Part shown: positions 1-64,000 of the stretch, piece after piece | Numbering within the stretch: the first letter of the stretch is position 1 | Layout of the letters: the number at the start of each line of letters is the position of its first letter | DNA from: a virus | Length of the DNA: 64,000 nt | Direction: 5' to 3' (one strand) | IMG/VR virus record: IMGVR_UViG_3300020182_000007 | Notes under the pieces: model-generated | Seen by the model: the letters and a program-made list of their open reading frames with translations, nothing else | The model's database searches: none | What the model was told of the DNA's origin: nothing | Program-made: the position numbers and the translations under genes

Positions 1-315
1 GTCGTTTCCGTCTGTTCCTGAAGTTCCATCAGCACCGTCGTTTCCAGCAGCACCATCGTTTCCGTCTGTTCCGCTTGTTCCATCAGCACCGTCGTTTCCA
101 GCAGCACCATCGTTTCCGTCTGTTCCTGAAGTTCCATCAGCACCGTCGTTTCCAGCAGCACCATCGTTTCCGTCTGTTCCGCTTGTTCCATCAGCACCAT
201 CGTTTCCAGCAGCGCCGTCGTTTCCGTCTGTTCCTGAAGTTCCATCAGCACCGTCGTTTCCAGCAGCACCGTCGTTTCCGTCTGTTCCTGAAGTTCCAGC
301 AGCACCGTCGTTTCC
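1..315 (-). repeat. 54-bp tandem coding repeat (five full units plus one partial)
   Basis: Unit gtcgtttccgtctgttcctgaagttccatcagcaccgtcgtttccagcagcacc; units alternate ctgaag/cgcttg variants; encodes collagen triplets on the minus strand. Confidence 0.9.
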
Positions 316-792
316 TGGTAAACCATTAGCTCCATCAGCTCCATCTGTTCCTGAAGTTCCGTTTATTCCTGAAGTTCCGTTTTCTCCATCAGTTCCGTTG
401 TTTCCTGGTAAACCATTAGCTCCATCAGCTCCATCTGTTCCTGAAGTTCCGTTTATTCCTGAAGTTCCGTTTTCTCCTGGTAAACCATTAGCTCCAGTAT
501 CTCCATCTGTTCCATCTGTTCCTGAAGTTCCGTTTATTCCTGAAGTTCCTGATTCGCTACTTCCTACTAGAATCCAGTTTGATGATTGTGTTCTATCGGT
601 ACCGTTCCATCTATAAAGATCGTAACCTTCTGAAGCTACAGAAACAACCATACCCGGGTAAGGATTTGGTAACGCAGCATTACTTATTAAATCGGCCAGT
701 AGTCCAACTACTAATCTATCGTCTATTGGTTGTGGATCTTGTAAGTTGAAACCTGTTGCGATTCCAATACCACCGTTAAATTCCTTAGGCAT
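1..792 (-). CDS. Collagen-like fibre protein, 5' part (runs off the left edge; absent from ORF track)
   Basis: ATG at 792 (MPKEFNGGIGIATGFNLQDPQPIDDRLVV...), about 75 aa nearly identical to the N-terminus of 820..1800, then uninterrupted Gly-X-Y repeats ([18 protein letters not shown]) to position 1. Confidence 0.9.
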   Translation of the reverse strand, partial: MPKEFNGGIGIATGFNLQDPQPIDDRLVVGLLADLISNAALPNPYPGMVVSVASEGYDLYRWNGTDRTQSSNWILVGSSESGTSGINGTSGTDGTDGDTGANGLPGENGTSGINGTSGTDGADGANGLPGNNGTDGENGTSGINGTSGTDGADGANGLPGNDGAAGTSGTDGNDGAAGNDGADGTSGTDGNDGAAGNDGADGTSGTDGNDGAAGNDGADGTSGTDGNDGAAGNDGADGTSGTDGNDGAAGNDGADGTSGTDGND

Positions 793-819
793 AATTTTTA
801 TTTATATTTTCTTTATATA

Positions 820-1800
820 TTAAGCGATTCTGTATGTAAACGCTGATAATGTTTTAACTGTATTCGTTCTGTACTGATAAAGCGTTAACGGATCTCCATT
901 TTCATATGCTACGGTTACCGTAGTTTTAGTAAAATCAGAAGTATTATTAAAATTGTTACCATCGTAGATAGTAGCGTTGCTCTTAGTACTTAAGAAGTAT
1001 ACATATTCATTAGTTGCGGTAAAAGCTGCAGTTTTTGCAGGGCTACCAGAAACAAACTTTGTAAAATTTGAGTTTAGATTAGAATAAGATGAAGAATCGA
1101 AATCTGCAGTAGAACTTGCGCCATACCATTGTGGGTTATACGCTACCGATGTTCTTGGATTACTATCAGTTCTAGTTGTTATTCCATCTGCATTTAAGAA
1201 TGTAACATTATAGTTTTTACCTAAACTATCAGACTGTGCTGTAAATGTTTCAGAACCATTTGGAGATAATACAGTTGGAACATTGGTTCCGTTCCACGTT
1301 ACTGCCTGTACTGTATCATCGTTCGCTGTTGTAGAATACGTAAATGTTAGATTCGTTCCAGCTGTTAGGTTTTTCTCGAAAGAAGTAGGAGATACAGATA
1401 AACTTGCAACTCCATTTTCGTATACTAATGCAATTAGTCTAGAAACATGATTACTGCTAAAACCTATAGCAGGTACAGTTTCCCAATCGGCATCTCCATT
1501 AGTCGCTGTATTTTTTACTAATAACTGATCTTCAGTACCTCCATTTGGTAAACTACCTCCTGCTCCTGATCCTACTAGAATCCAGTTTGATGATTGTGTT
1601 CTATCGGTACCGTTCCATCTATAAAGATCGTAACCTTCAGCTTGTACTGAAACAACAATACCCGGATACGGATTTGGTAACGCAGCATTACTTATTAAAT
1701 CTGCAAGTAGTCCAACTACTAATCTATCGTCTATTGGTTGTGGATCTTGTAAGTTGAAACCTGTTGCGATTCCAATACCACCATTATATGATTTAGCCAT
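820..1800 (-). CDS. Virion fibre/structural protein built from two shared modules
   Basis: N-terminal module shared with 1..792; C-terminal ~200 aa near-identical to the C-terminus of 1827..3572; T/S/N-rich beta-type composition. Confidence 0.75.
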   Translation of the reverse strand: MAKSYNGGIGIATGFNLQDPQPIDDRLVVGLLADLISNAALPNPYPGIVVSVQAEGYDLYRWNGTDRTQSSNWILVGSGAGGSLPNGGTEDQLLVKNTATNGDADWETVPAIGFSSNHVSRLIALVYENGVASLSVSPTSFEKNLTAGTNLTFTYSTTANDDTVQAVTWNGTNVPTVLSPNGSETFTAQSDSLGKNYNVTFLNADGITTRTDSNPRTSVAYNPQWYGASSTADFDSSSYSNLNSNFTKFVSGSPAKTAAFTATNEYVYFLSTKSNATIYDGNNFNNTSDFTKTTVTVAYENGDPLTLYQYRTNTVKTLSAFTYRIA

Positions 1801-1826
1801 TATTTTATATTTAATTTATATTTAAT

Positions 1827-3572
1827 TTAAGCGATTCTGTATGTAAACGCTGATAATGTTTTGGGCAAATTCGTTCTGTACTGATAAAGCGTAAGCGCAG
1901 TACCATCTTCATACGTTACAGATACTGTCGTTTTAGTAAAATCAGAAGTATTATTAAAATTGTTACCATCGTAGATAGTAGCGTTGCTCTTAGTACTTAA
2001 GAAGTATACATATTCATTCGTTGCTGTAAAAGCTGCAGTTTTTGCAGGGCTACTAGAAACAAACTTTGTAAAATTTGAGTTTAGATTAGAATAAGATGAA
2101 GAATTAAAATCTGCAGTAGAACTTGCGCCATACCATTGTGGGTTTATAGCAATTGATCCTGCACCGTTGTTGTCAATTCTAGTTGTTATTCCATCTGCAT
2201 TTAAAAACGTTACTCCAAAGTTTTTTGATAATGTCGTTTTTTGATTTACATATTGTGAACTTCCAGTAGGATTTGATGTTACGTTGCTGCCATCATAAGT
2301 TGCACTCTGTACTGTATCATCGTTCGCTGTTGTTGAATAGTTAAATGTTAGAGTTACTCCAGAAGTTAGGTTTTTCTCGAAAGAAGTAGGAGATACAGAT
2401 AAACTTGCAACTCCATTTTCATATACTAATTCTTTTAATCTACCAACTTGATTTGTGTTAAAGTTAGCAACATGTTCGATTTGTGCTAAATCACTACCTA
2501 AATTGGTAATTGTAAATCCAGTAGAAAAGCTTAGCCCAGTTATTGGGTCAATTGATGTTGTTCCATCTGTTGCAGATATTGAACCTCCGCCAGATACTGT
2601 AACGATTGCTATTCCGTTTCCACCGTCAACTACTGATGCACTATCACCAAAATCGATTGTAGATACTGTAGATACTGTAGTGTCTGTGTCTATGACAGAA
2701 ATACTTCCGCCAGATGGGTTGTTAACGTTAACTCCAACTGCGTCTAAAAGAAGACCAACTCTTTGTCCAACTGTAAATGGAAATGATTCTGTTGCAGAAA
2801 CAGCGCTTGATTCGTGAGTTACTGTTATTTCAATACCATCTGTTATTCCAGTTGTATTACCATCTAGATCTAAATCTTTTCTAATCCAACCTGTAATTTT
2901 ATAAATATTGTAAATGCTAGTATCAGAAGTATCGGTAATTGCAATTGATACTGCAGCAGACTCAGCTGTAAATCGTTTAACTAAAAAGTTTTCTAGATAA
3001 GAATTTCTTTTGCCTCTTGTGTCAGTATTATTAAAAACAATTTTAGTAACTGATGCTGGGTTAGAGCTATCTAATACTATTTTACCAGCTGTTGGTAAAT
3101 CGTTTGATGAGTGTAAAAATGACTGTACGTTGTATATCGGTGCTGGAATGGTAAATGTGTTACCAACTACTGCTCCGCTCGAAGAAGATCCTCCAGAAGC
3201 GCTAATAGAAGCCATTCTAAGTTTAGGTAATATTATGCTATTGTTAACAGTTACATATTTAATTTCAGCGTATACTGAACCGTCTGCTAGTAGATCACCA
3301 AGTGACTGTGGAATCGCAAATGTAATATGCCCTTCAGTTCCAGCTTGTGTTGAGCCAAAAATAATTTGGCTAGCATCTGTAGTATATGATTGCTTGTATA
3401 CTAGGTCTTTATCGAAGATTTTAACTTCAATTAAATCAGCAGTGTACGCTTCGATCTGGTTTCCTACTGCATTTTGATAAAGGATTACCGTAATACTGTG
3501 TGATTGTCCTTTTGTAAGTTGATAAACCTGTGGGATATATCCAATTAGGTTGTTTCTAGAAACTTGTGGCAT
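1827..3572 (-). CDS. Virion fibre/structural protein
   Basis: 581 aa, T/S/G/V-rich; C-terminal module (LVYENGVASLSVSPTSFEKN...TLSAFTYRIA) duplicated in 820..1800; GATATATA motif upstream. Confidence 0.7.
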   Translation of the reverse strand: MPQVSRNNLIGYIPQVYQLTKGQSHSITVILYQNAVGNQIEAYTADLIEVKIFDKDLVYKQSYTTDASQIIFGSTQAGTEGHITFAIPQSLGDLLADGSVYAEIKYVTVNNSIILPKLRMASISASGGSSSSGAVVGNTFTIPAPIYNVQSFLHSSNDLPTAGKIVLDSSNPASVTKIVFNNTDTRGKRNSYLENFLVKRFTAESAAVSIAITDTSDTSIYNIYKITGWIRKDLDLDGNTTGITDGIEITVTHESSAVSATESFPFTVGQRVGLLLDAVGVNVNNPSGGSISVIDTDTTVSTVSTIDFGDSASVVDGGNGIAIVTVSGGGSISATDGTTSIDPITGLSFSTGFTITNLGSDLAQIEHVANFNTNQVGRLKELVYENGVASLSVSPTSFEKNLTSGVTLTFNYSTTANDDTVQSATYDGSNVTSNPTGSSQYVNQKTTLSKNFGVTFLNADGITTRIDNNGAGSIAINPQWYGASSTADFNSSSYSNLNSNFTKFVSSSPAKTAAFTATNEYVYFLSTKSNATIYDGNNFNNTSDFTKTTVSVTYEDGTALTLYQYRTNLPKTLSAFTYRIA

Positions 3573-3619
3573 CGTTTAATTTTATTTTTAGTATTGTTTT
3601 GTTCTTATTATATATCGAG

Positions 3620-4330
3620 TTAAATTCCGTAATCTTTCCGGAGCTGCATAAAAATATTTGAAGCAATTACATTAATTGGACCCTCATCCAGCATTACTAC
3701 GTTTTTTATATGTACATTATATATTATTTTTTCTGAATCTTTATCTTTAATCTCACTGATATACTCGATTGTTGATTTTTTATCGTATTTTTGAGTAGAT
3801 ATTTTATACAGCGTAAACCCCTTCCAGTCAATATTATTATTTATTTTAGGATTATTAAAAGAATATGTATGTAACTTTTTATCTGGAGTGTATATTAATA
3901 CAAAGCCGCTAGTTATAAGATATGGTTTAGTGCCAGCATGTCCAATAGACATTTGTTGGTCTATAGTTCTCCAGTTTTCTCTAATATCAGAGTGAAGTGT
4001 CTCGTATGCGTCAATAGCATCATCTATTAGATCGTCTATAATTTCATGTGAAATTATCTGAGATCCTGTATTGTAAAGGGATTCTATGTTGTTCCAATTA
4101 ACGTTCGTTAATTGCGTAGATTTGGTATTTTCTTCGATGAGATACCTTTCGGCATCATATTGGTATAAAAAATCTAGGGCTGCATCGGTTTCTTGTAGAG
4201 ATTCCCACAACTTACCTAATTTTAATTTTTTTCTAGTTTCAGAAACATGTGAGAGCATTCGATATCTTCTGTATTCGAAGTCCTCTGGGCCTTCTGTTGC
4301 CCAATCTGGAATATTATTAGAGTTGCTCAT
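3620..4330 (-). CDS. Hypothetical protein
   Basis: 236-aa ORF in a co-directional gene run, typical codon usage. Confidence 0.7.
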   Translation of the reverse strand: MSNSNNIPDWATEGPEDFEYRRYRMLSHVSETRKKLKLGKLWESLQETDAALDFLYQYDAERYLIEENTKSTQLTNVNWNNIESLYNTGSQIISHEIIDDLIDDAIDAYETLHSDIRENWRTIDQQMSIGHAGTKPYLITSGFVLIYTPDKKLHTYSFNNPKINNNIDWKGFTLYKISTQKYDKKSTIEYISEIKDKDSEKIIYNVHIKNVVMLDEGPINVIASNIFMQLRKDYGI

Positions 4331-4366
4331 ATGGTTATCTATCCATATGATTCTAAGAATGTTATC

Positions 4367-4675
4367 CTAAGCCTTATTTATTTTTTTTGGCTTATTTATT
4401 TTTTGAGATACGCTGCTTGGCGATGCAGTGGTCAGTCCCCATTGAAGAATAAACCAGTTCATCTCTTGATTTGCAGCAGACTTAGTCAGCTTCAGTTTAG
4501 TTTTAATGATGTCAGCTCCCCATTTAATAAATTCAGATTCTTTTTCTGTAGTTGTTTGATACTCCATGTACCAGTCTGGATTATTTTTAACTTCTTCAAA
4601 TTTTACATTGAATGGCTCTAACTGCTTGTTTACGAGTGTTAAAAACACTTCGCTTTCTAAATCTCTTCTACTCAT
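4367..4675 (-). CDS. Hypothetical protein
   Basis: 102-aa ORF tightly packed downstream of clpP. Confidence 0.65.
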   Translation of the reverse strand: MSRRDLESEVFLTLVNKQLEPFNVKFEEVKNNPDWYMEYQTTTEKESEFIKWGADIIKTKLKLTKSAANQEMNWFILQWGLTTASPSSVSQKINKPKKINKA

Positions 4676-4681
4676 TGCTTA

Positions 4682-5359
4682 TTATCTTTTTTTAATTATT
4701 TCATCAATAATACCGTACTCGACTGCCTGTTCAGCGCTAAGCCAGAAATCTCTAGTAGCGTCATTCATAACTACGTCTGCTGGTTTTCCGCAATATTCTC
4801 CTAGAAGTACAAAAAGTTCGCGGTTTACTTCTTTCCAATTTTTCCAATCAATTTCAGCGTCTTGTATATTACCACTGAATCCTCCAGAAGATTGATGTAG
4901 CATTGTTGTTGAGTGTTTTAGTGACATCCTCTTACCTTTAGTTCCAGCGCCTAATAATACTGAACCCATTGAGGCGGCCATTCCAGTATTAATGGTTCTA
5001 ATATCAGCTTTAATGTAGTCCATTACATCTACCATAGATAGTCCTGACTTAACTGAGCCTCCTGGAGAATCAATATGCATTGTAATATCATCAGATGATG
5101 TGGTATCTAAAAACATCAGCTGTGCTTGTACTACAGTTGACATTTGATCATTTACTGGACCAGCAACCCACAGTAATCTGTCCATCATTAATCTACTAAA
5201 AATATCCATTTGAGTAGCTCTTAATTCTCTCTCTTCTAGGATATAAGGTGTCATCGATCCTTGTATATGCTTCGAATACATGTCTATTTTTGAGGATCCA
5301 ATGTTAAGTTCACTCTGTGCAAACCTGTTAAATTCTTTATCTTTTGGGAAATAATTCAT
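4682..5359 (-). CDS. clpP: ATP-dependent Clp protease proteolytic subunit
   Basis: DIFSRLMMDR, HIDSPGGSV, GMAASMGS (Ser), MLHQ (His), RDFWLSAEQAVEYGIID (Asp). Confidence 0.97.
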   Translation of the reverse strand: MNYFPKDKEFNRFAQSELNIGSSKIDMYSKHIQGSMTPYILEERELRATQMDIFSRLMMDRLLWVAGPVNDQMSTVVQAQLMFLDTTSSDDITMHIDSPGGSVKSGLSMVDVMDYIKADIRTINTGMAASMGSVLLGAGTKGKRMSLKHSTTMLHQSSGGFSGNIQDAEIDWKNWKEVNRELFVLLGEYCGKPADVVMNDATRDFWLSAEQAVEYGIIDEIIKKR

Positions 5360-5676
5360 ATGTTTTTTAAAATTTGCTTTATTAAATCGCAGGTTTCGTA
5401 TTCTTCTATTTGTTTAAAGTATTCCATTGACTTATTAAGAGACTTAGAAAATCCTTGAGGAGGAAGGCACATTTCATATTCTATTCCTTCATCGTCTATT
5501 AATATAACTAGTATTTCGGTTACTGGCATATCTTCAATGTATGCTAGAGTGTATTCGACTATTCTTCGGTAGAAAACATCATATTTTGCCATTAAATTTA
5601 GATCTAGATCTGCCTTTGAAATTTTTAGTGGATCTATTCTAATTATTGGTATATTATCTTCAGTATATTCTTCCAT
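5356..5676 (-). CDS. Small acidic protein with C-terminal UVR-like helical motif
   Basis: C-terminal EYFKQIEEYETCDLIKQI resembles the UvrB/C motif; overlaps clpP start. Confidence 0.5.
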   Translation of the reverse strand: MEEYTEDNIPIIRIDPLKISKADLDLNLMAKYDVFYRRIVEYTLAYIEDMPVTEILVILIDDEGIEYEMCLPPQGFSKSLNKSMEYFKQIEEYETCDLIKQILKNI

Positions 5677-5677
5677 C

Positions 5678-6517
5678 TTATATTTCGAAATAATCGTTTA
5701 ATATATTCTTGTAATTTGCGTCCTTCATCTTAATTGAATTATCAACTCTTTGCAAAAATTCTAATCCCTGGTCAGTTAGATATACTCCATTATCACTATT
5801 ATAATCTAGTAATTTGTTTTTTAGTATTAATGAGTATTCGCTTCCGATTCCATTTTCTTTAATTTCTGATGCTAGATTAAAATGTCTTTCATAAAAATGT
5901 AGGTTATCTGAATTATGGAAATAGTGACCAAGTTCAAGGTCTTTATATTTATCTTTTAGTATTAAAAAAATAGATTGATGAAGGAATGAAAAGAATGGTG
6001 CATCAAATGTAAGTCCAAAGAATATATCATTTGATCTCATCTGAACCTTCATATATAGCGTATTATTTCTAATAAAAAAGTTTGCGTATAGAGTACATAC
6101 AAAATCTTTATTTCCTTCTACTTGAAATTTAGGCTGATTAAAAAACATAATTGCCTGTCTTGAATTCTTATCATTTACTAAAGAATCAACAACCCATCCA
6201 ACTTGCTTATCGTTAAGTACTAAACTTCCATAATTAGAATTAATTTCATTAGTTCCTTCATTTGTTAAGTTTTTCCAAAATTTAGAAAAGTTAGAAATGT
6301 AATCAACATCATTATCTCTGTGGAGATACCATGCAAGCTCTCCTGTAAAATATTTAAAGTTAAATGGACGGTCTTTAAAATCTGCAATTGGATGCGTTGG
6401 ATCTATATCAAAAGAAGCCATCATTGCTTCTTTTACTTTCATATCTCTTGGAGAAGATTCAGTACCGTTGTCTTCGATCTCATTGACTAAATCTATAAAT
6501 GTTTGTGAAAAACTCAT
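5678..6517 (-). CDS. Thymidylate-synthase-family pyrimidine modifying enzyme, dCMP hydroxymethylase-like
   Basis: PRD, ELAWY, NSNYG, SRQA, catalytic DFVCT, MRSNDIFFGLTFD (Asp where ThyA has Asn), NLHFYERH. Confidence 0.85.
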   Translation of the reverse strand: MSFSQTFIDLVNEIEDNGTESSPRDMKVKEAMMASFDIDPTHPIADFKDRPFNFKYFTGELAWYLHRDNDVDYISNFSKFWKNLTNEGTNEINSNYGSLVLNDKQVGWVVDSLVNDKNSRQAIMFFNQPKFQVEGNKDFVCTLYANFFIRNNTLYMKVQMRSNDIFFGLTFDAPFFSFLHQSIFLILKDKYKDLELGHYFHNSDNLHFYERHFNLASEIKENGIGSEYSLILKNKLLDYNSDNGVYLTDQGLEFLQRVDNSIKMKDANYKNILNDYFEI

Positions 6518-6539
6518 ATTATATTATTTTAATATTATA

Positions 6540-8555
6540 TTAGGATTTAAGGTTTAGTTTATTATCTGACTTAAGTTTACTAAGAGTATACGCATCTTCT
6601 CTTGGAGTAATTTCTTCAGTTAATATTAGGTCTGCAATTAGGTCCTCTACATATTTTTGAATTGCTCTTTTTACAGGTCGAGCACCGTATGCCTTGTCGT
6701 ATCCTTCATTTGCTATAAACTCTTTGGCGCTTTTCATGAATTTAAAATTATATCCTTCTTCTATCATTCTTTCGTTAAATGTTGACAACTCAATGTCTAC
6801 TATCTTAATTACATTTTCGATCGTTAGGTGATCAAATAGAATAATATCGTCTAGTCTGTTTAAAAATTCAGGACTAAATTTATTCTTTAATTCTTTCTTA
6901 ATTATACCTTCAATCTTAGCGCTTTGTTGTAGCAATATACTATCGCTTTGAAATCCTACTCCTGTTCCAAAGTCTGCTACCTTACGAGCACCTATATTTG
7001 AAGTCATTACAATAATTGTATTTGTAAAATCAACAATCCTTCCACTAGAATCCGTTAATCTACCATCATCTAAAACTTGCAACAATGTGTTAAATACATC
7101 AGGATGTGCCTTTTCAACCTCATCGAATAGAATCACAGAGTGCGGCTTTCTACGAACTGCCTCTGTTAATTGTCCACCATCTTCATGTCCTACGTATCCT
7201 GGAGGAGAACCAATTAGACGAGAAACATTAAACTTTTCTTGGTATTCTGACATATCTATTCTAACCATAGCGTCAGTATCCCCAAACATATATTCAGCAA
7301 GTGCCTTAACGGTCTCAGTTTTACCTACACCAGTAGGACCCAAGAACATAAATGAACCTACTGGCTTTTTATGACTGCTTACTCCTGTTCGAGATCTCTT
7401 AATTACAGTAGAAAGAGCATCAACCGCAGCGTCTTGTCCTATAATTTGTTTTTTTATCTCCTTAGCCATAGATATGATGAGTTTCTTTTCATCAAGGCCT
7501 AGTCGCTGTACTGGAATTCCAGTTTGCATAGAAATAGTTTCTGCAATATCTTCAACATCTACCTTTCTCTTTGTTTTTTTAAGAGAATCTTCCCACTTTT
7601 CAGTTTCAACTATTACCTTGTCATCGATTACAAGCTGCTCATCGCGCAGCTGTGCTGCTAATTCATAATCTTGTCCGGATACTGCTGATTCTTTTTTTAA
7701 TCTTACAATTTCAGCATCTCTTTCAAGGTTTTTAATTTTTGCAGGTATTTTAACTTCTAGCAAATGAGTTCTTGCACCAGATTCGTCTAATAGATCAATT
7801 GCTTTATCTGGCAATTCTCTAGATTTAATATATCGCTCGCTCATTTTTACGCATGCTATTATTGCATCGTCAGTATATTCAACTGAGTGGTGTTCTTCAT
7901 ACTGTCCTTTAATTCTATTAAGAATCTCAATAGTATCATCAACCGAAGGAGGATCCACGAAAACTTCTTGAAATCTACGAGTTAGTGCACCATCGTCTTC
8001 GATGTTTTCTCTATATTCATCTAGTGTCGTTGCTCCAATACATTGTACTTGGCCTCTTGCTAATGCTGGTTTTAAAATGTTAGAAGCGTCTAATGCACCA
8101 CTTACACCGCCTGCTCCTACTATTGTATGTAACTCATCGATGAATACGATAATGTTTTTAGCAGATTTGAGTTCATCTACAATGCTTTTCATTCTCTCTT
8201 CAAATTCGCCACGATATTTTGTACCTGCGACTATATTTGTCATGCTGATAGAAATTACTCTTTTGTTTAGTAGCACTCTTGCAACTTTTTTACTGACAAT
8301 TCGCTGTGCAATCGCTTCAACAATTGCAGTTTTACCTACACCAGGATCTCCTAATATAATAGGATTATTCTTTTTCCTACGAGCAAGAATCTGACAAATT
8401 CTATAGATCTCTTTATCTCTACCAATAATAGGGTCTAATTTACCGTCTGCTGCTAATTTAGTCATATCTTCACCATACTCATCTAAGAATGGCGTATTAG
8501 TCTTGGTCTTTTTATTTCGGCCCTTTTCATTTTCGTATCCGTCTGCTAATGACAT
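6540..8555 (-). CDS. clpC: ClpC-like AAA+ chaperone lacking the N-terminal Clp repeat domain
   Basis: Two Walker A motifs (GDPGVGKT, GPTGVGKT), FIDELH, UVR-like middle coil, LFDEVEKAH, VGF ClpP-docking loop, GARPVKR. Confidence 0.93.
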   Translation of the reverse strand: MSLADGYENEKGRNKKTKTNTPFLDEYGEDMTKLAADGKLDPIIGRDKEIYRICQILARRKKNNPIILGDPGVGKTAIVEAIAQRIVSKKVARVLLNKRVISISMTNIVAGTKYRGEFEERMKSIVDELKSAKNIIVFIDELHTIVGAGGVSGALDASNILKPALARGQVQCIGATTLDEYRENIEDDGALTRRFQEVFVDPPSVDDTIEILNRIKGQYEEHHSVEYTDDAIIACVKMSERYIKSRELPDKAIDLLDESGARTHLLEVKIPAKIKNLERDAEIVRLKKESAVSGQDYELAAQLRDEQLVIDDKVIVETEKWEDSLKKTKRKVDVEDIAETISMQTGIPVQRLGLDEKKLIISMAKEIKKQIIGQDAAVDALSTVIKRSRTGVSSHKKPVGSFMFLGPTGVGKTETVKALAEYMFGDTDAMVRIDMSEYQEKFNVSRLIGSPPGYVGHEDGGQLTEAVRRKPHSVILFDEVEKAHPDVFNTLLQVLDDGRLTDSSGRIVDFTNTIIVMTSNIGARKVADFGTGVGFQSDSILLQQSAKIEGIIKKELKNKFSPEFLNRLDDIILFDHLTIENVIKIVDIELSTFNERMIEEGYNFKFMKSAKEFIANEGYDKAYGARPVKRAIQKYVEDLIADLILTEEITPREDAYTLSKLKSDNKLNLKS

Positions 8556-8659
8556 ATATTGTTTTGTTTAATTTCTTATTGTATTTATTTCTTTAATTAT
8601 ATATACATTTTTGATTTAGTTTACATACTGAAATCATCATTACACATTTCTTTAGGCAC

Positions 8660-8687
8660 AAAAAAGGAGCCAATACAGGCTCCCTTA
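8660..8687 (-). terminator. Rho-independent terminator
   Basis: ggagcc-N7-ggctcc stem followed by a T-run on the minus strand, downstream of the M42 gene. Confidence 0.7.
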
Positions 8688-8709
8688 GATTACTTACTGT
8701 AATTTTGTT

Positions 8710-9795
8710 TTATCTATTATTAATTTTATTGATTTTTTCTGGGGTTAATGCCTTTAAAAACTCAACAAATAATTTAATAGCATACTTTACGTCTCGACGG
8801 TGTACTGACTCAACGGTTGTGTGCATGTATTTAAGCGGTGAAGCGATGATGGCAGTTGGTGTATTCTCCATAAAGAATGCCATTGTATCATTGCCCATCG
8901 ACCCAGCTGTTAGTTGAACTGGAATCTTATTATCCTTTGCAACCTCTCTTAACATTTTATTAATGTCTCTATGATTTTGTGCAGTATATTCTAAGCATGG
9001 ACCATCTCCACCTTTATTATCTCCATCCTTTGCCTTGTCAATCTTAGGTGTATTTGTATTGTGACACACATCATGTACCAGGGCCAAATCAGCCTTTAAG
9101 TGTTTAGCAATCTTTTTAGCACCATGAAGACCAACCTCTTCTTGAACGCTATTAACAACATATAAATCATATGGTAAGTTAACATTATCTTCTGAGATCT
9201 TTCTAAGTGCCTCTGCTATAATATATCCGCCTATCTTATTATCTAATGATCGACCAACATAATAGTCTCCGATCTCTTCTAATTGAGTGTCGAATGTTAT
9301 AAGGTTACCAATCTCAACTCCAGCTTTAAGTACTGCTTCTTTATCTTTAAGACCCATATCTACCCAAAGCTCATGTTGTTCATAGCCCATTGATGTGTAC
9401 TTTTCACGAGTATGAATTGCTGGCCATCCAAAAAGACCACGTAATTTCCTACCGTCATGTGTATGGATCATTACAGTCTTAGAAGGTGCGATCATATTAT
9501 CACTGCCTCCGTGTCGCTTTACTCTGATCATACCATCACTTTCAATGTGTGTAATAATCCATGCAATCTCATCACAGTGTGCTTCAATAACTACTTTATG
9601 TGTATTTACATCAAGAGTCTCATATTTCCTTAATTTACGCTTAAGCACACCATACGAAGTTCCATATGCATCCTGCTTTAAAAAATCAACATACTGTTTA
9701 ATATAATCTGTCCAGATTTGCTGACCTTCAGTCTCTTGTGCTACTGGTGCATATGCGTTTAAATAATTGTGTAGAAAGATTTTATTGTTTTTCAT
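8710..9795 (-). CDS. M42 family metallo-aminopeptidase
   Basis: EAHCDEI, GGSD, RSLDNKIG, SVQEEVGLHGA, HDV, YMHTTVE metal ligands. Confidence 0.92.
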   Translation of the reverse strand: MKNNKIFLHNYLNAYAPVAQETEGQQIWTDYIKQYVDFLKQDAYGTSYGVLKRKLRKYETLDVNTHKVVIEAHCDEIAWIITHIESDGMIRVKRHGGSDNMIAPSKTVMIHTHDGRKLRGLFGWPAIHTREKYTSMGYEQHELWVDMGLKDKEAVLKAGVEIGNLITFDTQLEEIGDYYVGRSLDNKIGGYIIAEALRKISEDNVNLPYDLYVVNSVQEEVGLHGAKKIAKHLKADLALVHDVCHNTNTPKIDKAKDGDNKGGDGPCLEYTAQNHRDINKMLREVAKDNKIPVQLTAGSMGNDTMAFFMENTPTAIIASPLKYMHTTVESVHRRDVKYAIKLFVEFLKALTPEKINKINNR

Positions 9796-9796
9796 C

Positions 9797-10477
9797 TTAA
9801 AAGTTTGTTTTAGGTCCTAAATAATCGGGGTTCGTCATATATTTGTTATGGTATTCCATTAATTTATCTCTTGCTTCTTCTGCGCTGTCTACTATTCTAA
9901 ATAAATCAAAATCTTCTGGACTCATTTTATTATTTTTTAGAACAGTGCCTCTTAGCCAATCTATTAAACCACTCCAGTATTCTTTACCTACAAGAACTAT
10001 TGGATATTTTATGTTATGCCCACATTGCGCTAATGTTATCGCTTCAAATGTTTCATCTAATGTTCCAACTCCTCCTGGAAATACTACGAATGCCTGTGAG
10101 TATTTTAAGAACATAACCTTTCTTGTAAAAAAGTATCTACATTCAATACCAAGATCTACGTACTTATTCATACCTGCCTCGAACGGTAATTCTATACCGA
10201 TACCGATAGATTTACCACTAACTTCATGCGCTCCATGATTTGCGGCTGCCATAATGCCTGGACCACCCCCTGTAATAACTCCAAAACCTTCACATGCAAT
10301 TAGCTTGCCAAATTCACGTGCTTCATTATACCATTTGCTTCCTTGTTTAGTTCTTGCAGAACCGAATACTGAAATACAAGGTCCTAATTCGCTAAATGTA
10401 TCGAACCCTTTTGTAAATTCTCCTTGAATTCTCATAATCTGCCATGCATCTTCTGCTTTATCTCTCTTCTCTTTCAT
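9797..10477 (-). CDS. LOG family nucleotide phosphoribohydrolase (TIGR00730-type)
   Basis: VFGSAR, ITGGGPGIMAA, FFTRKVMF, FPGGVGTLDE. Confidence 0.92.
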   Translation of the reverse strand: MKEKRDKAEDAWQIMRIQGEFTKGFDTFSELGPCISVFGSARTKQGSKWYNEAREFGKLIACEGFGVITGGGPGIMAAANHGAHEVSGKSIGIGIELPFEAGMNKYVDLGIECRYFFTRKVMFLKYSQAFVVFPGGVGTLDETFEAITLAQCGHNIKYPIVLVGKEYWSGLIDWLRGTVLKNNKMSPEDFDLFRIVDSAEEARDKLMEYHNKYMTNPDYLGPKTNF

Positions 10478-10531
10478 ATTAATCTTCTTCTTTATTTCCT
10501 GTCTATAATTATATATTGCCCTTTCATTGTT

Positions 10532-11503
10532 TTAATTTGATAGAGGCGCTTTAATACTTGGATGATATTTATAATCCTTTACTTCAATATCGAATTCACC
10601 ACCTAATAAATCTACGTTACTAAATTCAACTGTTGGTAAATCATACATTTCCCTAGTTAATTGTTCTCTTGCTTGTTCAATATGATTCTTATATAAGTGA
10701 ACATCACCTAAGTTTCCAATTAATTGATCTGGAACCATATTAACCTCTTCTGCTATTAAACAAAGAAGTGCTGCATAGCTTGCAATATTAAACGGAAGTC
10801 CGAGAAATAAATCGCAACTTCTTTGGTTCCACATTAAAGAGATTGCTCTGTATTTTCCAGGATTTACAATCTTTTCTTCTCTAGTAGTTAATCGTGTATA
10901 AACTTGGAATCCATAGTGACATGGTGGAAGTGTCATTTGATCTAACTCACCAACATTCCAAGCATTGACCATAAGTCTACGTGAATCTGGATTTGTTTTA
11001 AGTTCATTGATTAGGTTTGCGATTTGATCATGTCCAGGATTCATTATATTATTTTCACCTGTGATTTTATTATAAGAACTTCTAGAACCCCATTCTCTCC
11101 ATTGTTTACCATAGATAGGACCTAACTCACCCCAATTTTTAGCGAATGATTCATCTTCTTTAATATGCTCTACGAATTCCTCTTGGGTAAACATATCATC
11201 TTGATATTCAGAGGGGTGTGCTTTACAGTATTTCTTATAAGCATCGCCATTCCAGATGTTACACCCATTATCAACAAGATATTTAATGTTAGTATCACCT
11301 CTTAGAAACCATTTTAACTCCACTAACATTGTCTTAACCGCCATCCTCTTGGTAGTTAGCAGAGGAAATCCATCCTTCATGTTGTGTCTGATCTGGCGAC
11401 CGAATACTGATAGTGTTCCAGTTCCAGTGCGATCTGATTTTTCTGTTGAGTTTTCTAATAGGGTTCCAAGTAACGCTCGGTATTGTTCTTCTATTCTATT
11501 CAT
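10532..11503 (-). CDS. thyA: Thymidylate synthase
   Basis: DRTGTGT, FPLLTTK, LGPIYGKQWR, SRR, LPPCH, QRSCDLFLGLPFN, GDVHLYKNH. Confidence 0.98.
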   Translation of the reverse strand: MNRIEEQYRALLGTLLENSTEKSDRTGTGTLSVFGRQIRHNMKDGFPLLTTKRMAVKTMLVELKWFLRGDTNIKYLVDNGCNIWNGDAYKKYCKAHPSEYQDDMFTQEEFVEHIKEDESFAKNWGELGPIYGKQWREWGSRSSYNKITGENNIMNPGHDQIANLINELKTNPDSRRLMVNAWNVGELDQMTLPPCHYGFQVYTRLTTREEKIVNPGKYRAISLMWNQRSCDLFLGLPFNIASYAALLCLIAEEVNMVPDQLIGNLGDVHLYKNHIEQAREQLTREMYDLPTVEFSNVDLLGGEFDIEVKDYKYHPSIKAPLSN

Positions 11504-11509
11504 TTCTTA

Positions 11510-11806
11510 TTAATTAATCATAGATACCCTACCCTTGTAAATATACCCAATAATAGTAGGATCGTTTTTAATACATGCTTCTAAATACGCACTTATATTT
11601 TTAATATTAGTATATTCGGTATTATATCCTCCTCTAATAATAGTAATGTTTTCTCCACCGCATGTTTTAGAAAGCGGGTTAGTTCTCATATCAGATGTTG
11701 GCGTGTATGTGTGTTTTACTGTTTCTACACCCTGTTTAAATGAGATAGGGTTATTCCTCATATCAGGCGGTTGTGTATGATTGTGTTTTTTTGAAAATGG
11801 ATTCAT
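11510..11806 (-). CDS. Hypothetical protein
   Basis: 98-aa ORF with internal PxDMRxNP duplication, in operon. Confidence 0.55.
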   Translation of the reverse strand: MNPFSKKHNHTQPPDMRNNPISFKQGVETVKHTYTPTSDMRTNPLSKTCGGENITIIRGGYNTEYTNIKNISAYLEACIKNDPTIIGYIYKGRVSMIN

Positions 11807-12027
11807 TAATCTCTTTTGGTTAAAAGAGATTCTTTAAGTATTCCAACATACTCATTTAGACCCTCATGCTCAAATGCTTTAATCGTATTAATTAATTCTT
11901 GCTTCGAGCTTAACTCAGACCATTGTTTAATTTCATTAATATCTCCACCAAAGTATCCTACTAGTTTCTTTGGTTGAATTGAGCTAATTAGCTGGTCTTT
12001 GTCTGGGTGTTTATAATTCTCGTTCAT
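11806..12027 (-). CDS. Hypothetical protein
   Basis: 73-aa ORF coupled to neighbours. Confidence 0.55.
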   Translation of the reverse strand: MNENYKHPDKDQLISSIQPKKLVGYFGGDINEIKQWSELSSKQELINTIKAFEHEGLNEYVGILKESLLTKRD

Positions 12028-12029
12028 TT

Positions 12030-12350
12030 CTATTTAATAAAGGGGTTATGTAATATTCGGTATGATTCGTGCCCTGCTTTTGTTTTTGCGGGCTCGATCC
12101 ATCCTAGTTCTAATAGTTTCTGTATTGATTGCTTTGCGTTTTCGACATTTCCGCATGAATGATAATTAAAAAAACCTAACTGTCCGAACGTGTCTTTTTG
12201 GCGGTCTGGTCTCTTAATTGCTTCATTAATAATTACCCATAGCACATCAAAATGATCAGGATATGTTGGAAGCTCTTCTTGTATATTTAGAACATATTTA
12301 AGGCGCACCATATCCTGGTCTATTCTACGTAAATCTTTATCTGCTAGCAT
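12030..12350 (-). CDS. Hypothetical protein, possible winged-helix
   Basis: 106 aa; C-terminal KLLELGWIE...YRIL pattern resembles a wHTH wing. Confidence 0.5.
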   Translation of the reverse strand: MLADKDLRRIDQDMVRLKYVLNIQEELPTYPDHFDVLWVIINEAIKRPDRQKDTFGQLGFFNYHSCGNVENAKQSIQKLLELGWIEPAKTKAGHESYRILHNPFIK

Positions 12351-12817
12351 TAGTAGCCTCTTTTTTGGCGGTTTTTATTCTCTTCCGCTTTAGCAAAATA
12401 GTAATTATAAGCGGTCTTTGCGTCAAGTCCAATAGATGCAGCGTAATTAATAAAAAAGTGTAGAATATCTACCCATTCCATATATAATTCTTTTTTGTCT
12501 CCTTCAGACATATCAGAAATTTTCATAGTCTCAAATTTAGAAAAGTCTTTTTTCCAATATTTCCATACTGCGTTTCCACTACCGTCTTTGATACCTCCAA
12601 GTGCATCCGTCATCTCGTGTATCTCATCTACTACAGCATGTGTGTTAACATGCCAGAAATTCATGATGTCCCTGATTGACATCTCTTCAAAATTAAAACC
12701 GTAAGTTTTTTCTTGCATCTCTTTCTGATGAGTCATTATATCATCTAGATGAGTCGTTGACTGATCATAAAAGTCTTGTACTTCTAGATCTTTACATTCG
12801 TTATCTATATTTGCCAT
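12350..12817 (-). CDS. Dimeric all-alpha dUTPase/dCTPase
   Basis: VDEIHEMTD, W-K-Y-W-K, ELYMEWVDILHF, YFAKAEENKNRQ motifs. Confidence 0.85.
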   Translation of the reverse strand: MANIDNECKDLEVQDFYDQSTTHLDDIMTHQKEMQEKTYGFNFEEMSIRDIMNFWHVNTHAVVDEIHEMTDALGGIKDGSGNAVWKYWKKDFSKFETMKISDMSEGDKKELYMEWVDILHFFINYAASIGLDAKTAYNYYFAKAEENKNRQKRGY

Positions 12818-12842
12818 ATTATTGTGTTACTTTATTATTGTA

Positions 12843-13253
12843 TTATAAATTTACAAATTGTTTCGTATATTTGCTAATATAATTTTTAATTCTTTCGCTT
12901 CCATACGGATTCATAGAGTGTACTAGTATTTTTGGAAAGGCTCCACCCTTTAATATGTGATGTCCTACTAGCCATTTTGCACAATCTAATCCGGTCTTTT
13001 CATTAAATGTTTCTGGAAAATCTTCACTAGAACCACATGCACACATTATTTCGTAATGTTCATCGACTAGATCATGTGCGAATGAAACTACTTTAGGAAT
13101 TCCGTTATTTTCTACAAATTTTACAAATTCCCTAAAATCCTTTACAATTTCCCATTCTAAATTACAATAAATGTTTGCATCATTACCAATCCTAAGGAGC
13201 ATATTATTTAATACGTCCTTAGGTAATTTAGAATCATCTAAAAATAAGTTCAT
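12843..13253 (-). CDS. Cyclic-phosphate-processing receiver-like domain protein
   Basis: LFLDD, SFAHDL, TGLDCAKWL, VHSMNPYG. Confidence 0.75.
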   Translation of the reverse strand: MNLFLDDSKLPKDVLNNMLLRIGNDANIYCNLEWEIVKDFREFVKFVENNGIPKVVSFAHDLVDEHYEIMCACGSSEDFPETFNEKTGLDCAKWLVGHHILKGGAFPKILVHSMNPYGSERIKNYISKYTKQFVNL

Positions 13254-14305
13254 TAGAACAAACTACCCTGTGAGAAGTTATTGTTAAAAAAATATTGCAT
13301 TATGTTTTCATCAACCCTAGCAACTTTTCGTTTGTTAATTAAATTAGAATTGTTACTTAGTCTAGTATAAACTCCAAACTGACATAGACCAACTTCGCAT
13401 CCATATGTTTTGAGCTCGTTCTGATCATCAGCAAATATCTTCACTCCATTAACCACCTTATTCCATTCATTTTCGTTAAGTGGAATTTCTCCAATAAGAT
13501 CTTTATAGTTTTCTCTAAACCAAATTACTCTATCACCATGTGGTACTTTACAACCCTCTCCAAACATCATGTCTAGCGCCATTCTAGCACCAGGTCCAGG
13601 TACACAGAATCTTTCGTCATGGTTTATTGATATATTTGGGTTAACTGAATTAGAAGTTGAGCAATGATATCCATAATAGGATCCTACTCCTTCAATTGTT
13701 GTTAATATATCGAACATTTCCGATAAAGAGTTAACGCCAGCCATTCGTCTAGTAATTCCTCTAGGTATAAATCCAGCAACCCAAAGTAATATGTTAATCT
13801 TATCTGCATTACGTTCAGTTTGTCTGGTTTCAGAAACCCAAGTATTTGAAGCTCCATATAGGCTGGTTCTAAGTTCAGTTGTTCCGTATACTCCAAGTCC
13901 TAGTGATATTGCGTCATCAATATTCTTTCTGATTTCAGTTTCGTATTCCTTGTCTTTTAAAAGTCTTTCAAAATCTACTAGAGCTGTTTTTGGATCTGAG
14001 TTTCTTGTTAGAATCTGGTGAATTCCTCTAGCTCCATAAAAGTGGGATATTATCGTGTTGCAAATAATATTATTCATCGACATATCAGATAACACGATAT
14101 TATCCATAATATATCTCATACGATCATCATATAATATATGAGGATGAAAATACTCTACAGTTTCTCCAAGAGCTGCATCACCTTCACTGTCATATGAATC
14201 TCTATATCCATAATTTAATTCAGATCTCTCATTAACTTTGTTAAAAAAATAACCTATTCGATCGACAACCTCCATGTTAACAAGAGCTCTCATATTATCT
14301 GCCAT
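13253..14305 (-). CDS. aGPT-pyrophosphorylase / 5-hmdU DNA kinase helical-domain-like DNA modification enzyme
   Basis: DDRMRYI, HhH-like TIEGVGSYYGYH, PGPGARMALD, CEVGLCQF..Y pattern of the family. Confidence 0.7.
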   Translation of the reverse strand: MADNMRALVNMEVVDRIGYFFNKVNERSELNYGYRDSYDSEGDAALGETVEYFHPHILYDDRMRYIMDNIVLSDMSMNNIICNTIISHFYGARGIHQILTRNSDPKTALVDFERLLKDKEYETEIRKNIDDAISLGLGVYGTTELRTSLYGASNTWVSETRQTERNADKINILLWVAGFIPRGITRRMAGVNSLSEMFDILTTIEGVGSYYGYHCSTSNSVNPNISINHDERFCVPGPGARMALDMMFGEGCKVPHGDRVIWFRENYKDLIGEIPLNENEWNKVVNGVKIFADDQNELKTYGCEVGLCQFGVYTRLSNNSNLINKRKVARVDENIMQYFFNNNFSQGSLF

Positions 14306-14319
14306 ATTATATTAATATT

Positions 14320-14988
14320 TTAATCTATAAATAGACAATCATATCCTCCAACTTTTTGAAATATAATGATCTCTTCTATGTTTGATGTTTTATAAGCTTC
14401 GGTAAACCTCTGTACTGCAGACTTTGCTTGATCATGGTTTCCATGTAGTTCAATAAACAATATACTTGGTTTATATTCGAGCACGCTTTCTATTATATCA
14501 TACTCTGCTCCTTCGATGTCAATTTTAATAATATCTGGCTTAATCTCTTCTAACAGATGGTCAATATGGTAATTTTTAACGTCGTCATATTCATTAAAGG
14601 TACCTCTTCTTTTAATAATAGATGTTGAGCTATGGTTACTTTTAGCGTTTGATTTGTATATTTTAAGAGTATCTTCTGTAGATCCAGATACTGCAGCATG
14701 AATTATATTAGCATGAATCGAAGCTGCAAAATTATTAGCAGCTATGTTGTAGTTTCTAAAGTCGCATTCGATACCATACACTCTCTTTGCTCCTCCTTCT
14801 ATTGCTATTTTAGTAAAAGCTCCTATATTAGTACCTAGATCTAAACATACTTTATTTAGATAATCTACTTCTGGCTTGATGTAGTTTTTAATTGATTCTG
14901 AAATCATATCTTTATCTACACTTTCCTGTGCATTTAATTCTTTAACATATCTCTTTTTTAAGATTGATCTTTGTTTTGGGTCTAGCAT
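14320..14988 (-). CDS. FkbM family SAM-dependent methyltransferase
   Basis: LDLGTNIGAF, GIEC, HAAVS, IKIDIEGAEY, FIELH. Confidence 0.9.
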   Translation of the reverse strand: MLDPKQRSILKKRYVKELNAQESVDKDMISESIKNYIKPEVDYLNKVCLDLGTNIGAFTKIAIEGGAKRVYGIECDFRNYNIAANNFAASIHANIIHAAVSGSTEDTLKIYKSNAKSNHSSTSIIKRRGTFNEYDDVKNYHIDHLLEEIKPDIIKIDIEGAEYDIIESVLEYKPSILFIELHGNHDQAKSAVQRFTEAYKTSNIEEIIIFQKVGGYDCLFID

Positions 14989-14995
14989 TCTTATT

Positions 14996-15364
14996 TTATT
15001 TTTGTACTAAGTTTGATACTACATGTACCACGTCTAGGTTTGGATGATTCTCTTCAATAATCGCCTTTTGTACAGGGTCGTCTTCAAAAAATCTAACAAC
15101 GTTAATGCCCTGTTCGGCTAATTCACTTATAGTTTTAGCTTTATGTTTTCCTGAGTATGTTCTAGCATTGACAGTATGGTCTCCTCTTTCTGCTAGTGTC
15201 ATTTGGTTAAAATAAACTTTAGTAGTAACCCCCATCTCTGATAATTTATCAAAAACGTAAGGCGCCTCTTCTTGACATCTTCCTGTAATAATGATATCAT
15301 CACTCCATCGAGGGGTAATTCCGATTGAAACTACACCATCAAAATCGTATGCAAATATATCCAT
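14996..15364 (-). CDS. Capless HAD-superfamily phosphatase
   Basis: YDFDGV motif I, ITGR motif II, K, FFEDD motif IV. Confidence 0.8.
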   Translation of the reverse strand: MDIFAYDFDGVVSIGITPRWSDDIIITGRCQEEAPYVFDKLSEMGVTTKVYFNQMTLAERGDHTVNARTYSGKHKAKTISELAEQGINVVRFFEDDPVQKAIIEENHPNLDVVHVVSNLVQK

Positions 15365-15394
15365 TTTTTATTATTATATTATTATGATCTATAA

Positions 15395-15416
15395 AAGGGA
15401 GTCCGAAGACTCCCTT
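15395..15416 (-). terminator. UUCG-loop terminator after ino1
   Basis: aagggagtc-cgaa-gactccctt; loop reads TTCG on the minus strand, T-run follows. Confidence 0.8.
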
Positions 15417-15435
15417 AACAACTATAAATAAAGGT

Positions 15436-16614
15436 TTATTTGAGTTGCTTTTTAGTTACATTGGTTAATTCACGAACTGCTAATGCGTCGCATTCTTTAA
15501 CAGCATCCCTAAACATCATTTGTTGAGGTGGTGTTTTTTGAGTAAATGCAGATGGTCCACGAAGAGCTCCTACTATTCCCATTTCACGAGCTACTTTTAC
15601 GTATCGCAAAGCATCAATTACAACACCTGCTGAGTTTGGAGAATCTTGAACACTTAATTGAGCATCAAGTAATACAGGTGCTCCTCCAAATCCTTCCATT
15701 TCAAGTCTAAAGTTTGCTACTTTATTATCTCCATAAAATGAAATATATTCAGATGGCCCAGCATGTAAGAAAGAATCCTCTGTAGAGATTCCACGAATTT
15801 CATTTTGAGCACGAATTACGTTTTCTTTAGAAATCTTCTTAGAAGCTAATCTTGTTTTGTCTTCCATGTTTAAGAAATCTGTGTTACCTCCAACATTACG
15901 CTGAATGTGTGCTTTAACATGGTGTCCTCTTTCAAAAGCTAGCTCCTGTAGCATTTGAGAAAGAATCGATGCTCCAAACTGCGAGCGCATATCATCTCCA
16001 ATAATTGGAATACCAGCATCAATAAATCTCTGTTCCCATGCTGGGTCAGAAGCAATAAATACTGGAATACAGTTTACAAAGGAAATTCCAGTTTCTAGGC
16101 AGATTTCAGCCCAAAATTCAGTAGTTTTTTGAGAACCTACAGGTAAGTAGTTTATTAATACCTCTACTTCAAGTTCTTTTAATTTCGCAATGATTGAATC
16201 TTTCCAAGATCTCTCTAATTTAGAGGTCCATGAAACTCTACCCATATCAGTTGAATTTCTTAATTCTTCAGATATTAAAAATCTATTTGATTCTGGGTAA
16301 CGGTCCATTAGTTGTGCATATCCATCAATTACAGGACCTTCAAATACAGGTGCTGTTGATTTAATATCTTCAACAATATTCCAAGAACAGTTAGGTTTTT
16401 GCTTTAGTGCTTCGCCTAATGGCAGATTAACCTTTCTCTCATCGATATCAAATCCAACTACGAATTCGATATCTTCTGCAGTATAACCTCCAATATCGAA
16501 TTTCATCATACCGGTGGTTGCTTCTTTGTTTTCAGTATAGTACTGAACTCCTTCTACTAGGGACTTGGCGCAATTTCCTGTTCCAATGATCCCAACTTTA
16601 ATTTTTTGCTTCAT
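15436..16614 (-). CDS. ino1: myo-Inositol-1-phosphate synthase
   Basis: GIIGTGNCAKSLVEG, INYLPVGS, FVNCIPVFIA, GDDMRSQFGA, NVGGNTDF, KKISK, GDNK, DSPNSAG. Confidence 0.96.
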   Translation of the reverse strand: MKQKIKVGIIGTGNCAKSLVEGVQYYTENKEATTGMMKFDIGGYTAEDIEFVVGFDIDERKVNLPLGEALKQKPNCSWNIVEDIKSTAPVFEGPVIDGYAQLMDRYPESNRFLISEELRNSTDMGRVSWTSKLERSWKDSIIAKLKELEVEVLINYLPVGSQKTTEFWAEICLETGISFVNCIPVFIASDPAWEQRFIDAGIPIIGDDMRSQFGASILSQMLQELAFERGHHVKAHIQRNVGGNTDFLNMEDKTRLASKKISKENVIRAQNEIRGISTEDSFLHAGPSEYISFYGDNKVANFRLEMEGFGGAPVLLDAQLSVQDSPNSAGVVIDALRYVKVAREMGIVGALRGPSAFTQKTPPQQMMFRDAVKECDALAVRELTNVTKKQLK

Positions 16615-16733
16615 TTTAAACCTTTATTTTTTGTTTATAATAGTTATACAACACAGTTTAAAAAAGTTTCAAGATATTAAAAAATATTTTCACTTTAGGT
16701 GTGCTGAGTGATATATATACAGTTTGGTGGGGG

Positions 16734-17771
16734 CTAAAACAGGCTGGCTGTCTTTTGAATGAGGTTCGAGTTTTTATTTCCAGTATTCCAATCCCAATAA
16801 TAGAATTCTCTACTTAGATGTACCGAACCAGGCTTTTCCATATAGTTTTTTGCAAAAGATTCTGGGTTTTCAGAATACCAATGATCAGGCCATCCTAATA
16901 TTGTAAATCCTGCAGATTCTCCTAAATCCTGTATAGTTCTGTTAAATATTTTAACTAGGTTTGCTCTTTCTTCTCTTGTTCCAAAGAATGGAGCTTTTTT
17001 ATACCATCCTGTTTTAGGAATTCTTCTACCTTCAAATTCTATAGGTAATAATTTATGCACAGTTATATTAGGAACATCTAGAGATTTAAGATGGTCTATA
17101 TAGTCCATTGCAATTCTGCGGATAGACATTACTGGATCAGCTTGCCTGCACATATGATGTCGAACGTCGATATTGCCAAAATAGGATATCAAATGGGTTG
17201 TTCCTTCTGGTATATATGTACTAAATCCTTCTTTTAACGCGCCAAATAATGTTTTTCCGTCGTTTCTACTAATATCAGATCCTAATGGCATTACCGATAC
17301 TGAGTGACTGTCTCCTAATACAAAAGTTCCTGTATCTGTTTTTAGGTTTATTGTTTTTAGGTTTTTACATTTCTCGCTGATTGCTAAATCGTCAAGAGCT
17401 TTCCAATTTTCAGTACAGCTCTTTGATCTGCTTCTCACGAACTCGCCAACATCTGGCATTTCTCTATTCAAACAAAATATATCGCCATTGAAATCTAAGA
17501 ATCTAGCAATTCTGGCAGCTGGTTCGTCTCCAGCTCCTCCAAATAGATTATAAGTTCCTTGAAACTCCATTGGCATCGCAATTAACCATACATCATAATC
17601 ATGTATATTTCCGGATTTATCTAAGACATCAACGTCTAATCCATGATGTTTCAATTGAGCCTGTAGAAGATAAGACCACGCACTCTTATGTGATGCCTTT
17701 TTTTGGCTGTATGTTGTGACTACATCATCAATTGCTATTTTCTTACCTTTAAGATCTTGGATATTTTTCAT
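16734..17771 (-). CDS. Conserved phage protein (GDSH / YFGNIDVRHH), candidate DNA-modifying transferase
   Basis: SHKSAW, YNLFGG, VLGDSHS, SRNDGKTL, YFGNIDVRHH, SVHL; function inferred from neighbourhood only. Confidence 0.6.
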   Translation of the reverse strand: MKNIQDLKGKKIAIDDVVTTYSQKKASHKSAWSYLLQAQLKHHGLDVDVLDKSGNIHDYDVWLIAMPMEFQGTYNLFGGAGDEPAARIARFLDFNGDIFCLNREMPDVGEFVRSRSKSCTENWKALDDLAISEKCKNLKTINLKTDTGTFVLGDSHSVSVMPLGSDISRNDGKTLFGALKEGFSTYIPEGTTHLISYFGNIDVRHHMCRQADPVMSIRRIAMDYIDHLKSLDVPNITVHKLLPIEFEGRRIPKTGWYKKAPFFGTREERANLVKIFNRTIQDLGESAGFTILGWPDHWYSENPESFAKNYMEKPGSVHLSREFYYWDWNTGNKNSNLIQKTASLF

Positions 17772-17785
17772 AATGCACTAATAAG

Positions 17786-18103
17786 TTATAGTCCGTTTTC
17801 CCAGTTTTCTAAACCTTGAATATATGCGACAGCATCTAATAGATTATCACGTTTATGATTGTAACTCTCACGTGAGAATTTAAGTGCTACTAGCGCCTTA
17901 AACATGTCACCACCAGAAACATCGTGCCCAGTCATGCCATTAAAAATCATTGCTGCACGCTCCATACCCTCTGAGAATGGACCATAGTTACGATCTGCCT
18001 CTTCACTGCGGTTATTTACAATTTGATCTGCTTCGTTAAGAATACTCATTTTTTTATTATTAGTTATTATATTATTATAGATAGATTGAACGAATTGTTT
18101 CAT
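17786..18103 (-). CDS. DUF6378 family protein (true start probably MSILNEA)
   Basis: ILNEA...R...YGPF, ALKFSRESYNHKRDNLLDAVAY. Confidence 0.8.
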   Translation of the reverse strand: MKQFVQSIYNNIITNNKKMSILNEADQIVNNRSEEADRNYGPFSEGMERAAMIFNGMTGHDVSGGDMFKALVALKFSRESYNHKRDNLLDAVAYIQGLENWENGL

Positions 18104-18147
18104 TGTCTCAATGGGTTCTAAGGAAATTTCGGAAAATTTTTAACTAA

Positions 18148-18357
18148 CTATCTTAAATCTTTGCGATATTCCCCAGGCTCAATTGTAGTTTTTAAAGTGC
18201 AGGTTGAACAAAGAACCTTTGCTACTTCGGATCCAACCATTACCTTGTTTTTACAACCGCCTTCTGGTGCCCAATCCTGCCATCTACTTGTTGCTGGATT
18301 ATGATTCATGCAGTTCATTAGAGTCTGCTCTTTACTTCTTGATTTAAATGTTGCCAT
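18148..18357 (-). CDS. Small putative zinc-binding protein
   Basis: C-x2-H, C and CSTC residues in 69 aa. Confidence 0.5.
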   Translation of the reverse strand: MATFKSRSKEQTLMNCMNHNPATSRWQDWAPEGGCKNKVMVGSEVAKVLCSTCTLKTTIEPGEYRKDLR

Positions 18358-18399
18358 GATTTTGATGTTTTATAGATCTTATAGAAGCTTTATTCTATT

Positions 18400-19520
18400 T
18401 GTTTCAGAGAATTTGGAGAGGACCTTAGGGGAAATTTTTGTTTCTACAACATCGAACACTATATATCCTATTTATTTTATTACACTCAGGTTCATGGATG
18501 GGGTAACCCGCAGTATTATTAGTACCCTGAAGGTTGGAGGGTACCAGCATTTTCTATTGGGGAGTACCATGATTCTTTGAGTCCCTTCCGAGGCAGTTAG
18601 GTCAATGGGGTTACTAACCAGTCACAATTCTCTAACTCTCTTTTAATAGATTAATTAGAATCAATGTGTAGTTATAATCCGTTTAACACTCTCCAGAACT
18701 CTAAGAATTCCATTTTAAATCCTCTATGAGTTGTTGTAGTCTCTATAAGAAATAAAACTCCCTTTAATAGAGCATGCATTCGCGCACACTCACCCTCCCA
18801 AATTGGGGAATTCCCCACTAGGGGTCGACCACCTACCCAAATGGGAGTACTCCAATGTACCCTTGTGGGTTGTACCAACCAACTAGACCTGTTGAATAGA
18901 GTGTACCTCTTCGAGGTTAACACTCACACATCGAGGTAATGGTACTCTATGTACTCTTATTTCTGTGAGGTAATTAGAGTATACATGTCCATTCCTCTTT
19001 AAGGCTCCAGATACCTCTATCCGGTTCCGGGAATATTTTTGGATAGGGGCAACATTGTTTCGTCCCGTAGGGTACTATATAGGATACTGAGTACTCTGTC
19101 TCTTCAAAGGCCTGGAGTGCTGTCCCGGACCGTGAATAGTATGCGCACATCTTTAACACTTTTTGCTGACCATAGCTATTATTAATGTTATGTCTATGAC
19201 TTAAAGTTAATCGCAAATATTATACTGGGTCGACCTTGCCCACAGGTCCCCTCCCTATAGGCCAGGATGGAGTGGAGTCCATGGGTTGGGTGTGATCCCC
19301 CTTTGTTGTAGTGTCCCCATGAGGGGAGGATTGGCCCTGTGGGTCTGTGGAGTGGGGTGCTAGGGGGCCTTCTACCCCTTTGGGTACCTTATCTCCCTCA
19401 GACCCTTATACTCTGTTATATGTAAGGTTTCCCCTTTTGTTTCATGGGTTAGAAAATGGGGTGGCGGGTACTCCAAGGGGTAGAGGGATTGGGGGTCATC
19501 AATTACTGGGGGTGCTCGGG
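18400..19520. other. GC-rich non-coding block with palindromes and G-tracts
   Basis: No credible ORF; tggggaattcccca, ggtcgacc, ggagtactcc; 13 GTAC sites by manual count; many G4-5 runs near the right end. Confidence 0.7.
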
Positions 19521-19530
19521 GATCGGTGTG

Positions 19531-20133
19531 CTATATAACTATAGATCTGATGTTCCGTATGCTCCATTGACGCTCCTTGTGCCAATCGATCCAGAGTAGC
19601 TGGGGAGCTTGGGGTCTGTATCTTAACCAGGGATCTAGTGGATCAGTAGTTCCACTAGGTAGTAATCTATGGAACTCGGGAGTTACTACTACGCAGAGTG
19701 TTGTTTGGAGCAGTGTCTTTATAGTGCCTAGTAGGTTTGGACTACTAGTGTCTAGAGCCTGTAGTTGGTTAGTGTACCATATGCGTTCGTTAGTATGTTC
19801 TAGCTGGATACCCTTCTCGTTGTTACTACCCTTTTGGGTCTTATTATGTAGATATTGAAGTAGTGCCTCCCTGGTCCATATGCTCTGTCCTAGAAATTTC
19901 TGATTTATTACGCCATTTGGGGTCCACCTCTTGTTGCTTAGATCCCATAGTATATGTTTGTTAATTCTTTCTCGAATGTAGTTATGGGGTCTGCCACTCT
20001 CTAGGTGGTACGCTATATCTTGTGTAACATAATCTAATATATGGGGACAGATCTTTAACTGGGGAAGGTCTGAGTAGTTAACCCGTTCCAACCCGTCAAG
20101 TAGTTTAGTATCTATATCTTTAAATGGGATCAT
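19531..20133 (-). CDS. Hypothetical protein, possible HNH-like nuclease
   Basis: QLEHTNER...VVVTPEFHRLL...DPWLRY pattern. Confidence 0.5.
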   Translation of the reverse strand: MIPFKDIDTKLLDGLERVNYSDLPQLKICPHILDYVTQDIAYHLESGRPHNYIRERINKHILWDLSNKRWTPNGVINQKFLGQSIWTREALLQYLHNKTQKGSNNEKGIQLEHTNERIWYTNQLQALDTSSPNLLGTIKTLLQTTLCVVVTPEFHRLLPSGTTDPLDPWLRYRPQAPQLLWIDWHKERQWSIRNIRSIVI

Positions 20134-20579
20134 TATGCTAATTCCATTTGGGGTTGGTTCATAACGAATACTTTGTCAGCCCAAGTCTTGCTATTAACTG
20201 CTCTATATTGGTCTTGGTTATATAGGTTTGTGTTGAACCATAATTGGTTAACTGTTCCTATATCTAATCCCATCATGATTGCTTCGTCCATTATAAGGAT
20301 CTTATTTCCCCTTTTCGCGAATACTGTGAAGTATGTATCGGATCCAACTGGCTTATATTCTACTGTATGTAGGGCTCCTTTCTTATAGCTACTTAATACT
20401 CCTGCTGGGTTTTCGTATAATCTTTGATCATCGAAGTCTCTTGCGTCGTTACAGGTCATATAACCCGCTTGACATTTAGTTATAAATCTGAATTTACCTG
20501 CTCCGGTAGGATAGTGGAGGTTATTAATGATGTCTACTGATTGGATTCCTGTCCTGTTGATAATGTTTTTGTTCTTCAT
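20133..20579 (-). CDS. Hypothetical early protein
   Basis: 148 aa directly downstream of the promoter repeat at 20603..20679 with CATACACC-ATG leader. Confidence 0.75.
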   Translation of the reverse strand: MKNKNIINRTGIQSVDIINNLHYPTGAGKFRFITKCQAGYMTCNDARDFDDQRLYENPAGVLSSYKKGALHTVEYKPVGSDTYFTVFAKRGNKILIMDEAIMMGLDIGTVNQLWFNTNLYNQDQYRAVNSKTWADKVFVMNQPQMELA

Positions 20580-20762
20580 GGTGTATGTTATTTAGTTATT
20601 TAATTATAGTATAAATATAATCATTTTTATTGACATAAAAAAACTTTTGTGCACTTATTTTCAAAAAAGTTATTAACAATTACTTGTCCCAATAGTGGAA
20701 GATCCTGTTTATAACAACAAATGCTACTGCTGCGATAAATGCCAGTTTGATTAGTAGTATCA

Positions 20763-21119
20763 TTAGTAAAAGAGTGACATTGCTGATTCTAATCCCCTTT
20801 CAGTTGCTATATGAAATGAGTCCAGGCGGGGGTTTAAATTAGGACTCCCTTTATATTCTATTAGAGCTGCTTTAATAGCTCCCTTTTTGGTTTTAGCCCA
20901 TATAGTATTCCAACCTCCTCCTTCGAATGTAAACATATATTGCTTATTAACAAAGACTCTAGGTGTGCGCTCTGACTTAATTATTCCGGCATTATTAATC
21001 TTATTAAGAATATCAGAGATAGTATTGTGCTTAACGCCTTGACCTACTAGAGCGTCCTGTAGATCAGTTAGGGCTTCTTTAATTAGCTGTTCTTCTGCTA
21101 GTGTAATTGAAATGTTCAT
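20763..21119 (-). CDS. Hypothetical early protein
   Basis: 118 aa behind promoter repeat 21135-21193. Confidence 0.75.
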   Translation of the reverse strand: MNISITLAEEQLIKEALTDLQDALVGQGVKHNTISDILNKINNAGIIKSERTPRVFVNKQYMFTFEGGGWNTIWAKTKKGAIKAALIEYKGSPNLNPRLDSFHIATERGLESAMSLFY

Positions 21120-21191
21120 GTTGTTTGTTTTTTAATTATAGTATAAATATAATCATTTTATTTGACATAAAAAAACTTTTGTGCACTTATT

Positions 21192-21479
21192 TTAGCATAA
21201 ATTTAAAATTCTATTCTTTGAATATCCTAATTCGCTTATTGCCCAATCAACGGCTAATTCCATATTAGGAGTTATGATAGGATATTCATTAGTCCTATCA
21301 AGGATTCTCTTGACTTCTAATACCCTGAGCTTAACAGCTGCTGTGGATCTTCCAAGATCTACCGCTATCTGCTTACATAGAACTGATTGGTCTATTCGGG
21401 TAACTCCTTTTAAATAGGATTCGATAAATTGTTTTGATTCGGCAAGTGGCCATGCCTCGTAGTGTTTCTCGCTTTTCAT
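21192..21479 (-). CDS. Hypothetical early protein, possible HTH/Myb-like
   Basis: W...E...F...IAVDLGRSTAAVKLR pattern; promoter repeat upstream. Confidence 0.65.
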   Translation of the reverse strand: MKSEKHYEAWPLAESKQFIESYLKGVTRIDQSVLCKQIAVDLGRSTAAVKLRVLEVKRILDRTNEYPIITPNMELAVDWAISELGYSKNRILNLC

Positions 21480-21824
21480 ATTGTATGTTTTTTAATTATA
21501 GTACTAATATAAACAAAATCCATGACATAAAAAAACTTTTAGTGATTTATTTTTAAAAAACTTTTCCGCTTCGGTCTATAGATATAGGGGGAGGCTCTCT
21601 ACTTGCCTATCTATGGCTTATATTATAGGTCCGTTCCTGTGAAAGTTTCACAAAAATAGTTGCCATTTTATTTTTTTGTTTCATGGATTTTGTTTATATT
21701 TGTATTGACGCACTATTTTCGAGGGTGAATATGATTGTTAATAACTTTTTGAAAATAAATCACTAAAAGTTTTTCCGATTGAATTAAAATGATTATATTT
21801 AACTATAATTAAAAAACATACAAT

Positions 21825-22061
21825 ATGAAGTCTATCCTTAAGAAGTCTATCCTTAAATTACGAGTTGGCCAACTCGCGCTAGCTGTAATCGCAATCTTAT
21901 TTACAGCTGCAATAGCAATACCGTTCCTAATTAAAATGTTCTTTACTGGGTTACTATACTCTATGGAGAATCCTATAATGGCTATTATTATATCAGGATC
22001 ATTTATTGCTGGAATGCTGGTTAACGAAGCTGCAACTAGATTAGATAGTAAAAATTGTTAA
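21825..22061 (+). CDS. Small two-TM membrane protein
   Basis: Two hydrophobic stretches; promoter repeat upstream. Confidence 0.7.
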   Translation: MKSILKKSILKLRVGQLALAVIAILFTAAIAIPFLIKMFFTGLLYSMENPIMAIIISGSFIAGMLVNEAATRLDSKNC

Positions 22062-22149
22062 TAACTTTTTGAAAATAAATCACTAAAAGTTTTTCCGATT
22101 CATTTTAAATGATTATATTTATACTATAATTAAATAACTAAATAACACC

Positions 22150-22314
22150 ATGAAAAATTACACTTACGACCGTTCTACTCCTGATTACTCTACTAAGATT
22201 GAATATTATCAAGCACAGTTATCTAATGCTGTCGATGATCTTAATATCGACAGGATCAATTTCTTTGCAGGTAAACTTACATATTTCGTTAACCGTCAGT
22301 TGGCTGTCTCGTAA
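22150..22314 (+). CDS. Hypothetical early protein (54 aa, not in ORF track)
   Basis: MKNYTYDRSTPDYSTKIEYYQAQLSNAVDDLNIDRINFFAGKLTYFVNRQLAVS, sandwiched between two promoter repeats. Confidence 0.75.
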   Translation: MKNYTYDRSTPDYSTKIEYYQAQLSNAVDDLNIDRINFFAGKLTYFVNRQLAVS

Positions 22315-22405
22315 TTGTTAATAACTTTTTGAAAATAATTCACCAAACAGTTTCCTATATCAAAGAAATTGTTTATATTTATACTATAATTAAAAAACAT
22401 ACCAC

Positions 22406-22720
22406 ATGAAAAACACTATCATCATTACAACGCAGTACCAAGAAAATTACGGAGCTCACGATTGGGACGGAACTGGAAGTTGTCCACAACATTGGAAAAA
22501 CAAAGGGTCTCACCTATTCAGTATCGAACTAGATTCTGATATATTAATGTACTGTAGAGACGCGGAAGCAGTATTTTCTAAAATGTGCGCAGAGCATAAC
22601 AATGATTATGAGCGCTTCGAATATTCACATCACGATATCCAATGGAATAAGCCTACCGAGTTAGGTACTTCTGAAGAGTTCTTAAAGGTTAATTCAGAAC
22701 TTAATCCTGAATTAGCCTAA
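22406..22720 (+). CDS. Conserved hypothetical phage protein
   Basis: TQYQENYGAHDWDGTGSCPQHWKNKG motif; promoter repeat upstream. Confidence 0.75.
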   Translation: MKNTIIITTQYQENYGAHDWDGTGSCPQHWKNKGSHLFSIELDSDILMYCRDAEAVFSKMCAEHNNDYERFEYSHHDIQWNKPTELGTSEEFLKVNSELNPELA

Positions 22721-22775
22721 TACATACTGAAACAAATTCAATTAATCTCATATAATAATAAATAAATCTTAATTT

Positions 22776-23906
22776 ATGTCAATACAAACACTATCAGCAC
22801 AGGTCTTAACAGATCGCAGAAAACAAACAATGAACGCTCAAGCTTTACGTAAGACCGTTCCAGTTAGACAAATAAATATCATCGATGACAAAACTCTAGA
22901 GTTTGATGGTAAACGTTTAGAGATGACTTCAGTCGCATTTAAGAGCTTAATGCAAATCATTGGAATGTCTCAGACATTTGCTAATAAATTCGAAAGACTA
23001 TTCGATTCTACTACTAAAGCAAAATTCATTAATCAAATGAAAAATGCGATGGCAGCCCAGATGAATGATTTAACGATGATAGTTTCTCCAATACAACGTA
23101 AGGTTGTTGGGTTCTCTAAGACTGCTACTGAAATGATTAGTCATGACCGATTCCTTGGTATCGCTGATCAATTAGTAGACCAACATGGTTTCTCAATTTC
23201 AAATTGGGGAATATCTCCTGATGGAAGTGTAACAATAAATGCTTTTAATCCTAAAGCCCAATTCGAAGTTGGACTTAATGATGAGGTATTTACTGCTGGT
23301 TTAACTATGAAAAACGGTCCACTAACTGGTATCGAGGTTTCACCTTACGTTAATCGACTATGGTGTTCTAATGGTTTAACCACCAACTTTGCTGAAGATA
23401 ACTACAAGTTACAGAACTTAACCCCTGAATCTATGGAGAACTTCTACCAACATATGTCTGAATTACGTAAGAATGGTTTTGTCCCAACCGACTTTACCAA
23501 CACTGTTAAACGAGCTATTGATACTCCAGCATCTCTATGGGAATTAGAGAGAGGTCATAACATTATCAAAAAGCACGTTGGAGAAAGAGCTGATTCATAT
23601 ATTCCACTAACTGAAAACCAATTAGCATACTCTCAACTAGGAACAGATGTTAATAACCTATCAGCCGATCAAAAGAAACGAGCACGTTCCAATCAATCAA
23701 TATGGTCTCTTGTTAATGGTATCACACACGTTGGTACACATGCTGCAGAAGAACTAGCATTCGATATGACTGATGCTGACAACACTAACTTAATGGTTAG
23801 AGCTGGAAACATCTTAGGTTCCAATTGGAATTTATCAAACGAAATGCCAAGTCCATTCGCTGCGAAGTTAGATGCTAGTGCGCAAGTAGGAGCTCTACTT
23901 AACTAA
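22776..23906 (+). CDS. DUF932-like protein
   Basis: 376 aa with the RLWCSNG signature (RLxCxNG). Confidence 0.75.
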   Translation: MSIQTLSAQVLTDRRKQTMNAQALRKTVPVRQINIIDDKTLEFDGKRLEMTSVAFKSLMQIIGMSQTFANKFERLFDSTTKAKFINQMKNAMAAQMNDLTMIVSPIQRKVVGFSKTATEMISHDRFLGIADQLVDQHGFSISNWGISPDGSVTINAFNPKAQFEVGLNDEVFTAGLTMKNGPLTGIEVSPYVNRLWCSNGLTTNFAEDNYKLQNLTPESMENFYQHMSELRKNGFVPTDFTNTVKRAIDTPASLWELERGHNIIKKHVGERADSYIPLTENQLAYSQLGTDVNNLSADQKKRARSNQSIWSLVNGITHVGTHAAEELAFDMTDADNTNLMVRAGNILGSNWNLSNEMPSPFAAKLDASAQVGALLN

Positions 23907-23924
23907 CAATTGATTATGAATTCT

Positions 23925-23952
23925 AAAGGGTCCCTTTATTGGGGCCCTTTTT
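23925..23952 (+). terminator. Rho-independent terminator
   Basis: aaagggtccc-tttatt-ggggcccttttt. Confidence 0.75.
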
Positions 23953-23996
23953 AATGAACATTTTAAGGGACGGACCAGTAGCATAACTAGATTGAT

Positions 23997-24068
23997 GGCC
24001 CCATAGTTAAAGGGATATAACCTGGGTTTTCTAAACCTATATTCCAAGTTCGAATCTTGGTGGGGTCA
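23997..24068 (+). tRNA. tRNA-Arg (anticodon UCU)
   Basis: Acceptor GGCCCCA/TGGGGTC, D arm GTTA..TAAC, anticodon stem TGGGT/ACCTA with loop TT-TCT-AA, T arm CCAAG-TTCGAAT-CTTGG; CCA not encoded. Confidence 0.93.
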
Positions 24069-24192
24069 CTGAAATTGATTAACTAATATAACTATCATAA
24101 ACTATAACAGACACACAGGATCATTAGGGAGTATGAATAGAGCAGCACTTAATTCTAGACAAAGCTTAAGTCTCATGTTCTAAGTCCCTCTT

Positions 24193-24218
24193 AAGAGCTA
24201 CCTTCGGGTAGCTCTTTT
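24193..24218 (+). terminator. UUCG-loop terminator
   Basis: aagagctacc-ttcg-ggtagctctttt. Confidence 0.85.
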
Positions 24219-24315
24219 ATTGTTAATAACTTTTTTGAAAATAAGTGCACAAAAGTTTTTTTATGTCAATAAAAATGATTATATTTATACTATAATTAAT
24301 TAAATAACAAACACC

Positions 24316-24501
24316 ATGACACAATTAGAATTATTCGAAAAACCTAAAAACCTAACAGGAGAAGATGCATGGAAAGTTGCGAAAGCAGTTGCAACTGGAG
24401 CCTATTCTTATAAAGCCGCCGAGGAAATGGTTGCTAGCACTAAACAATTAGACGATGATCTAATGTACATAGAAGAAATTGCTCATTCCTACCGTTATTA
24501 A
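24316..24501 (+). CDS. Hypothetical early protein
   Basis: 61 aa between promoter repeats. Confidence 0.7.
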   Translation: MTQLELFEKPKNLTGEDAWKVAKAVATGAYSYKAAEEMVASTKQLDDDLMYIEEIAHSYRY

Positions 24502-24600
24502 TTGTTAATAACTTTTTGAAAATAAATCACCGAAAGTTTTCCCGATTCATTTTAAATGATTATATTTATACTATAATTAAATAACTAAATAACATACACT

Positions 24601-24888
24601 ATGTCGAACTACACAAAAATTGCAAACCTCATCAAAACAACCGATTTAACTTCTCAAGAATTAAGAGACCTAAACGAACTTGTAATCCAAGAATCAAAGA
24701 ATCTTAGATCAATTAAATCCCGATCGATTAAACAATCTCTTTCAGTTGGTATGCCAGTAATGGTTGATCACCCTTCACATAAGAGTACAGTGTTCACTAT
24801 TAAGAAAATCAATAGAACTAAGCTGGTTATAACAGATTCTAAAGGTCGTAACATGCAGGCTCCTATCTCTATGATTATCCCAATGTAA
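24601..24888 (+). CDS. Hypothetical early protein, SH3/KOW-like C-terminus
   Basis: LSVGMPVMV...FTIKKINRTKLVIT beta pattern; promoter repeat upstream. Confidence 0.7.
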   Translation: MSNYTKIANLIKTTDLTSQELRDLNELVIQESKNLRSIKSRSIKQSLSVGMPVMVDHPSHKSTVFTIKKINRTKLVITDSKGRNMQAPISMIIPM

Positions 24889-24983
24889 TCAATTGTTAAT
24901 AACTTTTCAAAAAGAATTCACCAAACAGTTTCCTATATCAAATAAATTGTTTATATTTATACTATAATTAAAAGAAAAACAAA

Positions 24984-25169
24984 ATGAAAATAATCGTAGC
25001 ACAGTACCTCATCGAACAATCAAATGACACAATCATGATCAAAGACGCTAAGTCTAGAGATCTATTAAAAGCAAAAGTTTACCGTCCACAAGAGGTAGAT
25101 CAAAAATTCAAAGATATCGTAAAGGTATATGAGGAGAAGTTTAAGTGTAAAGGAACTAAAGCCTTTTAA
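24984..25169 (+). CDS. Hypothetical early protein
   Basis: 61 aa between promoter repeats. Confidence 0.7.
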   Translation: MKIIVAQYLIEQSNDTIMIKDAKSRDLLKAKVYRPQEVDQKFKDIVKVYEEKFKCKGTKAF

Positions 25170-25262
25170 TTGTTAATAACTTCTTGAAAATACTTCACTA
25201 AAAGTTTTCAGGATAGAATTAAAATGTTTATATTTATACTATAATTAATTAATACACCACAT

Positions 25263-26378
25263 ATGATATACAAAATTCAAAGAGTACGCCCAGACTTAAT
25301 CCACCTTAACAGTGTTGAAACAAACGAGGTAATCGAAATCCTAACAAATCACGATCGCTATGGAGCAGTAGAGAGATACCTCAACGACGGAAAACTCTTA
25401 TCAATCTCAGATCGTGGAACCTGGTCAGGTCGCAAAGACTACGAGGGTTACTATGCTCAAGAGAACTCACAAAAGAGAAAAGAGGCAGGAGACCTTAAGA
25501 TTAACCTTACCAAACTGGACGATCTTGCTTTCTCTGACGAGTTATTCATTCCAATGTCTACTGGAACCTCAATCGACAATTTTCTTTCAAACGAAGGCGG
25601 TTTCCTACCAGGAACTAACAACATGATCACTGGAGCTCCAGGAGTCGGTAAAACAACTGTACTACTTGAAGCTATATACAACGTACAAAAGAGTAATCCA
25701 AAACGTAAAGTCTTGTTTATCTCTGCTGAAATGAACCAATTGGATATGGCGCGCTACCTAAAACGTTTCCCACATTGGGGACAGTTACCTATCTTATTCC
25801 TTAGCGACTACACTGACGATAACTCTAAAGAAGTTTTGGAAGCCACTCTTAATCAAGGTTGGGACCTAGTACTAACTGACTCCTATACTGAAGTAAACGA
25901 TACCGTAAAAGAGCAGTCTGGTATGTCAAGAGGTAAAACTGAAAAGTGGTGGTTAACTCAAATGACCCTACAGAATAAAGGTAACAACAAACTAAAAAAG
26001 TACACTACGTTCCTAACTATTCTACAGTTATCTAAAGGTGGTACATTCGTTGGAAGTAATAAGCTAAAGCACATGACCACAGCAATGATGAAGATGGACT
26101 GGAAAGGTACAGAAAACTCAGGCCAAAGATACATGGAATTCAGCAAGAACCGAGTAGGAGATGTAGGTAAGAAATTATTCTTTAACTTCGATAATGGAGT
26201 TCAATACGATGAGGCAAGATACAAAAGAGACCTACTCAACGAGGAGATGGTTAAAGAAGAGGTAGAAAAGCTAAAGACTGAGGAAGATGCATTCGACAGA
26301 TTATTCGGTAACCTACAATCAGAAGCAGAAACAGTAGAAGCCCTAAATGAAACCCCTACCATTATAGTAGACAAATAA
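25263..26378 (+). CDS. RadA/Sms-like RecA-fold ATPase (no Zn finger or Lon domain)
   Basis: GAPGVGKTT, ISAEM, LVLTDS, KGGTFVGSNKLKH, KNRVG (cf. KNRFG). Confidence 0.85.
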   Translation: MIYKIQRVRPDLIHLNSVETNEVIEILTNHDRYGAVERYLNDGKLLSISDRGTWSGRKDYEGYYAQENSQKRKEAGDLKINLTKLDDLAFSDELFIPMSTGTSIDNFLSNEGGFLPGTNNMITGAPGVGKTTVLLEAIYNVQKSNPKRKVLFISAEMNQLDMARYLKRFPHWGQLPILFLSDYTDDNSKEVLEATLNQGWDLVLTDSYTEVNDTVKEQSGMSRGKTEKWWLTQMTLQNKGNNKLKKYTTFLTILQLSKGGTFVGSNKLKHMTTAMMKMDWKGTENSGQRYMEFSKNRVGDVGKKLFFNFDNGVQYDEARYKRDLLNEEMVKEEVEKLKTEEDAFDRLFGNLQSEAETVEALNETPTIIVDK

Positions 26379-26399
26379 GAACTACAACCTGCTGGATAA

Positions 26400-27100
26400 G
26401 GTTTAAACCAGCTTTTTAATTATAGAAGGAATTGGGAGGTCGTGGTGTCCTCCCTTTTCTATGCACCACAGTCAGGTGGATATTTCAAATCTGTAGCAGG
26501 GTACGAAAGAATGGTATTCACCCTAGTAGTGAGCCAGGTTGAATTGTTTCAAATCTGTAGCAGGGTACCAAGAGTTTTGGACCCTCTTGGCTCAATCCTT
26601 GACACTGGTGTGGTCCTATTGGTATACTATAAGCCATTTTGGCCTGTGTGAGGGGTTGGGGTTACTTACTGGATCACCGGATAATGAAATATTTTGATCG
26701 GTAAGCAGGGTAACTCCGGTTATTGGATACTTTTGGATCCCAATTAATTCCGGTGCAACGGGTGCAAACCATGTGGGCAATAGGCTCCGGCCCGTCTGCG
26801 TTCTGTGTGCGTATGGATGGAGGGGTTTAATAGGTAACCCGCTCAAATGGATAACTTTTGAACATTGGGGGTTGCAGCCCCTACGCGCGCGTGTATTGGG
26901 GGTGGACTGGGTGAGCTTGGATCTTCCTGTATATCTTTTTAGGGGGTATTGGGGTATGGGGAGGAGTTTGGTTAGCTCTATCTTATATACTATTCTTATT
27001 CTATTATCCTTGTTACTTAGTTGTTTAGCTCCTTCTTTAACTCTATCTTGGTCTTTATTATTAATGTTGTTTTGGGTGGGGGATTCCCCTCCACGAGCGG
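26400..27100. other. Second GC-rich non-coding block
   Basis: 22-bp direct repeat tttcaaatctgtagcagggtac (26483, 26547), acgcgcgcgt, clustered G-runs at 26860-26965; strand-switch point. Confidence 0.65.
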
Positions 27101-27103
27101 ACC

Positions 27104-29185
27104 CTACGACCTTTGAATCTTGAGGGGTATTGCTTTTAGGAGTCGTTTAGTATTAAATTGCTGTAGGTCGTGTTGATGTGTTAGTTGTTGGATTTGGAGT
27201 GGATCTTGTATTTGATTGATTGGGATTGGGTTGAAGTGGGGTTTATGACTGTTTGGTTGATCGTTCCAACGTGTAAATACTGTATAGTCTATAGAGGACC
27301 AGAAATCGTAGAACTTAATGTCGTCTCCGTTAATCATATCAGAGGCTCTAAGCCATACTACTGGTAGTTTATATGCTACTGCTGTAATTATACCATGTAG
27401 ACTTGTCGATGCTATATGTTCGCACTCCATCATTTGATCTACTACACTCTCGATATCATTTGTATTAAGGTCAATTATCTTTACATCGGGTAGATTGCCC
27501 CACATTCGGTTAATTTGTTCCCAGTCTACCAGATGGGGTACAATTCCTATCTTATATTTCTTAGGGGGTTTGGGATTATAGTATAGGGGTAAGAGCATTC
27601 CAGGATCACCGAATACCTTTGGACATTTCCATCCCAGGTTTTCTATTTGTTTCTGGGAGAATCTTCCACGTACTGCTACCCATTCCTTTGCCTGACCAAA
27701 ATCAGCTTGATCAATATTACGGATACCTGATCCCCAAACTGTTGTATTTGGATTGGCTAATCTCATAATAGAACCTACACCAAGTACTACATTTGGATCA
27801 CTAAGATTACATGGTTTTTTAAGATGTACTCCAAAGATCTTTTGTACTAGCCATGGAGTTATTTCATCTCCAAAGTTATATCCTTTCTGGGGTCTGTACC
27901 ACCATACTGATTGTTCTAGTTGGGGTTCTTTATGTTTCATATCTAATGTTAGTTGTTTCCAATTCTCCAGTATTTTGAGAATGTTTTGGTTTCTAATATG
28001 CCCGATTCTGGAGAAATCCCATGGTTTGTGTCGATGCAGATGTGCGATGTTTATTGTTTGAAGAATATCATTTTGTTCGTCCTCTTCATATAGATAATAA
28101 TAGTTCCATTCAGGCCCAACATGGGTTAATAATTCAGGATCCATGAGCATTAAATACATGCTTAGTAGAGAATCATCACCCTTTCTTGGATATCCAAGCT
28201 GTTTAGTCTTATTAAATAGGGATACCATTCCCTCGTAGAACTTATTATCTACACATGATTGGTTATTAAAGAATAGTACTCCGCTGTTTACTCCTAGTAT
28301 TTCTCGATTGTATTTTCTATTGAAGTGTTTTTCTATTTCCGAAACCTTACCAACCTGCTCTAGAAATCCATAGCACGTTACTTTTTGATTTGGATAGAGT
28401 CTTCCCTGTCTTCTTTCTGCGGCACCAATCATTTTAATGTTGTTAAGCCACTTCAAGTTTAATGGTTGTACGCAATAGGTATCAACATCAACACTCATTG
28501 AATATTTATAACCAAGTTGATTAAATATCTCTGGTCCTTTATAGATCCAAAAACATTCACTTGGATAGGGCCAATCTTTTCCAATTTTAAATACAGTACT
28601 TAGGTCTTGATAAATTACAGTAATATTACTTCTTTCGCATAGTGCATCTTCGGCATCTGTTAATCTATCTGCAGTAATAATAAAGAAATCAAACTTTCCA
28701 GGATTTTGTTTCTCGTACGATGCATAACTTGTTACCGCGTATTTTACGTAATTTGCATTAATTGAAGTAAATAGAGCTATTTTGTTAGCTATTATCTTCT
28801 TAGGTGTTTCGGGTAGAGTACTTTCAATTACAGTTGTCGTTTTTACATCTTGTTGTTTTTTCAAGATTTCTGTCTTTTTCTTTTGGAGCGCAGCCTGTAA
28901 TTTTTTTATGGAAATATCGTCCTTTATCTTCTGTAGCTCAAGTTCTTTAAGCCTGGCATCTTTATAACTACCTATTGATTCTAGATCGGTCCTTAGCTTT
29001 TTTATTTCAGCATTATTAGCAGCCATTTTAATTTGCAGATCATTGATTTCAGCATTTCTATCAGCAACCCTTTCTCCTAAAGTAGCAACTACTAACTTGC
29101 TGTCTGCAAGCTGTTTATGTAATTCTATTATTTTAGATTTATCAGAGTTGTCTCCGAAATGTCTTGTGTGATTTGCTCTTGCCAC
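27104..29185 (-). CDS. Coiled-coil + GT8-like glycosyltransferase + polysaccharide pyruvyl transferase fusion
   Basis: N-terminal heptads; DVD (DxD), NSGVLF, DDSLLS, WNY, H-KPW; then NFGDEI, GVGSI, VWGSG, AVRG, GDPG, TSLHG. Confidence 0.85.
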   Translation of the reverse strand: MARANHTRHFGDNSDKSKIIELHKQLADSKLVVATLGERVADRNAEINDLQIKMAANNAEIKKLRTDLESIGSYKDARLKELELQKIKDDISIKKLQAALQKKKTEILKKQQDVKTTTVIESTLPETPKKIIANKIALFTSINANYVKYAVTSYASYEKQNPGKFDFFIITADRLTDAEDALCERSNITVIYQDLSTVFKIGKDWPYPSECFWIYKGPEIFNQLGYKYSMSVDVDTYCVQPLNLKWLNNIKMIGAAERRQGRLYPNQKVTCYGFLEQVGKVSEIEKHFNRKYNREILGVNSGVLFFNNQSCVDNKFYEGMVSLFNKTKQLGYPRKGDDSLLSMYLMLMDPELLTHVGPEWNYYYLYEEDEQNDILQTINIAHLHRHKPWDFSRIGHIRNQNILKILENWKQLTLDMKHKEPQLEQSVWWYRPQKGYNFGDEITPWLVQKIFGVHLKKPCNLSDPNVVLGVGSIMRLANPNTTVWGSGIRNIDQADFGQAKEWVAVRGRFSQKQIENLGWKCPKVFGDPGMLLPLYYNPKPPKKYKIGIVPHLVDWEQINRMWGNLPDVKIIDLNTNDIESVVDQMMECEHIASTSLHGIITAVAYKLPVVWLRASDMINGDDIKFYDFWSSIDYTVFTRWNDQPNSHKPHFNPIPINQIQDPLQIQQLTHQHDLQQFNTKRLLKAIPLKIQRS

Positions 29186-29217
29186 CTTCGTAACTATATT
29201 TTAATCTATTTATCTGA

Positions 29218-30009
29218 TTAATAAAACAATCCAGTATAGTCACTGTGGACCCATGGTGCAGCATCTAATAGTTTTTGAGAATCCCATTCAATTTGTGTAG
29301 AAAGTTCTACGCTATTATAACCCGGATATTGTATTTGATCTGTATTTCCATCAATAGCTCTCCAATCGTTTCTATTTACGCTAAGCGCGTAATCCATAAA
29401 TTTAAAGTCTCCACCTACTACTTTATTAGAAAACCTAATCCTAGCATTAGGAATTCCATATGCGTCTGCTGCTATTAATCCATGTAGACTTGAACTTAAA
29501 ACCTTTTCTACTCTGTGTAATTGATCCACGAATTGCTTTTTACCAGCTAATATATTGATAACTTTAAATCCTCTCTTTTGTAACTGGATCACACCTGGGT
29601 GATATTTATCAACATAATGAGCTATTACTCCCCATTCATGTGTTTTCTCTATATTTTCTGGAGTATAAATTTGTGGATATAAAAGTGCTGGATCTCCATA
29701 TATTTCTGGACATTCTATCTTATGTTTTAATAGTTCATCTCTAGTTTTAGGTCCTCTAACTGCAAAGATTCGCGCTAGTCCAGCATTTCCTATTACACCT
29801 GGTGTTATGATTCCAGTACCCCAAACCATGTCATTTGGTTTTACAGCGTTCATGACGCTTCCAACACTTACTAATTTTGGAGAATCATTATTTTCGTTAG
29901 TCTCTTGAATATTAGTACTTTTTGAAAAGTGAGATATGATATCGGGAGCTATTATGTCTCCCCAATTCATTGAACAATCGTTTGGGTTTTTATAAAAGTA
30001 TGACTTCAT
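29218..30009 (-). CDS. Polysaccharide pyruvyl transferase family protein
   Basis: NWGD, VGSV, VWGTG, AVRGPKTR, GDPALL, SSSLHG, FKFMDY. Confidence 0.9.
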   Translation of the reverse strand: MKSYFYKNPNDCSMNWGDIIAPDIISHFSKSTNIQETNENNDSPKLVSVGSVMNAVKPNDMVWGTGIITPGVIGNAGLARIFAVRGPKTRDELLKHKIECPEIYGDPALLYPQIYTPENIEKTHEWGVIAHYVDKYHPGVIQLQKRGFKVINILAGKKQFVDQLHRVEKVLSSSLHGLIAADAYGIPNARIRFSNKVVGGDFKFMDYALSVNRNDWRAIDGNTDQIQYPGYNSVELSTQIEWDSQKLLDAAPWVHSDYTGLFY

Positions 30010-31250
30010 GTAATATTATTAATTAATTCTCTAGCCTGTATTATATTATCTTCAATAGAACAATAAGTCCACGAACCATACCTTCCTATAGAATATATTC
30101 CTTTTTTATTAAAATTTTTACAAAATGTTTTATATGATTTTTCACTTTCTTTTGTTATGTGAACATACGCAGGATCCATAATAATGAATTGATGATCTAT
30201 TAGATTATGATTTGTAATTACTCCAGCTTTACTAAGATCCTTTATAATTTTATCTAATAATACTTTTTCTTCTAACAATTCACCACTCTGTGCGCCGATT
30301 TCAACGTACAAACTTAACTTATCAGTACCTAAAATATTATTATAAAAACCTATACGATAAAATATTTCGTCACCTGGAAAATACCTCCAATGAGTTTTTA
30401 TATCGGTACCTTTATCGAACCCTAAATTAAAAACTGCTACTTTATTTGATGATAATTCTGAAGTAGAATCACCTGAAACCATAGGTAATATTTTATTGAA
30501 AGGCATAGTACTAATTAAAGTATTATAATGAACTTCTCCATTATCTGTATAGACTATTTTTTTATCAGAGTCGATTTTATTAGCCTTAGAATTTAACCAT
30601 ATTTTATTTTCATCTACTCTTTTTAATATAGATTTAATAAATTCAAAACTACCGTCTACTGGATAAATAAATGTTCCATTATATGATTCATAGTCGTCAG
30701 GAACTGTTATTTTTTTCATAAGTTCGTCAAACTTAATTGGCTTTGGAAAGAATCTACCCATAGCATCCGCATCTAATTTATTAAGATCGCATGCATATAA
30801 TTTTTCATTGTATGGTATTAGAAACTTTTCAGAAATTGATTTACCTGATGTAGAATTAACAAATGATTTAAAATTTTCATTATCTATATCACCCAAATGA
30901 TACATGTCCCTTAAACATTCTAAGAAATCTTCTTTTGGTAATTGGTGAATATTGTACTGAAATGGAAAATCAATAACAGTACCTTTGTAATCAATATCGG
31001 TTATTTTTTTAACGGTTACGACTTCACATGCCATTTCTGACATCATATACTTTTTTATTTCATTATTTCTAAAATGAAAGAAATGTCCGCTATAATCCCA
31101 AACAAAACCATTTCTTTTCGTGGTTTTGCAGTAGCCTCCTAATTCGCTAGCTCCCTCAAGAATTAGGTAATCAGAATCTTTTCCTAAGAACGCAGCTGTT
31201 GATAATCCAGTAATTCCACCTCCAATAATCAATGTATCTACGTTACGCAT
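30006..31250 (-). CDS. FAD-dependent oxidoreductase (UDP-galactopyranose mutase / HemY-like fold)
   Basis: IIGGGITGLS, LGGYCKT, WDYSGHFFH, YPVDG, IGRYGSWTY. Confidence 0.85.
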   Translation of the reverse strand: MRNVDTLIIGGGITGLSTAAFLGKDSDYLILEGASELGGYCKTTKRNGFVWDYSGHFFHFRNNEIKKYMMSEMACEVVTVKKITDIDYKGTVIDFPFQYNIHQLPKEDFLECLRDMYHLGDIDNENFKSFVNSTSGKSISEKFLIPYNEKLYACDLNKLDADAMGRFFPKPIKFDELMKKITVPDDYESYNGTFIYPVDGSFEFIKSILKRVDENKIWLNSKANKIDSDKKIVYTDNGEVHYNTLISTMPFNKILPMVSGDSTSELSSNKVAVFNLGFDKGTDIKTHWRYFPGDEIFYRIGFYNNILGTDKLSLYVEIGAQSGELLEEKVLLDKIIKDLSKAGVITNHNLIDHQFIIMDPAYVHITKESEKSYKTFCKNFNKKGIYSIGRYGSWTYCSIEDNIIQARELINNIT

Positions 31251-32532
31251 TATTTAATATTTCTTTTTCTAAATTATTAAAATGTTCTAGATTGGTTTTA
31301 TAATGATCTAACACATCCTTAAAGGTTTCGCAATGTTCATCATTTTCTAAAATTTCATTTATGTAACCTTTACCTTCATCTATTCGATTTGTCCAATAGC
31401 ACGCAACAGAAAGCCAATTATTAGTATAAACTCCATAAACAGTTCTATTAACAAATAACTGATAGTTTTTTTCAGCATATTCTAAGTTGCATTCTTTTGC
31501 TTTCTTTAAATAATCATATGCTAAATCATGTCTATTTTGTTGACAGCAATATTCCCCAAAGAAATAATAAGCTTCTGCCCTATCGCTAAATATATCAATT
31601 GCTTTGTCCATTTCATTTTTAATTTCTTCAAATCTATTTTCATGATCGTCTAATCTCATTAAGATTCTACTTAATCTCATTTGAGCTTCATACTGCTCTT
31701 CAATCCACGTATCTTTAAATCTTAAAAACAATCTATACCACTGTAGTGCTTTTTCCGTACAACCATCTACTTGGTAATCCATATAGCTTTGCCCTGCGTA
31801 AAATGCAGATCTGGTCAATAAACCATCAGGATCATCTATTAAACAATCCCAGAATTGTTTTGTTAATCTTTCACCATCATACCAATATTTTTTTGGATCA
31901 AACGCGCGGGATCCAATACCATCACAATTACAATGACCTCTTTCGGTAAGATCTCCTTGCGTCAGATTTTCTTTATTAGCTTTAACAATCGTATGCGCCG
32001 TTCCTAAAAATCTCCAAGTAAGATCATTTTTATAAACTACAGTTGCTTTCCATGTAGATAAACCACGGTACATTGTCATCATGTAATAATCAAAACCAGC
32101 GTCTTCATTAGTAAAATAAAAATCTTCAGAAACCCGATCATCTGCATCTAGGTGTAAAAGGTATTCAGTTTTATCTTTTACATAAGATAGCATCTTTGTT
32201 TTATTAATTGCATAACCATCCCAAGGATCAACATGCCATGAACCAGGCAACCCTGATTCATCAAAGAATTTTCTTACTACATCAAATGTGCCATCGGTAG
32301 AACCATTATCAGCTACTACTACATAGTCACAGTGCTTACCGGCATGTGCTAATGTAACACCTATACAATGTTCCTCATTTTTACACATAGTAGCAAAAGC
32401 CATACTTGGCCTATCCTTTACATCACTTACTTTTTTAGTTCCTGTAAATATAATTTTAGTAACTTTCTTTTGCTCCTTTTCTGAAAGCTGGTCCCATTCT
32501 TCAATATTAATTGTATGCTTATTATTTTTCAT
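31243..32532 (-). CDS. GT2 glycosyltransferase with TPR-like C-terminus
   Basis: MCKNEEHCI, DNGSTDGT, LHLDADD, followed by helical repeats (SAFYAGQSY, RAEAYY). Confidence 0.88.
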   Translation of the reverse strand: MKNNKHTINIEEWDQLSEKEQKKVTKIIFTGTKKVSDVKDRPSMAFATMCKNEEHCIGVTLAHAGKHCDYVVVADNGSTDGTFDVVRKFFDESGLPGSWHVDPWDGYAINKTKMLSYVKDKTEYLLHLDADDRVSEDFYFTNEDAGFDYYMMTMYRGLSTWKATVVYKNDLTWRFLGTAHTIVKANKENLTQGDLTERGHCNCDGIGSRAFDPKKYWYDGERLTKQFWDCLIDDPDGLLTRSAFYAGQSYMDYQVDGCTEKALQWYRLFLRFKDTWIEEQYEAQMRLSRILMRLDDHENRFEEIKNEMDKAIDIFSDRAEAYYFFGEYCCQQNRHDLAYDYLKKAKECNLEYAEKNYQLFVNRTVYGVYTNNWLSVACYWTNRIDEGKGYINEILENDEHCETFKDVLDHYKTNLEHFNNLEKEILNNA

Positions 32533-33841
32533 CTACTATATAATTTAAAATTTGTTCATTATCTCCCATTAAAACACCAGTCATATCATTTTGTAATTTT
32601 CCGGCTCTATTTAATTTATCAATCCAGCAGCTATCGTGCTTACCAAGTTCTTCTATTCTTTTATGAATCAATGGATCATAGTAATCCTTAATTAGTCTAG
32701 ACCTTCTATTAATATCAGTTGAGTTATTATCAACGGTTGAGTTATGATTATTAAATTGTAAATACAGCATCTTTCGAATATGTATAAACTTCGTTTCAAG
32801 AAAGGTCTTTACAATTAATTCATAATCATCGGCTACTGATACTTGTCGATTATGACCTCCAACTTTAGAATACACATCTTTTCTCCAAAGCCGAGCATGA
32901 TTTGGCATACCAATATTAAACCTAATTGTTTTTGGATTTATTTCAGGATAGTAATGTGTTAAATATCTTTGTCCATCAGCCTCTACCCAATCATGTCCGC
33001 TATATCCCCAATTAAACATATTGTCAGGATTTCCATACCATTCTCTATTAGGAGCGGTTAACCCATACGTTCTCATCTCTCCATTTTCATAAAGCTCACA
33101 GACATCAGTGTAAATAAATCCTGAATCTGGGTGTTTTTTAATAGCCAATGCGCAATCTTCAAATAGAGTAGAAATTGCCATATCGTCATGATCTAGCTCA
33201 AATAACCAATTTCCGTTACAGATACTCGCTGCCCGATGTTTTACCTCTCCGACATTCCCTCCACTAGATGGAGTAATTCGATATATTTTTACTCGATTAT
33301 CAGATTTTGCAATTTCCGTTGCAATTTCCCATGTCTTATTATGGTCTAAAGGAGAGTCGTCAACTATTATCCATTCCCAGTTTGGATAGGTCTGGTTAAG
33401 CAATCCTTGATATGCCCGCGTTAACCTTTCTTCGGTTTTGTATGTACCAGTGAAAGCGCTAAAATATGGTAAATCTGTATTGCAGAAAACACTCTGATTG
33501 ATTCTGCAACTGCTATTAGTCGATTGACATACTATATCATTTGCTAGTATATTCTGAGGTGGCTCCTCTTGATAGAAAATAGTTGCATTGTTAATTAATG
33601 TATCCCTATAGTCAAGTGTCTGCTGTATTAATCTCTGTGAGTTTTCTCCAATAACTATAATTAAATCAGCATTAACTTTCGATATTTGGTATCTAATATC
33701 AGACTCGTTAGAAAACTCAAGCCTGTGTACATTTACAAGCTCTTGTAAGTTTTCTTCATAATATACGTCCGATTTAATTTGCGAAAACCCACTATTCCCA
33801 GTTCCGTATATTATTGCAGTAGGAAGTAAAGTTTTAATCAT
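32522..33841 (-). CDS. GT2 glycosyltransferase
   Basis: QTYPNWEWIIVDDS, FELDHDD, NHARLWRK, ADDYEL. Confidence 0.9.
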   Translation of the reverse strand: MIKTLLPTAIIYGTGNSGFSQIKSDVYYEENLQELVNVHRLEFSNESDIRYQISKVNADLIIVIGENSQRLIQQTLDYRDTLINNATIFYQEEPPQNILANDIVCQSTNSSCRINQSVFCNTDLPYFSAFTGTYKTEERLTRAYQGLLNQTYPNWEWIIVDDSPLDHNKTWEIATEIAKSDNRVKIYRITPSSGGNVGEVKHRAASICNGNWLFELDHDDMAISTLFEDCALAIKKHPDSGFIYTDVCELYENGEMRTYGLTAPNREWYGNPDNMFNWGYSGHDWVEADGQRYLTHYYPEINPKTIRFNIGMPNHARLWRKDVYSKVGGHNRQVSVADDYELIVKTFLETKFIHIRKMLYLQFNNHNSTVDNNSTDINRRSRLIKDYYDPLIHKRIEELGKHDSCWIDKLNRAGKLQNDMTGVLMGDNEQILNYIVDEK

Positions 33842-33888
33842 ACAATAGCTATTTAACTATTATATGTATATTATTAAGAATGTTTCAG

Positions 33889-35844
33889 CTACGTAGTAAA
33901 ACCATGTTTAAAATGGCTTGCTGTAAGATATAGCTCTGAAATTACATAGTTAACACCATCATTTATACCTGTTGCATCTTTCTGAAAGTTCATGTATACT
34001 AGCCAACTACCTACACCAATTGCCCTAAAAATGAATCTGCCATGTCTGATGTCGGAATTTGTGTCAGATGATACAGCGTGTAGATCAGTTGAGAATACAT
34101 TGCCCGCATTAAGTTCCTTTAGCTGCATTGCAGAATTTGTAGGCACTGTTCCACTTGGTGTTTCAATTTTAAATGAATATTCTATCATGTACTCTCCAGC
34201 TTCCATAAGGTTAAGGGCTCTAAAGTTACCACCATTCAGTACGGTTCGGACGTTGTTACCAAGGCTATCATGGTCAATCCATGAATCGAATATTACATCA
34301 GTATCTCCTGTTACCTCAAGCGGCTCCGTAAGTACCATTATAGTTGGAACTCCCGTTAACTTGTTTATGGTAGACCATTGTGTGTTATAGTCAATACTGT
34401 CTATTTTTTCAAGTATTTGTCCACTAGTTCCTCCTGCCGGAGATCCAGATCCTCCGCTAGTTCCGCTAGTTCCAGGTGTTCCTACACCAACAACCTTAAC
34501 TACGTCAAACGAAAAGTTAATAGGAGTAAAATTAACTGCAGCTCCTGGAGATGTTCTTTTAAAGTAAACTCCTAATGTATCACCTACCGCTAAGTCAACT
34601 AGCTCCGTTATACCAAACGAACCAATTTTACCAGAATCAAACTCGCGTCTAACTTCAGTTGAAGCTATCGGAAGACCATTTAATTCAATTACGCACCAAA
34701 CATCTGTATTATTAGTATCTACTTCTAAAGACAATTGAACATTTATCTGATATACTCCTGCATACCTAATATTAGGAGCAAACGTTGAAGCTGCAGATCC
34801 AGTACCTGCAACATGCTTTAATTCACTTACTTCTCCAAGAGTTTCAGTATTCCAACCTTCATACGTGTTAAGGGCAAGAAGTCTTGGTGCTCCATTTATT
34901 TCAAACATCTGACCATATGCTACGCCGCCTGTTAGGATTCCACTTGTTCCATCAACTCCAGAAGTTCCATCAACTCCAGAAGTTCCATCAACTCCAGAAG
35001 TTCCATCAACTCCAGAAGTTCCATCAACTCCAGAAGTTCCATCAATTCCAGAAGTTCCATCAATTCCAGAAGTTCCATCAATTCCAGAAGTTCCATGAGT
35101 ACCTAAAAAAGTTCCATCAACTCCTGAAGTACCTGAAGTACCATCTTTACCTGAAGTACCTGCAACTCCTGTTTTACCACTTGTTCCATTAGCACCGTCG
35201 CTTCCGTCTGTTCCGCTTGTTCCGCTTGTTCCACTTGATCCAAAAAACTCTCCAGGCTTTCCAGGCTCTCCCTGCTCTCCCTGCTCTCCCTGCTCTCCAT
35301 CAGTACCTGAAGTTCCATGAGTACCTAAAAAAGCTCCATCAATTCCCGGTTCTCCTTGTGCACCATCTGTTCCGCTTGTTCCACTTGATCCAAAAAACTC
35401 TCCAGGTAATCCGGGAGCACCGACAGAACCGTCTGTTCCGCTTGTTCCATCAGTACCGTCGTTTCCAGCAGCACCGTCGCTTCCGTCTGTTCCGCTTGTT
35501 CCATGTGTCCCAAAAAAAGTTCCATCAACTCCTGACGTTCCAGAAGTTCCAGAAGTTCCGTCAGCGTTTGGAATATCTAACGTCCATTCATATGTACCAT
35601 TAGTTTCTGTAAATTTTAGATACTTTTCAACCTGTGTAGATTCAATAAAATTAGCTACTTTATAGTTTTTAATTGTCTCGTCTGAAAGTTCTAAATTGTA
35701 GTCCATTTCATCATGCGACAATGGTCTTCCTAATAATCCCGGAAGAAGTGGCATCCATTGTCCATTTATACCAGTATACATAGATGCTGGTATACCCTTT
35801 TGTTGAAATAAGATAGCGTATTGTTGTAATGTCTTTCTTGCCAT
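33889..35844 (-). CDS. Collagen-like Ser/Thr-rich fibre protein with beta-rich C-terminal head
   Basis: N-terminal [13 protein letters not shown] fibre-anchor-like motif, long GTSGxDG Gly-X-Y region, BclA/C1q-like C-terminal beta domain. Confidence 0.88.
34947..35094 (-). repeat. 18-bp tandem coding repeat x8 (GTSGVD x5, GTSGID x3)
   Basis: ttccatcaa(c/t)tccagaag repeated. Confidence 0.9.
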
Positions 35845-35845
35845 G

Positions 35846-36403
35846 TTAGCAGTTCTTCTTTTTTATTCCTGGAAAATCAGGTCTTTTGGTTTTTATATAA
35901 TATTTATCAATTAAATCTTCGTATGCCTTATTCTTTGTCTGATCTATATAATCACATGGATTAATATATGTTGAATTCGGATTAATATATGTAAAACAAA
36001 CATATTTGACAAAAATACCATTAAGAGTTGACGTTAATTTAAACAATGTGTTTAACGTATTTGTTGTTATGTCATTTACTCTATTACTTTTTGCAGATTG
36101 AAAATTCTCTCTAATATTATTAATAAAGATCTTTTCTTCTCCATTTGTAATCGTAAAATTTAATAAGCTAGCAACACTTTCATCACATGTATAGCATTCG
36201 CATTCCGGATTGTCTAGTTTTATAAATGGATAGTTATCTACTATGAACTTTTTTAATGAATCAATAGAATCAAACCTAGGTATAGTTTTAGATCCACGCT
36301 TAGATACCATGTTAATTAAAACTGAGCTAACTTTGCTTTCGTTAGCCTCTATTTCCTTTAAGGCATCGTATATATTAATAAGAGTTATACGTTCGAATAC
36401 CAT
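35846..36403 (-). CDS. Hypothetical protein
   Basis: 185-aa ORF coupled to neighbours. Confidence 0.65.
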   Translation of the reverse strand: MVFERITLINIYDALKEIEANESKVSSVLINMVSKRGSKTIPRFDSIDSLKKFIVDNYPFIKLDNPECECYTCDESVASLLNFTITNGEEKIFINNIRENFQSAKSNRVNDITTNTLNTLFKLTSTLNGIFVKYVCFTYINPNSTYINPCDYIDQTKNKAYEDLIDKYYIKTKRPDFPGIKKKNC

Positions 36404-36789
36404 TATTTTTTAGCTAAAATATTAGTTAAGATATACGCAATAAGACCAGCTCCTGTAGTAAATAGAACCCAAAACGCTTTAGAAAAACTACTCTTCCATT
36501 TTACAAGGTCTCTGTGATCTTCTAGTACCTTTTCAATTTCTTTTTGCTTCTTTTCGTGAAATTGTCTAAACTCAGTGTTCTTTCTAATTTCAACAATTGC
36601 ACCATCATACGGGTTTAATAACCTTAACTTAAGATCAGTCATGTTATCTTTCATCTCCTCCTGATTTTTGATTAACTGTTGGATAGAAGTGTCTAGCTGA
36701 ATGTAATTAGGATCTTCCATTCTCTGTTTTAGGCTAGAAAACGATTCGATCAATTCGCTTACTAATTCTTCATTACTTTTAGACGACAT
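36403..36789 (-). CDS. Coiled-coil protein with C-terminal TM helix
   Basis: Heptad-rich body, AFWVLFTTGAGLIAYIL; GATATATA motif upstream. Confidence 0.7.
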   Translation of the reverse strand: MSSKSNEELVSELIESFSSLKQRMEDPNYIQLDTSIQQLIKNQEEMKDNMTDLKLRLLNPYDGAIVEIRKNTEFRQFHEKKQKEIEKVLEDHRDLVKWKSSFSKAFWVLFTTGAGLIAYILTNILAKK

Positions 36790-36822
36790 AATAGTATATT
36801 GCTTTTCTTTTATATATCAAAG

Positions 36823-36851
36823 AAAAAGGACAGCATATTCTGCTGTCCTTT
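36823..36851 (-). terminator. Rho-independent terminator
   Basis: aaaggacagca-tattc-tgctgtccttt with a T-run on the minus strand. Confidence 0.75.
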
Positions 36852-36878
36852 AAATAATACTACTAAATTTGTTGTAAA

Positions 36879-39029
36879 CTAGTTAATGTACATGTTTAAT
36901 TCATATTTATTTCCCATACCATATATTTGAACGTGTACTGCCTTCTTTTGTTCTTTACCGTTTTTATATAATGCTAGAGTATCTTTCTTAGTCTGTCCAT
37001 CTTTTGGTTTAAAGAATCCATCAACGTATGCATTTCCATACTCTCCATTGTCTAGATCGTAACCCATCTTATTAGCATATTTCTCAACCTCATCAATTGC
37101 AGATGAATATTGATTGTGATAAACTTGAAAATCGCTTTTTGATTCATTCAAGAATTGATCTAGTTTAAGAACATGTTTTAAACTTAATGATTCACTTAAA
37201 CCTTTAGTCCAGCTAGAATCTATTTTATATCCATCTAACCATTCTTGAATTTCAGCAAGAGTACCTCTTTTTATTGTAGTGATTGCATTAGAGTATATGC
37301 TAGCATCTTTCTTCATTACATCAAGTTCCCATCTCTTTTTACCAGAAACATATTGTAAATCATATCCCTTTCCTGTTTTAGGATCTGTATATATTGCTGA
37401 TGTTTTACCTTCAGTAACTACCGATCCATCTACTTTCTGGATAATCCATTCTTTCTTTTTTGCAGCAAATTTCTTAGCTAAATGTATTGGCAAATTATTG
37501 TCTACTACTTTACCTGAATTTTTATTAATAACATTATACCTTTCTATGTCCTGATCAATTGTAGTAACTCCTGATTCACTAAGACCTAATGATTTATTAA
37601 CTAGATCTTCAATAACACTAGAATAATCGTCATTCAAGGCCCATTTAATTGTTTGACCTTCACTTCTTGCTTTTTTGTTTATCCATTTAAGGTGTGCTGC
37701 ATCAGTAAGAAATTCAGAAGCTTCTTTTGCAATTCCTTTTGGATCCTTTTTCCATTCTTCAATCGTAGTACCAAAGTTATTACCTACTGTAGCGCCATTG
37801 GTTCTTTTAAGATTATTGATTCCACCGATCTTAATGTATATGTCATTATTAATAGGCATTGCCTCAAAGAAAACTACATCTCTTTCTTCTGGGTTGTTTT
37901 CACCAGATACTTGATCGATAGCATAAGTACTATGAACTCTCCAAGTAGTTTCGCCTTTTACATTATATGCCGCTGAGAATGTATTTGAACCAAATTCAGA
38001 AGCTTTTAACTTATATGCTTTAGCTTCGGTAACTACAGATTCTGGTAAAGGTTTTGCATCTTCATACTTTAGTTTATTATACCACTGAATTGACAGGATA
38101 TAATTATCTGCAAAACTCTTTAGATCCTTTTCACTCTTAAATGATTGACCACCAAGATTAATATCGTGTCCTTTGTAATATAGGTTATAGTGTGCTCCTC
38201 TTGAATTATCTTTTGTTTTAAGAAAAACTATTTCATCGTTTCCAATGAATTTATTTGGCATTTTACCTTCAGTAACTACTGATTCATCCAGTCCAGCTAG
38301 TTGTTTTATTTTTTTAAGAAACTCACTTGCCTTAGGTCCACCATACTGTTGTAATCTTTGTTGCACTAAATCATAGTTTGATATTACCGCTGATTCATTA
38401 CCTCTTTTAAGTGCATTCTTAATTCCAGTAATTCCGTCTTTTACATCTTTCAAATTTTGACCACTAAGACCGGTTTCTTTATAATTAAATCTAGCTTCAG
38501 TAACTACTGATTCGATTATTACCGATTTAAAATCACCAGGTAATCCTCCGTACCATCCAGACTCTTTATTACTAGGAGTTCCTTCACCATAAATGTTATC
38601 TAGAACTTTAACGTCCATTATAACTTCCCATGACTTAGTCTTAGAATCCCATCCAAAATCTTTTTTAATTGAACCTTTTTCGTCTTTAATAAATTCTACA
38701 AAACCATTATAATCATCTTCGTCTTTAAACGCTAGACCAATAGTATTCTTAGCTTCAGTAACTGCTGATTCGTTTTGAGCATCAGCCCATGCAATTTCCC
38801 AATCATCAATATCAAACTTGTAAAATCCTACTAAATCTGCTATTTTATCATTTGCCGATGGATCGTCTTCTCCTCGTTCCACTTCAGTAACATCATAATA
38901 GTTATTATTAATAAATGTTGCAAGATCTTGTTCAGATGGTCTTCTACCTAATTTAGAAATTACTTTCTTAACAGTGTTGTATTTACCAACATCTTCTCTT
39001 CGTTCCTCTATTGTCTTAATATATTTCAT
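36879..39029 (-). CDS. Putative head-packaged polyprotein with ESVVTE linkers
   Basis: Five ESVVTE-type linkers plus SES/LNE variants separating unrelated 75-200-aa modules. Confidence 0.7.
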   Translation of the reverse strand: MKYIKTIEERREDVGKYNTVKKVISKLGRRPSEQDLATFINNNYYDVTEVERGEDDPSANDKIADLVGFYKFDIDDWEIAWADAQNESAVTEAKNTIGLAFKDEDDYNGFVEFIKDEKGSIKKDFGWDSKTKSWEVIMDVKVLDNIYGEGTPSNKESGWYGGLPGDFKSVIIESVVTEARFNYKETGLSGQNLKDVKDGITGIKNALKRGNESAVISNYDLVQQRLQQYGGPKASEFLKKIKQLAGLDESVVTEGKMPNKFIGNDEIVFLKTKDNSRGAHYNLYYKGHDINLGGQSFKSEKDLKSFADNYILSIQWYNKLKYEDAKPLPESVVTEAKAYKLKASEFGSNTFSAAYNVKGETTWRVHSTYAIDQVSGENNPEERDVVFFEAMPINNDIYIKIGGINNLKRTNGATVGNNFGTTIEEWKKDPKGIAKEASEFLTDAAHLKWINKKARSEGQTIKWALNDDYSSVIEDLVNKSLGLSESGVTTIDQDIERYNVINKNSGKVVDNNLPIHLAKKFAAKKKEWIIQKVDGSVVTEGKTSAIYTDPKTGKGYDLQYVSGKKRWELDVMKKDASIYSNAITTIKRGTLAEIQEWLDGYKIDSSWTKGLSESLSLKHVLKLDQFLNESKSDFQVYHNQYSSAIDEVEKYANKMGYDLDNGEYGNAYVDGFFKPKDGQTKKDTLALYKNGKEQKKAVHVQIYGMGNKYELNMYIN

Positions 39030-39241
39030 TATATTCCTAATTTTTTATGTAAGACTTCCATAAATCCCTTGTAATTGTGAGACCCGTATTCGTCTTTTAA
39101 TACTTTACCTACTGCTAAAGCAAAATCCTCATATGACATTGAATCGTCGATTTTAATTATTGCTTTATTAATTCCCTTTGCTAATGCGTCTGATTCTTTA
39201 GATTCATTAATAAACTCGTTAAAATCTGTAGTATGTTTCAT
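39029..39241 (-). CDS. Putative internal head protein
   Basis: Leader MKHTTDFNEFINE-S. Confidence 0.65.
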   Translation of the reverse strand: MKHTTDFNEFINESKESDALAKGINKAIIKIDDSMSYEDFALAVGKVLKDEYGSHNYKGFMEVLHKKLGI

Positions 39242-39245
39242 ATAT

Positions 39246-39896
39246 TTAGTTATTCATTATGTCTGATAGTGACGCAGCGTTTCCAAATTGATAAGAATCA
39301 TTAGTTAATCCAATAGTGTCGTAATTTGTACCTTCACTATAGTCAAACATTACTCCACCATCTAATGAATTATATTGATCCATCACAAAAAACAACTCAT
39401 ATAATTCTTGGAACATTTTATCTTTAATTTTTGAATCAATCCCACTCCCACATGTTACTGCTATTAAGTAGGTTCTCCTACCACCTGGATTAAAGTTTGC
39501 TCTACCTTGAATTTCTCCGCCAACAGTAGAACTCATTGTACCAGACCATCCACCAGCTGCTCCAGTCGAAGACTGATCAACTTCATATTTTTTATACTTC
39601 TTAATTACTTTAGAAATCTTCTCTGCTAATTTAACAGAATTTCTTCCTCGAAATATATCATAATCGTCTTGTTTGTCATCACCTTGAACCATTAAGGGTT
39701 CTTTATAATTAGGTAATTTACCAGACTTAAGAGCTGCTTCAGCGTTCTTTAAAACCTTTGTATAACTACCGCCCCATTTTTCAACAGCTATTTTGGCAAT
39801 TCTAACCTTGTCTTTTAATTTAGATTTAACACCCGATTTATCAAATGAAATAGATTCTTCGTTGACAAACTCTTCAAATAGTTTTACCTTTTTCAT
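39246..39896 (-). CDS. Putative internal head protein
   Basis: Leader MKKVKLFEEFVNE-E. Confidence 0.65.
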   Translation of the reverse strand: MKKVKLFEEFVNEESISFDKSGVKSKLKDKVRIAKIAVEKWGGSYTKVLKNAEAALKSGKLPNYKEPLMVQGDDKQDDYDIFRGRNSVKLAEKISKVIKKYKKYEVDQSSTGAAGGWSGTMSSTVGGEIQGRANFNPGGRRTYLIAVTCGSGIDSKIKDKMFQELYELFFVMDQYNSLDGGVMFDYSEGTNYDTIGLTNDSYQFGNAASLSDIMNN

Positions 39897-39897
39897 A

Positions 39898-40842
39898 CTA
39901 ATTTATTTTCGGGTATTTTTTCTTAAATTCCTTATATATATTTTTATAATTACGGGCGCTCATATGATCTTCAGCAGCTTTAAGTAAATCTTCTAAAGAA
40001 GTCCACTCTGTATTAGCTAATTGGTCCTGAGTTGTTGAAACTTGAGCCATTCTGTCTAGAATTGAATCAATTATTTCAGGAGTTAACTTAGTTTCTTTAC
40101 TCGGTTTATCTATACCATCGGCTCTCTTAAGCGTCCACCAATCAACCTTTTTAGGAATGATATATGTTACAATTCCTTTTTCCTGGTCGTTTCCACTGAT
40201 TCTATTAGGTTGGCCTATATTACTGGTGATATTATCTAAATCTAGATTATCATCAAATCCCTTTAGTACTTTTTTAATTTCTGTAGTTAAATCTTTATTT
40301 GCGTTGTCTGGTTCAGATTTAATAACATACATACCTGAACTATCTGAATCATTATATTGTGCTATACTTTTTAATTTTATAAGTACTTTTTTAATCTCTT
40401 TTCTATATTCTCCTGGTTCTAATCCGTTGTTGTATTCCGGAAACGTTTGAGTTGCTTCCCATACGTTAACAATGTTACTATTAGAAAGAGAATCAGCTTC
40501 TTTTAATTCATGAAAGTTATCATCTACTTGTTTTAAGTATTCATATGCTGATGTTATATGCGATTGAATCCATCCAGGTAAGTCTTTTTCAGTAGTTCCT
40601 ACCTTTTGTTGAATGCTTGATAAAGATTTATACATTGCATTTAATTGACCCTGTGCCATTCCAACTTCGTGGTCTCCATCCTCATTTACTGATTCGCGGA
40701 CTCCATATGTTTGCATGTATTGATCTCGAGTAATTCCAAGACTGTTACAATGGTATTCTATAAAATCCATCGCTCCGTAGTTATCATTTGGTATAAACTG
40801 AGTTATGCCCTTAACAAATTTGTTTCCAAAATATTTTGCCAT
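39898..40842 (-). CDS. Putative modular head protein
   Basis: Internal ESVNE-D and LKE-A sites; DHEVGMAQGQL...WIQSHITSAYEYL module; GATATATA upstream. Confidence 0.55.
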   Translation of the reverse strand: MAKYFGNKFVKGITQFIPNDNYGAMDFIEYHCNSLGITRDQYMQTYGVRESVNEDGDHEVGMAQGQLNAMYKSLSSIQQKVGTTEKDLPGWIQSHITSAYEYLKQVDDNFHELKEADSLSNSNIVNVWEATQTFPEYNNGLEPGEYRKEIKKVLIKLKSIAQYNDSDSSGMYVIKSEPDNANKDLTTEIKKVLKGFDDNLDLDNITSNIGQPNRISGNDQEKGIVTYIIPKKVDWWTLKRADGIDKPSKETKLTPEIIDSILDRMAQVSTTQDQLANTEWTSLEDLLKAAEDHMSARNYKNIYKEFKKKYPKIN

Positions 40843-40868
40843 CTTATATTTAATATTATTTAATTACT

Positions 40869-41348
40869 TTATATATCTAATTGATTTTGAACCTTAGCCC
40901 AATACTTTTCAGTTCTTTTATTTTTTAAACCTCTTGGACCACCATTCCAACAACGAGCTATTTCTTCAAAACCGCCTTCCGGATGATGGTAGTTTTTCCA
41001 AAATAAAAACATTTCAATTGAGCTCTGTCTATCAAATCTATCTTTTAATTTATATCGTTGAGTTGAACCCATTTTTTTTAAAATACGATTTACTTCTCTA
41101 ACCATAACAGGTCTTATTTGTAATACACCAACTGAGGGTTCACCGAGATGTATATCTCCAACTGCAGAATCATTACCTCTAGATTCTACATATATTAATG
41201 CATTTATTAAATCTTTTTCTAGAAGTGGCTGTATTTGCTCGACAGTATCTATGCATTCTGTTTCATAGATAGGTAAAATATCGTTTAATTCGGTACTATT
41301 CATTAACATAGAAGGAAGAAACAATGTCATCATTACAATTCTTTTCAT
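40869..41348 (-). CDS. Lysozyme-like / lytic transglycosylase with N-terminal hydrophobic segment
   Basis: ALIYVES (catalytic Glu), GVLQI, WNGGP. Confidence 0.82.
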   Translation of the reverse strand: MKRIVMMTLFLPSMLMNSTELNDILPIYETECIDTVEQIQPLLEKDLINALIYVESRGNDSAVGDIHLGEPSVGVLQIRPVMVREVNRILKKMGSTQRYKLKDRFDRQSSIEMFLFWKNYHHPEGGFEEIARCWNGGPRGLKNKRTEKYWAKVQNQLDI

Positions 41349-41445
41349 AATATTACGTTAGGTTATAATTAATATATTTAAATGTTGATTTTTTACATAG
41401 CTTATATGAGTAATTTAACAGATGTTTCAAATTTGATTGCTTTAA

Positions 41446-41510
41446 CTATAGTACTAATATAAACAAAAAGATTGACATAAAAAAATATAGAGTGATTTAT
41501 TTTGCAAAAA
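41446..41510 (-). promoter_or_regulatory. Early-type promoter repeat copy
   Basis: Reverse complement contains TTTATATTAGTACTATA and TTTTTATGTCAAT as in the island copies. Confidence 0.6.
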
Positions 41511-41562
41511 AAAATGCAGCTGTTAGGCTGCATTAAGTTTTATATTAAGTTAAGAATAAGAT

Positions 41563-41964
41563 CTAGTATACCATATTAAAATTAGTCTTTAATTCATCGG
41601 CTTCACTAGATTCGTGGTCTTCAACTCCGAAATCAGTCAGCAGCATAGTATACAAGCTGTTCCAATCTTCGTTATCTGCAAAATTATCTAAATGCTTTTG
41701 ATTAGATTTAATATATTTCTTTAAATCGCTTCTTAAGCCTTCAGCAACTACTGATTCATCAAGCCCTAATGCTTTTATTGCAGATGCATGTTCTTTTGAG
41801 GAAACAAAAACAAATGCCTGTCCTTTTTGATTCCAATCAATTTTAGAATCTCTAAGTACATCCATAGCTTTACTTAAATCCATCATATCTGTTATACCCG
41901 CATCTTTAAATGAGAGCATTTTAGCTTCGTTTATAAATTGTTCAAATAATTTAATATGTTTCAT
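41563..41964 (-). CDS. Putative internal head protein, two modules
   Basis: Leader MKHIKLFEQFINE-A; internal ESVVAE-G linker. Confidence 0.7.
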   Translation of the reverse strand: MKHIKLFEQFINEAKMLSFKDAGITDMMDLSKAMDVLRDSKIDWNQKGQAFVFVSSKEHASAIKALGLDESVVAEGLRSDLKKYIKSNQKHLDNFADNEDWNSLYTMLLTDFGVEDHESSEADELKTNFNMVY

Positions 41965-41977
41965 GATTTATCTTTAT

Positions 41978-42253
41978 TTACATTACTTCTTTTACGTCAA
42001 TGTCGTAGATTTTCTTGAGTTGTTTAATAAACTCCATTTCACCTATCTTTTGGAGTAGTTCACGATTTTGCTTTCCGTTAGTCCAAAAAACCTCATGATT
42101 ATCAACTTCGGTAGTTGAACCAAATCTTTTACCACCTTTGTCTATTAACTCAACCTGATCTCCGTCAATAACATCTTTAAAGTCTTGCTTTTTCATACCC
42201 TTTGGTATAGTTGCTTCGTTTAAAAATTGTTCAAATAATTTAATGTATTTCAT
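41978..42253 (-). CDS. Putative internal head protein
   Basis: Leader MKYIKLFEQFLNE-A. Confidence 0.7.
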   Translation of the reverse strand: MKYIKLFEQFLNEATIPKGMKKQDFKDVIDGDQVELIDKGGKRFGSTTEVDNHEVFWTNGKQNRELLQKIGEMEFIKQLKKIYDIDVKEVM

Positions 42254-42267
42254 TTTATATTCAATAT

Positions 42268-44175
42268 TTATTGAATTTTAGTAACTTTACTTTCATTTAC
42301 TTCTGAAGCAAATTCTTCGTATACAGTACCTTTAACTTCTTCTGCATCTTTAAATGCTTTAGCAGATTGCTTTATTTTCTTAATAAATTCCTCAATAGTT
42401 TTCATATCGGCTGGTTTATAATCATCACCAGCATCGTGCTTACCAACCATATAATCAACTGAGTTTTTCAATTCCCACATTGCATTTAATTGTTTTGGTA
42501 ATCTAAAGAATTTAGCTTCAGTAACTACTGATTCATTTTCTACAGTATCACTAGCCATTCTAGAAAATGCTTCAAAAACAATAGTAACATCCTTTACCTT
42601 TAAATCATCTTTAACTAATTCGCCAATCTTATTGTATAAATCTGTTAATTCATCTTCAGTGTGGTGTTTATAACCTTTCTTTAGGGTAATATTAGTTCCG
42701 GAATGTTTTGCCATAAAATCATCTTTAGCTTCAGTAACTACTGATTCATTTAAGTTTTTCTTTAAGAATGCTGTTAAGTCTTTATGAATTTTTTGTGAAT
42801 CTGATGCCTTTATTACACCGCGTTCTTCTAAAAAATTTAATATCTCATTACTAAGAGTTACCTCTTTAATAGCTTCAGTAACTACTGATTCTTTTAAGTT
42901 TTTAATAGTCTTTATAATAGTCTTAACATCATCATCTATATTACCATAAACTGGTGATACATTCGTTTTACGATTCCATGTTGCCATGTTAACTACTGAA
43001 CCATCATCATTGATATTATATGAACCTCCAGCGTATTCTCCAGTTATTCTAGGATCTACATCGTCTTGATCTTCAATATCTAAATCAAATGAATCTTCTT
43101 CATAATCAGAACTAACAGTATATTTCATACCATCTAATTTCGTAAGAGCATCTGCAAATTTCTGTGCAACTTTTAGAGTTTCCTTTTTAGAAAGACCAGC
43201 AGGTTTAGCTTCATCTAATCCTTGTTCTTTATTTTGTTCTGTAGCATAAGCTTCAGCTTCTTCCTCAGTTTTAAAACATTCTACTCTAACATCTCCTTCC
43301 CAAACAGCCCATGGAGTTCCTTCTTCATCACATGGCTTAACAATATATTTATCGTTCGGGTCATCGGTATGATGTTCGCTAGTTCCTTTAATTTTTTCTA
43401 TTAAAGAATCCCATGATATCTTACCTTCAGCTACTTCTTTAGCTCCATCTTCACCATCAACCAACTCATCTTCAACTTCTTCAGTCTCTTCAGATCTGTC
43501 TTTAGCCTTAACGTATTTTTTACCATCAGCATCTTTAACTTCTGGTGTAGTATCTTCTAGATCGCTTTCTAGCTCTTCAGCTGGAAGGTTAAGATCACCT
43601 TCAGCTACTTCTTTAGCTCCATCTTCACCATCAACTAGATCATCTTCAACTTCTTCAGTCTCTTCAGATCTGTCTTTAGCCTTAACGTATTTTTTACCGT
43701 CAGCGTCAACTACTTCTGGTGTAGTATCTTCTAGATCGCTTTCTAGCTCTTCAGCTGGAAGGTTAAGATCACCTTCAGCTACTTCTTTAGCTCCATCTTC
43801 GCCATCAACCAACTCATCTTCAACTTCTTCAGTCTCTTCAGATCTGTCTTCAGCCTTAACGTATTTTTTACCATCAGCATCTTTAACTTCTGGTGTAGTA
43901 TCTTCTAGATCGCTTTCTAGCTCTTCAGCTGGAAGGTTAAGATCACTTTCGAAAGCGACAGCTGCTGTTGTTAATGCAACCATAGCATTTATTTTACCTG
44001 TTGTAAAAAAAGTAAGTGCTTCATTTAGGGAAAGAGGTGTATTAACACCTTCTAGCATTTTTTCAATCCTGTTAGTGTTCTTAGTCTCTACAAGATTAAG
44101 AGCCTCTTTAATCACATCGGCGCTATACGTCGGCGAAGAATCCTCTTTTCTATTATTAAAATTGATAAAACTCAT
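42268..44175 (-). CDS. Acidic putative head/scaffold polyprotein (start revised to MSFINF at 44175)
   Basis: Three 58-aa acidic repeats ending EVAE-G, three ESVVTE-A linkers; GATATATA 27 nt upstream of the ATG at 44175. Confidence 0.7.
   Translation of the reverse strand: MSFINFNNRKEDSSPTYSADVIKEALNLVETKNTNRIEKMLEGVNTPLSLNEALTFFTTGKINAMVALTTAAVAFESDLNLPAEELESDLEDTTPEVKDADGKKYVKAEDRSEETEEVEDELVDGEDGAKEVAEGDLNLPAEELESDLEDTTPEVVDADGKKYVKAKDRSEETEEVEDDLVDGEDGAKEVAEGDLNLPAEELESDLEDTTPEVKDADGKKYVKAKDRSEETEEVEDELVDGEDGAKEVAEGKISWDSLIEKIKGTSEHHTDDPNDKYIVKPCDEEGTPWAVWEGDVRVECFKTEEEAEAYATEQNKEQGLDEAKPAGLSKKETLKVAQKFADALTKLDGMKYTVSSDYEEDSFDLDIEDQDDVDPRITGEYAGGSYNINDDGSVVNMATWNRKTNVSPVYGNIDDDVKTIIKTIKNLKESVVTEAIKEVTLSNEILNFLEERGVIKASDSQKIHKDLTAFLKKNLNESVVTEAKDDFMAKHSGTNITLKKGYKHHTEDELTDLYNKIGELVKDDLKVKDVTIVFEAFSRMASDTVENESVVTEAKFFRLPKQLNAMWELKNSVDYMVGKHDAGDDYKPADMKTIEEFIKKIKQSAKAFKDAEEVKGTVYEEFASEVNESKVTKIQ
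43424..43946 (-). repeat. 174-bp tandem coding repeat x3
   Basis: Encodes GDLNLPAEELESDLEDTTPEVKDADGKKYVKAKDRSEETEEVEDELVDGEDGAKEVAE. Confidence 0.92.
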
Positions 44176-44209
44176 TTGTTGTTTGTTTTTTATTATCTTT
44201 ATTATATAT

Positions 44210-44695
44210 CTAGTTAATACCTGTTGTCTTTTTAATTGCATCTATAAATACATCAGCAGGAACTCTATGTCCTCCAGTGTATTTAGAGTACTTAAAGGTA
44301 CCTACTCCTTCAGTTTCTAAGTATTTTTTAACTGCATATCTATCAATAATTTTGTCAGATTTACCAAAATAAACTGAATTTTTTGTTCCTGTTGAACCAA
44401 TAGAGTCATCGGTATTAGGCTCGAATGTTCTACCAACAACTGCTGGATTAAATAAGAGTGTTGGTATTGATAGTTTAGAACCTATTAAATAAGAAATATA
44501 TCCGCCCATTGAAGAACCCACGATGATATCAGGTTTCATTTTACTAATATCATTTAATAATCTACTAAAGGTTGAATTATCCTTGTAATTTATCGAAGGA
44601 GTATATACTTCATCAAAATTATCGTTTAAAAATATTATTTTAGGATCTTTGGGATCAATTGAGGACTCTAGTCCATGTAAATATGCTATCTTCAT
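44210..44695 (-). CDS. YqiA/YcfP-like alpha/beta hydrolase
   Basis: YLHGLES, GSSMGG nucleophile elbow, LLFNPA, GGH. Confidence 0.88.
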   Translation of the reverse strand: MKIAYLHGLESSIDPKDPKIIFLNDNFDEVYTPSINYKDNSTFSRLLNDISKMKPDIIVGSSMGGYISYLIGSKLSIPTLLFNPAVVGRTFEPNTDDSIGSTGTKNSVYFGKSDKIIDRYAVKKYLETEGVGTFKYSKYTGGHRVPADVFIDAIKKTTGIN

Positions 44696-44708
44696 TATCT
44701 GTTATTAT

Positions 44709-44784
44709 TATATAGTATAAATATAAACAATTTAATTGATATAAAAAACTGTTTAGTGATTTAATTTTATAAAGTTGTTAACAA
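44709..44784 (-). promoter_or_regulatory. Early-type promoter repeat copy
   Basis: TTGTTAACAACTT...TTGTTTATATTTATACTATA on the minus strand, upstream of 44695. Confidence 0.7.
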
Positions 44785-44790
44785 TTTACT

Positions 44791-45387
44791 TTATACTTTA
44801 GGTCTTCCTAGTAGTATTTTATCATGTAAAGAACCTCCAAGCTTTCTTGAATACCAGCCAGCACCTGAAGTTCCATCATCTTTTTTACCAATCCATTTAA
44901 CTTTCTTACCCAATACACTTTCAACTACTTCATGTTCTGAAACAACAGGTACGTCATATGAGTCCATTAAGATGTCTGCTAGTTTACCTGAAACTTCAAT
45001 ATAATATCCCAGATTATTTAATTCCTTTCCACGTTCTCCTATGTATTTTCTTTTAGCATCTCGCGTTCCATCATGCCCAACTCCTGAGTATTTAATACCG
45101 AATCTTGTTTTCTTACCAAACATTATAATATCGAAGTCATTATCACCATGTATATCGATGCCCTCCCAGTAATTCCATTCTGGATCAGCGAATACATCTT
45201 CTGGCGATTTAATTTTAGCATGGCCTCCAATTACAGAGTACGCTGTAGATATTAAATCAAAAAATTCACCCGCTAATTCTGGATGTTTCTTATGATCAAA
45301 CTTGACTTTCTTATTACGCTTTGGATTAAATATATCTCCGCTAGATTCTTCACTAATGAAATCTTCAAATAATTTTACTTTTTTCAT
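44791..45387 (-). CDS. Putative internal head protein
   Basis: Leader MKKVKLFEDFISE-E. Confidence 0.7.
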   Translation of the reverse strand: MKKVKLFEDFISEESSGDIFNPKRNKKVKFDHKKHPELAGEFFDLISTAYSVIGGHAKIKSPEDVFADPEWNYWEGIDIHGDNDFDIIMFGKKTRFGIKYSGVGHDGTRDAKRKYIGERGKELNNLGYYIEVSGKLADILMDSYDVPVVSEHEVVESVLGKKVKWIGKKDDGTSGAGWYSRKLGGSLHDKILLGRPKV

Positions 45388-45451
45388 TTTAATTTATTTC
45401 TATTTATTTATAAAAAAAGGGTACCCCATTTGGGATACCCTAATACCGCGG

Positions 45452-45637
45452 TTAAGCTGGACCACCTACTCCGAAATACCAATGTGCATCTTCGCCTGTT
45501 GTGTCTAGAAGTTCTTCTAGATTTACGATGTATTGTGCTTTCTTCTCGTAAACTTTCGTTTCTTCTATTCCAATAGGCTCCGTCGCAATTTGCTTTTCTT
45601 CGATTGTGATTTTGCCTTCTGAAATAGGTTCTTTCAT
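45452..45637 (-). CDS. Small acidic hypothetical protein
   Basis: 61 aa; GATATATA motif upstream. Confidence 0.45.
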   Translation of the reverse strand: MKEPISEGKITIEEKQIATEPIGIEETKVYEKKAQYIVNLEELLDTTGEDAHWYFGVGGPA

Positions 45638-45704
45638 TGTTTTTAGTTAGCTTTTTTTGAGGTTATGCGTGAACGTACATGATTTCACATACTATATATC
45701 TAAT

Positions 45705-46025
45705 TTAACTAACGTTACCCTGTTTATTTGATAAACTCAGTGTCTTCTTTGTTTTTGGTTTTTTATAAAGAGTTCTTATTTTATCTCCGTTGTCATCTAG
45801 TTCATCGATTAAATCCCATTCGACGCTGTGCATCTTTTCAATCTTTTTAGCCTCTTTTTTTGCATCTGAGAGCAATCCTGCACGGATTAGATATGTCTCA
45901 CTTGATGTACTTATGAATTTATAAGTCTTATGTCCAGGTACTGTGTTTTTTGACATGTTAGACATAGAAGACACTACTAAAATAACAGCAATCGAAGACA
46001 TTATAAGTATTAATACTGCTTCCAT
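45705..46025 (-). CDS. N-terminally membrane-anchored protein
   Basis: Hydrophobic first 20 residues, basic tail. Confidence 0.6.
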   Translation of the reverse strand: MEAVLILIMSSIAVILVVSSMSNMSKNTVPGHKTYKFISTSSETYLIRAGLLSDAKKEAKKIEKMHSVEWDLIDELDDNGDKIRTLYKKPKTKKTLSLSNKQGNVS

Positions 46026-46028
46026 TTT

Positions 46029-46238
46029 TTATTCTTTAGAATTATTGTTTGAGCCTTTAAAGAGAATTGAAGACAATACATTAATTCCCAGCGCTTGCCA
46101 GAATCCAATTGGGTTAACTCCATTTACAGCATTCAGTAGAAAATTGTTCCATAACCACTGTGTTGGTAATGCCATTATTAGAGATATTGCAGATAGTGCT
46201 ATTATTGCTAGCAAGAATTTTTTAAATATACTTTCCAT
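46029..46238 (-). CDS. Small two-TM membrane protein
   Basis: LPTQWLWN...IGFWQALG...LF pattern. Confidence 0.7.
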   Translation of the reverse strand: MESIFKKFLLAIIALSAISLIMALPTQWLWNNFLLNAVNGVNPIGFWQALGINVLSSILFKGSNNNSKE

Positions 46239-46278
46239 AATTTATATTGTTTGTATTATAGAACTTATATTTACGTTT

Positions 46279-46446
46279 TTATTTTTGTTTCAATAAAAAT
46301 TCGATGATTCGGGCATGTGAAGAGTATACTGCAATATGTTGGCTATTTAGTTTGCCTCCTTCTTTAATAGTGTTTACCATAGATATAAAGAAATGATATG
46401 GTACTTCTCCAACATCTACATAATGTTTCCATTCCTCTGAATTCAT
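46279..46446 (-). CDS. Hypothetical protein (55 aa, not in ORF track)
   Basis: MNSEEWKHYVDVGEVPYHFFISMVNTIKEGGKLNSQHIAVYSSHARIIEFLLKQK fills the gap directly after the stop of 46448..48055. Confidence 0.55.
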   Translation of the reverse strand: MNSEEWKHYVDVGEVPYHFFISMVNTIKEGGKLNSQHIAVYSSHARIIEFLLKQK

Positions 46447-46447
46447 G

Positions 46448-48055
46448 CTACTTCATTGATATGCCTAGACCCTTTGTAATCCAAGAATCTACTCCATTTA
46501 ATCCTTTAATTTCAAATTCAGATGTTTTCATAGATTTCATTGTGAATATTAAAGATCCTTTTTTAATGTTCATATCTAGATATAATTGTTTAGCTGAAAA
46601 TGCCATGTTAATTAATCCAGACATAGTTTCACCAAATTCTTTGTTTAATAATGGAACTAACTCTTTAGTTGATCCATAAATTACCGTACCTACTAACACA
46701 TCGTATATTGGAGCTTTATCTATTTTTAATATCTCATCTAATACTTTAACAGCTTCTTCTTCGTTTTTAGTAGACAAAAACTTTGCAGTCATTTTTGCTC
46801 CTGCTGATGATTTTTCTCCAGAGTTACCTTTTAAACCTCCAACCATTTTAGAAAAAGAGTTTAAAGTTGCGTGGAGTTTTTTATCCTTTTTTAATTGAAC
46901 AAACGAATGAATAATATCGTCCCTTCCGATATTTTGAGTTGGCATTCCACTTTGTGAAGCCCAATAGTTCCAAGATTTTATCTTAAAATTATTTAATAGA
47001 GTTACAGTACTACTAAACGTACCTGAACCTCTAGTTCTTTTACAATATCTTGTATTACTAGCTTCGCTCTGTTTAGCTAAAATAACTTTGCTAAAGTTTT
47101 CAATGAAGTTAGCCTCTTTTTTATTAAGCTTCCAGTCTTTCATTTCTATAGCGTCATTCAGTTTATTCAAGTAACCTGACGCTGAGGGAGTTGCTCCTTT
47201 TTTACCAGCCTTTGAAGAAACATCCATTTTATCAAATCTAAAATCGACAACAGCTTCATTAGATGCTTCAGGAAATAACAGACCAGCTCCATGTTTATCA
47301 GTTAGATTAAACATTAATATACCTCCTAGGACTTCTCCAAAATCTTTAGCAATATTTAATACTGATACTCTATCAATAATATCTGTATATTTTGAGAAAT
47401 CATGTGTAATTGTATAAGAAGTGTTTTTGTTTGCTAAATCCTTAGCCTCTTTGACAGTTGTTGTTTTGAAATTATTAACAACATCAATTAATTCATTCAT
47501 GAATGCAACGCAATCCTGATCATTAATTTTAGCCTTTATAGATTGTTTAGTAGCATCTATTGCCTGTAATTTCGTCGGATATTGAATATCGGTAATTTCA
47601 AGTTTATTCGGAGTTGTATCTTTATCGCCGATAGCGGCTACAGTGTCTCCCGAAGTTGTTGATGAAGTTTTTCTTGCGTTAATTATATAGTAAGTTTCTC
47701 CAGATTCTAGGGTTTTTCCAAACCAATTACAATTAGTGTTCATTGTAATTTCCCAAGAATCGAAACTACCAGAAGCATTTGAAGTTTTAAGATATCCACC
47801 ATAATATTCGGCTTTAACTCCGTTTAGTTCTAAGAATTTCTCAATTTCTTCCTCAGGATTATCACCTATAAAATAAGCTCTCATGATTTCTCCAGTTCCG
47901 CTTGGATTAATCCATCTTCCTCCTTTACCTTCAGGATATAGATTAAAATAAGCTTTTTTCATTGTTTCTTTCCAAACCACTTTTTTAGCCTCATTGATGG
48001 CTTTCTTATCCATTGCCATTTCAAATCTAGTTCTGATGTCGTTAAATGTACTCAT
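46448..48055 (-). CDS. Hypothetical protein, possible PD-(D/E)xK nuclease-like fold
   Basis: DFGEVL...PEASNEAVVDF...VSSKAG pattern; N-terminal INE-A site. Confidence 0.5.
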   Translation of the reverse strand: MSTFNDIRTRFEMAMDKKAINEAKKVVWKETMKKAYFNLYPEGKGGRWINPSGTGEIMRAYFIGDNPEEEIEKFLELNGVKAEYYGGYLKTSNASGSFDSWEITMNTNCNWFGKTLESGETYYIINARKTSSTTSGDTVAAIGDKDTTPNKLEITDIQYPTKLQAIDATKQSIKAKINDQDCVAFMNELIDVVNNFKTTTVKEAKDLANKNTSYTITHDFSKYTDIIDRVSVLNIAKDFGEVLGGILMFNLTDKHGAGLLFPEASNEAVVDFRFDKMDVSSKAGKKGATPSASGYLNKLNDAIEMKDWKLNKKEANFIENFSKVILAKQSEASNTRYCKRTRGSGTFSSTVTLLNNFKIKSWNYWASQSGMPTQNIGRDDIIHSFVQLKKDKKLHATLNSFSKMVGGLKGNSGEKSSAGAKMTAKFLSTKNEEEAVKVLDEILKIDKAPIYDVLVGTVIYGSTKELVPLLNKEFGETMSGLINMAFSAKQLYLDMNIKKGSLIFTMKSMKTSEFEIKGLNGVDSWITKGLGISMK

Positions 48056-48059
48056 GTTC

Positions 48060-48623
48060 TTACTTTTTAGCTAGATGGGTCTTCAGATTAACTCCTAATT
48101 CCTTCTCTAGTTGTTTTATTAATTTTATGTTGTTTTTATCATCATCGAAGAAAGTGATATCAGTGTATCCCTGTTCAATGAACCATTTCATTGCATCTTG
48201 TTTTCTTTCTTGTATATTTCCCTTTAGGCCATGTACTGGGTCGTTAACTGCCCAAATTAATTTCTTATCAATATGAAATCCTACATGATACCTTAGCCAT
48301 TCATAAATCATATTTTGATCATCACGTGCTGTTATTACTCCGATAGCAATTCCTTTATTATAATTCTTTTTAAGAATACTAAAATACTTGTCGATTAACT
48401 TTCCAGCCTTCATAATCTCTAAAGATTTGAATTGGTCAAAATTAATTATATGCTTTGGATTTTTCTCATAATCATTAAATTCTTCTGGAGTTAGTGAGAA
48501 AGTTTTACCGGTTTTAGAGTCGGTTACTATGATTTTTGCGCTTCCGATAAAAATAGTGTCATCGATGTCGAAAATTAAGATTTTATCAGTTGTGTATTTT
48601 TCTTTTAGCATGCTCGTAATCAA
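48060..48623 (-). CDS. HAD-superfamily phosphatase (polynucleotide phosphatase-like)
   Basis: IFDIDDT, ITAR, K, FFDDD. Confidence 0.8.
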   Translation of the reverse strand: MITSMLKEKYTTDKILIFDIDDTIFIGSAKIIVTDSKTGKTFSLTPEEFNDYEKNPKHIINFDQFKSLEIMKAGKLIDKYFSILKKNYNKGIAIGVITARDDQNMIYEWLRYHVGFHIDKKLIWAVNDPVHGLKGNIQERKQDAMKWFIEQGYTDITFFDDDKNNIKLIKQLEKELGVNLKTHLAKK

Positions 48624-48653
48624 TATTTTTTACTATTTATTATATATCGAATT

Positions 48654-49457
48654 CTATAATTGTTTATGTTTACATTTTTCAAAGTGATATCTGGTCATTA
48701 ATGTTGCTCCTCCAACTTTACCACAGTGTGGACATGTTACTTTTACCTGAGTACGTCCATGCATACCCTTACTTATGTTGAGTTTATGTTCTTCAGATAA
48801 TTTAACTCCTTTCTTCAAGGCTGATGTTTTAGGCCTCTTTTTACCTTTATTGGCATTAGATATATTCTTAGATGTCTGTGCCTTTAACTTATCTCTCGTA
48901 CCAAATAGCTCAAAGTTCGAGAATAATATCCAACCCTTATATATGTTATAAGATCCTCGTACAACATAACCAAACATCGAAGCTCCAGTACCCCCAACCC
49001 TTTGATTCATCTCATGTTGAGTCGCCTTCCGATATTCTCTAGTATCTATATTGTAGAATTCATATATTGTTTGATTAGCACGTGGATTTTTAAGACCACC
49101 TAATGAGCCCTCTTTAGTTTGTCTATATTCTTTCATAAACTTAGAGTTCTTTACATAGGCTTCATCAGAGATATACCCGCCATTAGCGTTTCGACATACA
49201 TTATATGCAATTGGATCCTGATCTAATTTATAGAGTGATAGAAATCTACCTTCGAATTCGAAAGCATCCTCTCTTGTATTGAATAGCCTTAGAATCTTTC
49301 CTTCGAATGATTCTTTACCATATTTTTTATAAGCTCTTTTGAGTACTTTACCAGAACCTTCATATCCATCAGATATGCCTGAACCATAATAATAGCGTCC
49401 ATTTGCTTTGTTGGTAATTACGTAAAAATAGGGTTGGTTTGTTGGGTTATTGATCAT
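48654..49457 (-). mobile_element. Free-standing GIY-YIG homing endonuclease with NUMOD3-like motif and C-terminal Zn finger
   Basis: YFYVITN...YYYGS, YEGSG..LKRAYKKYG, YNV, LSEEHKLNIS, CPHCGK...HFEKC; flanked by a 19-bp direct repeat. Confidence 0.88.
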
Positions 49458-49593
49458 TGTATTTAAGATATATTTGTGGTTATAGTATATATCTTAAAAA
49501 ATCTCCACGCTTTCCAAAGAAAGTTCACCACAAACATATCTTAAATAGGAAAGACGTGAAGATTAGGATTTATATATCGAATTCTATATTTGT

Positions 49594-49875
49594 TTACTTA
49601 CCGAAATATTCCCAAAGAACGGCGTTGCATTTTGCATGTACTACACCTTCGGTCATATTAGTGTCGTGATCATGCTGTAGATGAATAGGATTCTTTAAGA
49701 AACCTGGTGGGAATAATCTATAATTGATCTTAGCTTCCATTATATCTTGTCTAGGTGATCCACTTAATGATTCACCACATGCCCAACATTTATTATCTTG
49801 TTCTTTAATATACAATTCTCTAACTAGCTTTTTCTGCTTAGCATTTAGTTTTGTATAATCGGTTGGTAAATTCAT
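49594..49875 (-). CDS. Endonuclease VII-like HNH protein
   Basis: CWACG, HLQHDH, VHAKCN. Confidence 0.8.
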   Translation of the reverse strand: MNLPTDYTKLNAKQKKLVRELYIKEQDNKCWACGESLSGSPRQDIMEAKINYRLFPPGFLKNPIHLQHDHDTNMTEGVVHAKCNAVLWEYFGK

Positions 49876-50369
49876 ACTTTGTATTCTTTTAATTGATCCT
49901 CAGTTGGTGCCCATATCATTTCTCCTTCATCAGCTAGACCACTTGCATATATAATTGTTTCTCCTTTAGGAATCTTATAGGCTCTTTCGACTGAATTATC
50001 AACATGTCAATTCAAATAGGCTCCCTTGTCTACTGTATATGAATTTAAACCAGGCAATTCCTTTTCTGAAGTTCTATATACTATTAAGTCCTCTTTCAAA
50101 GGGGACTTCTCTGCAATTTCTTTATAGAACTGAGTAAGGGTCGTCTTATTCCAAAGAGGAACTCCACTTCTAGAACCACCATCAACTAACCAATCAAGTA
50201 TCTCCTCCCATTCATCTCCATTTTCTGGAACACTATCGAGTTCTTCCATATCTAACATTACCTGTTCTCTAGATTGAGTCGCACCCTCTAATGGTAGATC
50301 ATGATACCCTAAATAAAGAGTGTCTCCCCATGCTTTAATAAATCCCCTGTCGCTACTTGAATATCTCAT
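49872..50369 (-). pseudogene. ADP-ribosyltransferase-like gene interrupted by an in-frame TGA (50007-50009)
   Basis: IVYR and NSYT before the stop; frame stays open 44 codons after it (HVDNSVERAYKIPKGETIIYASGLADEGEMIWAPTEDQLKEYKV) with an E-x-E motif and ends in an ATGA overlap with the next gene. Confidence 0.6.
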
Positions 50370-50370
50370 A

Positions 50371-50592
50371 TTAACAACCAATCTCCATTTGGTATTGAGC
50401 CTCATGGTGTTCATGCTCTGAATAGAGTCTAAGATTTAAATAATCTCCGTACTTAGAATAATCTCCAATATATGAAGTATCAATTCTAACCTCATCAGTG
50501 TGAGCGAAACAAAAGTCGTACTCCTCTTTTGTAAGGTACTCCTTCGTGTTCATAATGTTTTCTGCAATTTCTCTATTTAATTCGTGGTTCAT
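50371..50592 (-). CDS. Hypothetical early-type protein
   Basis: CATACACC-ATG leader and promoter repeat at about 50611-50678. Confidence 0.7.
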   Translation of the reverse strand: MNHELNREIAENIMNTKEYLTKEEYDFCFAHTDEVRIDTSYIGDYSKYGDYLNLRLYSEHEHHEAQYQMEIGC

Positions 50593-50708
50593 GGTGTATG
50601 TTTTAATTTGTTATAAGTAAATATAATCATTTTTTATGAATCGGAAAAACTTTTATTGAAGTATTTTACAGAAAGTTGTATTCTGTTTGCCACTTGGGAT
50701 TTTTATCA

Positions 50709-50924
50709 TCATATCTCTTTTTTTAATTGTTTAAGCGTTTTAATTACTTCTTTATACTCACATACCAAATCCATTTGTTTAGCCGTTAAAGCTACTCCTA
50801 AATCGCTGTGAGCTGTTAATTCTTTTGCTCCTTGCCGTTCTAATTCTTCTTTCACTATCATCCCTTCTGCAATGATAAGTGGAATATTTTGTTTTAGCAT
50901 TTCTTCAGTGTTAATTTTATTCAT
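50709..50924 (-). CDS. Hypothetical early-type protein
   Basis: Promoter repeat at 50941-51016 upstream. Confidence 0.65.
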   Translation of the reverse strand: MNKINTEEMLKQNIPLIIAEGMIVKEELERQGAKELTAHSDLGVALTAKQMDLVCEYKEVIKTLKQLKKEI

Positions 50925-50940
50925 GTTTGATTTGTTTTAG

Positions 50941-51016
50941 TTACAGTACTAATATAAACAAAAAAAGCCAAACAAAAAAATGTTTGGCCAATTATTTTCA
51001 AAAAAGTTATTAACAA
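50941..51016 (-). promoter_or_regulatory. Early-type promoter repeat copy
   Basis: TTGTTAATAACTTTTTTGAAAA...TTTATATTAGTACTGTAA on the minus strand. Confidence 0.7.
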
Positions 51017-51079
51017 TTTCACATAAAAAAACCTGAACTAGCGTCCAGGTTATAATATTAGTTAATTTTGATAGTTATT

Positions 51080-51376
51080 TTACAATTTTTGTAATTCTTT
51101 TTCTAGATTAAGCCTCCAGACCATATTATTTGGTACTACAAACTTACGTTTATGTCCATATACATAAAAAGTGGTCTTCCAAATACTTTGTCGAACAATT
51201 CTTGCTTTTTTATTACCATTAATATAGACTAAATCATCAATATTAAAGTCGCTTCCCCATAAAAATTGAATTCCTATAAATATATTAGCAACAGTATCTT
51301 TAAATGCAAAAGTAAGAATGGCTAGTATCGTTAGCCATCCCCATTCTCCTATATACGTTGATATAATTTCTTTCAT
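51080..51376 (-). CDS. Short MscS-like membrane protein
   Basis: FAFKDTVANIFIGI...FNIDDLVYING...IWKTT matches the MscS TM3/beta-domain pattern. Confidence 0.7.
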   Translation of the reverse strand: MKEIISTYIGEWGWLTILAILTFAFKDTVANIFIGIQFLWGSDFNIDDLVYINGNKKARIVRQSIWKTTFYVYGHKRKFVVPNNMVWRLNLEKELQKL

Positions 51377-51852
51377 TTTAATAGTCCTAATTTTTGTAAA
51401 TTGTCTATTACTGTTACCTGACTCTTCATTATTAAGCTCTTTGCTGACTTTAAATCTAAAAATCTAGCATCGTTAATTTCTTCTAACTGTAGTCTTGAAT
51501 TTGGTACTTTAAGTTCTTTAAGTCCTATTTCTGATAGATCATTAATTTTAACAATAAAATAATGTACTAGTTTTCTGCCCCACTGAGAGTTAACCTCAAA
51601 CTGATATGAATTAGAAGTAATCATTTTTTTTGATACATTTACTCCTACTTCCTCTTTAACTTCTCTAATCGCTGCTTCAATGTTAGTTTCTCCAGTCTCA
51701 ATTCCACCTTTTGGAATACCGTAACCTGTTTTAAAGTTTCTGCCTGTAGTATGTCCTAACAATACCTTTCCATCAAAGATAATTGCTAGACCAGCTGAAG
51801 TTTTTACTATACCTTCATTAGTAAACTGATCTAATGTCTTTAATTTTTTCAT
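51373..51852 (-). CDS. NUDIX hydrolase with CTS-like leader
   Basis: Nudix box GGIETGETNIEAAIREVKEEVG; leader MKKLKTLDQFTNE-G. Confidence 0.9.
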   Translation of the reverse strand: MKKLKTLDQFTNEGIVKTSAGLAIIFDGKVLLGHTTGRNFKTGYGIPKGGIETGETNIEAAIREVKEEVGVNVSKKMITSNSYQFEVNSQWGRKLVHYFIVKINDLSEIGLKELKVPNSRLQLEEINDARFLDLKSAKSLIMKSQVTVIDNLQKLGLLK

Positions 51853-52121
51853 GAATCTCTATTTTTTACTCTTCTAATTTCTTCTTGAATTTCGAATAGC
51901 CTCCATTCGAATTCATAAAGCTCATGTTTTGTAATTTTATTAGCCTTGAATGATTTTACAGCTTGCTTGTACTCTTTTTCTAATCTTTTTAAAGATTTAT
52001 TTAAGTCCGATACTGTTTTATCACTAGTACTAATATTTGCGGTTTGTCTTATTTCCCGAGTAAGAACTACTTCTAAATCAAACTCTGAAAATAATTCTAC
52101 GAATTGTTCAATTTTGCTCAT
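51849..52121 (-). CDS. Hypothetical coiled-coil protein
   Basis: 90 aa, helical; GATATATA upstream. Confidence 0.6.
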   Translation of the reverse strand: MSKIEQFVELFSEFDLEVVLTREIRQTANISTSDKTVSDLNKSLKRLEKEYKQAVKSFKANKITKHELYEFEWRLFEIQEEIRRVKNRDS

Positions 52122-52170
52122 GACGATTTTAGATATGTTGATGCTTTATATATCAAAATAATCTTTTTAG

Positions 52171-52560
52171 TTAATGTTTTTTATATTTGTCTTTTACTCT
52201 ATCACTGATGGGTATTGGTTCACCCTGCTCATCTATTCTAACAAATTTCATATTGGTTGATAATATTATTGCTTGCCTACCATCATATACATTATGGGAC
52301 CTAGCCTCAACCTTTAGCGTTAGCGATGAGTTACCTATGCTTTCTACCTCTCCGTATATTTTAAGAAGATGTCCTTCCTTTGCAGGTTTCTCAAAAGTGC
52401 ATTTGTCAATAGTGACAGTTACCATTCTCGGAGTATCGCATATTTGAGATGCAAATGCTGCACCTGCTGCGTCGGTCCAACTCAAAAGCTTGCCTCCAAA
52501 TAGATTTCCATGAAATCCTAAATCTGATTTTTTTACCGGATGCGTGCTTATTAATTCCAT
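52171..52560 (-). CDS. Acyl-CoA thioesterase (hotdog fold)
   Basis: DLGFHGNLFGGKLLSWTD, MVT, FVRIDEQGEP. Confidence 0.92.
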   Translation of the reverse strand: MELISTHPVKKSDLGFHGNLFGGKLLSWTDAAGAAFASQICDTPRMVTVTIDKCTFEKPAKEGHLLKIYGEVESIGNSSLTLKVEARSHNVYDGRQAIILSTNMKFVRIDEQGEPIPISDRVKDKYKKH

Positions 52561-52575
52561 TTATTATGTTTTAAA

Positions 52576-53169
52576 TTAATCATTTATTCTAAATGTTTCC
52601 CAATTATCTCCAGAAACATCAGTGTTTGGAAAGTAAAATTTAAGCTCTTCACCATTGCTCAGAATTGTTTTTGTAAATCCAATAGGTACTAGAGCTCCCG
52701 TACTTAACCAGTTTTCTGGAGTATCTTTAAAGTGAATTCTTATCTTGACATGCACAGTTCCATTAGATTCTGATAATTTTCTTTCAAATCTTTCAAGTTC
52801 TTTCCATGGTCCTCTATTTAATGACTGGTGTTGCAGGGCACAGTTTAAATAGCTAAATGTAGTTTTCATCATTTCTCTGCTACAGTTAAATGTACCGGCT
52901 GGAGCCATATGCCCTTTATCCCAAACATTATCTACGTAATCCTTATTGTCTGATGTATGATATTTTTTATCGATCCAAAAATTACCCTTTCTATCAACAG
53001 TTCCACTGTCGCATGTATCTACTTGATATCGAACCTCAATTGGTTGTTCTTTTGTTGCCGAGTATGTTACGGTATAGATTGGTGTTTCCACAACATAAAT
53101 TTTATCGTGTTGTGGGCTGTATATTATTAAACTAAATATTGAAAATATAACTGCAAATGTTAATTTCAT
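52576..53169 (-). CDS. Secreted DNA/RNA non-specific endonuclease (NucA-like)
   Basis: Signal-like N-terminus, WDKGHMAP, NCALQ, LNRGPWKELE. Confidence 0.9.
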   Translation of the reverse strand: MKLTFAVIFSIFSLIIYSPQHDKIYVVETPIYTVTYSATKEQPIEVRYQVDTCDSGTVDRKGNFWIDKKYHTSDNKDYVDNVWDKGHMAPAGTFNCSREMMKTTFSYLNCALQHQSLNRGPWKELERFERKLSESNGTVHVKIRIHFKDTPENWLSTGALVPIGFTKTILSNGEELKFYFPNTDVSGDNWETFRIND

Positions 53170-53309
53170 TTTTTTATATAAATTATGTTGTTGTCCTGTA
53201 TAATCGACAAAATGTCTGGATTTTGAATTGCTTTAATAATAGCATCCTGTGGGTCATCCAACCATAAAGAATCGACATGTGTTGTATATGTTATAATTAA
53301 TAGATGCAT

Positions 53310-54188
53310 TTACCTAATTGTTTCAATCCAGTTTTCTATTGGAAGCGTAGGTTTCCAATTAAGATCTTCATATATCTTAGAAATACAAGCAAGACTTCTT
53401 TTAGGTTCATCTATTTCTGGTAAATATTTTACTTCGCTACCAAAGGATTCAGCTATCTGATTAACACTAGTCTCTTCTCCACTGCCGACATTATATACAT
53501 TGTAAGTTCCTTTTGTATTCGTACTGGCTGAGACGATTGCTCTAACCACGTCTTCTACCCAAATAAAATCTCGAGTCTGTTTACCATCACCATTAATAGT
53601 TAGTGGTTCTCCAGCATCCCATAATTCTCTAAAGATAGGTATCACACTACGATATCCTCCATCCTTTCTCTGTCCTTCGCCGAAAACATTAAAGAATCTT
53701 AATGAAGTACCAGTAGTGTTACTATTTGCAATTGTTATGTCTCTGATAATCATTTCAGCTAGCCATTTAGACCTAGCGTATGGGCTCTCGCAGTTTTGTG
53801 CTCGCATTTCGCCAAATGGTAAATCATCAGATTCTCCGTAGATAGCAGCAGTGCTTGCTAATATAATTTTACTTGCACCAGATGCAATTGACCATCTTGC
53901 TATATTAATAGTACCATCAGCTATTTCTAGATAGTACTTTTCCGGGTTGTCATGACTTTCAGGTACTGATACTGGAGAGGCTAGGTGAAATAATACGTCA
54001 TGCTCTATTACAGGTAAATTATTTGAAGTAACACACGCTTCATGTACTTCACAATCAAGTCCCTCTAAATTGCTCCATTCTCCTGTACTAAAATTATCAA
54101 TTACTGAAACTACCCATCCCCTATTAACCAATTGTTCGACTAATCGGGATCCAATAAATCCAGCTCCTCCTGTTACTACCGCTCTCAT
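53310..54188 (-). CDS. NAD-dependent nucleotide-sugar epimerase/dehydratase
   Basis: VTGGAGFIGS, ASTAAIYG, YARSK, LRFFNVFG, GDGKQTRDF. Confidence 0.93.
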   Translation of the reverse strand: MRAVVTGGAGFIGSRLVEQLVNRGWVVSVIDNFSTGEWSNLEGLDCEVHEACVTSNNLPVIEHDVLFHLASPVSVPESHDNPEKYYLEIADGTINIARWSIASGASKIILASTAAIYGESDDLPFGEMRAQNCESPYARSKWLAEMIIRDITIANSNTTGTSLRFFNVFGEGQRKDGGYRSVIPIFRELWDAGEPLTINGDGKQTRDFIWVEDVVRAIVSASTNTKGTYNVYNVGSGEETSVNQIAESFGSEVKYLPEIDEPKRSLACISKIYEDLNWKPTLPIENWIETIR

Positions 54189-57064
54189 ATGTTTTTCTTT
54201 ATTATATCTATTACAAACTCAGGTTCAATCTCTTTAGTACATTCAAACTGTCTTTCAGTGCCTTTATGTGCTGGACACCAATTCCAGTCTCCCTTATTAA
54301 ATACGTCCCATGACCAGCAACTATTACAGGAGGTTTTATTAATAATCCTAATACAATTATCCGTAAATTCGCAAACTTCTGGGGTAAATCCACTAATTAA
54401 GAAAACTTTTGCACCAAGCGCCCAAGCAAACCAGCTCAGTCCACTACTAACTCCAACAAACGCGGTAGAAGCATGAATTAATTGTGCAACATTCTCAAGT
54501 TCTGATTCTGCCTGCTCAACCTTTAAGTCAGTTCCCTCCATACTACAATGGATCCAATGATATTCATCCATCCCTTCTACCAATTCTCTCCAACCCGTTG
54601 GATGATTCCAATATTTAGCACCTGCTGTACTTTTAGTAGCAAATGTAATTATGGGGTCCCTTCTACTTGGTAGTTGATCCCATTTCTGGAATTGTGGAGC
54701 CAATTTAGGTCTGACCTCCTTAAATGGTATACCAAGCCTGTCACTTGCTATTTGTGCTAAGTGTATTTTTCGCCAATCCACTCTGTGTTCTGCACGTCTC
54801 CAAGGTTCTTCAGGACTATAAAATACGCCAAGGTTAATTGTGTATATCTCATTAGGAAATTCATTAACAATCTGAATACCGCGACTGGCGTAGTACTCAG
54901 TGTCAAATAACCAACTCTTATGAGTTTTTACAAACACATTCTTCCAGCCCCAATGGGTTTTAAAATCCTCTAGTTGGCCCATCCATGCTAGTGTGTCTCC
55001 AAGGCTCGAACTGTCAAATTGAACACCAATGGTATTATCCATAGTTTCTAGTTGCCACTCCCATACCAATTTATCGTCCTGTAGTATTTCGACTCTCCAA
55101 GGGGTAAACCAATGTTGAGAGGGCTGATACCATCTGTCTGATTCAATTGAGGTTTCATAAACTATTCTGTCAGTAGTAGTGTCAATAAATCTGGCACGGA
55201 AGTTTCCAGGAGGGAGCTCTCCAGCGTGCAGTTTAAAATAACGCTTAAGTGATATTGATATTCTGGCATTGATACTATTATTTACTTCTGGTACTTTATG
55301 AGTTTCTGAGTATAGTTGAAGCATTTCTTTACGAAAGCGTTCAATGTCGTTGCTTGGTAATATAAAATCTCCTAAATTTTCTCCTTGTTCTATGAGCTCT
55401 CTGAATAATATAGCGGCATTTTCTTTTAGATCATTAGTAAATGGAGTAATGTAAGGAGTAAACATGTCCAAATATTGAGGAAGGTTTCTTGTAAATGTTG
55501 GTAAACGATGCGCAATTGCTTCACGTAAAGAGAGTGGATTGCATTCCAATGTAGAATTAAACATAAATGCATCCGATGTTTGGTAAAAAAGTTCAACGTC
55601 CTTTCTCTCTCCCCAAACAGTAACATTAGATGGTAGGTTTTCCATTAGAGGCCTCCAATAACTACCAAAGTTTCCTGCTTGATTTCCTACAAAATGAAAT
55701 TGAAATGTGTTAGGATAGAGTTCTTCTGCAATTCTTGCTATTTCTACTCCTTCGCCTTGATTTTTTCCTGGTGTCCAAAGGCCTACGTTTAAAATATTGA
55801 TCTTATCAGCAGGTATGCCAAGCTCTAATTTAATCTTAGCACGAACCATTGCTTCTTGTTGAAGATCTTCAATAGGGTATTCTACTACCTCTCCATTTGA
55901 AGTAGTGTCCTTGAAATTATTAATTGGATGATATGGTGTACAATACATATAAGAATTAGGATGCCATACCTTCTTGTCATTGTTCATCCATATATTATGA
56001 CAAGTTTCTATAATCTGATATGATCTATCCTTTCTGTATATTTTATTTAAAGTGTTGGTACTCATCTTATTACCACCGTCGAATGATTCAGGACACTCCT
56101 CGATATGTATGATATCTGGTTTAATTGAATCTATTAGATCAAGTATGCGAGATTCTCGTTGTTCTATACTTATTCCTGTGTTGAGTGATATTAGCCTGTC
56201 TCCTAGTAATTCTTCTAACTTATCTTTTTGAACTACAAAATGATCTGAGTAATTATTAAATTCAACAACATATACTTCAAGATCTGAACAATCGATAAGA
56301 GTCTCTACTCTTTTTAGTAAAAATTGCGGCATGCCTCCAGTAGATAGGTGTGGTGCAATATACATCAACCTTTTATTGGAATTATTAAAATTACGTTCTC
56401 TGTTTTCAATAGTGCTTATTCCGTCCCATTGTCCAGTTGGAGAATCAGAAAAAATGCCAATCTTCTTTTTATCCATAAAATTTTGATTAAGAAAGATGTC
56501 AGCACCGTCCCATTTAGAATTAACATAACAGTCTAGAAGATACTTACGAATCCTTTGAGGGAACATAATCATTTGAATACCAATGATCTTGTTAGTAATT
56601 TCTATATCACCATGTTTCTCTAGAGCAATACTCTGTAACACATTTCCTTCTAATGTATATTTACTACCTAGCGAGAAGTAGTCAATACAAAGCTCTTGGG
56701 TGGCTTCGTATGCTCTGTTTATTTTGTCTACTACTTGATCTGGAGATTCAGTTAACCTAACATCTCCTTCACATAATATTAAAGAATCTATGTCCTTTCC
56801 AAAATTATCAATAGCACCGTCGGCGAATGCTCTAAAACAACCGTAATGTGCCTTATTGATAGGTACCTGATCAAACATTTGCGGTCTTGCAAAGTTTTCT
56901 CTAGGAGGATTATCTTTCCACCTTTCATTCCAGACTTGAACATACTCTATTCCTCTTAATTCGAGTTCTTTGAGTTGTTCTATTGATTTTTCCTGTCTAT
57001 GGAGGTCTAAATCGTCTGATAGTAATAAATGTACTAATCTAATCTTGTACTTAGACTTGATCAT
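54185..57064 (-). CDS. Multi-domain glycosyltransferase: GT-A-like + GT4-like + Aah/TibC-type O-heptosyltransferase
   Basis: LCEGD; PHLSTGGMPQ...ECNPLSLREA; SSSLGDTLAW, GVSSGLSWFAWA, CNSCW, WCPAHKGTERQFECTK. Confidence 0.85.
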   Translation of the reverse strand: MIKSKYKIRLVHLLLSDDLDLHRQEKSIEQLKELELRGIEYVQVWNERWKDNPPRENFARPQMFDQVPINKAHYGCFRAFADGAIDNFGKDIDSLILCEGDVRLTESPDQVVDKINRAYEATQELCIDYFSLGSKYTLEGNVLQSIALEKHGDIEITNKIIGIQMIMFPQRIRKYLLDCYVNSKWDGADIFLNQNFMDKKKIGIFSDSPTGQWDGISTIENRERNFNNSNKRLMYIAPHLSTGGMPQFLLKRVETLIDCSDLEVYVVEFNNYSDHFVVQKDKLEELLGDRLISLNTGISIEQRESRILDLIDSIKPDIIHIEECPESFDGGNKMSTNTLNKIYRKDRSYQIIETCHNIWMNNDKKVWHPNSYMYCTPYHPINNFKDTTSNGEVVEYPIEDLQQEAMVRAKIKLELGIPADKINILNVGLWTPGKNQGEGVEIARIAEELYPNTFQFHFVGNQAGNFGSYWRPLMENLPSNVTVWGERKDVELFYQTSDAFMFNSTLECNPLSLREAIAHRLPTFTRNLPQYLDMFTPYITPFTNDLKENAAILFRELIEQGENLGDFILPSNDIERFRKEMLQLYSETHKVPEVNNSINARISISLKRYFKLHAGELPPGNFRARFIDTTTDRIVYETSIESDRWYQPSQHWFTPWRVEILQDDKLVWEWQLETMDNTIGVQFDSSSLGDTLAWMGQLEDFKTHWGWKNVFVKTHKSWLFDTEYYASRGIQIVNEFPNEIYTINLGVFYSPEEPWRRAEHRVDWRKIHLAQIASDRLGIPFKEVRPKLAPQFQKWDQLPSRRDPIITFATKSTAGAKYWNHPTGWRELVEGMDEYHWIHCSMEGTDLKVEQAESELENVAQLIHASTAFVGVSSGLSWFAWALGAKVFLISGFTPEVCEFTDNCIRIINKTSCNSCWSWDVFNKGDWNWCPAHKGTERQFECTKEIEPEFVIDIIKKNI

Positions 57065-57453
57065 TAGTATTCAGAATATGACTTCTCCTCAATTAGATTA
57101 GAATTAGTCAATTTATTGATTTCTCTTTTAACTTGAGATCTTTCGTCGTTAAAGTGATATACCGATCTTGCTAGTTCTATAAAATCTTCTCCAAAAGATT
57201 CAGACACCTCACATTTTCTAATTAGATCTTCAACATTCCACAGAGTAATGTTGATGTTATGTAAATCAGAGTATAATGATTTAAGATTTTCTGCATTGGA
57301 GCAGTTTGAATAGATTGTGTCAACTTTCGGGGTCAACACTGAAAATTCATTACGTACGTTTTTTAATTTTGTATCGTTTTTTATTTTTAACATTTTAATG
57401 TCTAAGATAGAATACTTATCTAAGATTTCACCAGCTGATACATTTATTTTCAT
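57064..57453 (-). CDS. DUF6165 family protein
   Basis: SAGEILDKYSIL, LWNVED, FIELARSVY, NDER, EEKSY. Confidence 0.82.
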   Translation of the reverse strand: MKINVSAGEILDKYSILDIKMLKIKNDTKLKNVRNEFSVLTPKVDTIYSNCSNAENLKSLYSDLHNINITLWNVEDLIRKCEVSESFGEDFIELARSVYHFNDERSQVKREINKLTNSNLIEEKSYSEY

Positions 57454-57458
57454 ATCTA

Positions 57459-57668
57459 TTATTTAGAGGTTTCATTATTTACATAATTACTCAAAAACTC
57501 TCCTGCGGATGCAACTAAAACAGCATCTCTAACTGTTAATGCTCCTGCTCCTTGTGCTGCATTTGCTGCACTTAGTAAAATATTTACTGAACCTGGTAAA
57601 TTCATACCCTTTATGTCATCGAAAGGAGATGTTACTTGTTTTTTGTCTTCTTGTACTACTTCATTCAT
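57459..57668 (-). CDS. Hypothetical protein
   Basis: 69-aa ORF in operon. Confidence 0.55.
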   Translation of the reverse strand: MNEVVQEDKKQVTSPFDDIKGMNLPGSVNILLSAANAAQGAGALTVRDAVLVASAGEFLSNYVNNETSK

Positions 57669-57716
57669 AATTTTATTATTTATATTTAATGATTATATAA
57701 ACATTTTAGTAAAAGT

Positions 57717-58646
57717 TTACAATTTAAAAGAATCTAATAGTGCGTTTAATTCTGGCTGAGGAAAAACATCGCTCTTGTCTTTTCTAACGTTTGTATGTGA
57801 CAGTATTCCAGTTATTCCACCGCTCCATGCCTTTTCATTAAATTCATATCTTTCTTCATAGTTCATTTTCGACATGCCATCATGAATACTAATGTCGTGC
57901 TTATCTTTTAAGTGATATATTAAAGCTTCTAGAGATTCTAATTGAGCTTTAGTATATTTGTGGTAGTATTTATGTCCTCTAAAAGGACGTGCTAATTCAC
58001 AAACTTGGGATGAATGAACTTCCTCATTGAACCATGTATAGAACCTATCTCCTCGTTTTGTTAAATATCCCGCTGCATTGATTTCAATTGACAATGAGTG
58101 CTTCGTCATATAACTCGAACCTGTAGGTCCTAGATGATATCCCCAGTATTTATCGTCGATTGCCTGAACTACCCTACCATTCATTTCAAGATCTTTAGTG
58201 CTTGCTTTATTAATATCAACATTAGTCGGTACTCCACCAATACAATAATTAGTTCCTATTCTACCTCTAGAGTCTTTAGCCCAGTTATCAATTGTCTTAA
58301 ATGGGTTATGTCTTCCTGCAGTATGGTGTATAAATATGTACTTTTTTGATGTTTCTTGTTTAATATATTCTCCTTCTGGTAAATGGTATCTTTCGATCCA
58401 TGTTGCCGATGTTAATTCGTCAGTATCAGCAAATGTTTCTTCTGGGTTATGATTTAAAGATTTCCAAGTTAAAGGACCAACAATACCGTCGGGTGACATG
58501 CTATTTGTTCGTTGATATTTAATTACTGCCTGTCTTGTTGCATTGCCAAATATGCCGTCGGCTGGTTTAACAAACAACAATTCTTGTAAAATCCTAACGT
58601 CATCTCCTTGATGTCCTGTCTTTAGTACTAATCTTTTATTTTCCAT
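57717..58646 (-). CDS. Endolysin: peptidoglycan-binding domain + N-acetylmuramoyl-L-alanine amidase
   Basis: DGIFGNAT / DGIVGPLTW PG-binding repeats; IHHTAG, SIEIN, LSHTNV, KSD. Confidence 0.92.
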   Translation of the reverse strand: MENKRLVLKTGHQGDDVRILQELLFVKPADGIFGNATRQAVIKYQRTNSMSPDGIVGPLTWKSLNHNPEETFADTDELTSATWIERYHLPEGEYIKQETSKKYIFIHHTAGRHNPFKTIDNWAKDSRGRIGTNYCIGGVPTNVDINKASTKDLEMNGRVVQAIDDKYWGYHLGPTGSSYMTKHSLSIEINAAGYLTKRGDRFYTWFNEEVHSSQVCELARPFRGHKYYHKYTKAQLESLEALIYHLKDKHDISIHDGMSKMNYEERYEFNEKAWSGGITGILSHTNVRKDKSDVFPQPELNALLDSFKL

Positions 58647-59050
58647 AAAGTATTTATTTGTTTTTCTATTAATGGCAATAAATCATAAACTTCGTTTTTA
58701 CTTGAAGTAGTATGTTTAAAATCAAGAACATCATTACCTGATGTTTTAGAAGTTAATATTGCTCTAATTATATAATGTGGGGTTTGTATGGCTTTTTTGG
58801 ATTTACATACACTATATTGTTCTCTAGCCTCTCCTATTAAAAAAGTTTTAGTAGTTATTGTAGCAGAAAGAGAATATTCAATATCGTCTAGTTCTAAGAA
58901 ATCTTGTCTCTCTATTACACTATTTGATATGTTATACATTCTGACAAAAACTGAAGGATGTGAATCCCCCAGCATTTTTAAAAAAGTATCTTTTTCTATT
59001 TTATTAGAGATGTATAATTCGCTAAGCTTTATCGGCAGAGTCTTTACCAT
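58628..59050 (-). CDS. Hypothetical protein
   Basis: 140-aa ORF overlapping neighbours. Confidence 0.55.
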   Translation of the reverse strand: MVKTLPIKLSELYISNKIEKDTFLKMLGDSHPSVFVRMYNISNSVIERQDFLELDDIEYSLSATITTKTFLIGEAREQYSVCKSKKAIQTPHYIIRAILTSKTSGNDVLDFKHTTSSKNEVYDLLPLIEKQINTLWKIKD

Positions 59051-59996
59051 TTCTTTTTTCTTTTACAAAACGTTGGAGTTGCTCCATTGCTAGCTTTCTC
59101 TTTGCTATTTCCATAAGATCACCTTCTTCTTGATTATCTGTGATGTCTTTAACTACAGCACCAACTGAAGTTGGATTATTTTCATAAGAATCTGGCTCTT
59201 CAGATTTGGTAATATCGGACCATGGTTCAATTATTACAGGATCTATTACATCAATATCTGCTAATCCGTCGTTGAGTGTAACATCTAAGTCATGAAAATC
59301 ATCTTTATTAGATTCTACTAGTTCTTCTTTGTAACTTTCAGCAGCGTTTACTAATGCTGCATTTGGAGGATCTAGGACATCTTCTAATTCATATTCTGGA
59401 AAATCATCCTCACCAAACTCATCAAAATCTGACATGTCATTCATTACCCTGTCTAATTCATGATCTTCGTCCCATTCTTTTTCTGGAATAGGATCAGGTT
59501 CGCTTGTATCTTTCGCACCAATACTAGAAAAACTACTGTCTTCTGGTGTAAATTCGCTGTCATCCTGTGGTTTAATATAGTCTACTAATGATTTTATAAA
59601 TCCTAGAGCTACTAGTGGCAGTATTGCTCCTGATACTAAAGAAAGAATTCTTTTCTGGTATAGAGGCTCTTCTTCAATTAAGTTAAATAATTCCGACCAG
59701 CTTTGAAAGTTTTCTAAGTTCGTAAATGCATGGTACATATTACCTTGCATTTGCATTAGTGTAATTGTAATAAATAGAGCCCATACTAGAGTTTTATTCA
59801 TTTTGTCTAAAATAACAAGCGATGCTAGCGAAGCAGCAGCTCCTACTTCAAATCCGATTGCCAATGTAACTGCCAACCAATACGGGTTTGACAATTCGAA
59901 GAAGTTAATTACATGTATTGTAGATACTATACTAACTAATAAGTACAGAGACACAAACGTTCCTATGACAAAATTCTTTACTAGATTATTATTCAT
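59022..59996 (-). CDS. Multi-TM membrane protein with long acidic tail
   Basis: About four hydrophobic helices in the first 135 aa, then a D/E-rich region. Confidence 0.7.
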   Translation of the reverse strand: MNNNLVKNFVIGTFVSLYLLVSIVSTIHVINFFELSNPYWLAVTLAIGFEVGAAASLASLVILDKMNKTLVWALFITITLMQMQGNMYHAFTNLENFQSWSELFNLIEEEPLYQKRILSLVSGAILPLVALGFIKSLVDYIKPQDDSEFTPEDSSFSSIGAKDTSEPDPIPEKEWDEDHELDRVMNDMSDFDEFGEDDFPEYELEDVLDPPNAALVNAAESYKEELVESNKDDFHDLDVTLNDGLADIDVIDPVIIEPWSDITKSEEPDSYENNPTSVGAVVKDITDNQEEGDLMEIAKRKLAMEQLQRFVKEKRNGKDSADKA

Positions 59997-60270
59997 CTTT
60001 ATTTTTATTTTTATAAAATACCTTATTGACTAAAAGATCTGGATTGTTTAGATCTTCCTTACGGCCTTTACATCCGCAGTCTTCCTTACCCATAGCGCCT
60101 GCTGCCATTTGTGCAAGTTTATCAAGGCGCATTGCTTTTGCAAGCTTTTCAAAGTCGTCTCCAAATCCTTGAGACTTAGTCTCGCTATTCATTAGTCTTC
60201 TTTTTCTTCTAATGCGTTTATTGAAATACGCTCTTTGTCTGATATTTCTTCTATTCTTAAAGTTTTCCAA
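59989..60270 (-). CDS. Conserved small phage protein (true start probably MNSETK)
   Basis: GFGDDF...EDCGCKGRKEDLN motif. Confidence 0.6.
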   Translation of the reverse strand: MENFKNRRNIRQRAYFNKRIRRKRRLMNSETKSQGFGDDFEKLAKAMRLDKLAQMAAGAMGKEDCGCKGRKEDLNNPDLLVNKVFYKNKNKDE

Positions 60271-60491
60271 GCTGGAGTCTCTTTAATCAATTCAATCATT
60301 TTACTTTCTGTGATGATTTTAGAACTTAAAGATGTTGTTAATGTGTCGATCTCTGACTCAGTTGCTCTTAAATCTTTTTTGATTCTATCAACATCAGAGT
60401 TAATAGAGCATGACTTGAAATAGGTTAAAATCAAAAGTATTATAATTACTTTTGATCCGTGATCTGCTAAAAATGAGTTTAATTTATTCAT
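60192..60491 (-). CDS. TM + coiled-coil protein, spanin-like candidate
   Basis: VIIILLILTYFKSC then heptads; near endolysin. Confidence 0.5.
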   Translation of the reverse strand: MNKLNSFLADHGSKVIIILLILTYFKSCSINSDVDRIKKDLRATESEIDTLTTSLSSKIITESKMIELIKETPAWKTLRIEEISDKERISINALEEKED

Positions 60492-60514
60492 AATTGTTTA
60501 TTTGTTTGACTTAT

Positions 60515-61276
60515 TTATATATCAAATTTCTCTCTAAACATCTCTCTACGCTTTAAGAATTGTTTTAGATAGAATTCTAAATCTGTTACAGTTAGTGTAA
60601 ATTTTTGCGGAATATCATCTATTTCGTTTGATACCCAGATTTCCGCTCCGTCTGCCTTAATACCAGTCCTATCCCAATATGCCATCCAATATGCTGATGT
60701 TTGTATGTAATAGTCGGTAATCCAGGATTCTCGCTTAGGTTTGCGGCTGTTTTTATAATCAATGACTTTGATTTTATTGTCGACTAGTTCTGATATATTA
60801 TCAACAGTTCCAGCCCAACCTCCACCTTTAGTGGTCCATAAAAAAGATTCAGATTCGATTACTTTTTTAATAGTTCCAAAATAATCAGAATGGTTATTAT
60901 AGAACTTATAGAACATTTCCCATGCACTATTCAACCATATTTCTCCGTTAGGATCTCCATTAAATTGAATACATTCTTCGTCGGTTTCTGATATTCTTTT
61001 TAAGACTTCAAGCCTTTCACTAGGTTCACCTGAAGTTTCTGACTTATATAATTCAATTAAGCGATGCATGATGGTACCTCGATTCATAGATAGATTTGAG
61101 ATTCTATCCGCTTCCTCTTCTCCAATCTTTTTTCTCCATCTGTCAATACCGGATTTATCCGTAGTATTGCCTAAAATAGTAGTAACAGAAGGTAACTTTG
61201 CAATTACCTTTCCGTCTAATGTTACTTGATAAAATCTATTTCCTAAATCATCATATACTCTCTCGATCTTTTCCAT
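60515..61276 (-). CDS. PD-(D/E)xK exonuclease (Cas4/lambda-exo-like)
   Basis: LPSVTTIL, RGTIMH, AGTVD, IDYKNS, QTSAY. Confidence 0.9.
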   Translation of the reverse strand: MEKIERVYDDLGNRFYQVTLDGKVIAKLPSVTTILGNTTDKSGIDRWRKKIGEEEADRISNLSMNRGTIMHRLIELYKSETSGEPSERLEVLKRISETDEECIQFNGDPNGEIWLNSAWEMFYKFYNNHSDYFGTIKKVIESESFLWTTKGGGWAGTVDNISELVDNKIKVIDYKNSRKPKRESWITDYYIQTSAYWMAYWDRTGIKADGAEIWVSNEIDDIPQKFTLTVTDLEFYLKQFLKRREMFREKFDI

Positions 61277-61770
61277 TATAGTATTGATTGTATACTATCC
61301 TTAGTTAAATTAAACAATTCTGTTAAATAACTATAGTTATTAACTATTAGTTTAATTAGGATGTATGTTGTTATTCCAATAATTGAGGTTCTGATCAAAT
61401 TACCTACAATTATCCAAAAGGCAAGTGATTCGTATTCTGGCCAGAGAACAACTAGATACGCAGGACTCCCTTTAATTTTTTCTATCTCTGGAAATACTAT
61501 ATCAGCTAATCCTATCTTAGCCATTACAGCACCGTATTTTGTAATTTGTTGAAGTACATATGCCTGTTGTACTTGATCTGCTGCTCCTTCAACTTCTTGG
61601 GGTATATTAATAACTCCATAAATCCTGCCTAACCAGTCAACCCTAAGACCATGTTCAGTATCTAGCATTTTTTGATTGTCGAATGCTGCCCTTCTAAAGA
61701 TAGACCAGATTCTAATTTCACTATAAAGTTCTAACCAGTATAAAAACGGGGCTTTAATTCTATCTAACAT
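61276..61770 (-). CDS. Hypothetical membrane protein
   Basis: LRVDWLGRIYGVIN motif, C-terminal TM helix. Confidence 0.65.
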   Translation of the reverse strand: MLDRIKAPFLYWLELYSEIRIWSIFRRAAFDNQKMLDTEHGLRVDWLGRIYGVINIPQEVEGAADQVQQAYVLQQITKYGAVMAKIGLADIVFPEIEKIKGSPAYLVVLWPEYESLAFWIIVGNLIRTSIIGITTYILIKLIVNNYSYLTELFNLTKDSIQSIL

Positions 61771-61973
61771 TAATTAGTTTTTTTATATAATAAATCATGA
61801 TTCTTTAGTATTGTGTATTCATTAAGTCCTATGTGTACGCAAATATATCCAACATGACTACTTTGTTTATATCCTACCTCTTCGTATTCATTAATGTCTG
61901 AAAACCACTGTCTAGACATTAAAACCTTTAGGTTTTCTATATCTCCTTCTTTAATCCAAATTTCAATAGTCAT
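61770..61973 (-). CDS. Hypothetical protein
   Basis: 67-aa ORF coupled to the downstream gene. Confidence 0.5.
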   Translation of the reverse strand: MTIEIWIKEGDIENLKVLMSRQWFSDINEYEEVGYKQSSHVGYICVHIGLNEYTILKNHDLLYKKTN

Positions 61974-61992
61974 TTTTAATTCTGTAGTTATT

Positions 61993-62017
61993 AAAATTAG
62001 GGCCCGAAGGCCCTAAT
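61993..62017 (-). terminator. UUCG-loop terminator
   Basis: attagggcc-cgaa-ggccctaat, T-run on the minus strand. Confidence 0.85.
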
Positions 62018-62019
62018 CT

Positions 62020-62199
62020 TTACTTTTTGTTAATTTCAGAAATCTCAGTACGTTGTTCCTGAGCCAATGCTTTTAAAGACTGCATTGCTTTTCTTACTCT
62101 TGTTCCTGCTGATTTGTTTCCACTCTCGTAGAACTTAACAACATCTGCACTTACTTCTTCTAGAAGCTCGACCATTTGGTCATAAATTGAATTTTCCAT
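62020..62199 (-). CDS. Histone H1-like (Hc1-type, Bacteroidota) small DNA-binding protein (59 aa, not in ORF track)
   Basis: MENSIYDQMVELLEEVSADVVKFYESGNKSAGTRVRKAMQSLKALAQEQRTEISEINKK; KFxxGNKxAGTRxRK signature. Confidence 0.85.
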   Translation of the reverse strand: MENSIYDQMVELLEEVSADVVKFYESGNKSAGTRVRKAMQSLKALAQEQRTEISEINKK

Positions 62200-62280
62200 G
62201 TTTAATTATTTATTTGTTTGTTTAATTTATATAAGGATTTAGTAATAAGTTTCAAAAGTATATTAAATATTATACAGGTA

Positions 62281-62592
62281 TTAAGATTTGCCTAGTGCGC
62301 ATTTACATAACGGAACTGACTCCAGATCTTCTTGAACCTCATATTCGCATTCTTCTATTCGTTCATCTAGATCATCACATATGTTTTCGATGCTATCGCA
62401 TCTAGTATTTAGGTCATCCACTAGTGTATCTAGTGTATCGTAGAGGTCATTTTGTTCTGCTTCTAATTCCAACATGTATTGTATTTTTAATTCAAGATCC
62501 GTTACGGTTCGAGACATATTAAACATTTTGTAAATTCCGGCAATTAATAGTGATAGTAGTACACCTGAGATAAAGGCAATTGTTTGTTCCAT
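62281..62592 (-). CDS. Membrane-anchored acidic coiled-coil protein
   Basis: N-terminal TM, D/E-rich heptads. Confidence 0.6.
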   Translation of the reverse strand: MEQTIAFISGVLLSLLIAGIYKMFNMSRTVTDLELKIQYMLELEAEQNDLYDTLDTLVDDLNTRCDSIENICDDLDERIEECEYEVQEDLESVPLCKCALGKS

Positions 62593-62652
62593 GATATTTG
62601 TTTTTTAAATTTATATGAAGTTATATGATTGTTTGTTTAAAAGTTTCATAAA

Positions 62653-63246
62653 TTACTTTAGGTCTTTTAAAATATCTCTACGTACACTTTCTAAATACTT
62701 TTCTCTTTTTTCTTGAGATATGAAAGGGACTGACCAAAATTGTTTGGTTTTAAACCAACGTGACAATTTCCAACCGAATACAAATGTGAATACGCCCATA
62801 ACCAATCTCAATTTAACTGAGTTTAGATATATCAATTTAACAGGAAGCCCTGGTGCGCCATGTGTGATGTATGTCCTAACTTTCTTATCATTTAATAGAG
62901 GTTTAGGATATGCGTAAGGACCAATAATAGGTATGAAATTGTATGCAAACCCTGGAGTAAAGACCTCATCAAAGAATATTTCCATTCTTGGAGTTAATCT
63001 AAACCACCACACTGGAGATACAAAATAAATCCTATCAGACCAAGTTACAAGTTCTTTATACTTTTTAATTAAGTCCGTCCTTGGTCTAGAGAATTCATCG
63101 CTATAGAGATCTAATACTTCTACATCTTCATTACGATCTTTTAATGTGTTTAAAATTGTTTTGTAAATCCCGTTATAACAGAATGATTTTTGATCGGGAT
63201 GTGATATTACAATTAAGTTTTTCATTTCTCTTCTGTGTTTGGCCAT
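62653..63246 (-). CDS. Flavodoxin-like NAD(P)H oxidoreductase (KefF/MdaB type); start probably MKNLIV
   Basis: SHPDQKSF, VLDLY, PVWWF, FFDEVFTPGFAY, THG. Confidence 0.88.
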   Translation of the reverse strand: MAKHRREMKNLIVISHPDQKSFCYNGIYKTILNTLKDRNEDVEVLDLYSDEFSRPRTDLIKKYKELVTWSDRIYFVSPVWWFRLTPRMEIFFDEVFTPGFAYNFIPIIGPYAYPKPLLNDKKVRTYITHGAPGLPVKLIYLNSVKLRLVMGVFTFVFGWKLSRWFKTKQFWSVPFISQEKREKYLESVRRDILKDLK

Positions 63247-63458
63247 TTAGTATCTGGATATTCAAAAGCCGGTACATTTGATGTTTGAGTAGAGCACCAT
63301 ACGTTTGGAGGGTTTCCAGTAGTATCATGCCGTGATGGATTTTGTACTATATACGGTATACTGATGGGAATTGGGTCATTTGCTAAGAGCAACATAGCCT
63401 CAGAAACTGTAATATTTTTATCTTCTAAAAGCCTTTCTATAATTTTTTCTTTTGTCAT
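63222..63458 (-). CDS. Hypothetical protein
   Basis: 78-aa ORF in operon. Confidence 0.5.
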   Translation of the reverse strand: MTKEKIIERLLEDKNITVSEAMLLLANDPIPISIPYIVQNPSRHDTTGNPPNVWCSTQTSNVPAFEYPDTKWPNTEEK

Positions 63459-63459
63459 A

Positions 63460-63798
63460 TTATTTATGTTTATGATATCCTTGTTTATTAGGATCTCCCC
63501 ATTCTCTATTTCTATTTATAGTCATTTTATATTCAGACGCCTGTAATAATAGATCCGTGTTTAAGTCACTTTTTCTTGCAGCATCTAATATAAGTATTAA
63601 ACAATCTGCAAATTCGCTGGCCATTCTGTGCTGTGCTAGCCCGGTAGGATCTTCTTCATAATTATTTTTTGCCTCAATAACTTCTTCAACCTCTTCCTTC
63701 AAGTGGTTTAAGATTCCAATAGTCCTATCAGTTTTTCCAAATGAAGCATCAGACCATTCTGCAATATTATTCTGTAATCTCTGTATTCTATCCATCAT
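63460..63798 (-). CDS. MazG-like (DUF550-type) nucleotide pyrophosphohydrolase
   Basis: WSDASFG, HLKEEVEE, EFADCLILILD, KMTINRNREW. Confidence 0.82.
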   Translation of the reverse strand: MMDRIQRLQNNIAEWSDASFGKTDRTIGILNHLKEEVEEVIEAKNNYEEDPTGLAQHRMASEFADCLILILDAARKSDLNTDLLLQASEYKMTINRNREWGDPNKQGYHKHK

Positions 63799-63964
63799 TG
63801 TTTTGTTTAAGCATTATCAATAGTGCAAGATACACCCAAAGTCCGTAAGGTACTAATATAAATATAATTCTCCATGCAATTGCTGAAGTACCTGACCATT
63901 CTGCAATTCCTGAACATACTCCACCAATATATCCTTTTTCTTCCTTTCTTTTTAAACCTAACAT
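63788..63964 (-). CDS. PspC-domain membrane protein (58 aa, not in ORF track)
   Basis: MLGLKRKEEKGYIGGVCSGIAEWSGTSAIAWRIIFILVPYGLWVYLALLIML...; GGVCSGIA PspC signature. Confidence 0.85.
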   Translation of the reverse strand: MLGLKRKEEKGYIGGVCSGIAEWSGTSAIAWRIIFILVPYGLWVYLALLIMLKQNNDG

Positions 63965-64000
63965 ATTATTAATTACTTGTTTTGTAAAAAATTAACACTG

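Follow-up and report, generated by a model that had tools for sequence, protein, structure and literature searches.

A candidate cytosine hypermodification cassette with an inositol phosphate synthase in an uncultured T4-like phage

What use does a T4-like phage have for a myo-inositol-3-phosphate synthase (MIPS) encoded in a nucleotide-metabolism region? The window analyzed here, i.e. the whole 64,000-nucleotide stretch of IMG/VR record IMGVR_UViG_3300020182_000007, represents an uncultured T4-like phage, and the record is 49% complete by CheckV estimate. Between positions 12350 and 18103 it carries eight genes, all co-directional on the minus strand (Table 1). Pfam, PHROG, PDB and tblastn matches recovered, in place and on that strand, all seven gene types named in a previous sequence-only reading, but its list was incomplete, the cREC_REC gene having been overlooked. 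We give a probability of roughly 55% to the reading that the run is a cytosine hypermodification cassette, in which C is converted to 5hmC and coupled to phage-made inositol, with O-methylation where an FkbM gene is present. The adduct (inositol, methyl-inositol or phospho-inositol), its linkage and its chemistry we only infer, and no description of an inositol-DNA adduct was found in the literature.

Table 1. Genes of the candidate cassette, with the two thymidylate synthase (TS) family genes of the same window.
Feature	Position	Strand	Evidence
DUF6378 small protein	17786..18103	-	PF19905, 9.9e-10
g345 ("GDSH/YFGNID" protein), 345 aa, two domains	16734..17771	-	phrog_13881, 7.6e-61
MIPS/Ino1 family, myo-inositol-3-phosphate synthase	15436..16614	-	PF01658, 3.5e-23, 82.3 bits; 1GR0, 1.1e-81
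Small capless HAD-type phosphatase (g122)	14996..15364	-	four HAD motifs
FkbM-family SAM-dependent methyltransferase	14320..14988	-	PF05050, 3.2e-18; TIGR01444, 1e-17
g350, PF18723 HMUDK_hel helix-hairpin-helix (HhH) protein	13253..14305	-	PF18723, 7.9e-14
cREC_REC domain protein	12843..13253	-	PF20274, 1.4e-15
T4 gp56-type dCTPase/dUTPase, all-alpha NTP pyrophosphatase	12350..12817	-	phrog_173, phrog_18650; tblastn
T4 gp42-type dCMP hydroxymethylase (second TS homologue)	5678..6517	-	1B49/1B5E, 1.4e-17
Canonical thymidylate synthase ThyA (context)	10532..11503	-	PF00303, 310.8 bits

The base to be modified is suggested by the second TS homologue, a gene with a dCMP-type Asp which had been placed about 6 kb from the run and indeed lies 5.8 kb away, and whose best PDB match is T4 dCMP hydroxymethylase. 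In the alignment to 1B49, DFVCT stands against DFMCT and MRSNDIFFGLTFD against MRSNDVVFGFRND. The D-F-V-C motif comprises the catalytic Cys and, at the position of E. coli L143, an acidic residue, while in MRSND...F-D the residue D169 is kept and Asp replaces N177 (E. coli N177 / T4 D179 position). Every cassette-linked dCMP-type TS copy retains this Cys, acidic residue and Asp; the M6 dUMP enzyme has Asn where these copies carry the dCMP-specifying Asp. The residue criteria for dCMP hydroxymethylases and 5hoC synthases were taken from PMC13326640, according to which the latter have Asn at the E. coli D169 position. Since the phage homologue keeps Asp there, 5-hydroxy-C, previously offered as an alternative to 5hmC, is disfavored as its product. 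The neighboring dCTPase, 79-93% conserved beside the cassette, matched annotated gene-56 dCTPases or dCTP pyrophosphatases by tblastn in 1423 phage records, mostly T4-like, at 30-41% identity. Lastly, the motifs LPPCH and QRSCD...PFN of ThyA indicate that T would still be made.

The MIPS itself scored 82.3 bits against PF01658 (cut-off 27), and its residues 4-101 and 140-367 align to Mycobacterium tuberculosis Ino1 (1GR0). The NAD and catalytic motifs GxGNCA, NVGGN.DFLNM, SKKISK and DSPNSAG are all aligned, the catalytic halves of the two proteins are about 57% identical, and the phage protein is 82-91% identical in more than 100 IMG/VR contigs. With 299 bits against the curated bacterial Ino1 model TIGR03450, below the equivalog cut-off of 638, it is by sequence a divergent family member rather than a mycothiol-type orthologue, and its second-best solved relative is the five-membered-cyclitol-phosphate synthase 6K96 (3e-44). 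The predicted reaction is that of glucose-6-P to inositol-3-P. The small HAD gene had no Pfam match and no PDB sequence match; however, D7, D9, T27, K75, D95 and D96 of its motifs I-IV (DxD, T/S, K, DD) are invariant in 23 sequences, including that of Cr30. All phage lineages examined pair it with MIPS, which it follows in Cr30, Moby, RP13 and the metagenomic contig L154. It is a putative inositol-phosphate phosphatase, acting on either the free or the DNA-bound form.

For g350, the match to the PF18723 model reached 52.1 bits (cut-off 25), a model also matched by M6 gp55 and RP13 ORF120. The best solved match to its AF2 model (pLDDT 91.5) was the PaMx11 5-PmdU glycinyltransferase PUGT (8z2m; Z 9.6, rmsd 4.5 over 226 residues), with HhH DNA glycosylases next in rank. 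E304, C308 and Q309 are invariant among the homologues, and E304 and C308 align with the E-x-x-x-C of M6 gp51 and Cr30 AADT, a remote alignment that amounts to resemblance only. This Glu and Cys are essential in M6 gp51 (PMC8989533). Against the AADT model PF18724, no match was obtained at E<=0.01 for g350 or elsewhere in the phage record, and hhalign of the g350 alignment with M6 gp51 gave no match either. The gene had been described as 5-hmdU-DNA-kinase-like, a description that we reject: the protein has no P-loop or kinase domain, falls into what was formerly aGPT-Pplase clade 1, and combines a DNA-glycosylase-like HhH fold with the Glu/Cys of amino-acid:DNA transferases. We propose that it is a putative DNA transferase that would flip out the base and use Cys308 and Glu304. 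Two points of background count against this: PF18723 (clade 1) is a family without demonstrated activity, and in vitro, glycinyl-T was formed without its member M6 gp55 (PMC8989533). A search for a P-loop 5-HMUDK kinase (PF18748/PF18747), which detected both M6 and RP13 as positive controls, found none in the cassette, in the 49%-complete record, in five relatives with CheckV-estimated completeness of 46-77%, or in Aeromonas phages 44RR and 25, whose genomes are complete. That no kinase to activate the leaving group was found counts against the mechanism proposed below.

Pfam gave no match for g345. Its AF2 model (pLDDT 95.9) consists of a flavodoxin/GATase1-like N-terminal domain and an SGNH-hydrolase-like C-terminal domain with a GDSH motif. 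Residues 145-335 adopt the SGNH fold, with Z 12.7 to 4rsh and 3p94 (rmsd 3.0 over 153 residues to 4rsh), and dozens of SGNH esterases and acyltransferases were retrieved at Z 10-12.7 (Foldseek probability 1.0). Seven residues, G153, D154, H156, D202, R249, R269 and E312, are invariant in 104 sequences. Block I (G153-D154-S155-H156) contains the canonical GDS, while blocks III (G-N-I-D vs. canonical GxND) and V (S316-x-H318 vs. canonical DxxH, with E312 invariant) are non-canonical, a point against the main reading. Our guess is that g345 may be a catalytic partner of the PF18723 protein, in activation or transfer. The two are joined in P0144 of contig L154, a fusion of FkbM, HMUDK_hel and g345; this contig holds, within 5.7 kb, MIPS, HAD, the P0144 fusion, a dNMP-kinase-like gene and a dCMP-type TS, in that order. 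FkbM is proposed to be an optional tailoring enzyme, with putative O-methylation of the adduct.

The same gene order was found in about 100 IMG/VR loci, although neighbor identities drop to 26-40% (range 26-90%), and this recurrence argues that the arrangement is not due to chance. Most of these loci belong to a single phage clade, and the synteny therefore partly reflects common descent. Among loci with enough flank, MIPS had g345 beside it in 100 out of 100, was followed by the HAD gene in 103 out of 103 and had the PF18723 gene beside it in 75 out of 75; it never occurred without g345 and g350 in this clade. In two other sublineages a dCMP-type TS directly adjoins the cassette. The FkbM gene was present in 65 of 90 loci. 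About a third of the g345 loci (20 out of 65) lacked MIPS, so that this gene is not tied to inositol alone. The cREC_REC protein, encoded in a minority of relatives (14 of 69 loci), is accessory. The DUF6378 gene is always immediately upstream of g345; it was present in 75 of the 77 MIPS loci with room, and occurs also in loci without MIPS. Its translation probably begins at the internal Met19, since homologues begin with MSIL in the alignment. Taken together, these patterns support the cassette as a conserved functional unit linked to a putative dCMP hydroxymethylase.

Related loci were also found in cultured phages. Aeromonas phages 44RR, 31 and 25, which are T4 relatives with genes 42 and 56 and without a glucosyltransferase (PMC2993671), carry g345, and ORF233c of 44RR2.8t (795 aa, with homologues in 31 and 25) is a direct fusion of g345 and g350 (hhalign probability 100, E 1e-49). 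Unlike the cassette, 44RR2.8t lacks MIPS and HAD and instead has a vSGLT-like Na+/sugar symporter adjoining the fusion, as would be expected if the co-substrate were a free sugar or polyol; the appended group may therefore be imported in that phage, and may differ. Homologous MIPS-HAD pairs (43-50% identity) lie among DNA hypermodification genes in Caulobacter phage Cr30, next to a Tet/JBP dioxygenase (8.7e-23) and AADT (PF18724, 1.3e-52), and in Ralstonia phage RP13, between HMUDK_hel (3e-47) and HMUD2 kinase (1.4e-13) genes. Both lack g345, and the likely base in both is T/5hmU. In Moby, the pair is situated within a FolE-QueC-DpdA-QueE cluster, a guanine rather than pyrimidine pathway, and this context counts against the cytosine-inositol reading. 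Among the neighbors scanned, no lipid or glycan genes were identified except for one weak TAGT-like glycosyltransferase match in Cr30, itself of a DNA-modification family. An association with lipid or glycan genes, named beforehand as evidence to the contrary, was accordingly not what we saw: homologues of ino1 accompany DNA-modification genes in this clade as well as in Cr30, RP13 and Moby.

Compared with the thymidine pathways of M6, ViI, PaMx11, SP10 and PhiW-14, which consist of a 5-hmdU DNA kinase, an amino-acid:DNA transferase and tailoring enzymes (PMC8989533, PMC11472151), the cassette would share a hydroxymethylpyrimidine made by a TS homologue, post-replicative modification, an HhH enzyme with conserved Glu/Cys, and a modular cluster with variable tailoring genes. 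These pathways also hold a precedent for an ether link, 5-NeOmdU, derived from a serine hydroxyl (PMC8989533, PMC11472151). In contrast, the base of the cassette would be C and not T, P-loop 5-HMUDK and PF18724 AADT are absent, the HhH protein is of PF18723 clade 1 with an obligate SGNH-like partner, and the proposed nucleophile is a cyclitol from phage MIPS and HAD instead of an amino acid or polyamine. Like T-even 5hmC glucosylation and the arabinosyl-5-hydroxycytosine of RB69 and DLP3 (PMC13326640, PMC6024577), it belongs to a T4-like phage with a gp56 dCTPase, a TS homologue would make the modified dCMP, and the phage itself would encode the supply of the sugar-like group; the RB69/DLP3 cluster likewise has a small HAD phosphatase. 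Yet the cassette has no glycosyltransferase or nucleotide-sugar activation genes, and its TS homologue, in which D169 is kept, bears the signature of 5hmC rather than that of 5hoC. Inositol has no anomeric carbon, and any link would therefore be an ether or a phosphodiester, not a glycoside.

Other explanations were weighed against this one. We find it unlikely that the DNA is modified with a group other than myo-inositol as such, e.g. another cyclitol phosphate, a converted inositol or phospho-inositol, or that inositol is a precursor or cofactor only. The rank of 6K96, the TIGR03450 score below the cut-off and the "cyclic-phosphate processing" domain (cREC_REC) of some cassettes count in favor of this, and a capless HAD could act on DNA-bound phosphate. 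The MIPS is, however, far closer to true Ino1, MIPS and HAD alone suffice for the two classical steps to free myo-inositol, and Pfam and TIGR profile searches revealed no cytidylyltransferase or other activating enzyme in the cassette. Slightly less likely still is that MIPS and HAD are an auxiliary metabolic module for host lipids, glycans, osmoprotection or glucose-6-P drain, unrelated to DNA and merely located in this region. The likely hosts are Bacteroidota-like, and some Bacteroidota use inositol lipids, which was counted in favor of such a module. So was the treatment of phage MIPS in genome papers as a stray bacterial-like gene (PMC9025141). Against it stand the insertion of MIPS between g345 and g350, two genes that other phages carry as a single fusion, its constant company of both in this clade, three further lineages in which MIPS and DNA-modification genes are no more than about 3 kb apart, and scanned neighbors devoid of lipid genes, with the Cr30 match as the sole glycosyltransferase-like exception.

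The least probable of these alternatives, and a doubtful one, is a substrate other than 5hmC in polymerized DNA, i.e. 5hmU/thymine, free nucleotides before incorporation, or RNA/tRNA. Queuine-salvage DUF2419 enzymes, which act on mononucleotides, were second-best structural matches of g350, and MIPS accompanies 5hmU-type machinery in RP13 (HMUD2 kinase) and Cr30 (Tet/JBP). Moreover, PF18723 together with PF18724 is known only from thymidine pathways (PMC8989533). This clade nevertheless retains canonical ThyA, every cassette-linked extra TS has the dCMP-specifying Asp where the M6 dUMP enzyme has Asn, a gp56-type dCTPase adjoins the cassette, and the Aeromonas carriers possess gene 42 (PMC2993671).

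If cytosine is indeed turned into 5hmC and coupled to inositol, family membership suggests that the gp42-like enzyme would supply 5hmdCMP and the gp56-like dCTPase would deplete dCTP; 5hmC would take the place of C in replication, and ThyA would leave T normal. Also by family membership, MIPS would convert glucose-6-P to inositol-3-P, which the HAD protein would dephosphorylate either in free form or once linked to DNA. The PF18723 protein would act with the SGNH-like g345, to which it is fused in some phages, as suggested by the fold, the conserved residues and these fusions. Here, g350 would flip out 5hmC, with Cys308 attacking C6 and Glu304 as the acid, and generate an exocyclic methylene as in amino-acid:DNA transferases, to which an inositol hydroxyl could add, yielding ether-linked 5-(inosityl-oxymethyl)cytosine. 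g345 would occupy the place held by the P-loop 5-hmdU kinase in thymidine pathways, probably activating the hydroxymethyl group or delivering the polyol. Finally, the adduct may be O-methylated by FkbM in the phages carrying that gene. DNA modified in this manner would be shielded from host nucleases, and the modification would be of a kind without earlier description.

The cassette at 12350-18103 of the window, which derives from an IMG/VR virus record of 148,784 bp with a CheckV completeness estimate of 49%, is a close-packed run of eight minus-strand genes. Its gene content agrees with the sequence-only reading, in which only the cREC_REC gene had been overlooked. Downstream on the same strand are found genes for a canonical ThyA, a LOG/SLOG protein, an M42 peptidase, ClpC, a second TS homologue and ClpP. 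The LOG/SLOG-cluster-4 gene, located between those of the M42 peptidase and ThyA, is syntenic in several relatives (69-86% identity), and its product may be a nucleotide-processing enzyme within the same metabolic block. As most DUF6378 homologues open with MSIL and conservation does not reach into the N-terminal extension, the start of this ORF is probably the internal Met19 (~18049). A MazG/MazZ-like pyrophosphatase identity, considered for DUF6378 from an E-E...K..R...D...D...Y pattern, found no support: hhalign gave no match to the PF18909 protein of Caulobacter phage Cr30, and an Atlas search with DUF6378 returned DUF6378 clusters only and no other family.

Features of the window and of the compared loci. 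The cassette rows (first eight) run in transcription order, from DUF6378 to the NTP pyrophosphatase. The last column gives presence beside MIPS over the number of MIPS loci with enough flanking DNA; most of these loci come from a single phage clade and duplicates were kept, so that the counts overstate independence.
Feature	Sequence	Position	Strand	Properties	Present/loci
DUF6378	window	17786-18103	minus	105 aa; PF19905, 9.9e-10	75/77
g345 (SGNH-like)	window	16734-17771	minus	345 aa; no Pfam match; phrog_13881, 7.6e-61	100/100
MIPS	window	15436-16614	minus	392 aa; PF01658, 3.5e-23	
g122 (HAD)	window	14996-15364	minus	122 aa; no family match	103/103
FkbM methyltransferase	window	14320-14988	minus	222 aa; PF05050, 3.2e-18	65/90
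g350	window	13253-14305	minus	350 aa; PF18723 HMUDK_hel, 7.9e-14	75/75
cREC_REC protein	window	12843-13253	minus	136 aa; PF20274, 1.4e-15	14/69
NTP pyrophosphatase (g155, gp56-like)	window	12350-12817	minus	155 aa; phrog_173	49/62
ThyA	window	10532-11503	minus		
LOG/SLOG-cluster-4 protein	window	9797-10477	minus	PF03641, 3.1e-32	
Second TS homologue	window	5678-6517	minus		
Symporter and g345-g350 fusion	Aeromonas phage 44RR2.8t (L149)	4366-8346			
Cluster with MIPS	Caulobacter phage Cr30 (KF301602)	6190-15083			
Acb3	Cr30 (L001)	2134-2934			
Acb1	Ralstonia phage RP13 (L153)	10640-11230			
MIPS and small HAD	Stenotrophomonas phage Moby (NC_048802)	6201-11615			
MIPS-less variants	L120; L114	9187-11290; 9174-12295		DUF6378-g345, then 406-aa orphan and PLP enzyme, or CitG-like triphosphoribosyl-transferase homologue	
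g350 homologue	Crocinitomix algicola LYPF02000017 (L155)	7599-10212			

The myo-inositol-3-phosphate synthase (MIPS, Ino1) aligns with Ino1 of M. tuberculosis (1GR0, 1.1e-81) over the N-terminal NAD-binding part as well as the catalytic half, the second-ranked solved relative being a five-membered-cyclitol-phosphate synthase (6K96, 3e-44). Its score lies under the TIGR03450 equivalog cut-off, and judged from sequence it is a divergent but clear member of the Ino1 family. In g122, the four HAD motifs (D7xD9, T27, K75 and D95-D96) are invariant among 23 homologues, which makes it a predicted HAD phosphatase of small, capless type. The 155-aa protein is a homologue of the T4 gene 56 dCTPase/dUTPase, with matches in 1423 phage records at 30-41% identity.

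For the second TS homologue, the top solved match is T4 dCMP hydroxymethylase (1.4e-17). Besides the catalytic Cys and, three positions ahead of it, an acidic residue, it carries an MRSND block with the Asp retained and an Asp at the N177/D179 position. The signature of 5-hydroxy-dCMP synthases is an Asn at D169 (PMC13326640), and the dUMP-type enzyme of phage M6 has an Asn at the N177 position. By these criteria, the motifs would place the enzyme with 5hmdCMP synthases and with neither the 5-hydroxy-dCMP nor the dUMP type. The 5-hydroxycytosine (5hoC) route, which the sequence-only reading had kept beside 5-hydroxymethylcytosine (5hmC), is thereby made unlikely, given the Asp at the D169 position and the T4 enzyme as top solved match.

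Sequence searches of g345, g350, g122, g155, DUF6378 and a 406-aa protein of loci lacking MIPS against solved structures gave nothing significant. The g345 model, built from a 104-sequence alignment (pLDDT 95.9), has an SGNH/GDSL hydrolase fold at residues 145-335 (Z 12.7; Foldseek probability 1.0); its block I reads GDSH, and blocks III and V are non-canonical. Residues 1-140 have generic flavodoxin/GATase1-like neighbours alone (TM 0.45-0.56). The family is large and almost wholly viral (394 cluster representatives, at least 590 IMG/VR contigs), and tblastn matches to g345 among phages were confined to those of Aeromonas, Tenacibaculum and Stenotrophomonas.

The 350-aa protein g350 belongs to PF18723, the family of M6 gp55 formerly known as aGPT-Pplase clade 1 (PMC8989533). 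The sequence-only reading had likened it to both aGPT-PPases and 5-hmdU DNA kinases; the former likeness stands, but g350 has no P-loop and no kinase-domain match, and the true M6 kinase gp54 falls in PF18748. The verified glycine:DNA transferase M6 gp51 matches PF18724. In the AlphaFold model of g350 (pLDDT 91.5), the nearest solved structure is the PaMx11 5-phosphomethyl-dU glycinyltransferase (8z2m, Z 9.6 over 226 residues), followed by queuine-salvage DUF2419 proteins and then by helix-hairpin-helix (HhH) DNA glycosylases. E304, C308 and Q309 are invariant in 41 family members, and in a joint alignment the E-x-x-x-C motif matches that of M6 gp55, RP13 ORF120, the 44RR fusion protein, M6 gp51 and the amino-acid:DNA transferase (AADT) of Cr30. 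The Cys and Glu are essential in M6 gp51 and ViI gp247, where they are proposed to attack at C6 and give an exocyclic C5 methylene (PMC8989533). Owing to this fold and to the invariant motif aligned with essential residues, g350 looks like a putative DNA-base transferase of the AADT/HhH superfamily. It does not match PF18724 itself, hhalign of its family against M6 gp51 and against the 406-aa protein gave no match, and the clade-1 member M6 gp55 is dispensable in vitro (PMC8989533). A bacterial homologue (49% identity) in Crocinitomix algicola stands alone next to an HTH gene and an integrase, on an island also holding Schlafen/AlbA_2, PLD-helicase and NUDIX genes, where the HhH domain may serve a mobile element or a defence island.

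Two fusions join cassette proteins. ORF233c (795 aa) of Aeromonas phage 44RR2.8t is a g345 followed by a g350 (hhalign probability 100, E 1e-49), and the metagenomic protein P0144 (981 aa) combines FkbM, HMUDK_hel and g345 on a 5.7-kb contig with the gene order MIPS, HAD, fusion, thymidylate-kinase-like gene and dCMP-type TS. In two other sublineages the TS homologue adjoins the cassette, with gaps of 3-96 bp. The pairing of an SGNH-like protein with a clade-1 HhH transferase would be a new one. It appears to function without the known 5-hmdU DNA kinases, since both families are absent from the complete genomes of phages 44RR and 25, with RP13 and M6 detected as controls; neither 5-HMUDK kinases nor AADT were found in the source record (49% complete by CheckV) or its relatives. 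Homologues of g345 occur in Aeromonas phages 44RR, 31 and 25, all of which have genes 42 and 56 and lack glucosyltransferase (PMC2993671). Directly upstream of the 44RR2.8t fusion is a gene for a vSGLT-like Na+/sugar symporter (2xq2, 3.3e-103), and this phage may import the compound that it attaches to DNA.

MIPS is present in more than 100 IMG/VR contigs at 82-91% identity, and the identity of its neighbors ranges from 26% to 90% across loci. At the same loci g345, HAD and g350 go down to 37%, 38% and 26%, respectively; judged by this comparison, the phage MIPS is under unusually strong purifying selection. About one third of the g345 loci with at least 3 kb on each side (20 of 65) have no MIPS. 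Some of these (L103, L104 and L106) have the order DUF6378, g345, TS homologue, while others place the 406-aa orphan and a PLP enzyme, or a CitG-like protein, ahead of the gp56 gene. The PLP enzyme belongs to a "threonine dehydratase" PHROG, an annotation shared with M6 gp52. Variants of this second kind suggest other, different adducts. The overall layout resembles that of thymidine hypermodification clusters, in which a fixed front end is combined with variable genes for substrate supply and tailoring; read in this way, MIPS and HAD would be the supply module of a modular cassette.

In all cultured phages with a homologous MIPS, a g122 homologue follows it directly. Cr30 encodes an AADT (PF18724, 1.3e-52; 409 aa) two genes upstream of MIPS, with a weak TAGT-like glycosyltransferase in between, a P-loop kinase-like gene after MIPS and HAD, and, farther upstream, a MazZ-like PF18909 protein and a Tet/JBP dioxygenase (PF12851, 8.7e-23) inside an ORF annotated as "SNF2 DNA repair protein"; its sole TS resembles an ordinary ThyA. 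This is a previously unannotated hypermodification cluster. In RP13, MIPS and HAD are flanked by an HMUDK_hel protein (3e-47) on one side and an HMUD2 5-hmdU DNA kinase (1.4e-13) on the other. In Moby, they lie between the 7-deazaguanine DNA-modification genes FolE and QueC/DpdA-like TGT/QueE, in a genome with neither PF18723 nor PF18724, which may reflect an inositol-linked deazaguanine derivative or chance gene placement. A lipid or glycan role for phage ino1, which the sequence-only reading had named as the counter-case, would predict other company: the neighbors in Cr30, RP13 and Moby point to DNA modification, apart from the weak TAGT-like match in Cr30, itself of a DNA-modification family. 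Counter-defence genes appear grouped near these clusters, as anti-CBASS genes were found within a few kb in RP13 (Acb1) and Cr30 (Acb3).

What the comparisons show is the identity of the genes, their folds and conserved residues, their fusions and the way they occur together; from these, a pathway can be outlined. Cytosine would be replaced by 5hmC through the gp42-like enzyme and the gp56-like dCTPase, with ThyA retained, and MIPS and HAD would make myo-inositol. Together with g345, g350 would flip out 5hmC, and Cys308/Glu304 would form a C5 methylene to which an inositol hydroxyl could add to make an ether, the model for this being the serine-O-linked intermediate of 5-NeOmdU. A hydroxyl of the adduct might then be methylated by FkbM. 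The weakest point is the part played by g345, which may be activation of the hydroxymethyl group, binding of the polyol or something else, and the capless HAD might target a DNA-bound inositol phosphate instead of the free sugar. By a rough estimate, a genome of ~300 kb at 33% G+C has ~1e5 cytosines, and a burst of ~100 particles would need ~1e7 inositol molecules, i.e. millimolar in a cell volume of ~1 fL, a demand that could explain a dedicated and strongly conserved MIPS.

The sequence-only interpretation holds in part: gene context backs both a DNA-modification role and the inositol link well, the kinase assignment of g350 falls away, and the 5hoC option is unlikely. At slightly less than even odds (about 0.45), we propose that phages attach a carbocyclic polyol, myo-inositol with or without an O-methyl group, to DNA pyrimidines as the first cyclitol-DNA adduct: on 5hmC in a T4-like aquatic clade, by the kinase-independent pair of SGNH-like and clade-1 HhH proteins, with the same MIPS and HAD module recruited independently to the AADT/Tet-JBP (Cr30), HMUD2-kinase (RP13) and 7-deazaguanine (Moby) pathways. 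A direct test is possible in cultured phages: Cr30, whose host is Caulobacter crescentus CB15, RP13, the Menderavirus phages of Stenotrophomonas and the Aeromonas carriers. Being isobaric with hexosyl-5hmC, an inositol adduct might pass for glucosylation in mass spectrometry.

Hypermodifications decide how well phage DNA withstands restriction enzymes, CRISPR and other nucleases, and their enzymes have served epigenetic sequencing and DNA labelling. Groups already known to be appended comprise sugars, amino acids and polyamines, together with small groups of the carbamoyl or acetyl type. Full-text literature searches found no description of inositol on DNA or of a role for phage ino1, neither of which is mentioned in recent papers on 5hoC glycosylation and T-dioxygenases, and a genome paper lists phage ino1 as a bacteria-like gene (PMC9025141). 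The putative system would belong to the phage pyrimidine hypermodifications and add to them an appended group of a new chemical class, the cyclitol ether. If true, this would give a first function to PF18723 (clade-1 aGPT-Pplase), to the large viral SGNH-like family and to phage ino1 genes, until now annotated as stray bacterial genes, and it could settle the long-standing question of what substitutes for glucosylation in phages that, like 44RR, 31 and 25, have gene 42 but lack a glucosyltransferase.

Follow-up and report, generated by a model that had tools for sequence, protein, structure and literature searches.

An in-frame ESVVTE linker joins exchangeable modules in predicted head-cargo polyproteins of an uncultured T4-like giant phage

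Our analyses of a 64,000-nucleotide stretch of viral DNA (the window) revealed genes in which small, unrelated modules are strung together by a recurrent in-frame linker, an 18-mer encoding the peptide ESVVTE. These genes probably encode polyproteins destined for the phage head and for cleavage by its prohead protease, and the linker probably doubles as a joint for in-frame cassette exchange. Within this proposal, the inferred steps are packaging, cleavage, ejection and an exchange that proceeds by homologous recombination at the 18-mer. The source record is a viral contig of 148.8 kb with 33.6% GC, and the phage is an uncultured, T4-like giant.

The linker 18-mer, GAATCAGTAGTTACTGAA, specifies ESVVTE on the minus strand and is in frame throughout. 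A sequence search recovered every exact, one-mismatch and two-mismatch copy that the first-pass annotation had reported, each at its reported position (Table 1) and with the strand corrected to minus. The search also located a tenth copy at 37560, which has three mismatches and reads ESGVTT. These 10 matches compare with 0.14 expected, and 10 or more were obtained in 0 of 100 shuffles. As the annotation had stated, all sites in the window lie in frame within three genes; these three are encoded on the minus strand. Outside the window there is another linker gene, the fourth, of 582 aa with three sites. The exact 18-mer is also present in at least 115 other viral stretches, nearly always in frame. 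A literature search found neither the text ESVVTE nor a published description of such linker polyproteins.

The modules between the linkers are 48 to 205 aa long, and the 22 modules compared all against all showed no similarity at E <= 0.01, in agreement with the earlier description of unrelated modules of roughly 50-200 aa. The polyproteins matched no family in Pfam or PHROGs. Structure prediction covered module 5 of the 716-aa protein and gave a model with a compact core (pLDDT 72, pTM 0.72) and with pLDDT <50 at both linker-adjacent ends. The model had no significant structural neighbor in the PDB or BFVD, and matches in the ESM Atlas had TM scores <0.45 only. Since no module has a recognizable function, calling the modules effectors is a guess.

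Table 1. Linker sites, leaders and genes of the locus, in window coordinates (a slash marks the predicted cut position)
Feature	Coordinates	Strand	Details
716-aa polyprotein	36879..39029	-	Leader MKYIKTIEE/R (truncated form), then about 8 modules: aa 10-92, 93-178, 179-254, 255-335, 336-490, 491-540, 541-629, 630-716
Leader-like internal junction LDQFLNE/S	37143..37163	-	Just before last module of 716-aa protein
Linker GSVVTE/G	37410..37427	-	2 mismatches
Decayed linker ESGVTT/I	37560..37577	-	Final Glu lost
Linker ESVVTE/A	38025..38042	-	Two mismatches, both silent (TCT, ACC); opens module 5 (AKAYKLKA...)
Linker ESVVTE/G	38268..38285	-	Exact; preceded by G-L-D-E
Linker ESVVTE/A	38496..38513	-	Exact; preceded by V-I-I-E, second site of same type
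Linker ESAVTE/A	38754..38771	-	1 mismatch
Two small genes, 70 aa and 216 aa	39029..39896	-	Leaders MKHTTDFNEFINE/S and MKKVKLFEEFVNE/E
133-aa mini-polyprotein	41563..41964	-	Full leader MKHIKLFEQFINE/A, module, GLDE/SVVAE/G, module
Linker ESVVAE/G	41740..41757	-	1 mismatch
91-aa gene	41978..42253	-	Starts with leader MKYIKLFEQFLNE/A
657-aa ORF	42268..44241	-	N-terminal region, three 58-aa acidic repeats, module ending GLDE/A, then four modules joined by three exact linkers
Linker ESVVTE/A	42517..42534	-	Exact
Linker ESVVTE/A	42730..42747	-	Exact
Linker ESVVTE/A	42874..42891	-	Exact
Tandem acidic repeats	43423..43950	-	Three x 174 nt (58 aa), each ending KEVAE/G
UPF0227 (alpha/beta hydrolase-like) gene	44210..44695	-	Pfam PF05728, 39.9 bits; stand-alone
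198-aa gene	44791..45387	-	Starts with leader MKKVKLFEDFISE/E

The genome carries the features of a T4-type S77 maturation system, namely a protease with catalytic His and Ser and portal and capsid genes beside it. Specifically, Pfam profile searches identified Peptidase_S77 (PF03420; 52.6 and 50.5 bits, above the curated cut-off of 27), a T4-type portal protein, gp20 (PF07230; 236.8 bits), and a gp23-type capsid protein (PF07068; 147.9 bits), and the genes are adjacent in the order portal, protease, capsid. Using T4 sequences (gp21, gp23) taken directly from the T4 record, we aligned the catalytic His motif of the prohead protease, GELDHP, with GELNHP of gp21, and its catalytic Ser motif, ISSRA, with VSSRG. 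The capsid protein, which gave no match when compared with PDB sequences by phmmer, begins MATLINE|AEI, and LINE|(A/S)EI is kept in relatives. The protease is part of a 615-aa protease-scaffold fusion protein, the C-terminal extension of which holds a single copy of the 58-aa acidic unit present three times in the 657-aa protein; this common unit links the 657-aa protein to the head core. Among five large linker-bearing contigs, four have both an S77 protease and a capsid gene, and the fifth, an incomplete record, has neither. The motif GATATATA occurs in 33 copies on the coding strand versus 1 on the opposite strand. It precedes the protease gene by 20-40 nt and the capsid gene by ~80 nt, and it also stands ahead of three cargo transcription units; we count this distribution in favor of co-expression. 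A copy at 44203-44210 falls within the 5' extension of the 657-aa ORF, whose true start is probably Met23, at window position 44175.

Published sites of T4 gp21 have the form L/I-x-E, with cleavage after the Glu; those of related proteases in giant phages are S/A-x-E (PMC9026906, PMC5694885). The linker, with V-T-E followed by Ala or Gly, conforms to this substrate rule (Glu preceded at P3 by a hydrophobic or small residue, with the cut behind the Glu) as a sequence fit only, and SVVTE/A is similar to the T4 gp23 cut site, SFLTE/AEI. The P3 residue is Val, whereas T4's published rule has Leu or Ile, which counts against the head-cargo reading; (hydrophobic)-x-Glu also arises by chance inside modules, and the rule fit alone is therefore weak evidence. 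The final Glu and the P3 Val are each invariant in 146 of 146 linkers, and a second [LIVFY]-x-E stands just upstream in 69% of linkers. The residue after the linker had been described as always Ala or Gly. This holds for the nine intact sites of the window (Ala 6, Gly 3) but not for relatives, where 88 of 336 residues are others (A 178, G 70). The decayed copy at 37560 is probably no longer cuttable, since its final Glu is lost; in relatives, an intact ES(A/V/I/L)VTE closes the homologous module here.

These proteins might instead remain uncut and be active at full length, either within the virion or outside it, as multidomain ("polyvalent") proteins in which ESVVTE is a flexible spacer between domains, reused because it is where recombination takes place. 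Many-domain polyvalent proteins of phages are known (PMC5512222), and the predicted disorder at the linker ends of module 5 is as expected of any spacer. We nevertheless consider this explanation rather unlikely: a plain spacer need not keep an invariant final Glu and P3 Val and would not interchange with the end of a T4-like cleavable leader, as described below. Moreover, the linker resembles the capsid protein's own maturation site, and its sole decayed copy lies in an otherwise conserved context.

A leader of the form MK(H/K/Y)(I/V)KLFE(Q/E/D)F(I/L/V)(N/S/T)E opens about 12 genes of the genome. As in the T4 internal proteins, it is short, ends in a predicted cleavage site and is common to otherwise unrelated proteins. 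In relatives, stand-alone modules follow a leader, MK..K.FE.FINE/A, that is like the T4 capsid-targeting sequence. Module 5, for example, is a 164-aa stand-alone gene after MKNLKTFEAFINE/A in two relatives (L137 and L138) and is internal, after ESVVTE/A, in >10 other phages; the same alternation is seen in L110, P0005, P0018 and P0037. Because the same modules occur behind either leader or linker, the end of a leader and a linker are interchangeable and, by this comparison, equivalent module junctions. UPF0227, which stands alone in the window, is fused to linker polyproteins as their N-terminal part in relatives (P0030, P0075 and P0120). Within the 716-aa protein, the LDQFLNE/S junction seems to be left over from a gene that once stood apart with its own leader, and the last module alone matches relatives and gp20 of Methylophilales phage Melnitz.

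The canonical leader is absent from the 657-aa protein and truncated in the 716-aa protein, module 1 of which bears the full leader in relatives. This counts against the head-cargo reading and speaks for polyproteins that are cut at the linker, by S77 or another Glu-specific protease of host or phage, yet are cytoplasmic. We regard a cytoplasmic fate as quite improbable, given that T4-type prohead proteases work inside the prohead (PMC9026906), that stand-alone forms of the modules carry T4-like capsid-targeting leaders, that the repeat of the 657-aa protein is also found in the protease-scaffold protein and that the cargo genes share GATATATA with the head genes. The earlier suggestion of cargo polyproteins is thus borne out in part, by the S77 protease, the rule fit and the leader-linker equivalence.

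Comparison across relatives showed that modules are gained, lost and reordered exactly at the linker. None of 290 homologues of the 716-aa protein spans >53% of it, and its module boundaries coincide with homology breakpoints in relatives; breakpoints lie <=10 aa from a linker in 33-35% of cases versus 9% for random positions. Nucleotide identity to relatives steps from ~0.3 to 0.9-1.0 at the linker, for example at the site that opens module 5, in phages whose capsid proteins are only 70-71% identical to that of the present phage. Megablast of the locus against named phages and tblastn of the 657-aa protein gave no match, and in a comparison of the 716-aa protein with cultured phages only its last module was matched, in Melnitz; that cultured relatives carry none of the other modules counts against the head-cargo reading.

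The identity of the linker extends to silent sites. The exact 18-mer spells 7 of the genome's 8 ESVVTE peptides, compared with 1.8% expected from genome codon usage (binomial p = 5e-12), so that the synonymous conservation noted earlier does exceed expectation. In loci retrieved by protein similarity, codon choice differs between linker and module body: TCA 80% versus 35%, GTA 86% versus 38%, GTT 100% versus 51% and ACT 100% versus 57%. This contrast and the 7/8 excess rule out codon bias as the reason for the identity. Close kinship of the contigs was ruled out by capsid proteins that are 69-74% identical, and a hairpin by its weakness and its absence from the ESVVNE variant. The identity may reflect selection for recombination or be a by-product of repeated exchange. 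Some junctions in relatives differ (FGSTNE/A, ESVNE/A), so that a junction can work without the exact 18-mer. For the recombination joint put forward in the first-pass annotation, exchange at the linker and silent identity beyond codon bias speak in favor, and these alternative junctions against.

The DNA identity could also be selected for a DNA or RNA role other than recombination, as an endonuclease or recombinase site or as an off-frame "frame guard." The consensus spelling closes four of the five alternative frames, the maximum possible, which only 8 of 1536 spellings achieve (3.2% by codon usage); the linker core is an imperfect palindrome, TCAGTA-GT-TACTGA; and a homing-endonuclease gene is located nearby, at 48654-49457. 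We give such a role little credence. Frame closure and palindrome were both spotted after the fact, the 5-bp hairpin is weak (-2.8 kcal/mol) and missing in the common ESVVNE variant, and the motif is confined to in-frame gene positions, nearly always so in other viral stretches. In addition, an Rfam search of 36000-46000 gave no match, and no connection between the endonuclease gene and the linker was found. An extension of the cassette-exchange reading would make the 18-mer a dedicated in-frame exchange site, a "protein-level integron" combining joint, cut site and perhaps off-frame stop guard, by which diverged giant phages trade single head-delivered modules; we advance this tentatively, as a possibility slightly less likely than not.

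In the mechanism that we propose for head cargo, the genes would encode precursors, arranged as "beads on a string," of the proteins that the phage head carries within it, and would probably be co-transcribed with the head genes. The precursors would enter the assembling prohead by means of a T4-like N-terminal leader or a scaffold-like acidic repeat, and Peptidase_S77 would cleave every (hydrophobic)-x-Glu site in them behind its Glu, the linker usually presenting two such sites in tandem, [L/I/V]-x-E/S-V-V-T-E/[A/G]. The freed modules of 50-200 aa would remain with the DNA and presumably be ejected into the host. The 18 bases of the linker would act as the junction for in-frame exchange of single modules between related phages, and every new combination would be translatable and cuttable because exchange occurs at an in-frame linker.

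This arrangement shares with the T4 internal proteins IPI, IPII, IPIII and Alt (PMC9026906, PMC3012670, PMC12373910) the T4-type portal, protease and capsid set, an N-terminal leader of ~10-13 aa ending in hydrophobic-x-Glu (here MKHIKLFEQFINE/A) and a variable, fast-changing repertoire of many unrelated small proteins behind one leader. The T4 proteins, however, are encoded by separate genes and cut once or twice, whereas here <=8 unrelated modules share a single reading frame in which one site recurs between them, as known from sequence alone. The inner-body and ejection proteins of phiKZ, 201phi2-1 and SPN3US (PMC9026906, PMC5694885, PMC10052503) are likewise giant-phage head proteins, with several redundant S/A-x-E sites and a gp21-like protease that cuts after the Glu of short motifs, as is predicted here. 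Their cuts mostly remove propeptides from single proteins, unlike the multi-module strings of the present phage, and no fixed linker peptide, string of unrelated modules or conserved DNA junction has been described for them. Polyvalent proteins (Iyer et al. 2017, PMC5512222) also unite many unrelated domains within a single phage polypeptide and are delivered with the invading DNA, with proteolytic release proposed, similar to our proposal. They are defined by known conflict domains, and their release is attributed to an embedded zincin-like peptidase; Pfam and PHROG searches found none of these here, and the cutter that we propose, the prohead protease, is encoded separately and would act at each copy of the linker. 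PeSL cassettes and conserved elements of T-even internal-protein loci (PMC2839356, PMC4122927) have short conserved DNA motifs bordering exchanged cassettes, at which T4-type phages acquire, drop or swap small accessory genes, and exchange here likewise occurs at a conserved short motif. PeSL consists of an intergenic early promoter and a G+C-rich stem-loop and moves whole genes, whereas the 18-mer is coding, has a weak 5-bp hairpin and swaps protein modules within a gene while doubling as a predicted protease site.

If our proposal is correct, a large and widespread group of aquatic giant phages would deliver a combinatorial set of small proteins with their DNA, a set built and renewed by module swaps at one fixed junction. 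The T4 internal-protein paradigm, in which each protein has its own gene, would then widen to exchangeable polyproteins, and hundreds of small domains would become candidate first-minute host-takeover or anti-defense proteins. The order leader, module, ESVVTE, module would also provide a design rule for loading multiple proteins into T4-type capsids.

A search of the window for the 18-mer GAATCAGTAGTTACTGAA revealed five exact copies, two single-mismatch copies and two double-mismatch copies, all on the minus strand and together accounting for every position at which the first-pass annotation had placed the linker. A tenth copy, at 37560, carries three mismatches and reads ESGVTT, its final Glu gone. 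By comparison with these 10 matches, shuffled sequence would be expected to yield 0.14. As claimed, the copies are all in frame, within three minus-strand genes (see the table), and the nine intact linkers, which read (E/G)S(V/A)V(T/A)E, are each followed by Ala or Gly. The whole genome contains 13 in-frame linker sites, spread over four genes. The shortened linker of the 314-aa protein also links modules in two related loci (L123 and L133), and the N-termini of the related-phage proteins P0015 and P0026 are similar to that of this protein, which is probably a further member of the linker polyprotein class.

Linker genes, head genes and neighboring features (window positions, or positions in the full phage record where prefixed L003).
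Feature	Position	Description
Portal protein		T4-type head gene; PF07230, 237 bits
Major capsid protein		gp23-type; PF07068, 148 bits
Prohead protease	L003:4337-6184 (outside window)	615 aa; Peptidase_S77, PF03420, 50-53 bits vs cut-off 27
Fourth linker gene	L003:9066-10814 (outside window)	582 aa; adjoins head genes; C-terminal end is ~17 tandem copies of the 7-aa unit (D/E)KGTSGK
Collagen-like tail-fibre protein	33889-35844	651 aa; flanks cargo-gene island
Linker gene	36879-39029, minus	716 aa
314-aa protein	39898-40842	shortened linker RESVNE↓D at about residue 50
Lytic transglycosylase	40869-41348	SLT, PF01464; hydrophobic N-terminus; mid cargo-gene island
Linker gene	41563-41964, minus	133 aa
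Linker gene	42268-44241, minus	657 aa
58-aa acidic units	43423-43950	three copies in the 657-aa protein
UPF0227 hydrolase-like gene	44210-44695	separate gene
Homing-endonuclease gene	48654-49457	267 aa; phrog_314; flanks cargo-gene island

The modules between the linkers had been described as unrelated. Indeed, when 22 modules of the linker genes and neighboring small genes were compared after trimming of linkers and leaders (short N-terminal stretches ending in hydrophobic-x-Glu), none resembled another at E ≤ 0.01, and searches of Pfam and PHROG assigned them to no family. Module 5 (residues 336 to 490 of the 716-aa protein) is predicted to form a compact alpha/beta domain (pLDDT 72, pTM 0.72) with both linker-side ends disordered; no significant structural neighbor of this model was found.

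The viral record enclosing the window spans 148,784 bp (33.6% GC) and encodes T4-type head proteins. Its prohead protease retains, as GELDHP and ISSRA, the motifs GELNHP and VSSRG that surround the catalytic His and Ser of T4 gp21, and is fused to a scaffold-like tail of ~400 aa with abundant [LIV]-x-E↓[AGS] sites (the arrow marks a cut, predicted unless stated otherwise). The closest capsid proteins are those of an uncultured 462-kb phage (50% identity), the Lak phages of Prevotella and Tenacibaculum jumbo phages, indicating that this giant phage is a distant relative of T4; the host probably lies in the Bacteroidota.

At least 115 further IMG/VR stretches, all of 29 to 42% GC, contain the exact 18-mer, and almost all of the copies in these stretches encode in-frame ESVVTE within long ORFs, as many as seven per ORF. 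The 716-aa protein matches 290 database proteins, none over more than 53% of its length; typical matches cover 11 to 30% at 55 to 95% identity, and 111 of the 120 best-matching proteins contain between one and nine linkers. Among 105 unique linker proteins, 33 to 35% of internal homology breakpoints (non-independent observations) lie 10 aa or less from a linker, compared to 9% for random positions. When nine other phages were compared at the nucleotide level with module 5 as anchor, ungapped identity was 0.13 to 0.5 upstream of the linker and 0.9 to 1.0 directly downstream. Three of these nine phages have capsid proteins 70 to 71% identical to that of the analyzed phage, and the values for other linker-bearing giant contigs are 69 to 74%. 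High module identity from the linker onward in phages with diverged capsids indicates horizontal movement between diverged genomes. Thus, modules move horizontally with breakpoints at the linker, where the first-pass annotation had suggested that module gain, loss or reordering should be sought. The UPF0227 hydrolase-like domain, a separate gene in the analyzed phage, is joined to linker polyproteins in relatives.

The identity of the linkers extends to silent sites, and it exceeds expectation: the exact 18-mer spells seven of eight ESVVTE peptides, compared to 1.8% expected from genome codon usage (p = 5e-12). As loci retrieved with the 18-mer are biased to its spelling, a second set was retrieved by protein similarity to module 5, and 20 non-redundant linkers in the ORFs of these loci were compared with the module body. 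TCA (80% in linkers vs 35% in the body), GTA (86% vs 38%), GTT (100% vs 51%) and ACT (100% vs 57%) were all enriched (Fisher p from 3e-6 to 3e-3). Codon bias as the cause of the identity is excluded by the departure from genome usage and by this contrast between linker and body; close kinship is excluded by the capsid proteins of the contigs, which share 69 to 74% identity. The explanations that remain are continuous homogenization through linker exchange, selection on the DNA sequence, or both. Each of the fixed silent choices TCA, GTA, GTT and ACT creates a stop codon in another frame (for example, at 38268-38285), and with the consensus spelling only one of the five alternative frames stays open, the fewest that this peptide allows; this is a post hoc observation for which codon usage predicts 3.2%. 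The linker core is also, again post hoc, an imperfect palindrome; its hairpin is weak and is absent from the common ESVVNE variant.

T4 gp21 cleaves after the Glu of L/I-x-E, and its giant-phage relatives cleave at S/A-x-E (PMC9026906, PMC5694885). As read from the T4 sequence, the known cut of gp23 is ...GSFLTE↓AEIGG; the capsid protein of the analyzed phage begins MATLINE↓AEIRS, MANLINE↓(A/S)EIR is kept in three relatives, and the linker reads S-V-V-T-E↓A. Across 146 non-redundant contexts, the final Glu and the P3 Val are invariant, and 69% have L, V, I, Y or F two residues ahead of the first linker Glu; the usual linker thus offers two such sites in tandem, [LIV]-x-E↓S-V-V-T-E↓[AG]. The proposal of T4-like prohead-protease sites is thus favored by the fit to hydrophobic-x-Glu and by the resemblance to the cut of gp23 and to the predicted cut of the phage's own capsid protein.

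About 12 genes of the genome, five of them within the 8.5-kb cargo-gene island, begin with the leader MK(H/K/Y)(I/V)KLFE(Q/E/D)F(I/L/V)(N/S/T)E, the next residue being A, S, E or G; this leader is very similar to the capsid targeting sequence of T4 (PMC9026906). The same modules occur behind leaders and behind linkers. Module 5 (AKAYKLKA...) is a separate 164-aa gene in the related loci L137 and L138, straight after MKNLKTFEAFINE↓A, and follows MKKIKLYEEFIVE↓A in protein P0018; in 14 other loci it is an internal bead after ESVVTE↓A, ELVVTE↓A, ESVNE↓A or FGSTNE↓A, with a different downstream neighbor in nearly every one. In L110, a 270-aa protein has module 2 in first place, behind MKFDKFIEHEVVTE↓A; P0005 and similar proteins have module 1 after MNIKRTFEEFINE↓K; and one further module is preceded by MNFNTFINE↓G in P0037 and by ESAVTE↓G in L126. 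The mature N-terminus predicted from the cutting rule is identical in the two settings, the strongest indirect evidence that leader ends and linkers may both be processing sites.

Repeats and a putative promoter link the cargo genes to the head genes. The 58-aa acidic units of the 657-aa protein, found by a tandem repeat search, each terminate in KEVAE↓G, and one near-identical copy lies in the C-terminal extension of the prohead protease protein. The motif GATATATA occurs in the whole record 33 times on the coding strand (once at 44203-44210) and once on the opposite strand, usually 20 to 40 nt before a start codon, with head, tail and cargo genes among those preceded. It precedes the protease gene by such a distance and the capsid gene by about 80 nt, and is also found upstream of the 582-aa and 657-aa polyprotein genes and of the 314-aa gene, the first in a run that ends with the 716-aa gene. 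We consider GATATATA a candidate late promoter, unlike the T4 late-promoter sequence TATAAATA. Because both this motif and the upstream gene's stop codon fall within the first 22 codons of the 657-aa ORF, the ORF in this longest form probably extends too far, and translation is likely to start at Met23 (44175; MSFINFNN...). The first-pass view of cargo polyproteins cut during head maturation is partly supported: exchange of modules at the linker and non-random silent-site identity stand, cleavage by the prohead protease and packaging in the head are well-supported inferences and probable, and injection and an effector role are conjectural.

Among the nearest known systems are the T4 internal proteins and Alt, which combine a leader with gp21 processing, and, in phiKZ-like phages, the inner-body and ejection proteins, each with multiple cuts. 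Polyvalent proteins (Iyer et al.) are defined by known conflict or peptidase domains, a definition outside which the linker proteins fall. The PeSL and internal-protein-locus elements of T4-type phages mediate gene shuffling but are intergenic, whereas the junction here is coding. In the literature searched, ESVVTE was absent and linker-joined cargo polyproteins were not described. In the Methylophilales phage Melnitz, gp20 (462 aa; L122, MZ577097.1 17131-18519) has the 716-aa protein's last module placed after EMDE↓A, shares, as judged by eye, a short DPKTGKGY motif with the module preceding it, and has an IAE↓A site close to its N-terminus. Thus, the design extends to cultured T4-like marine phages.
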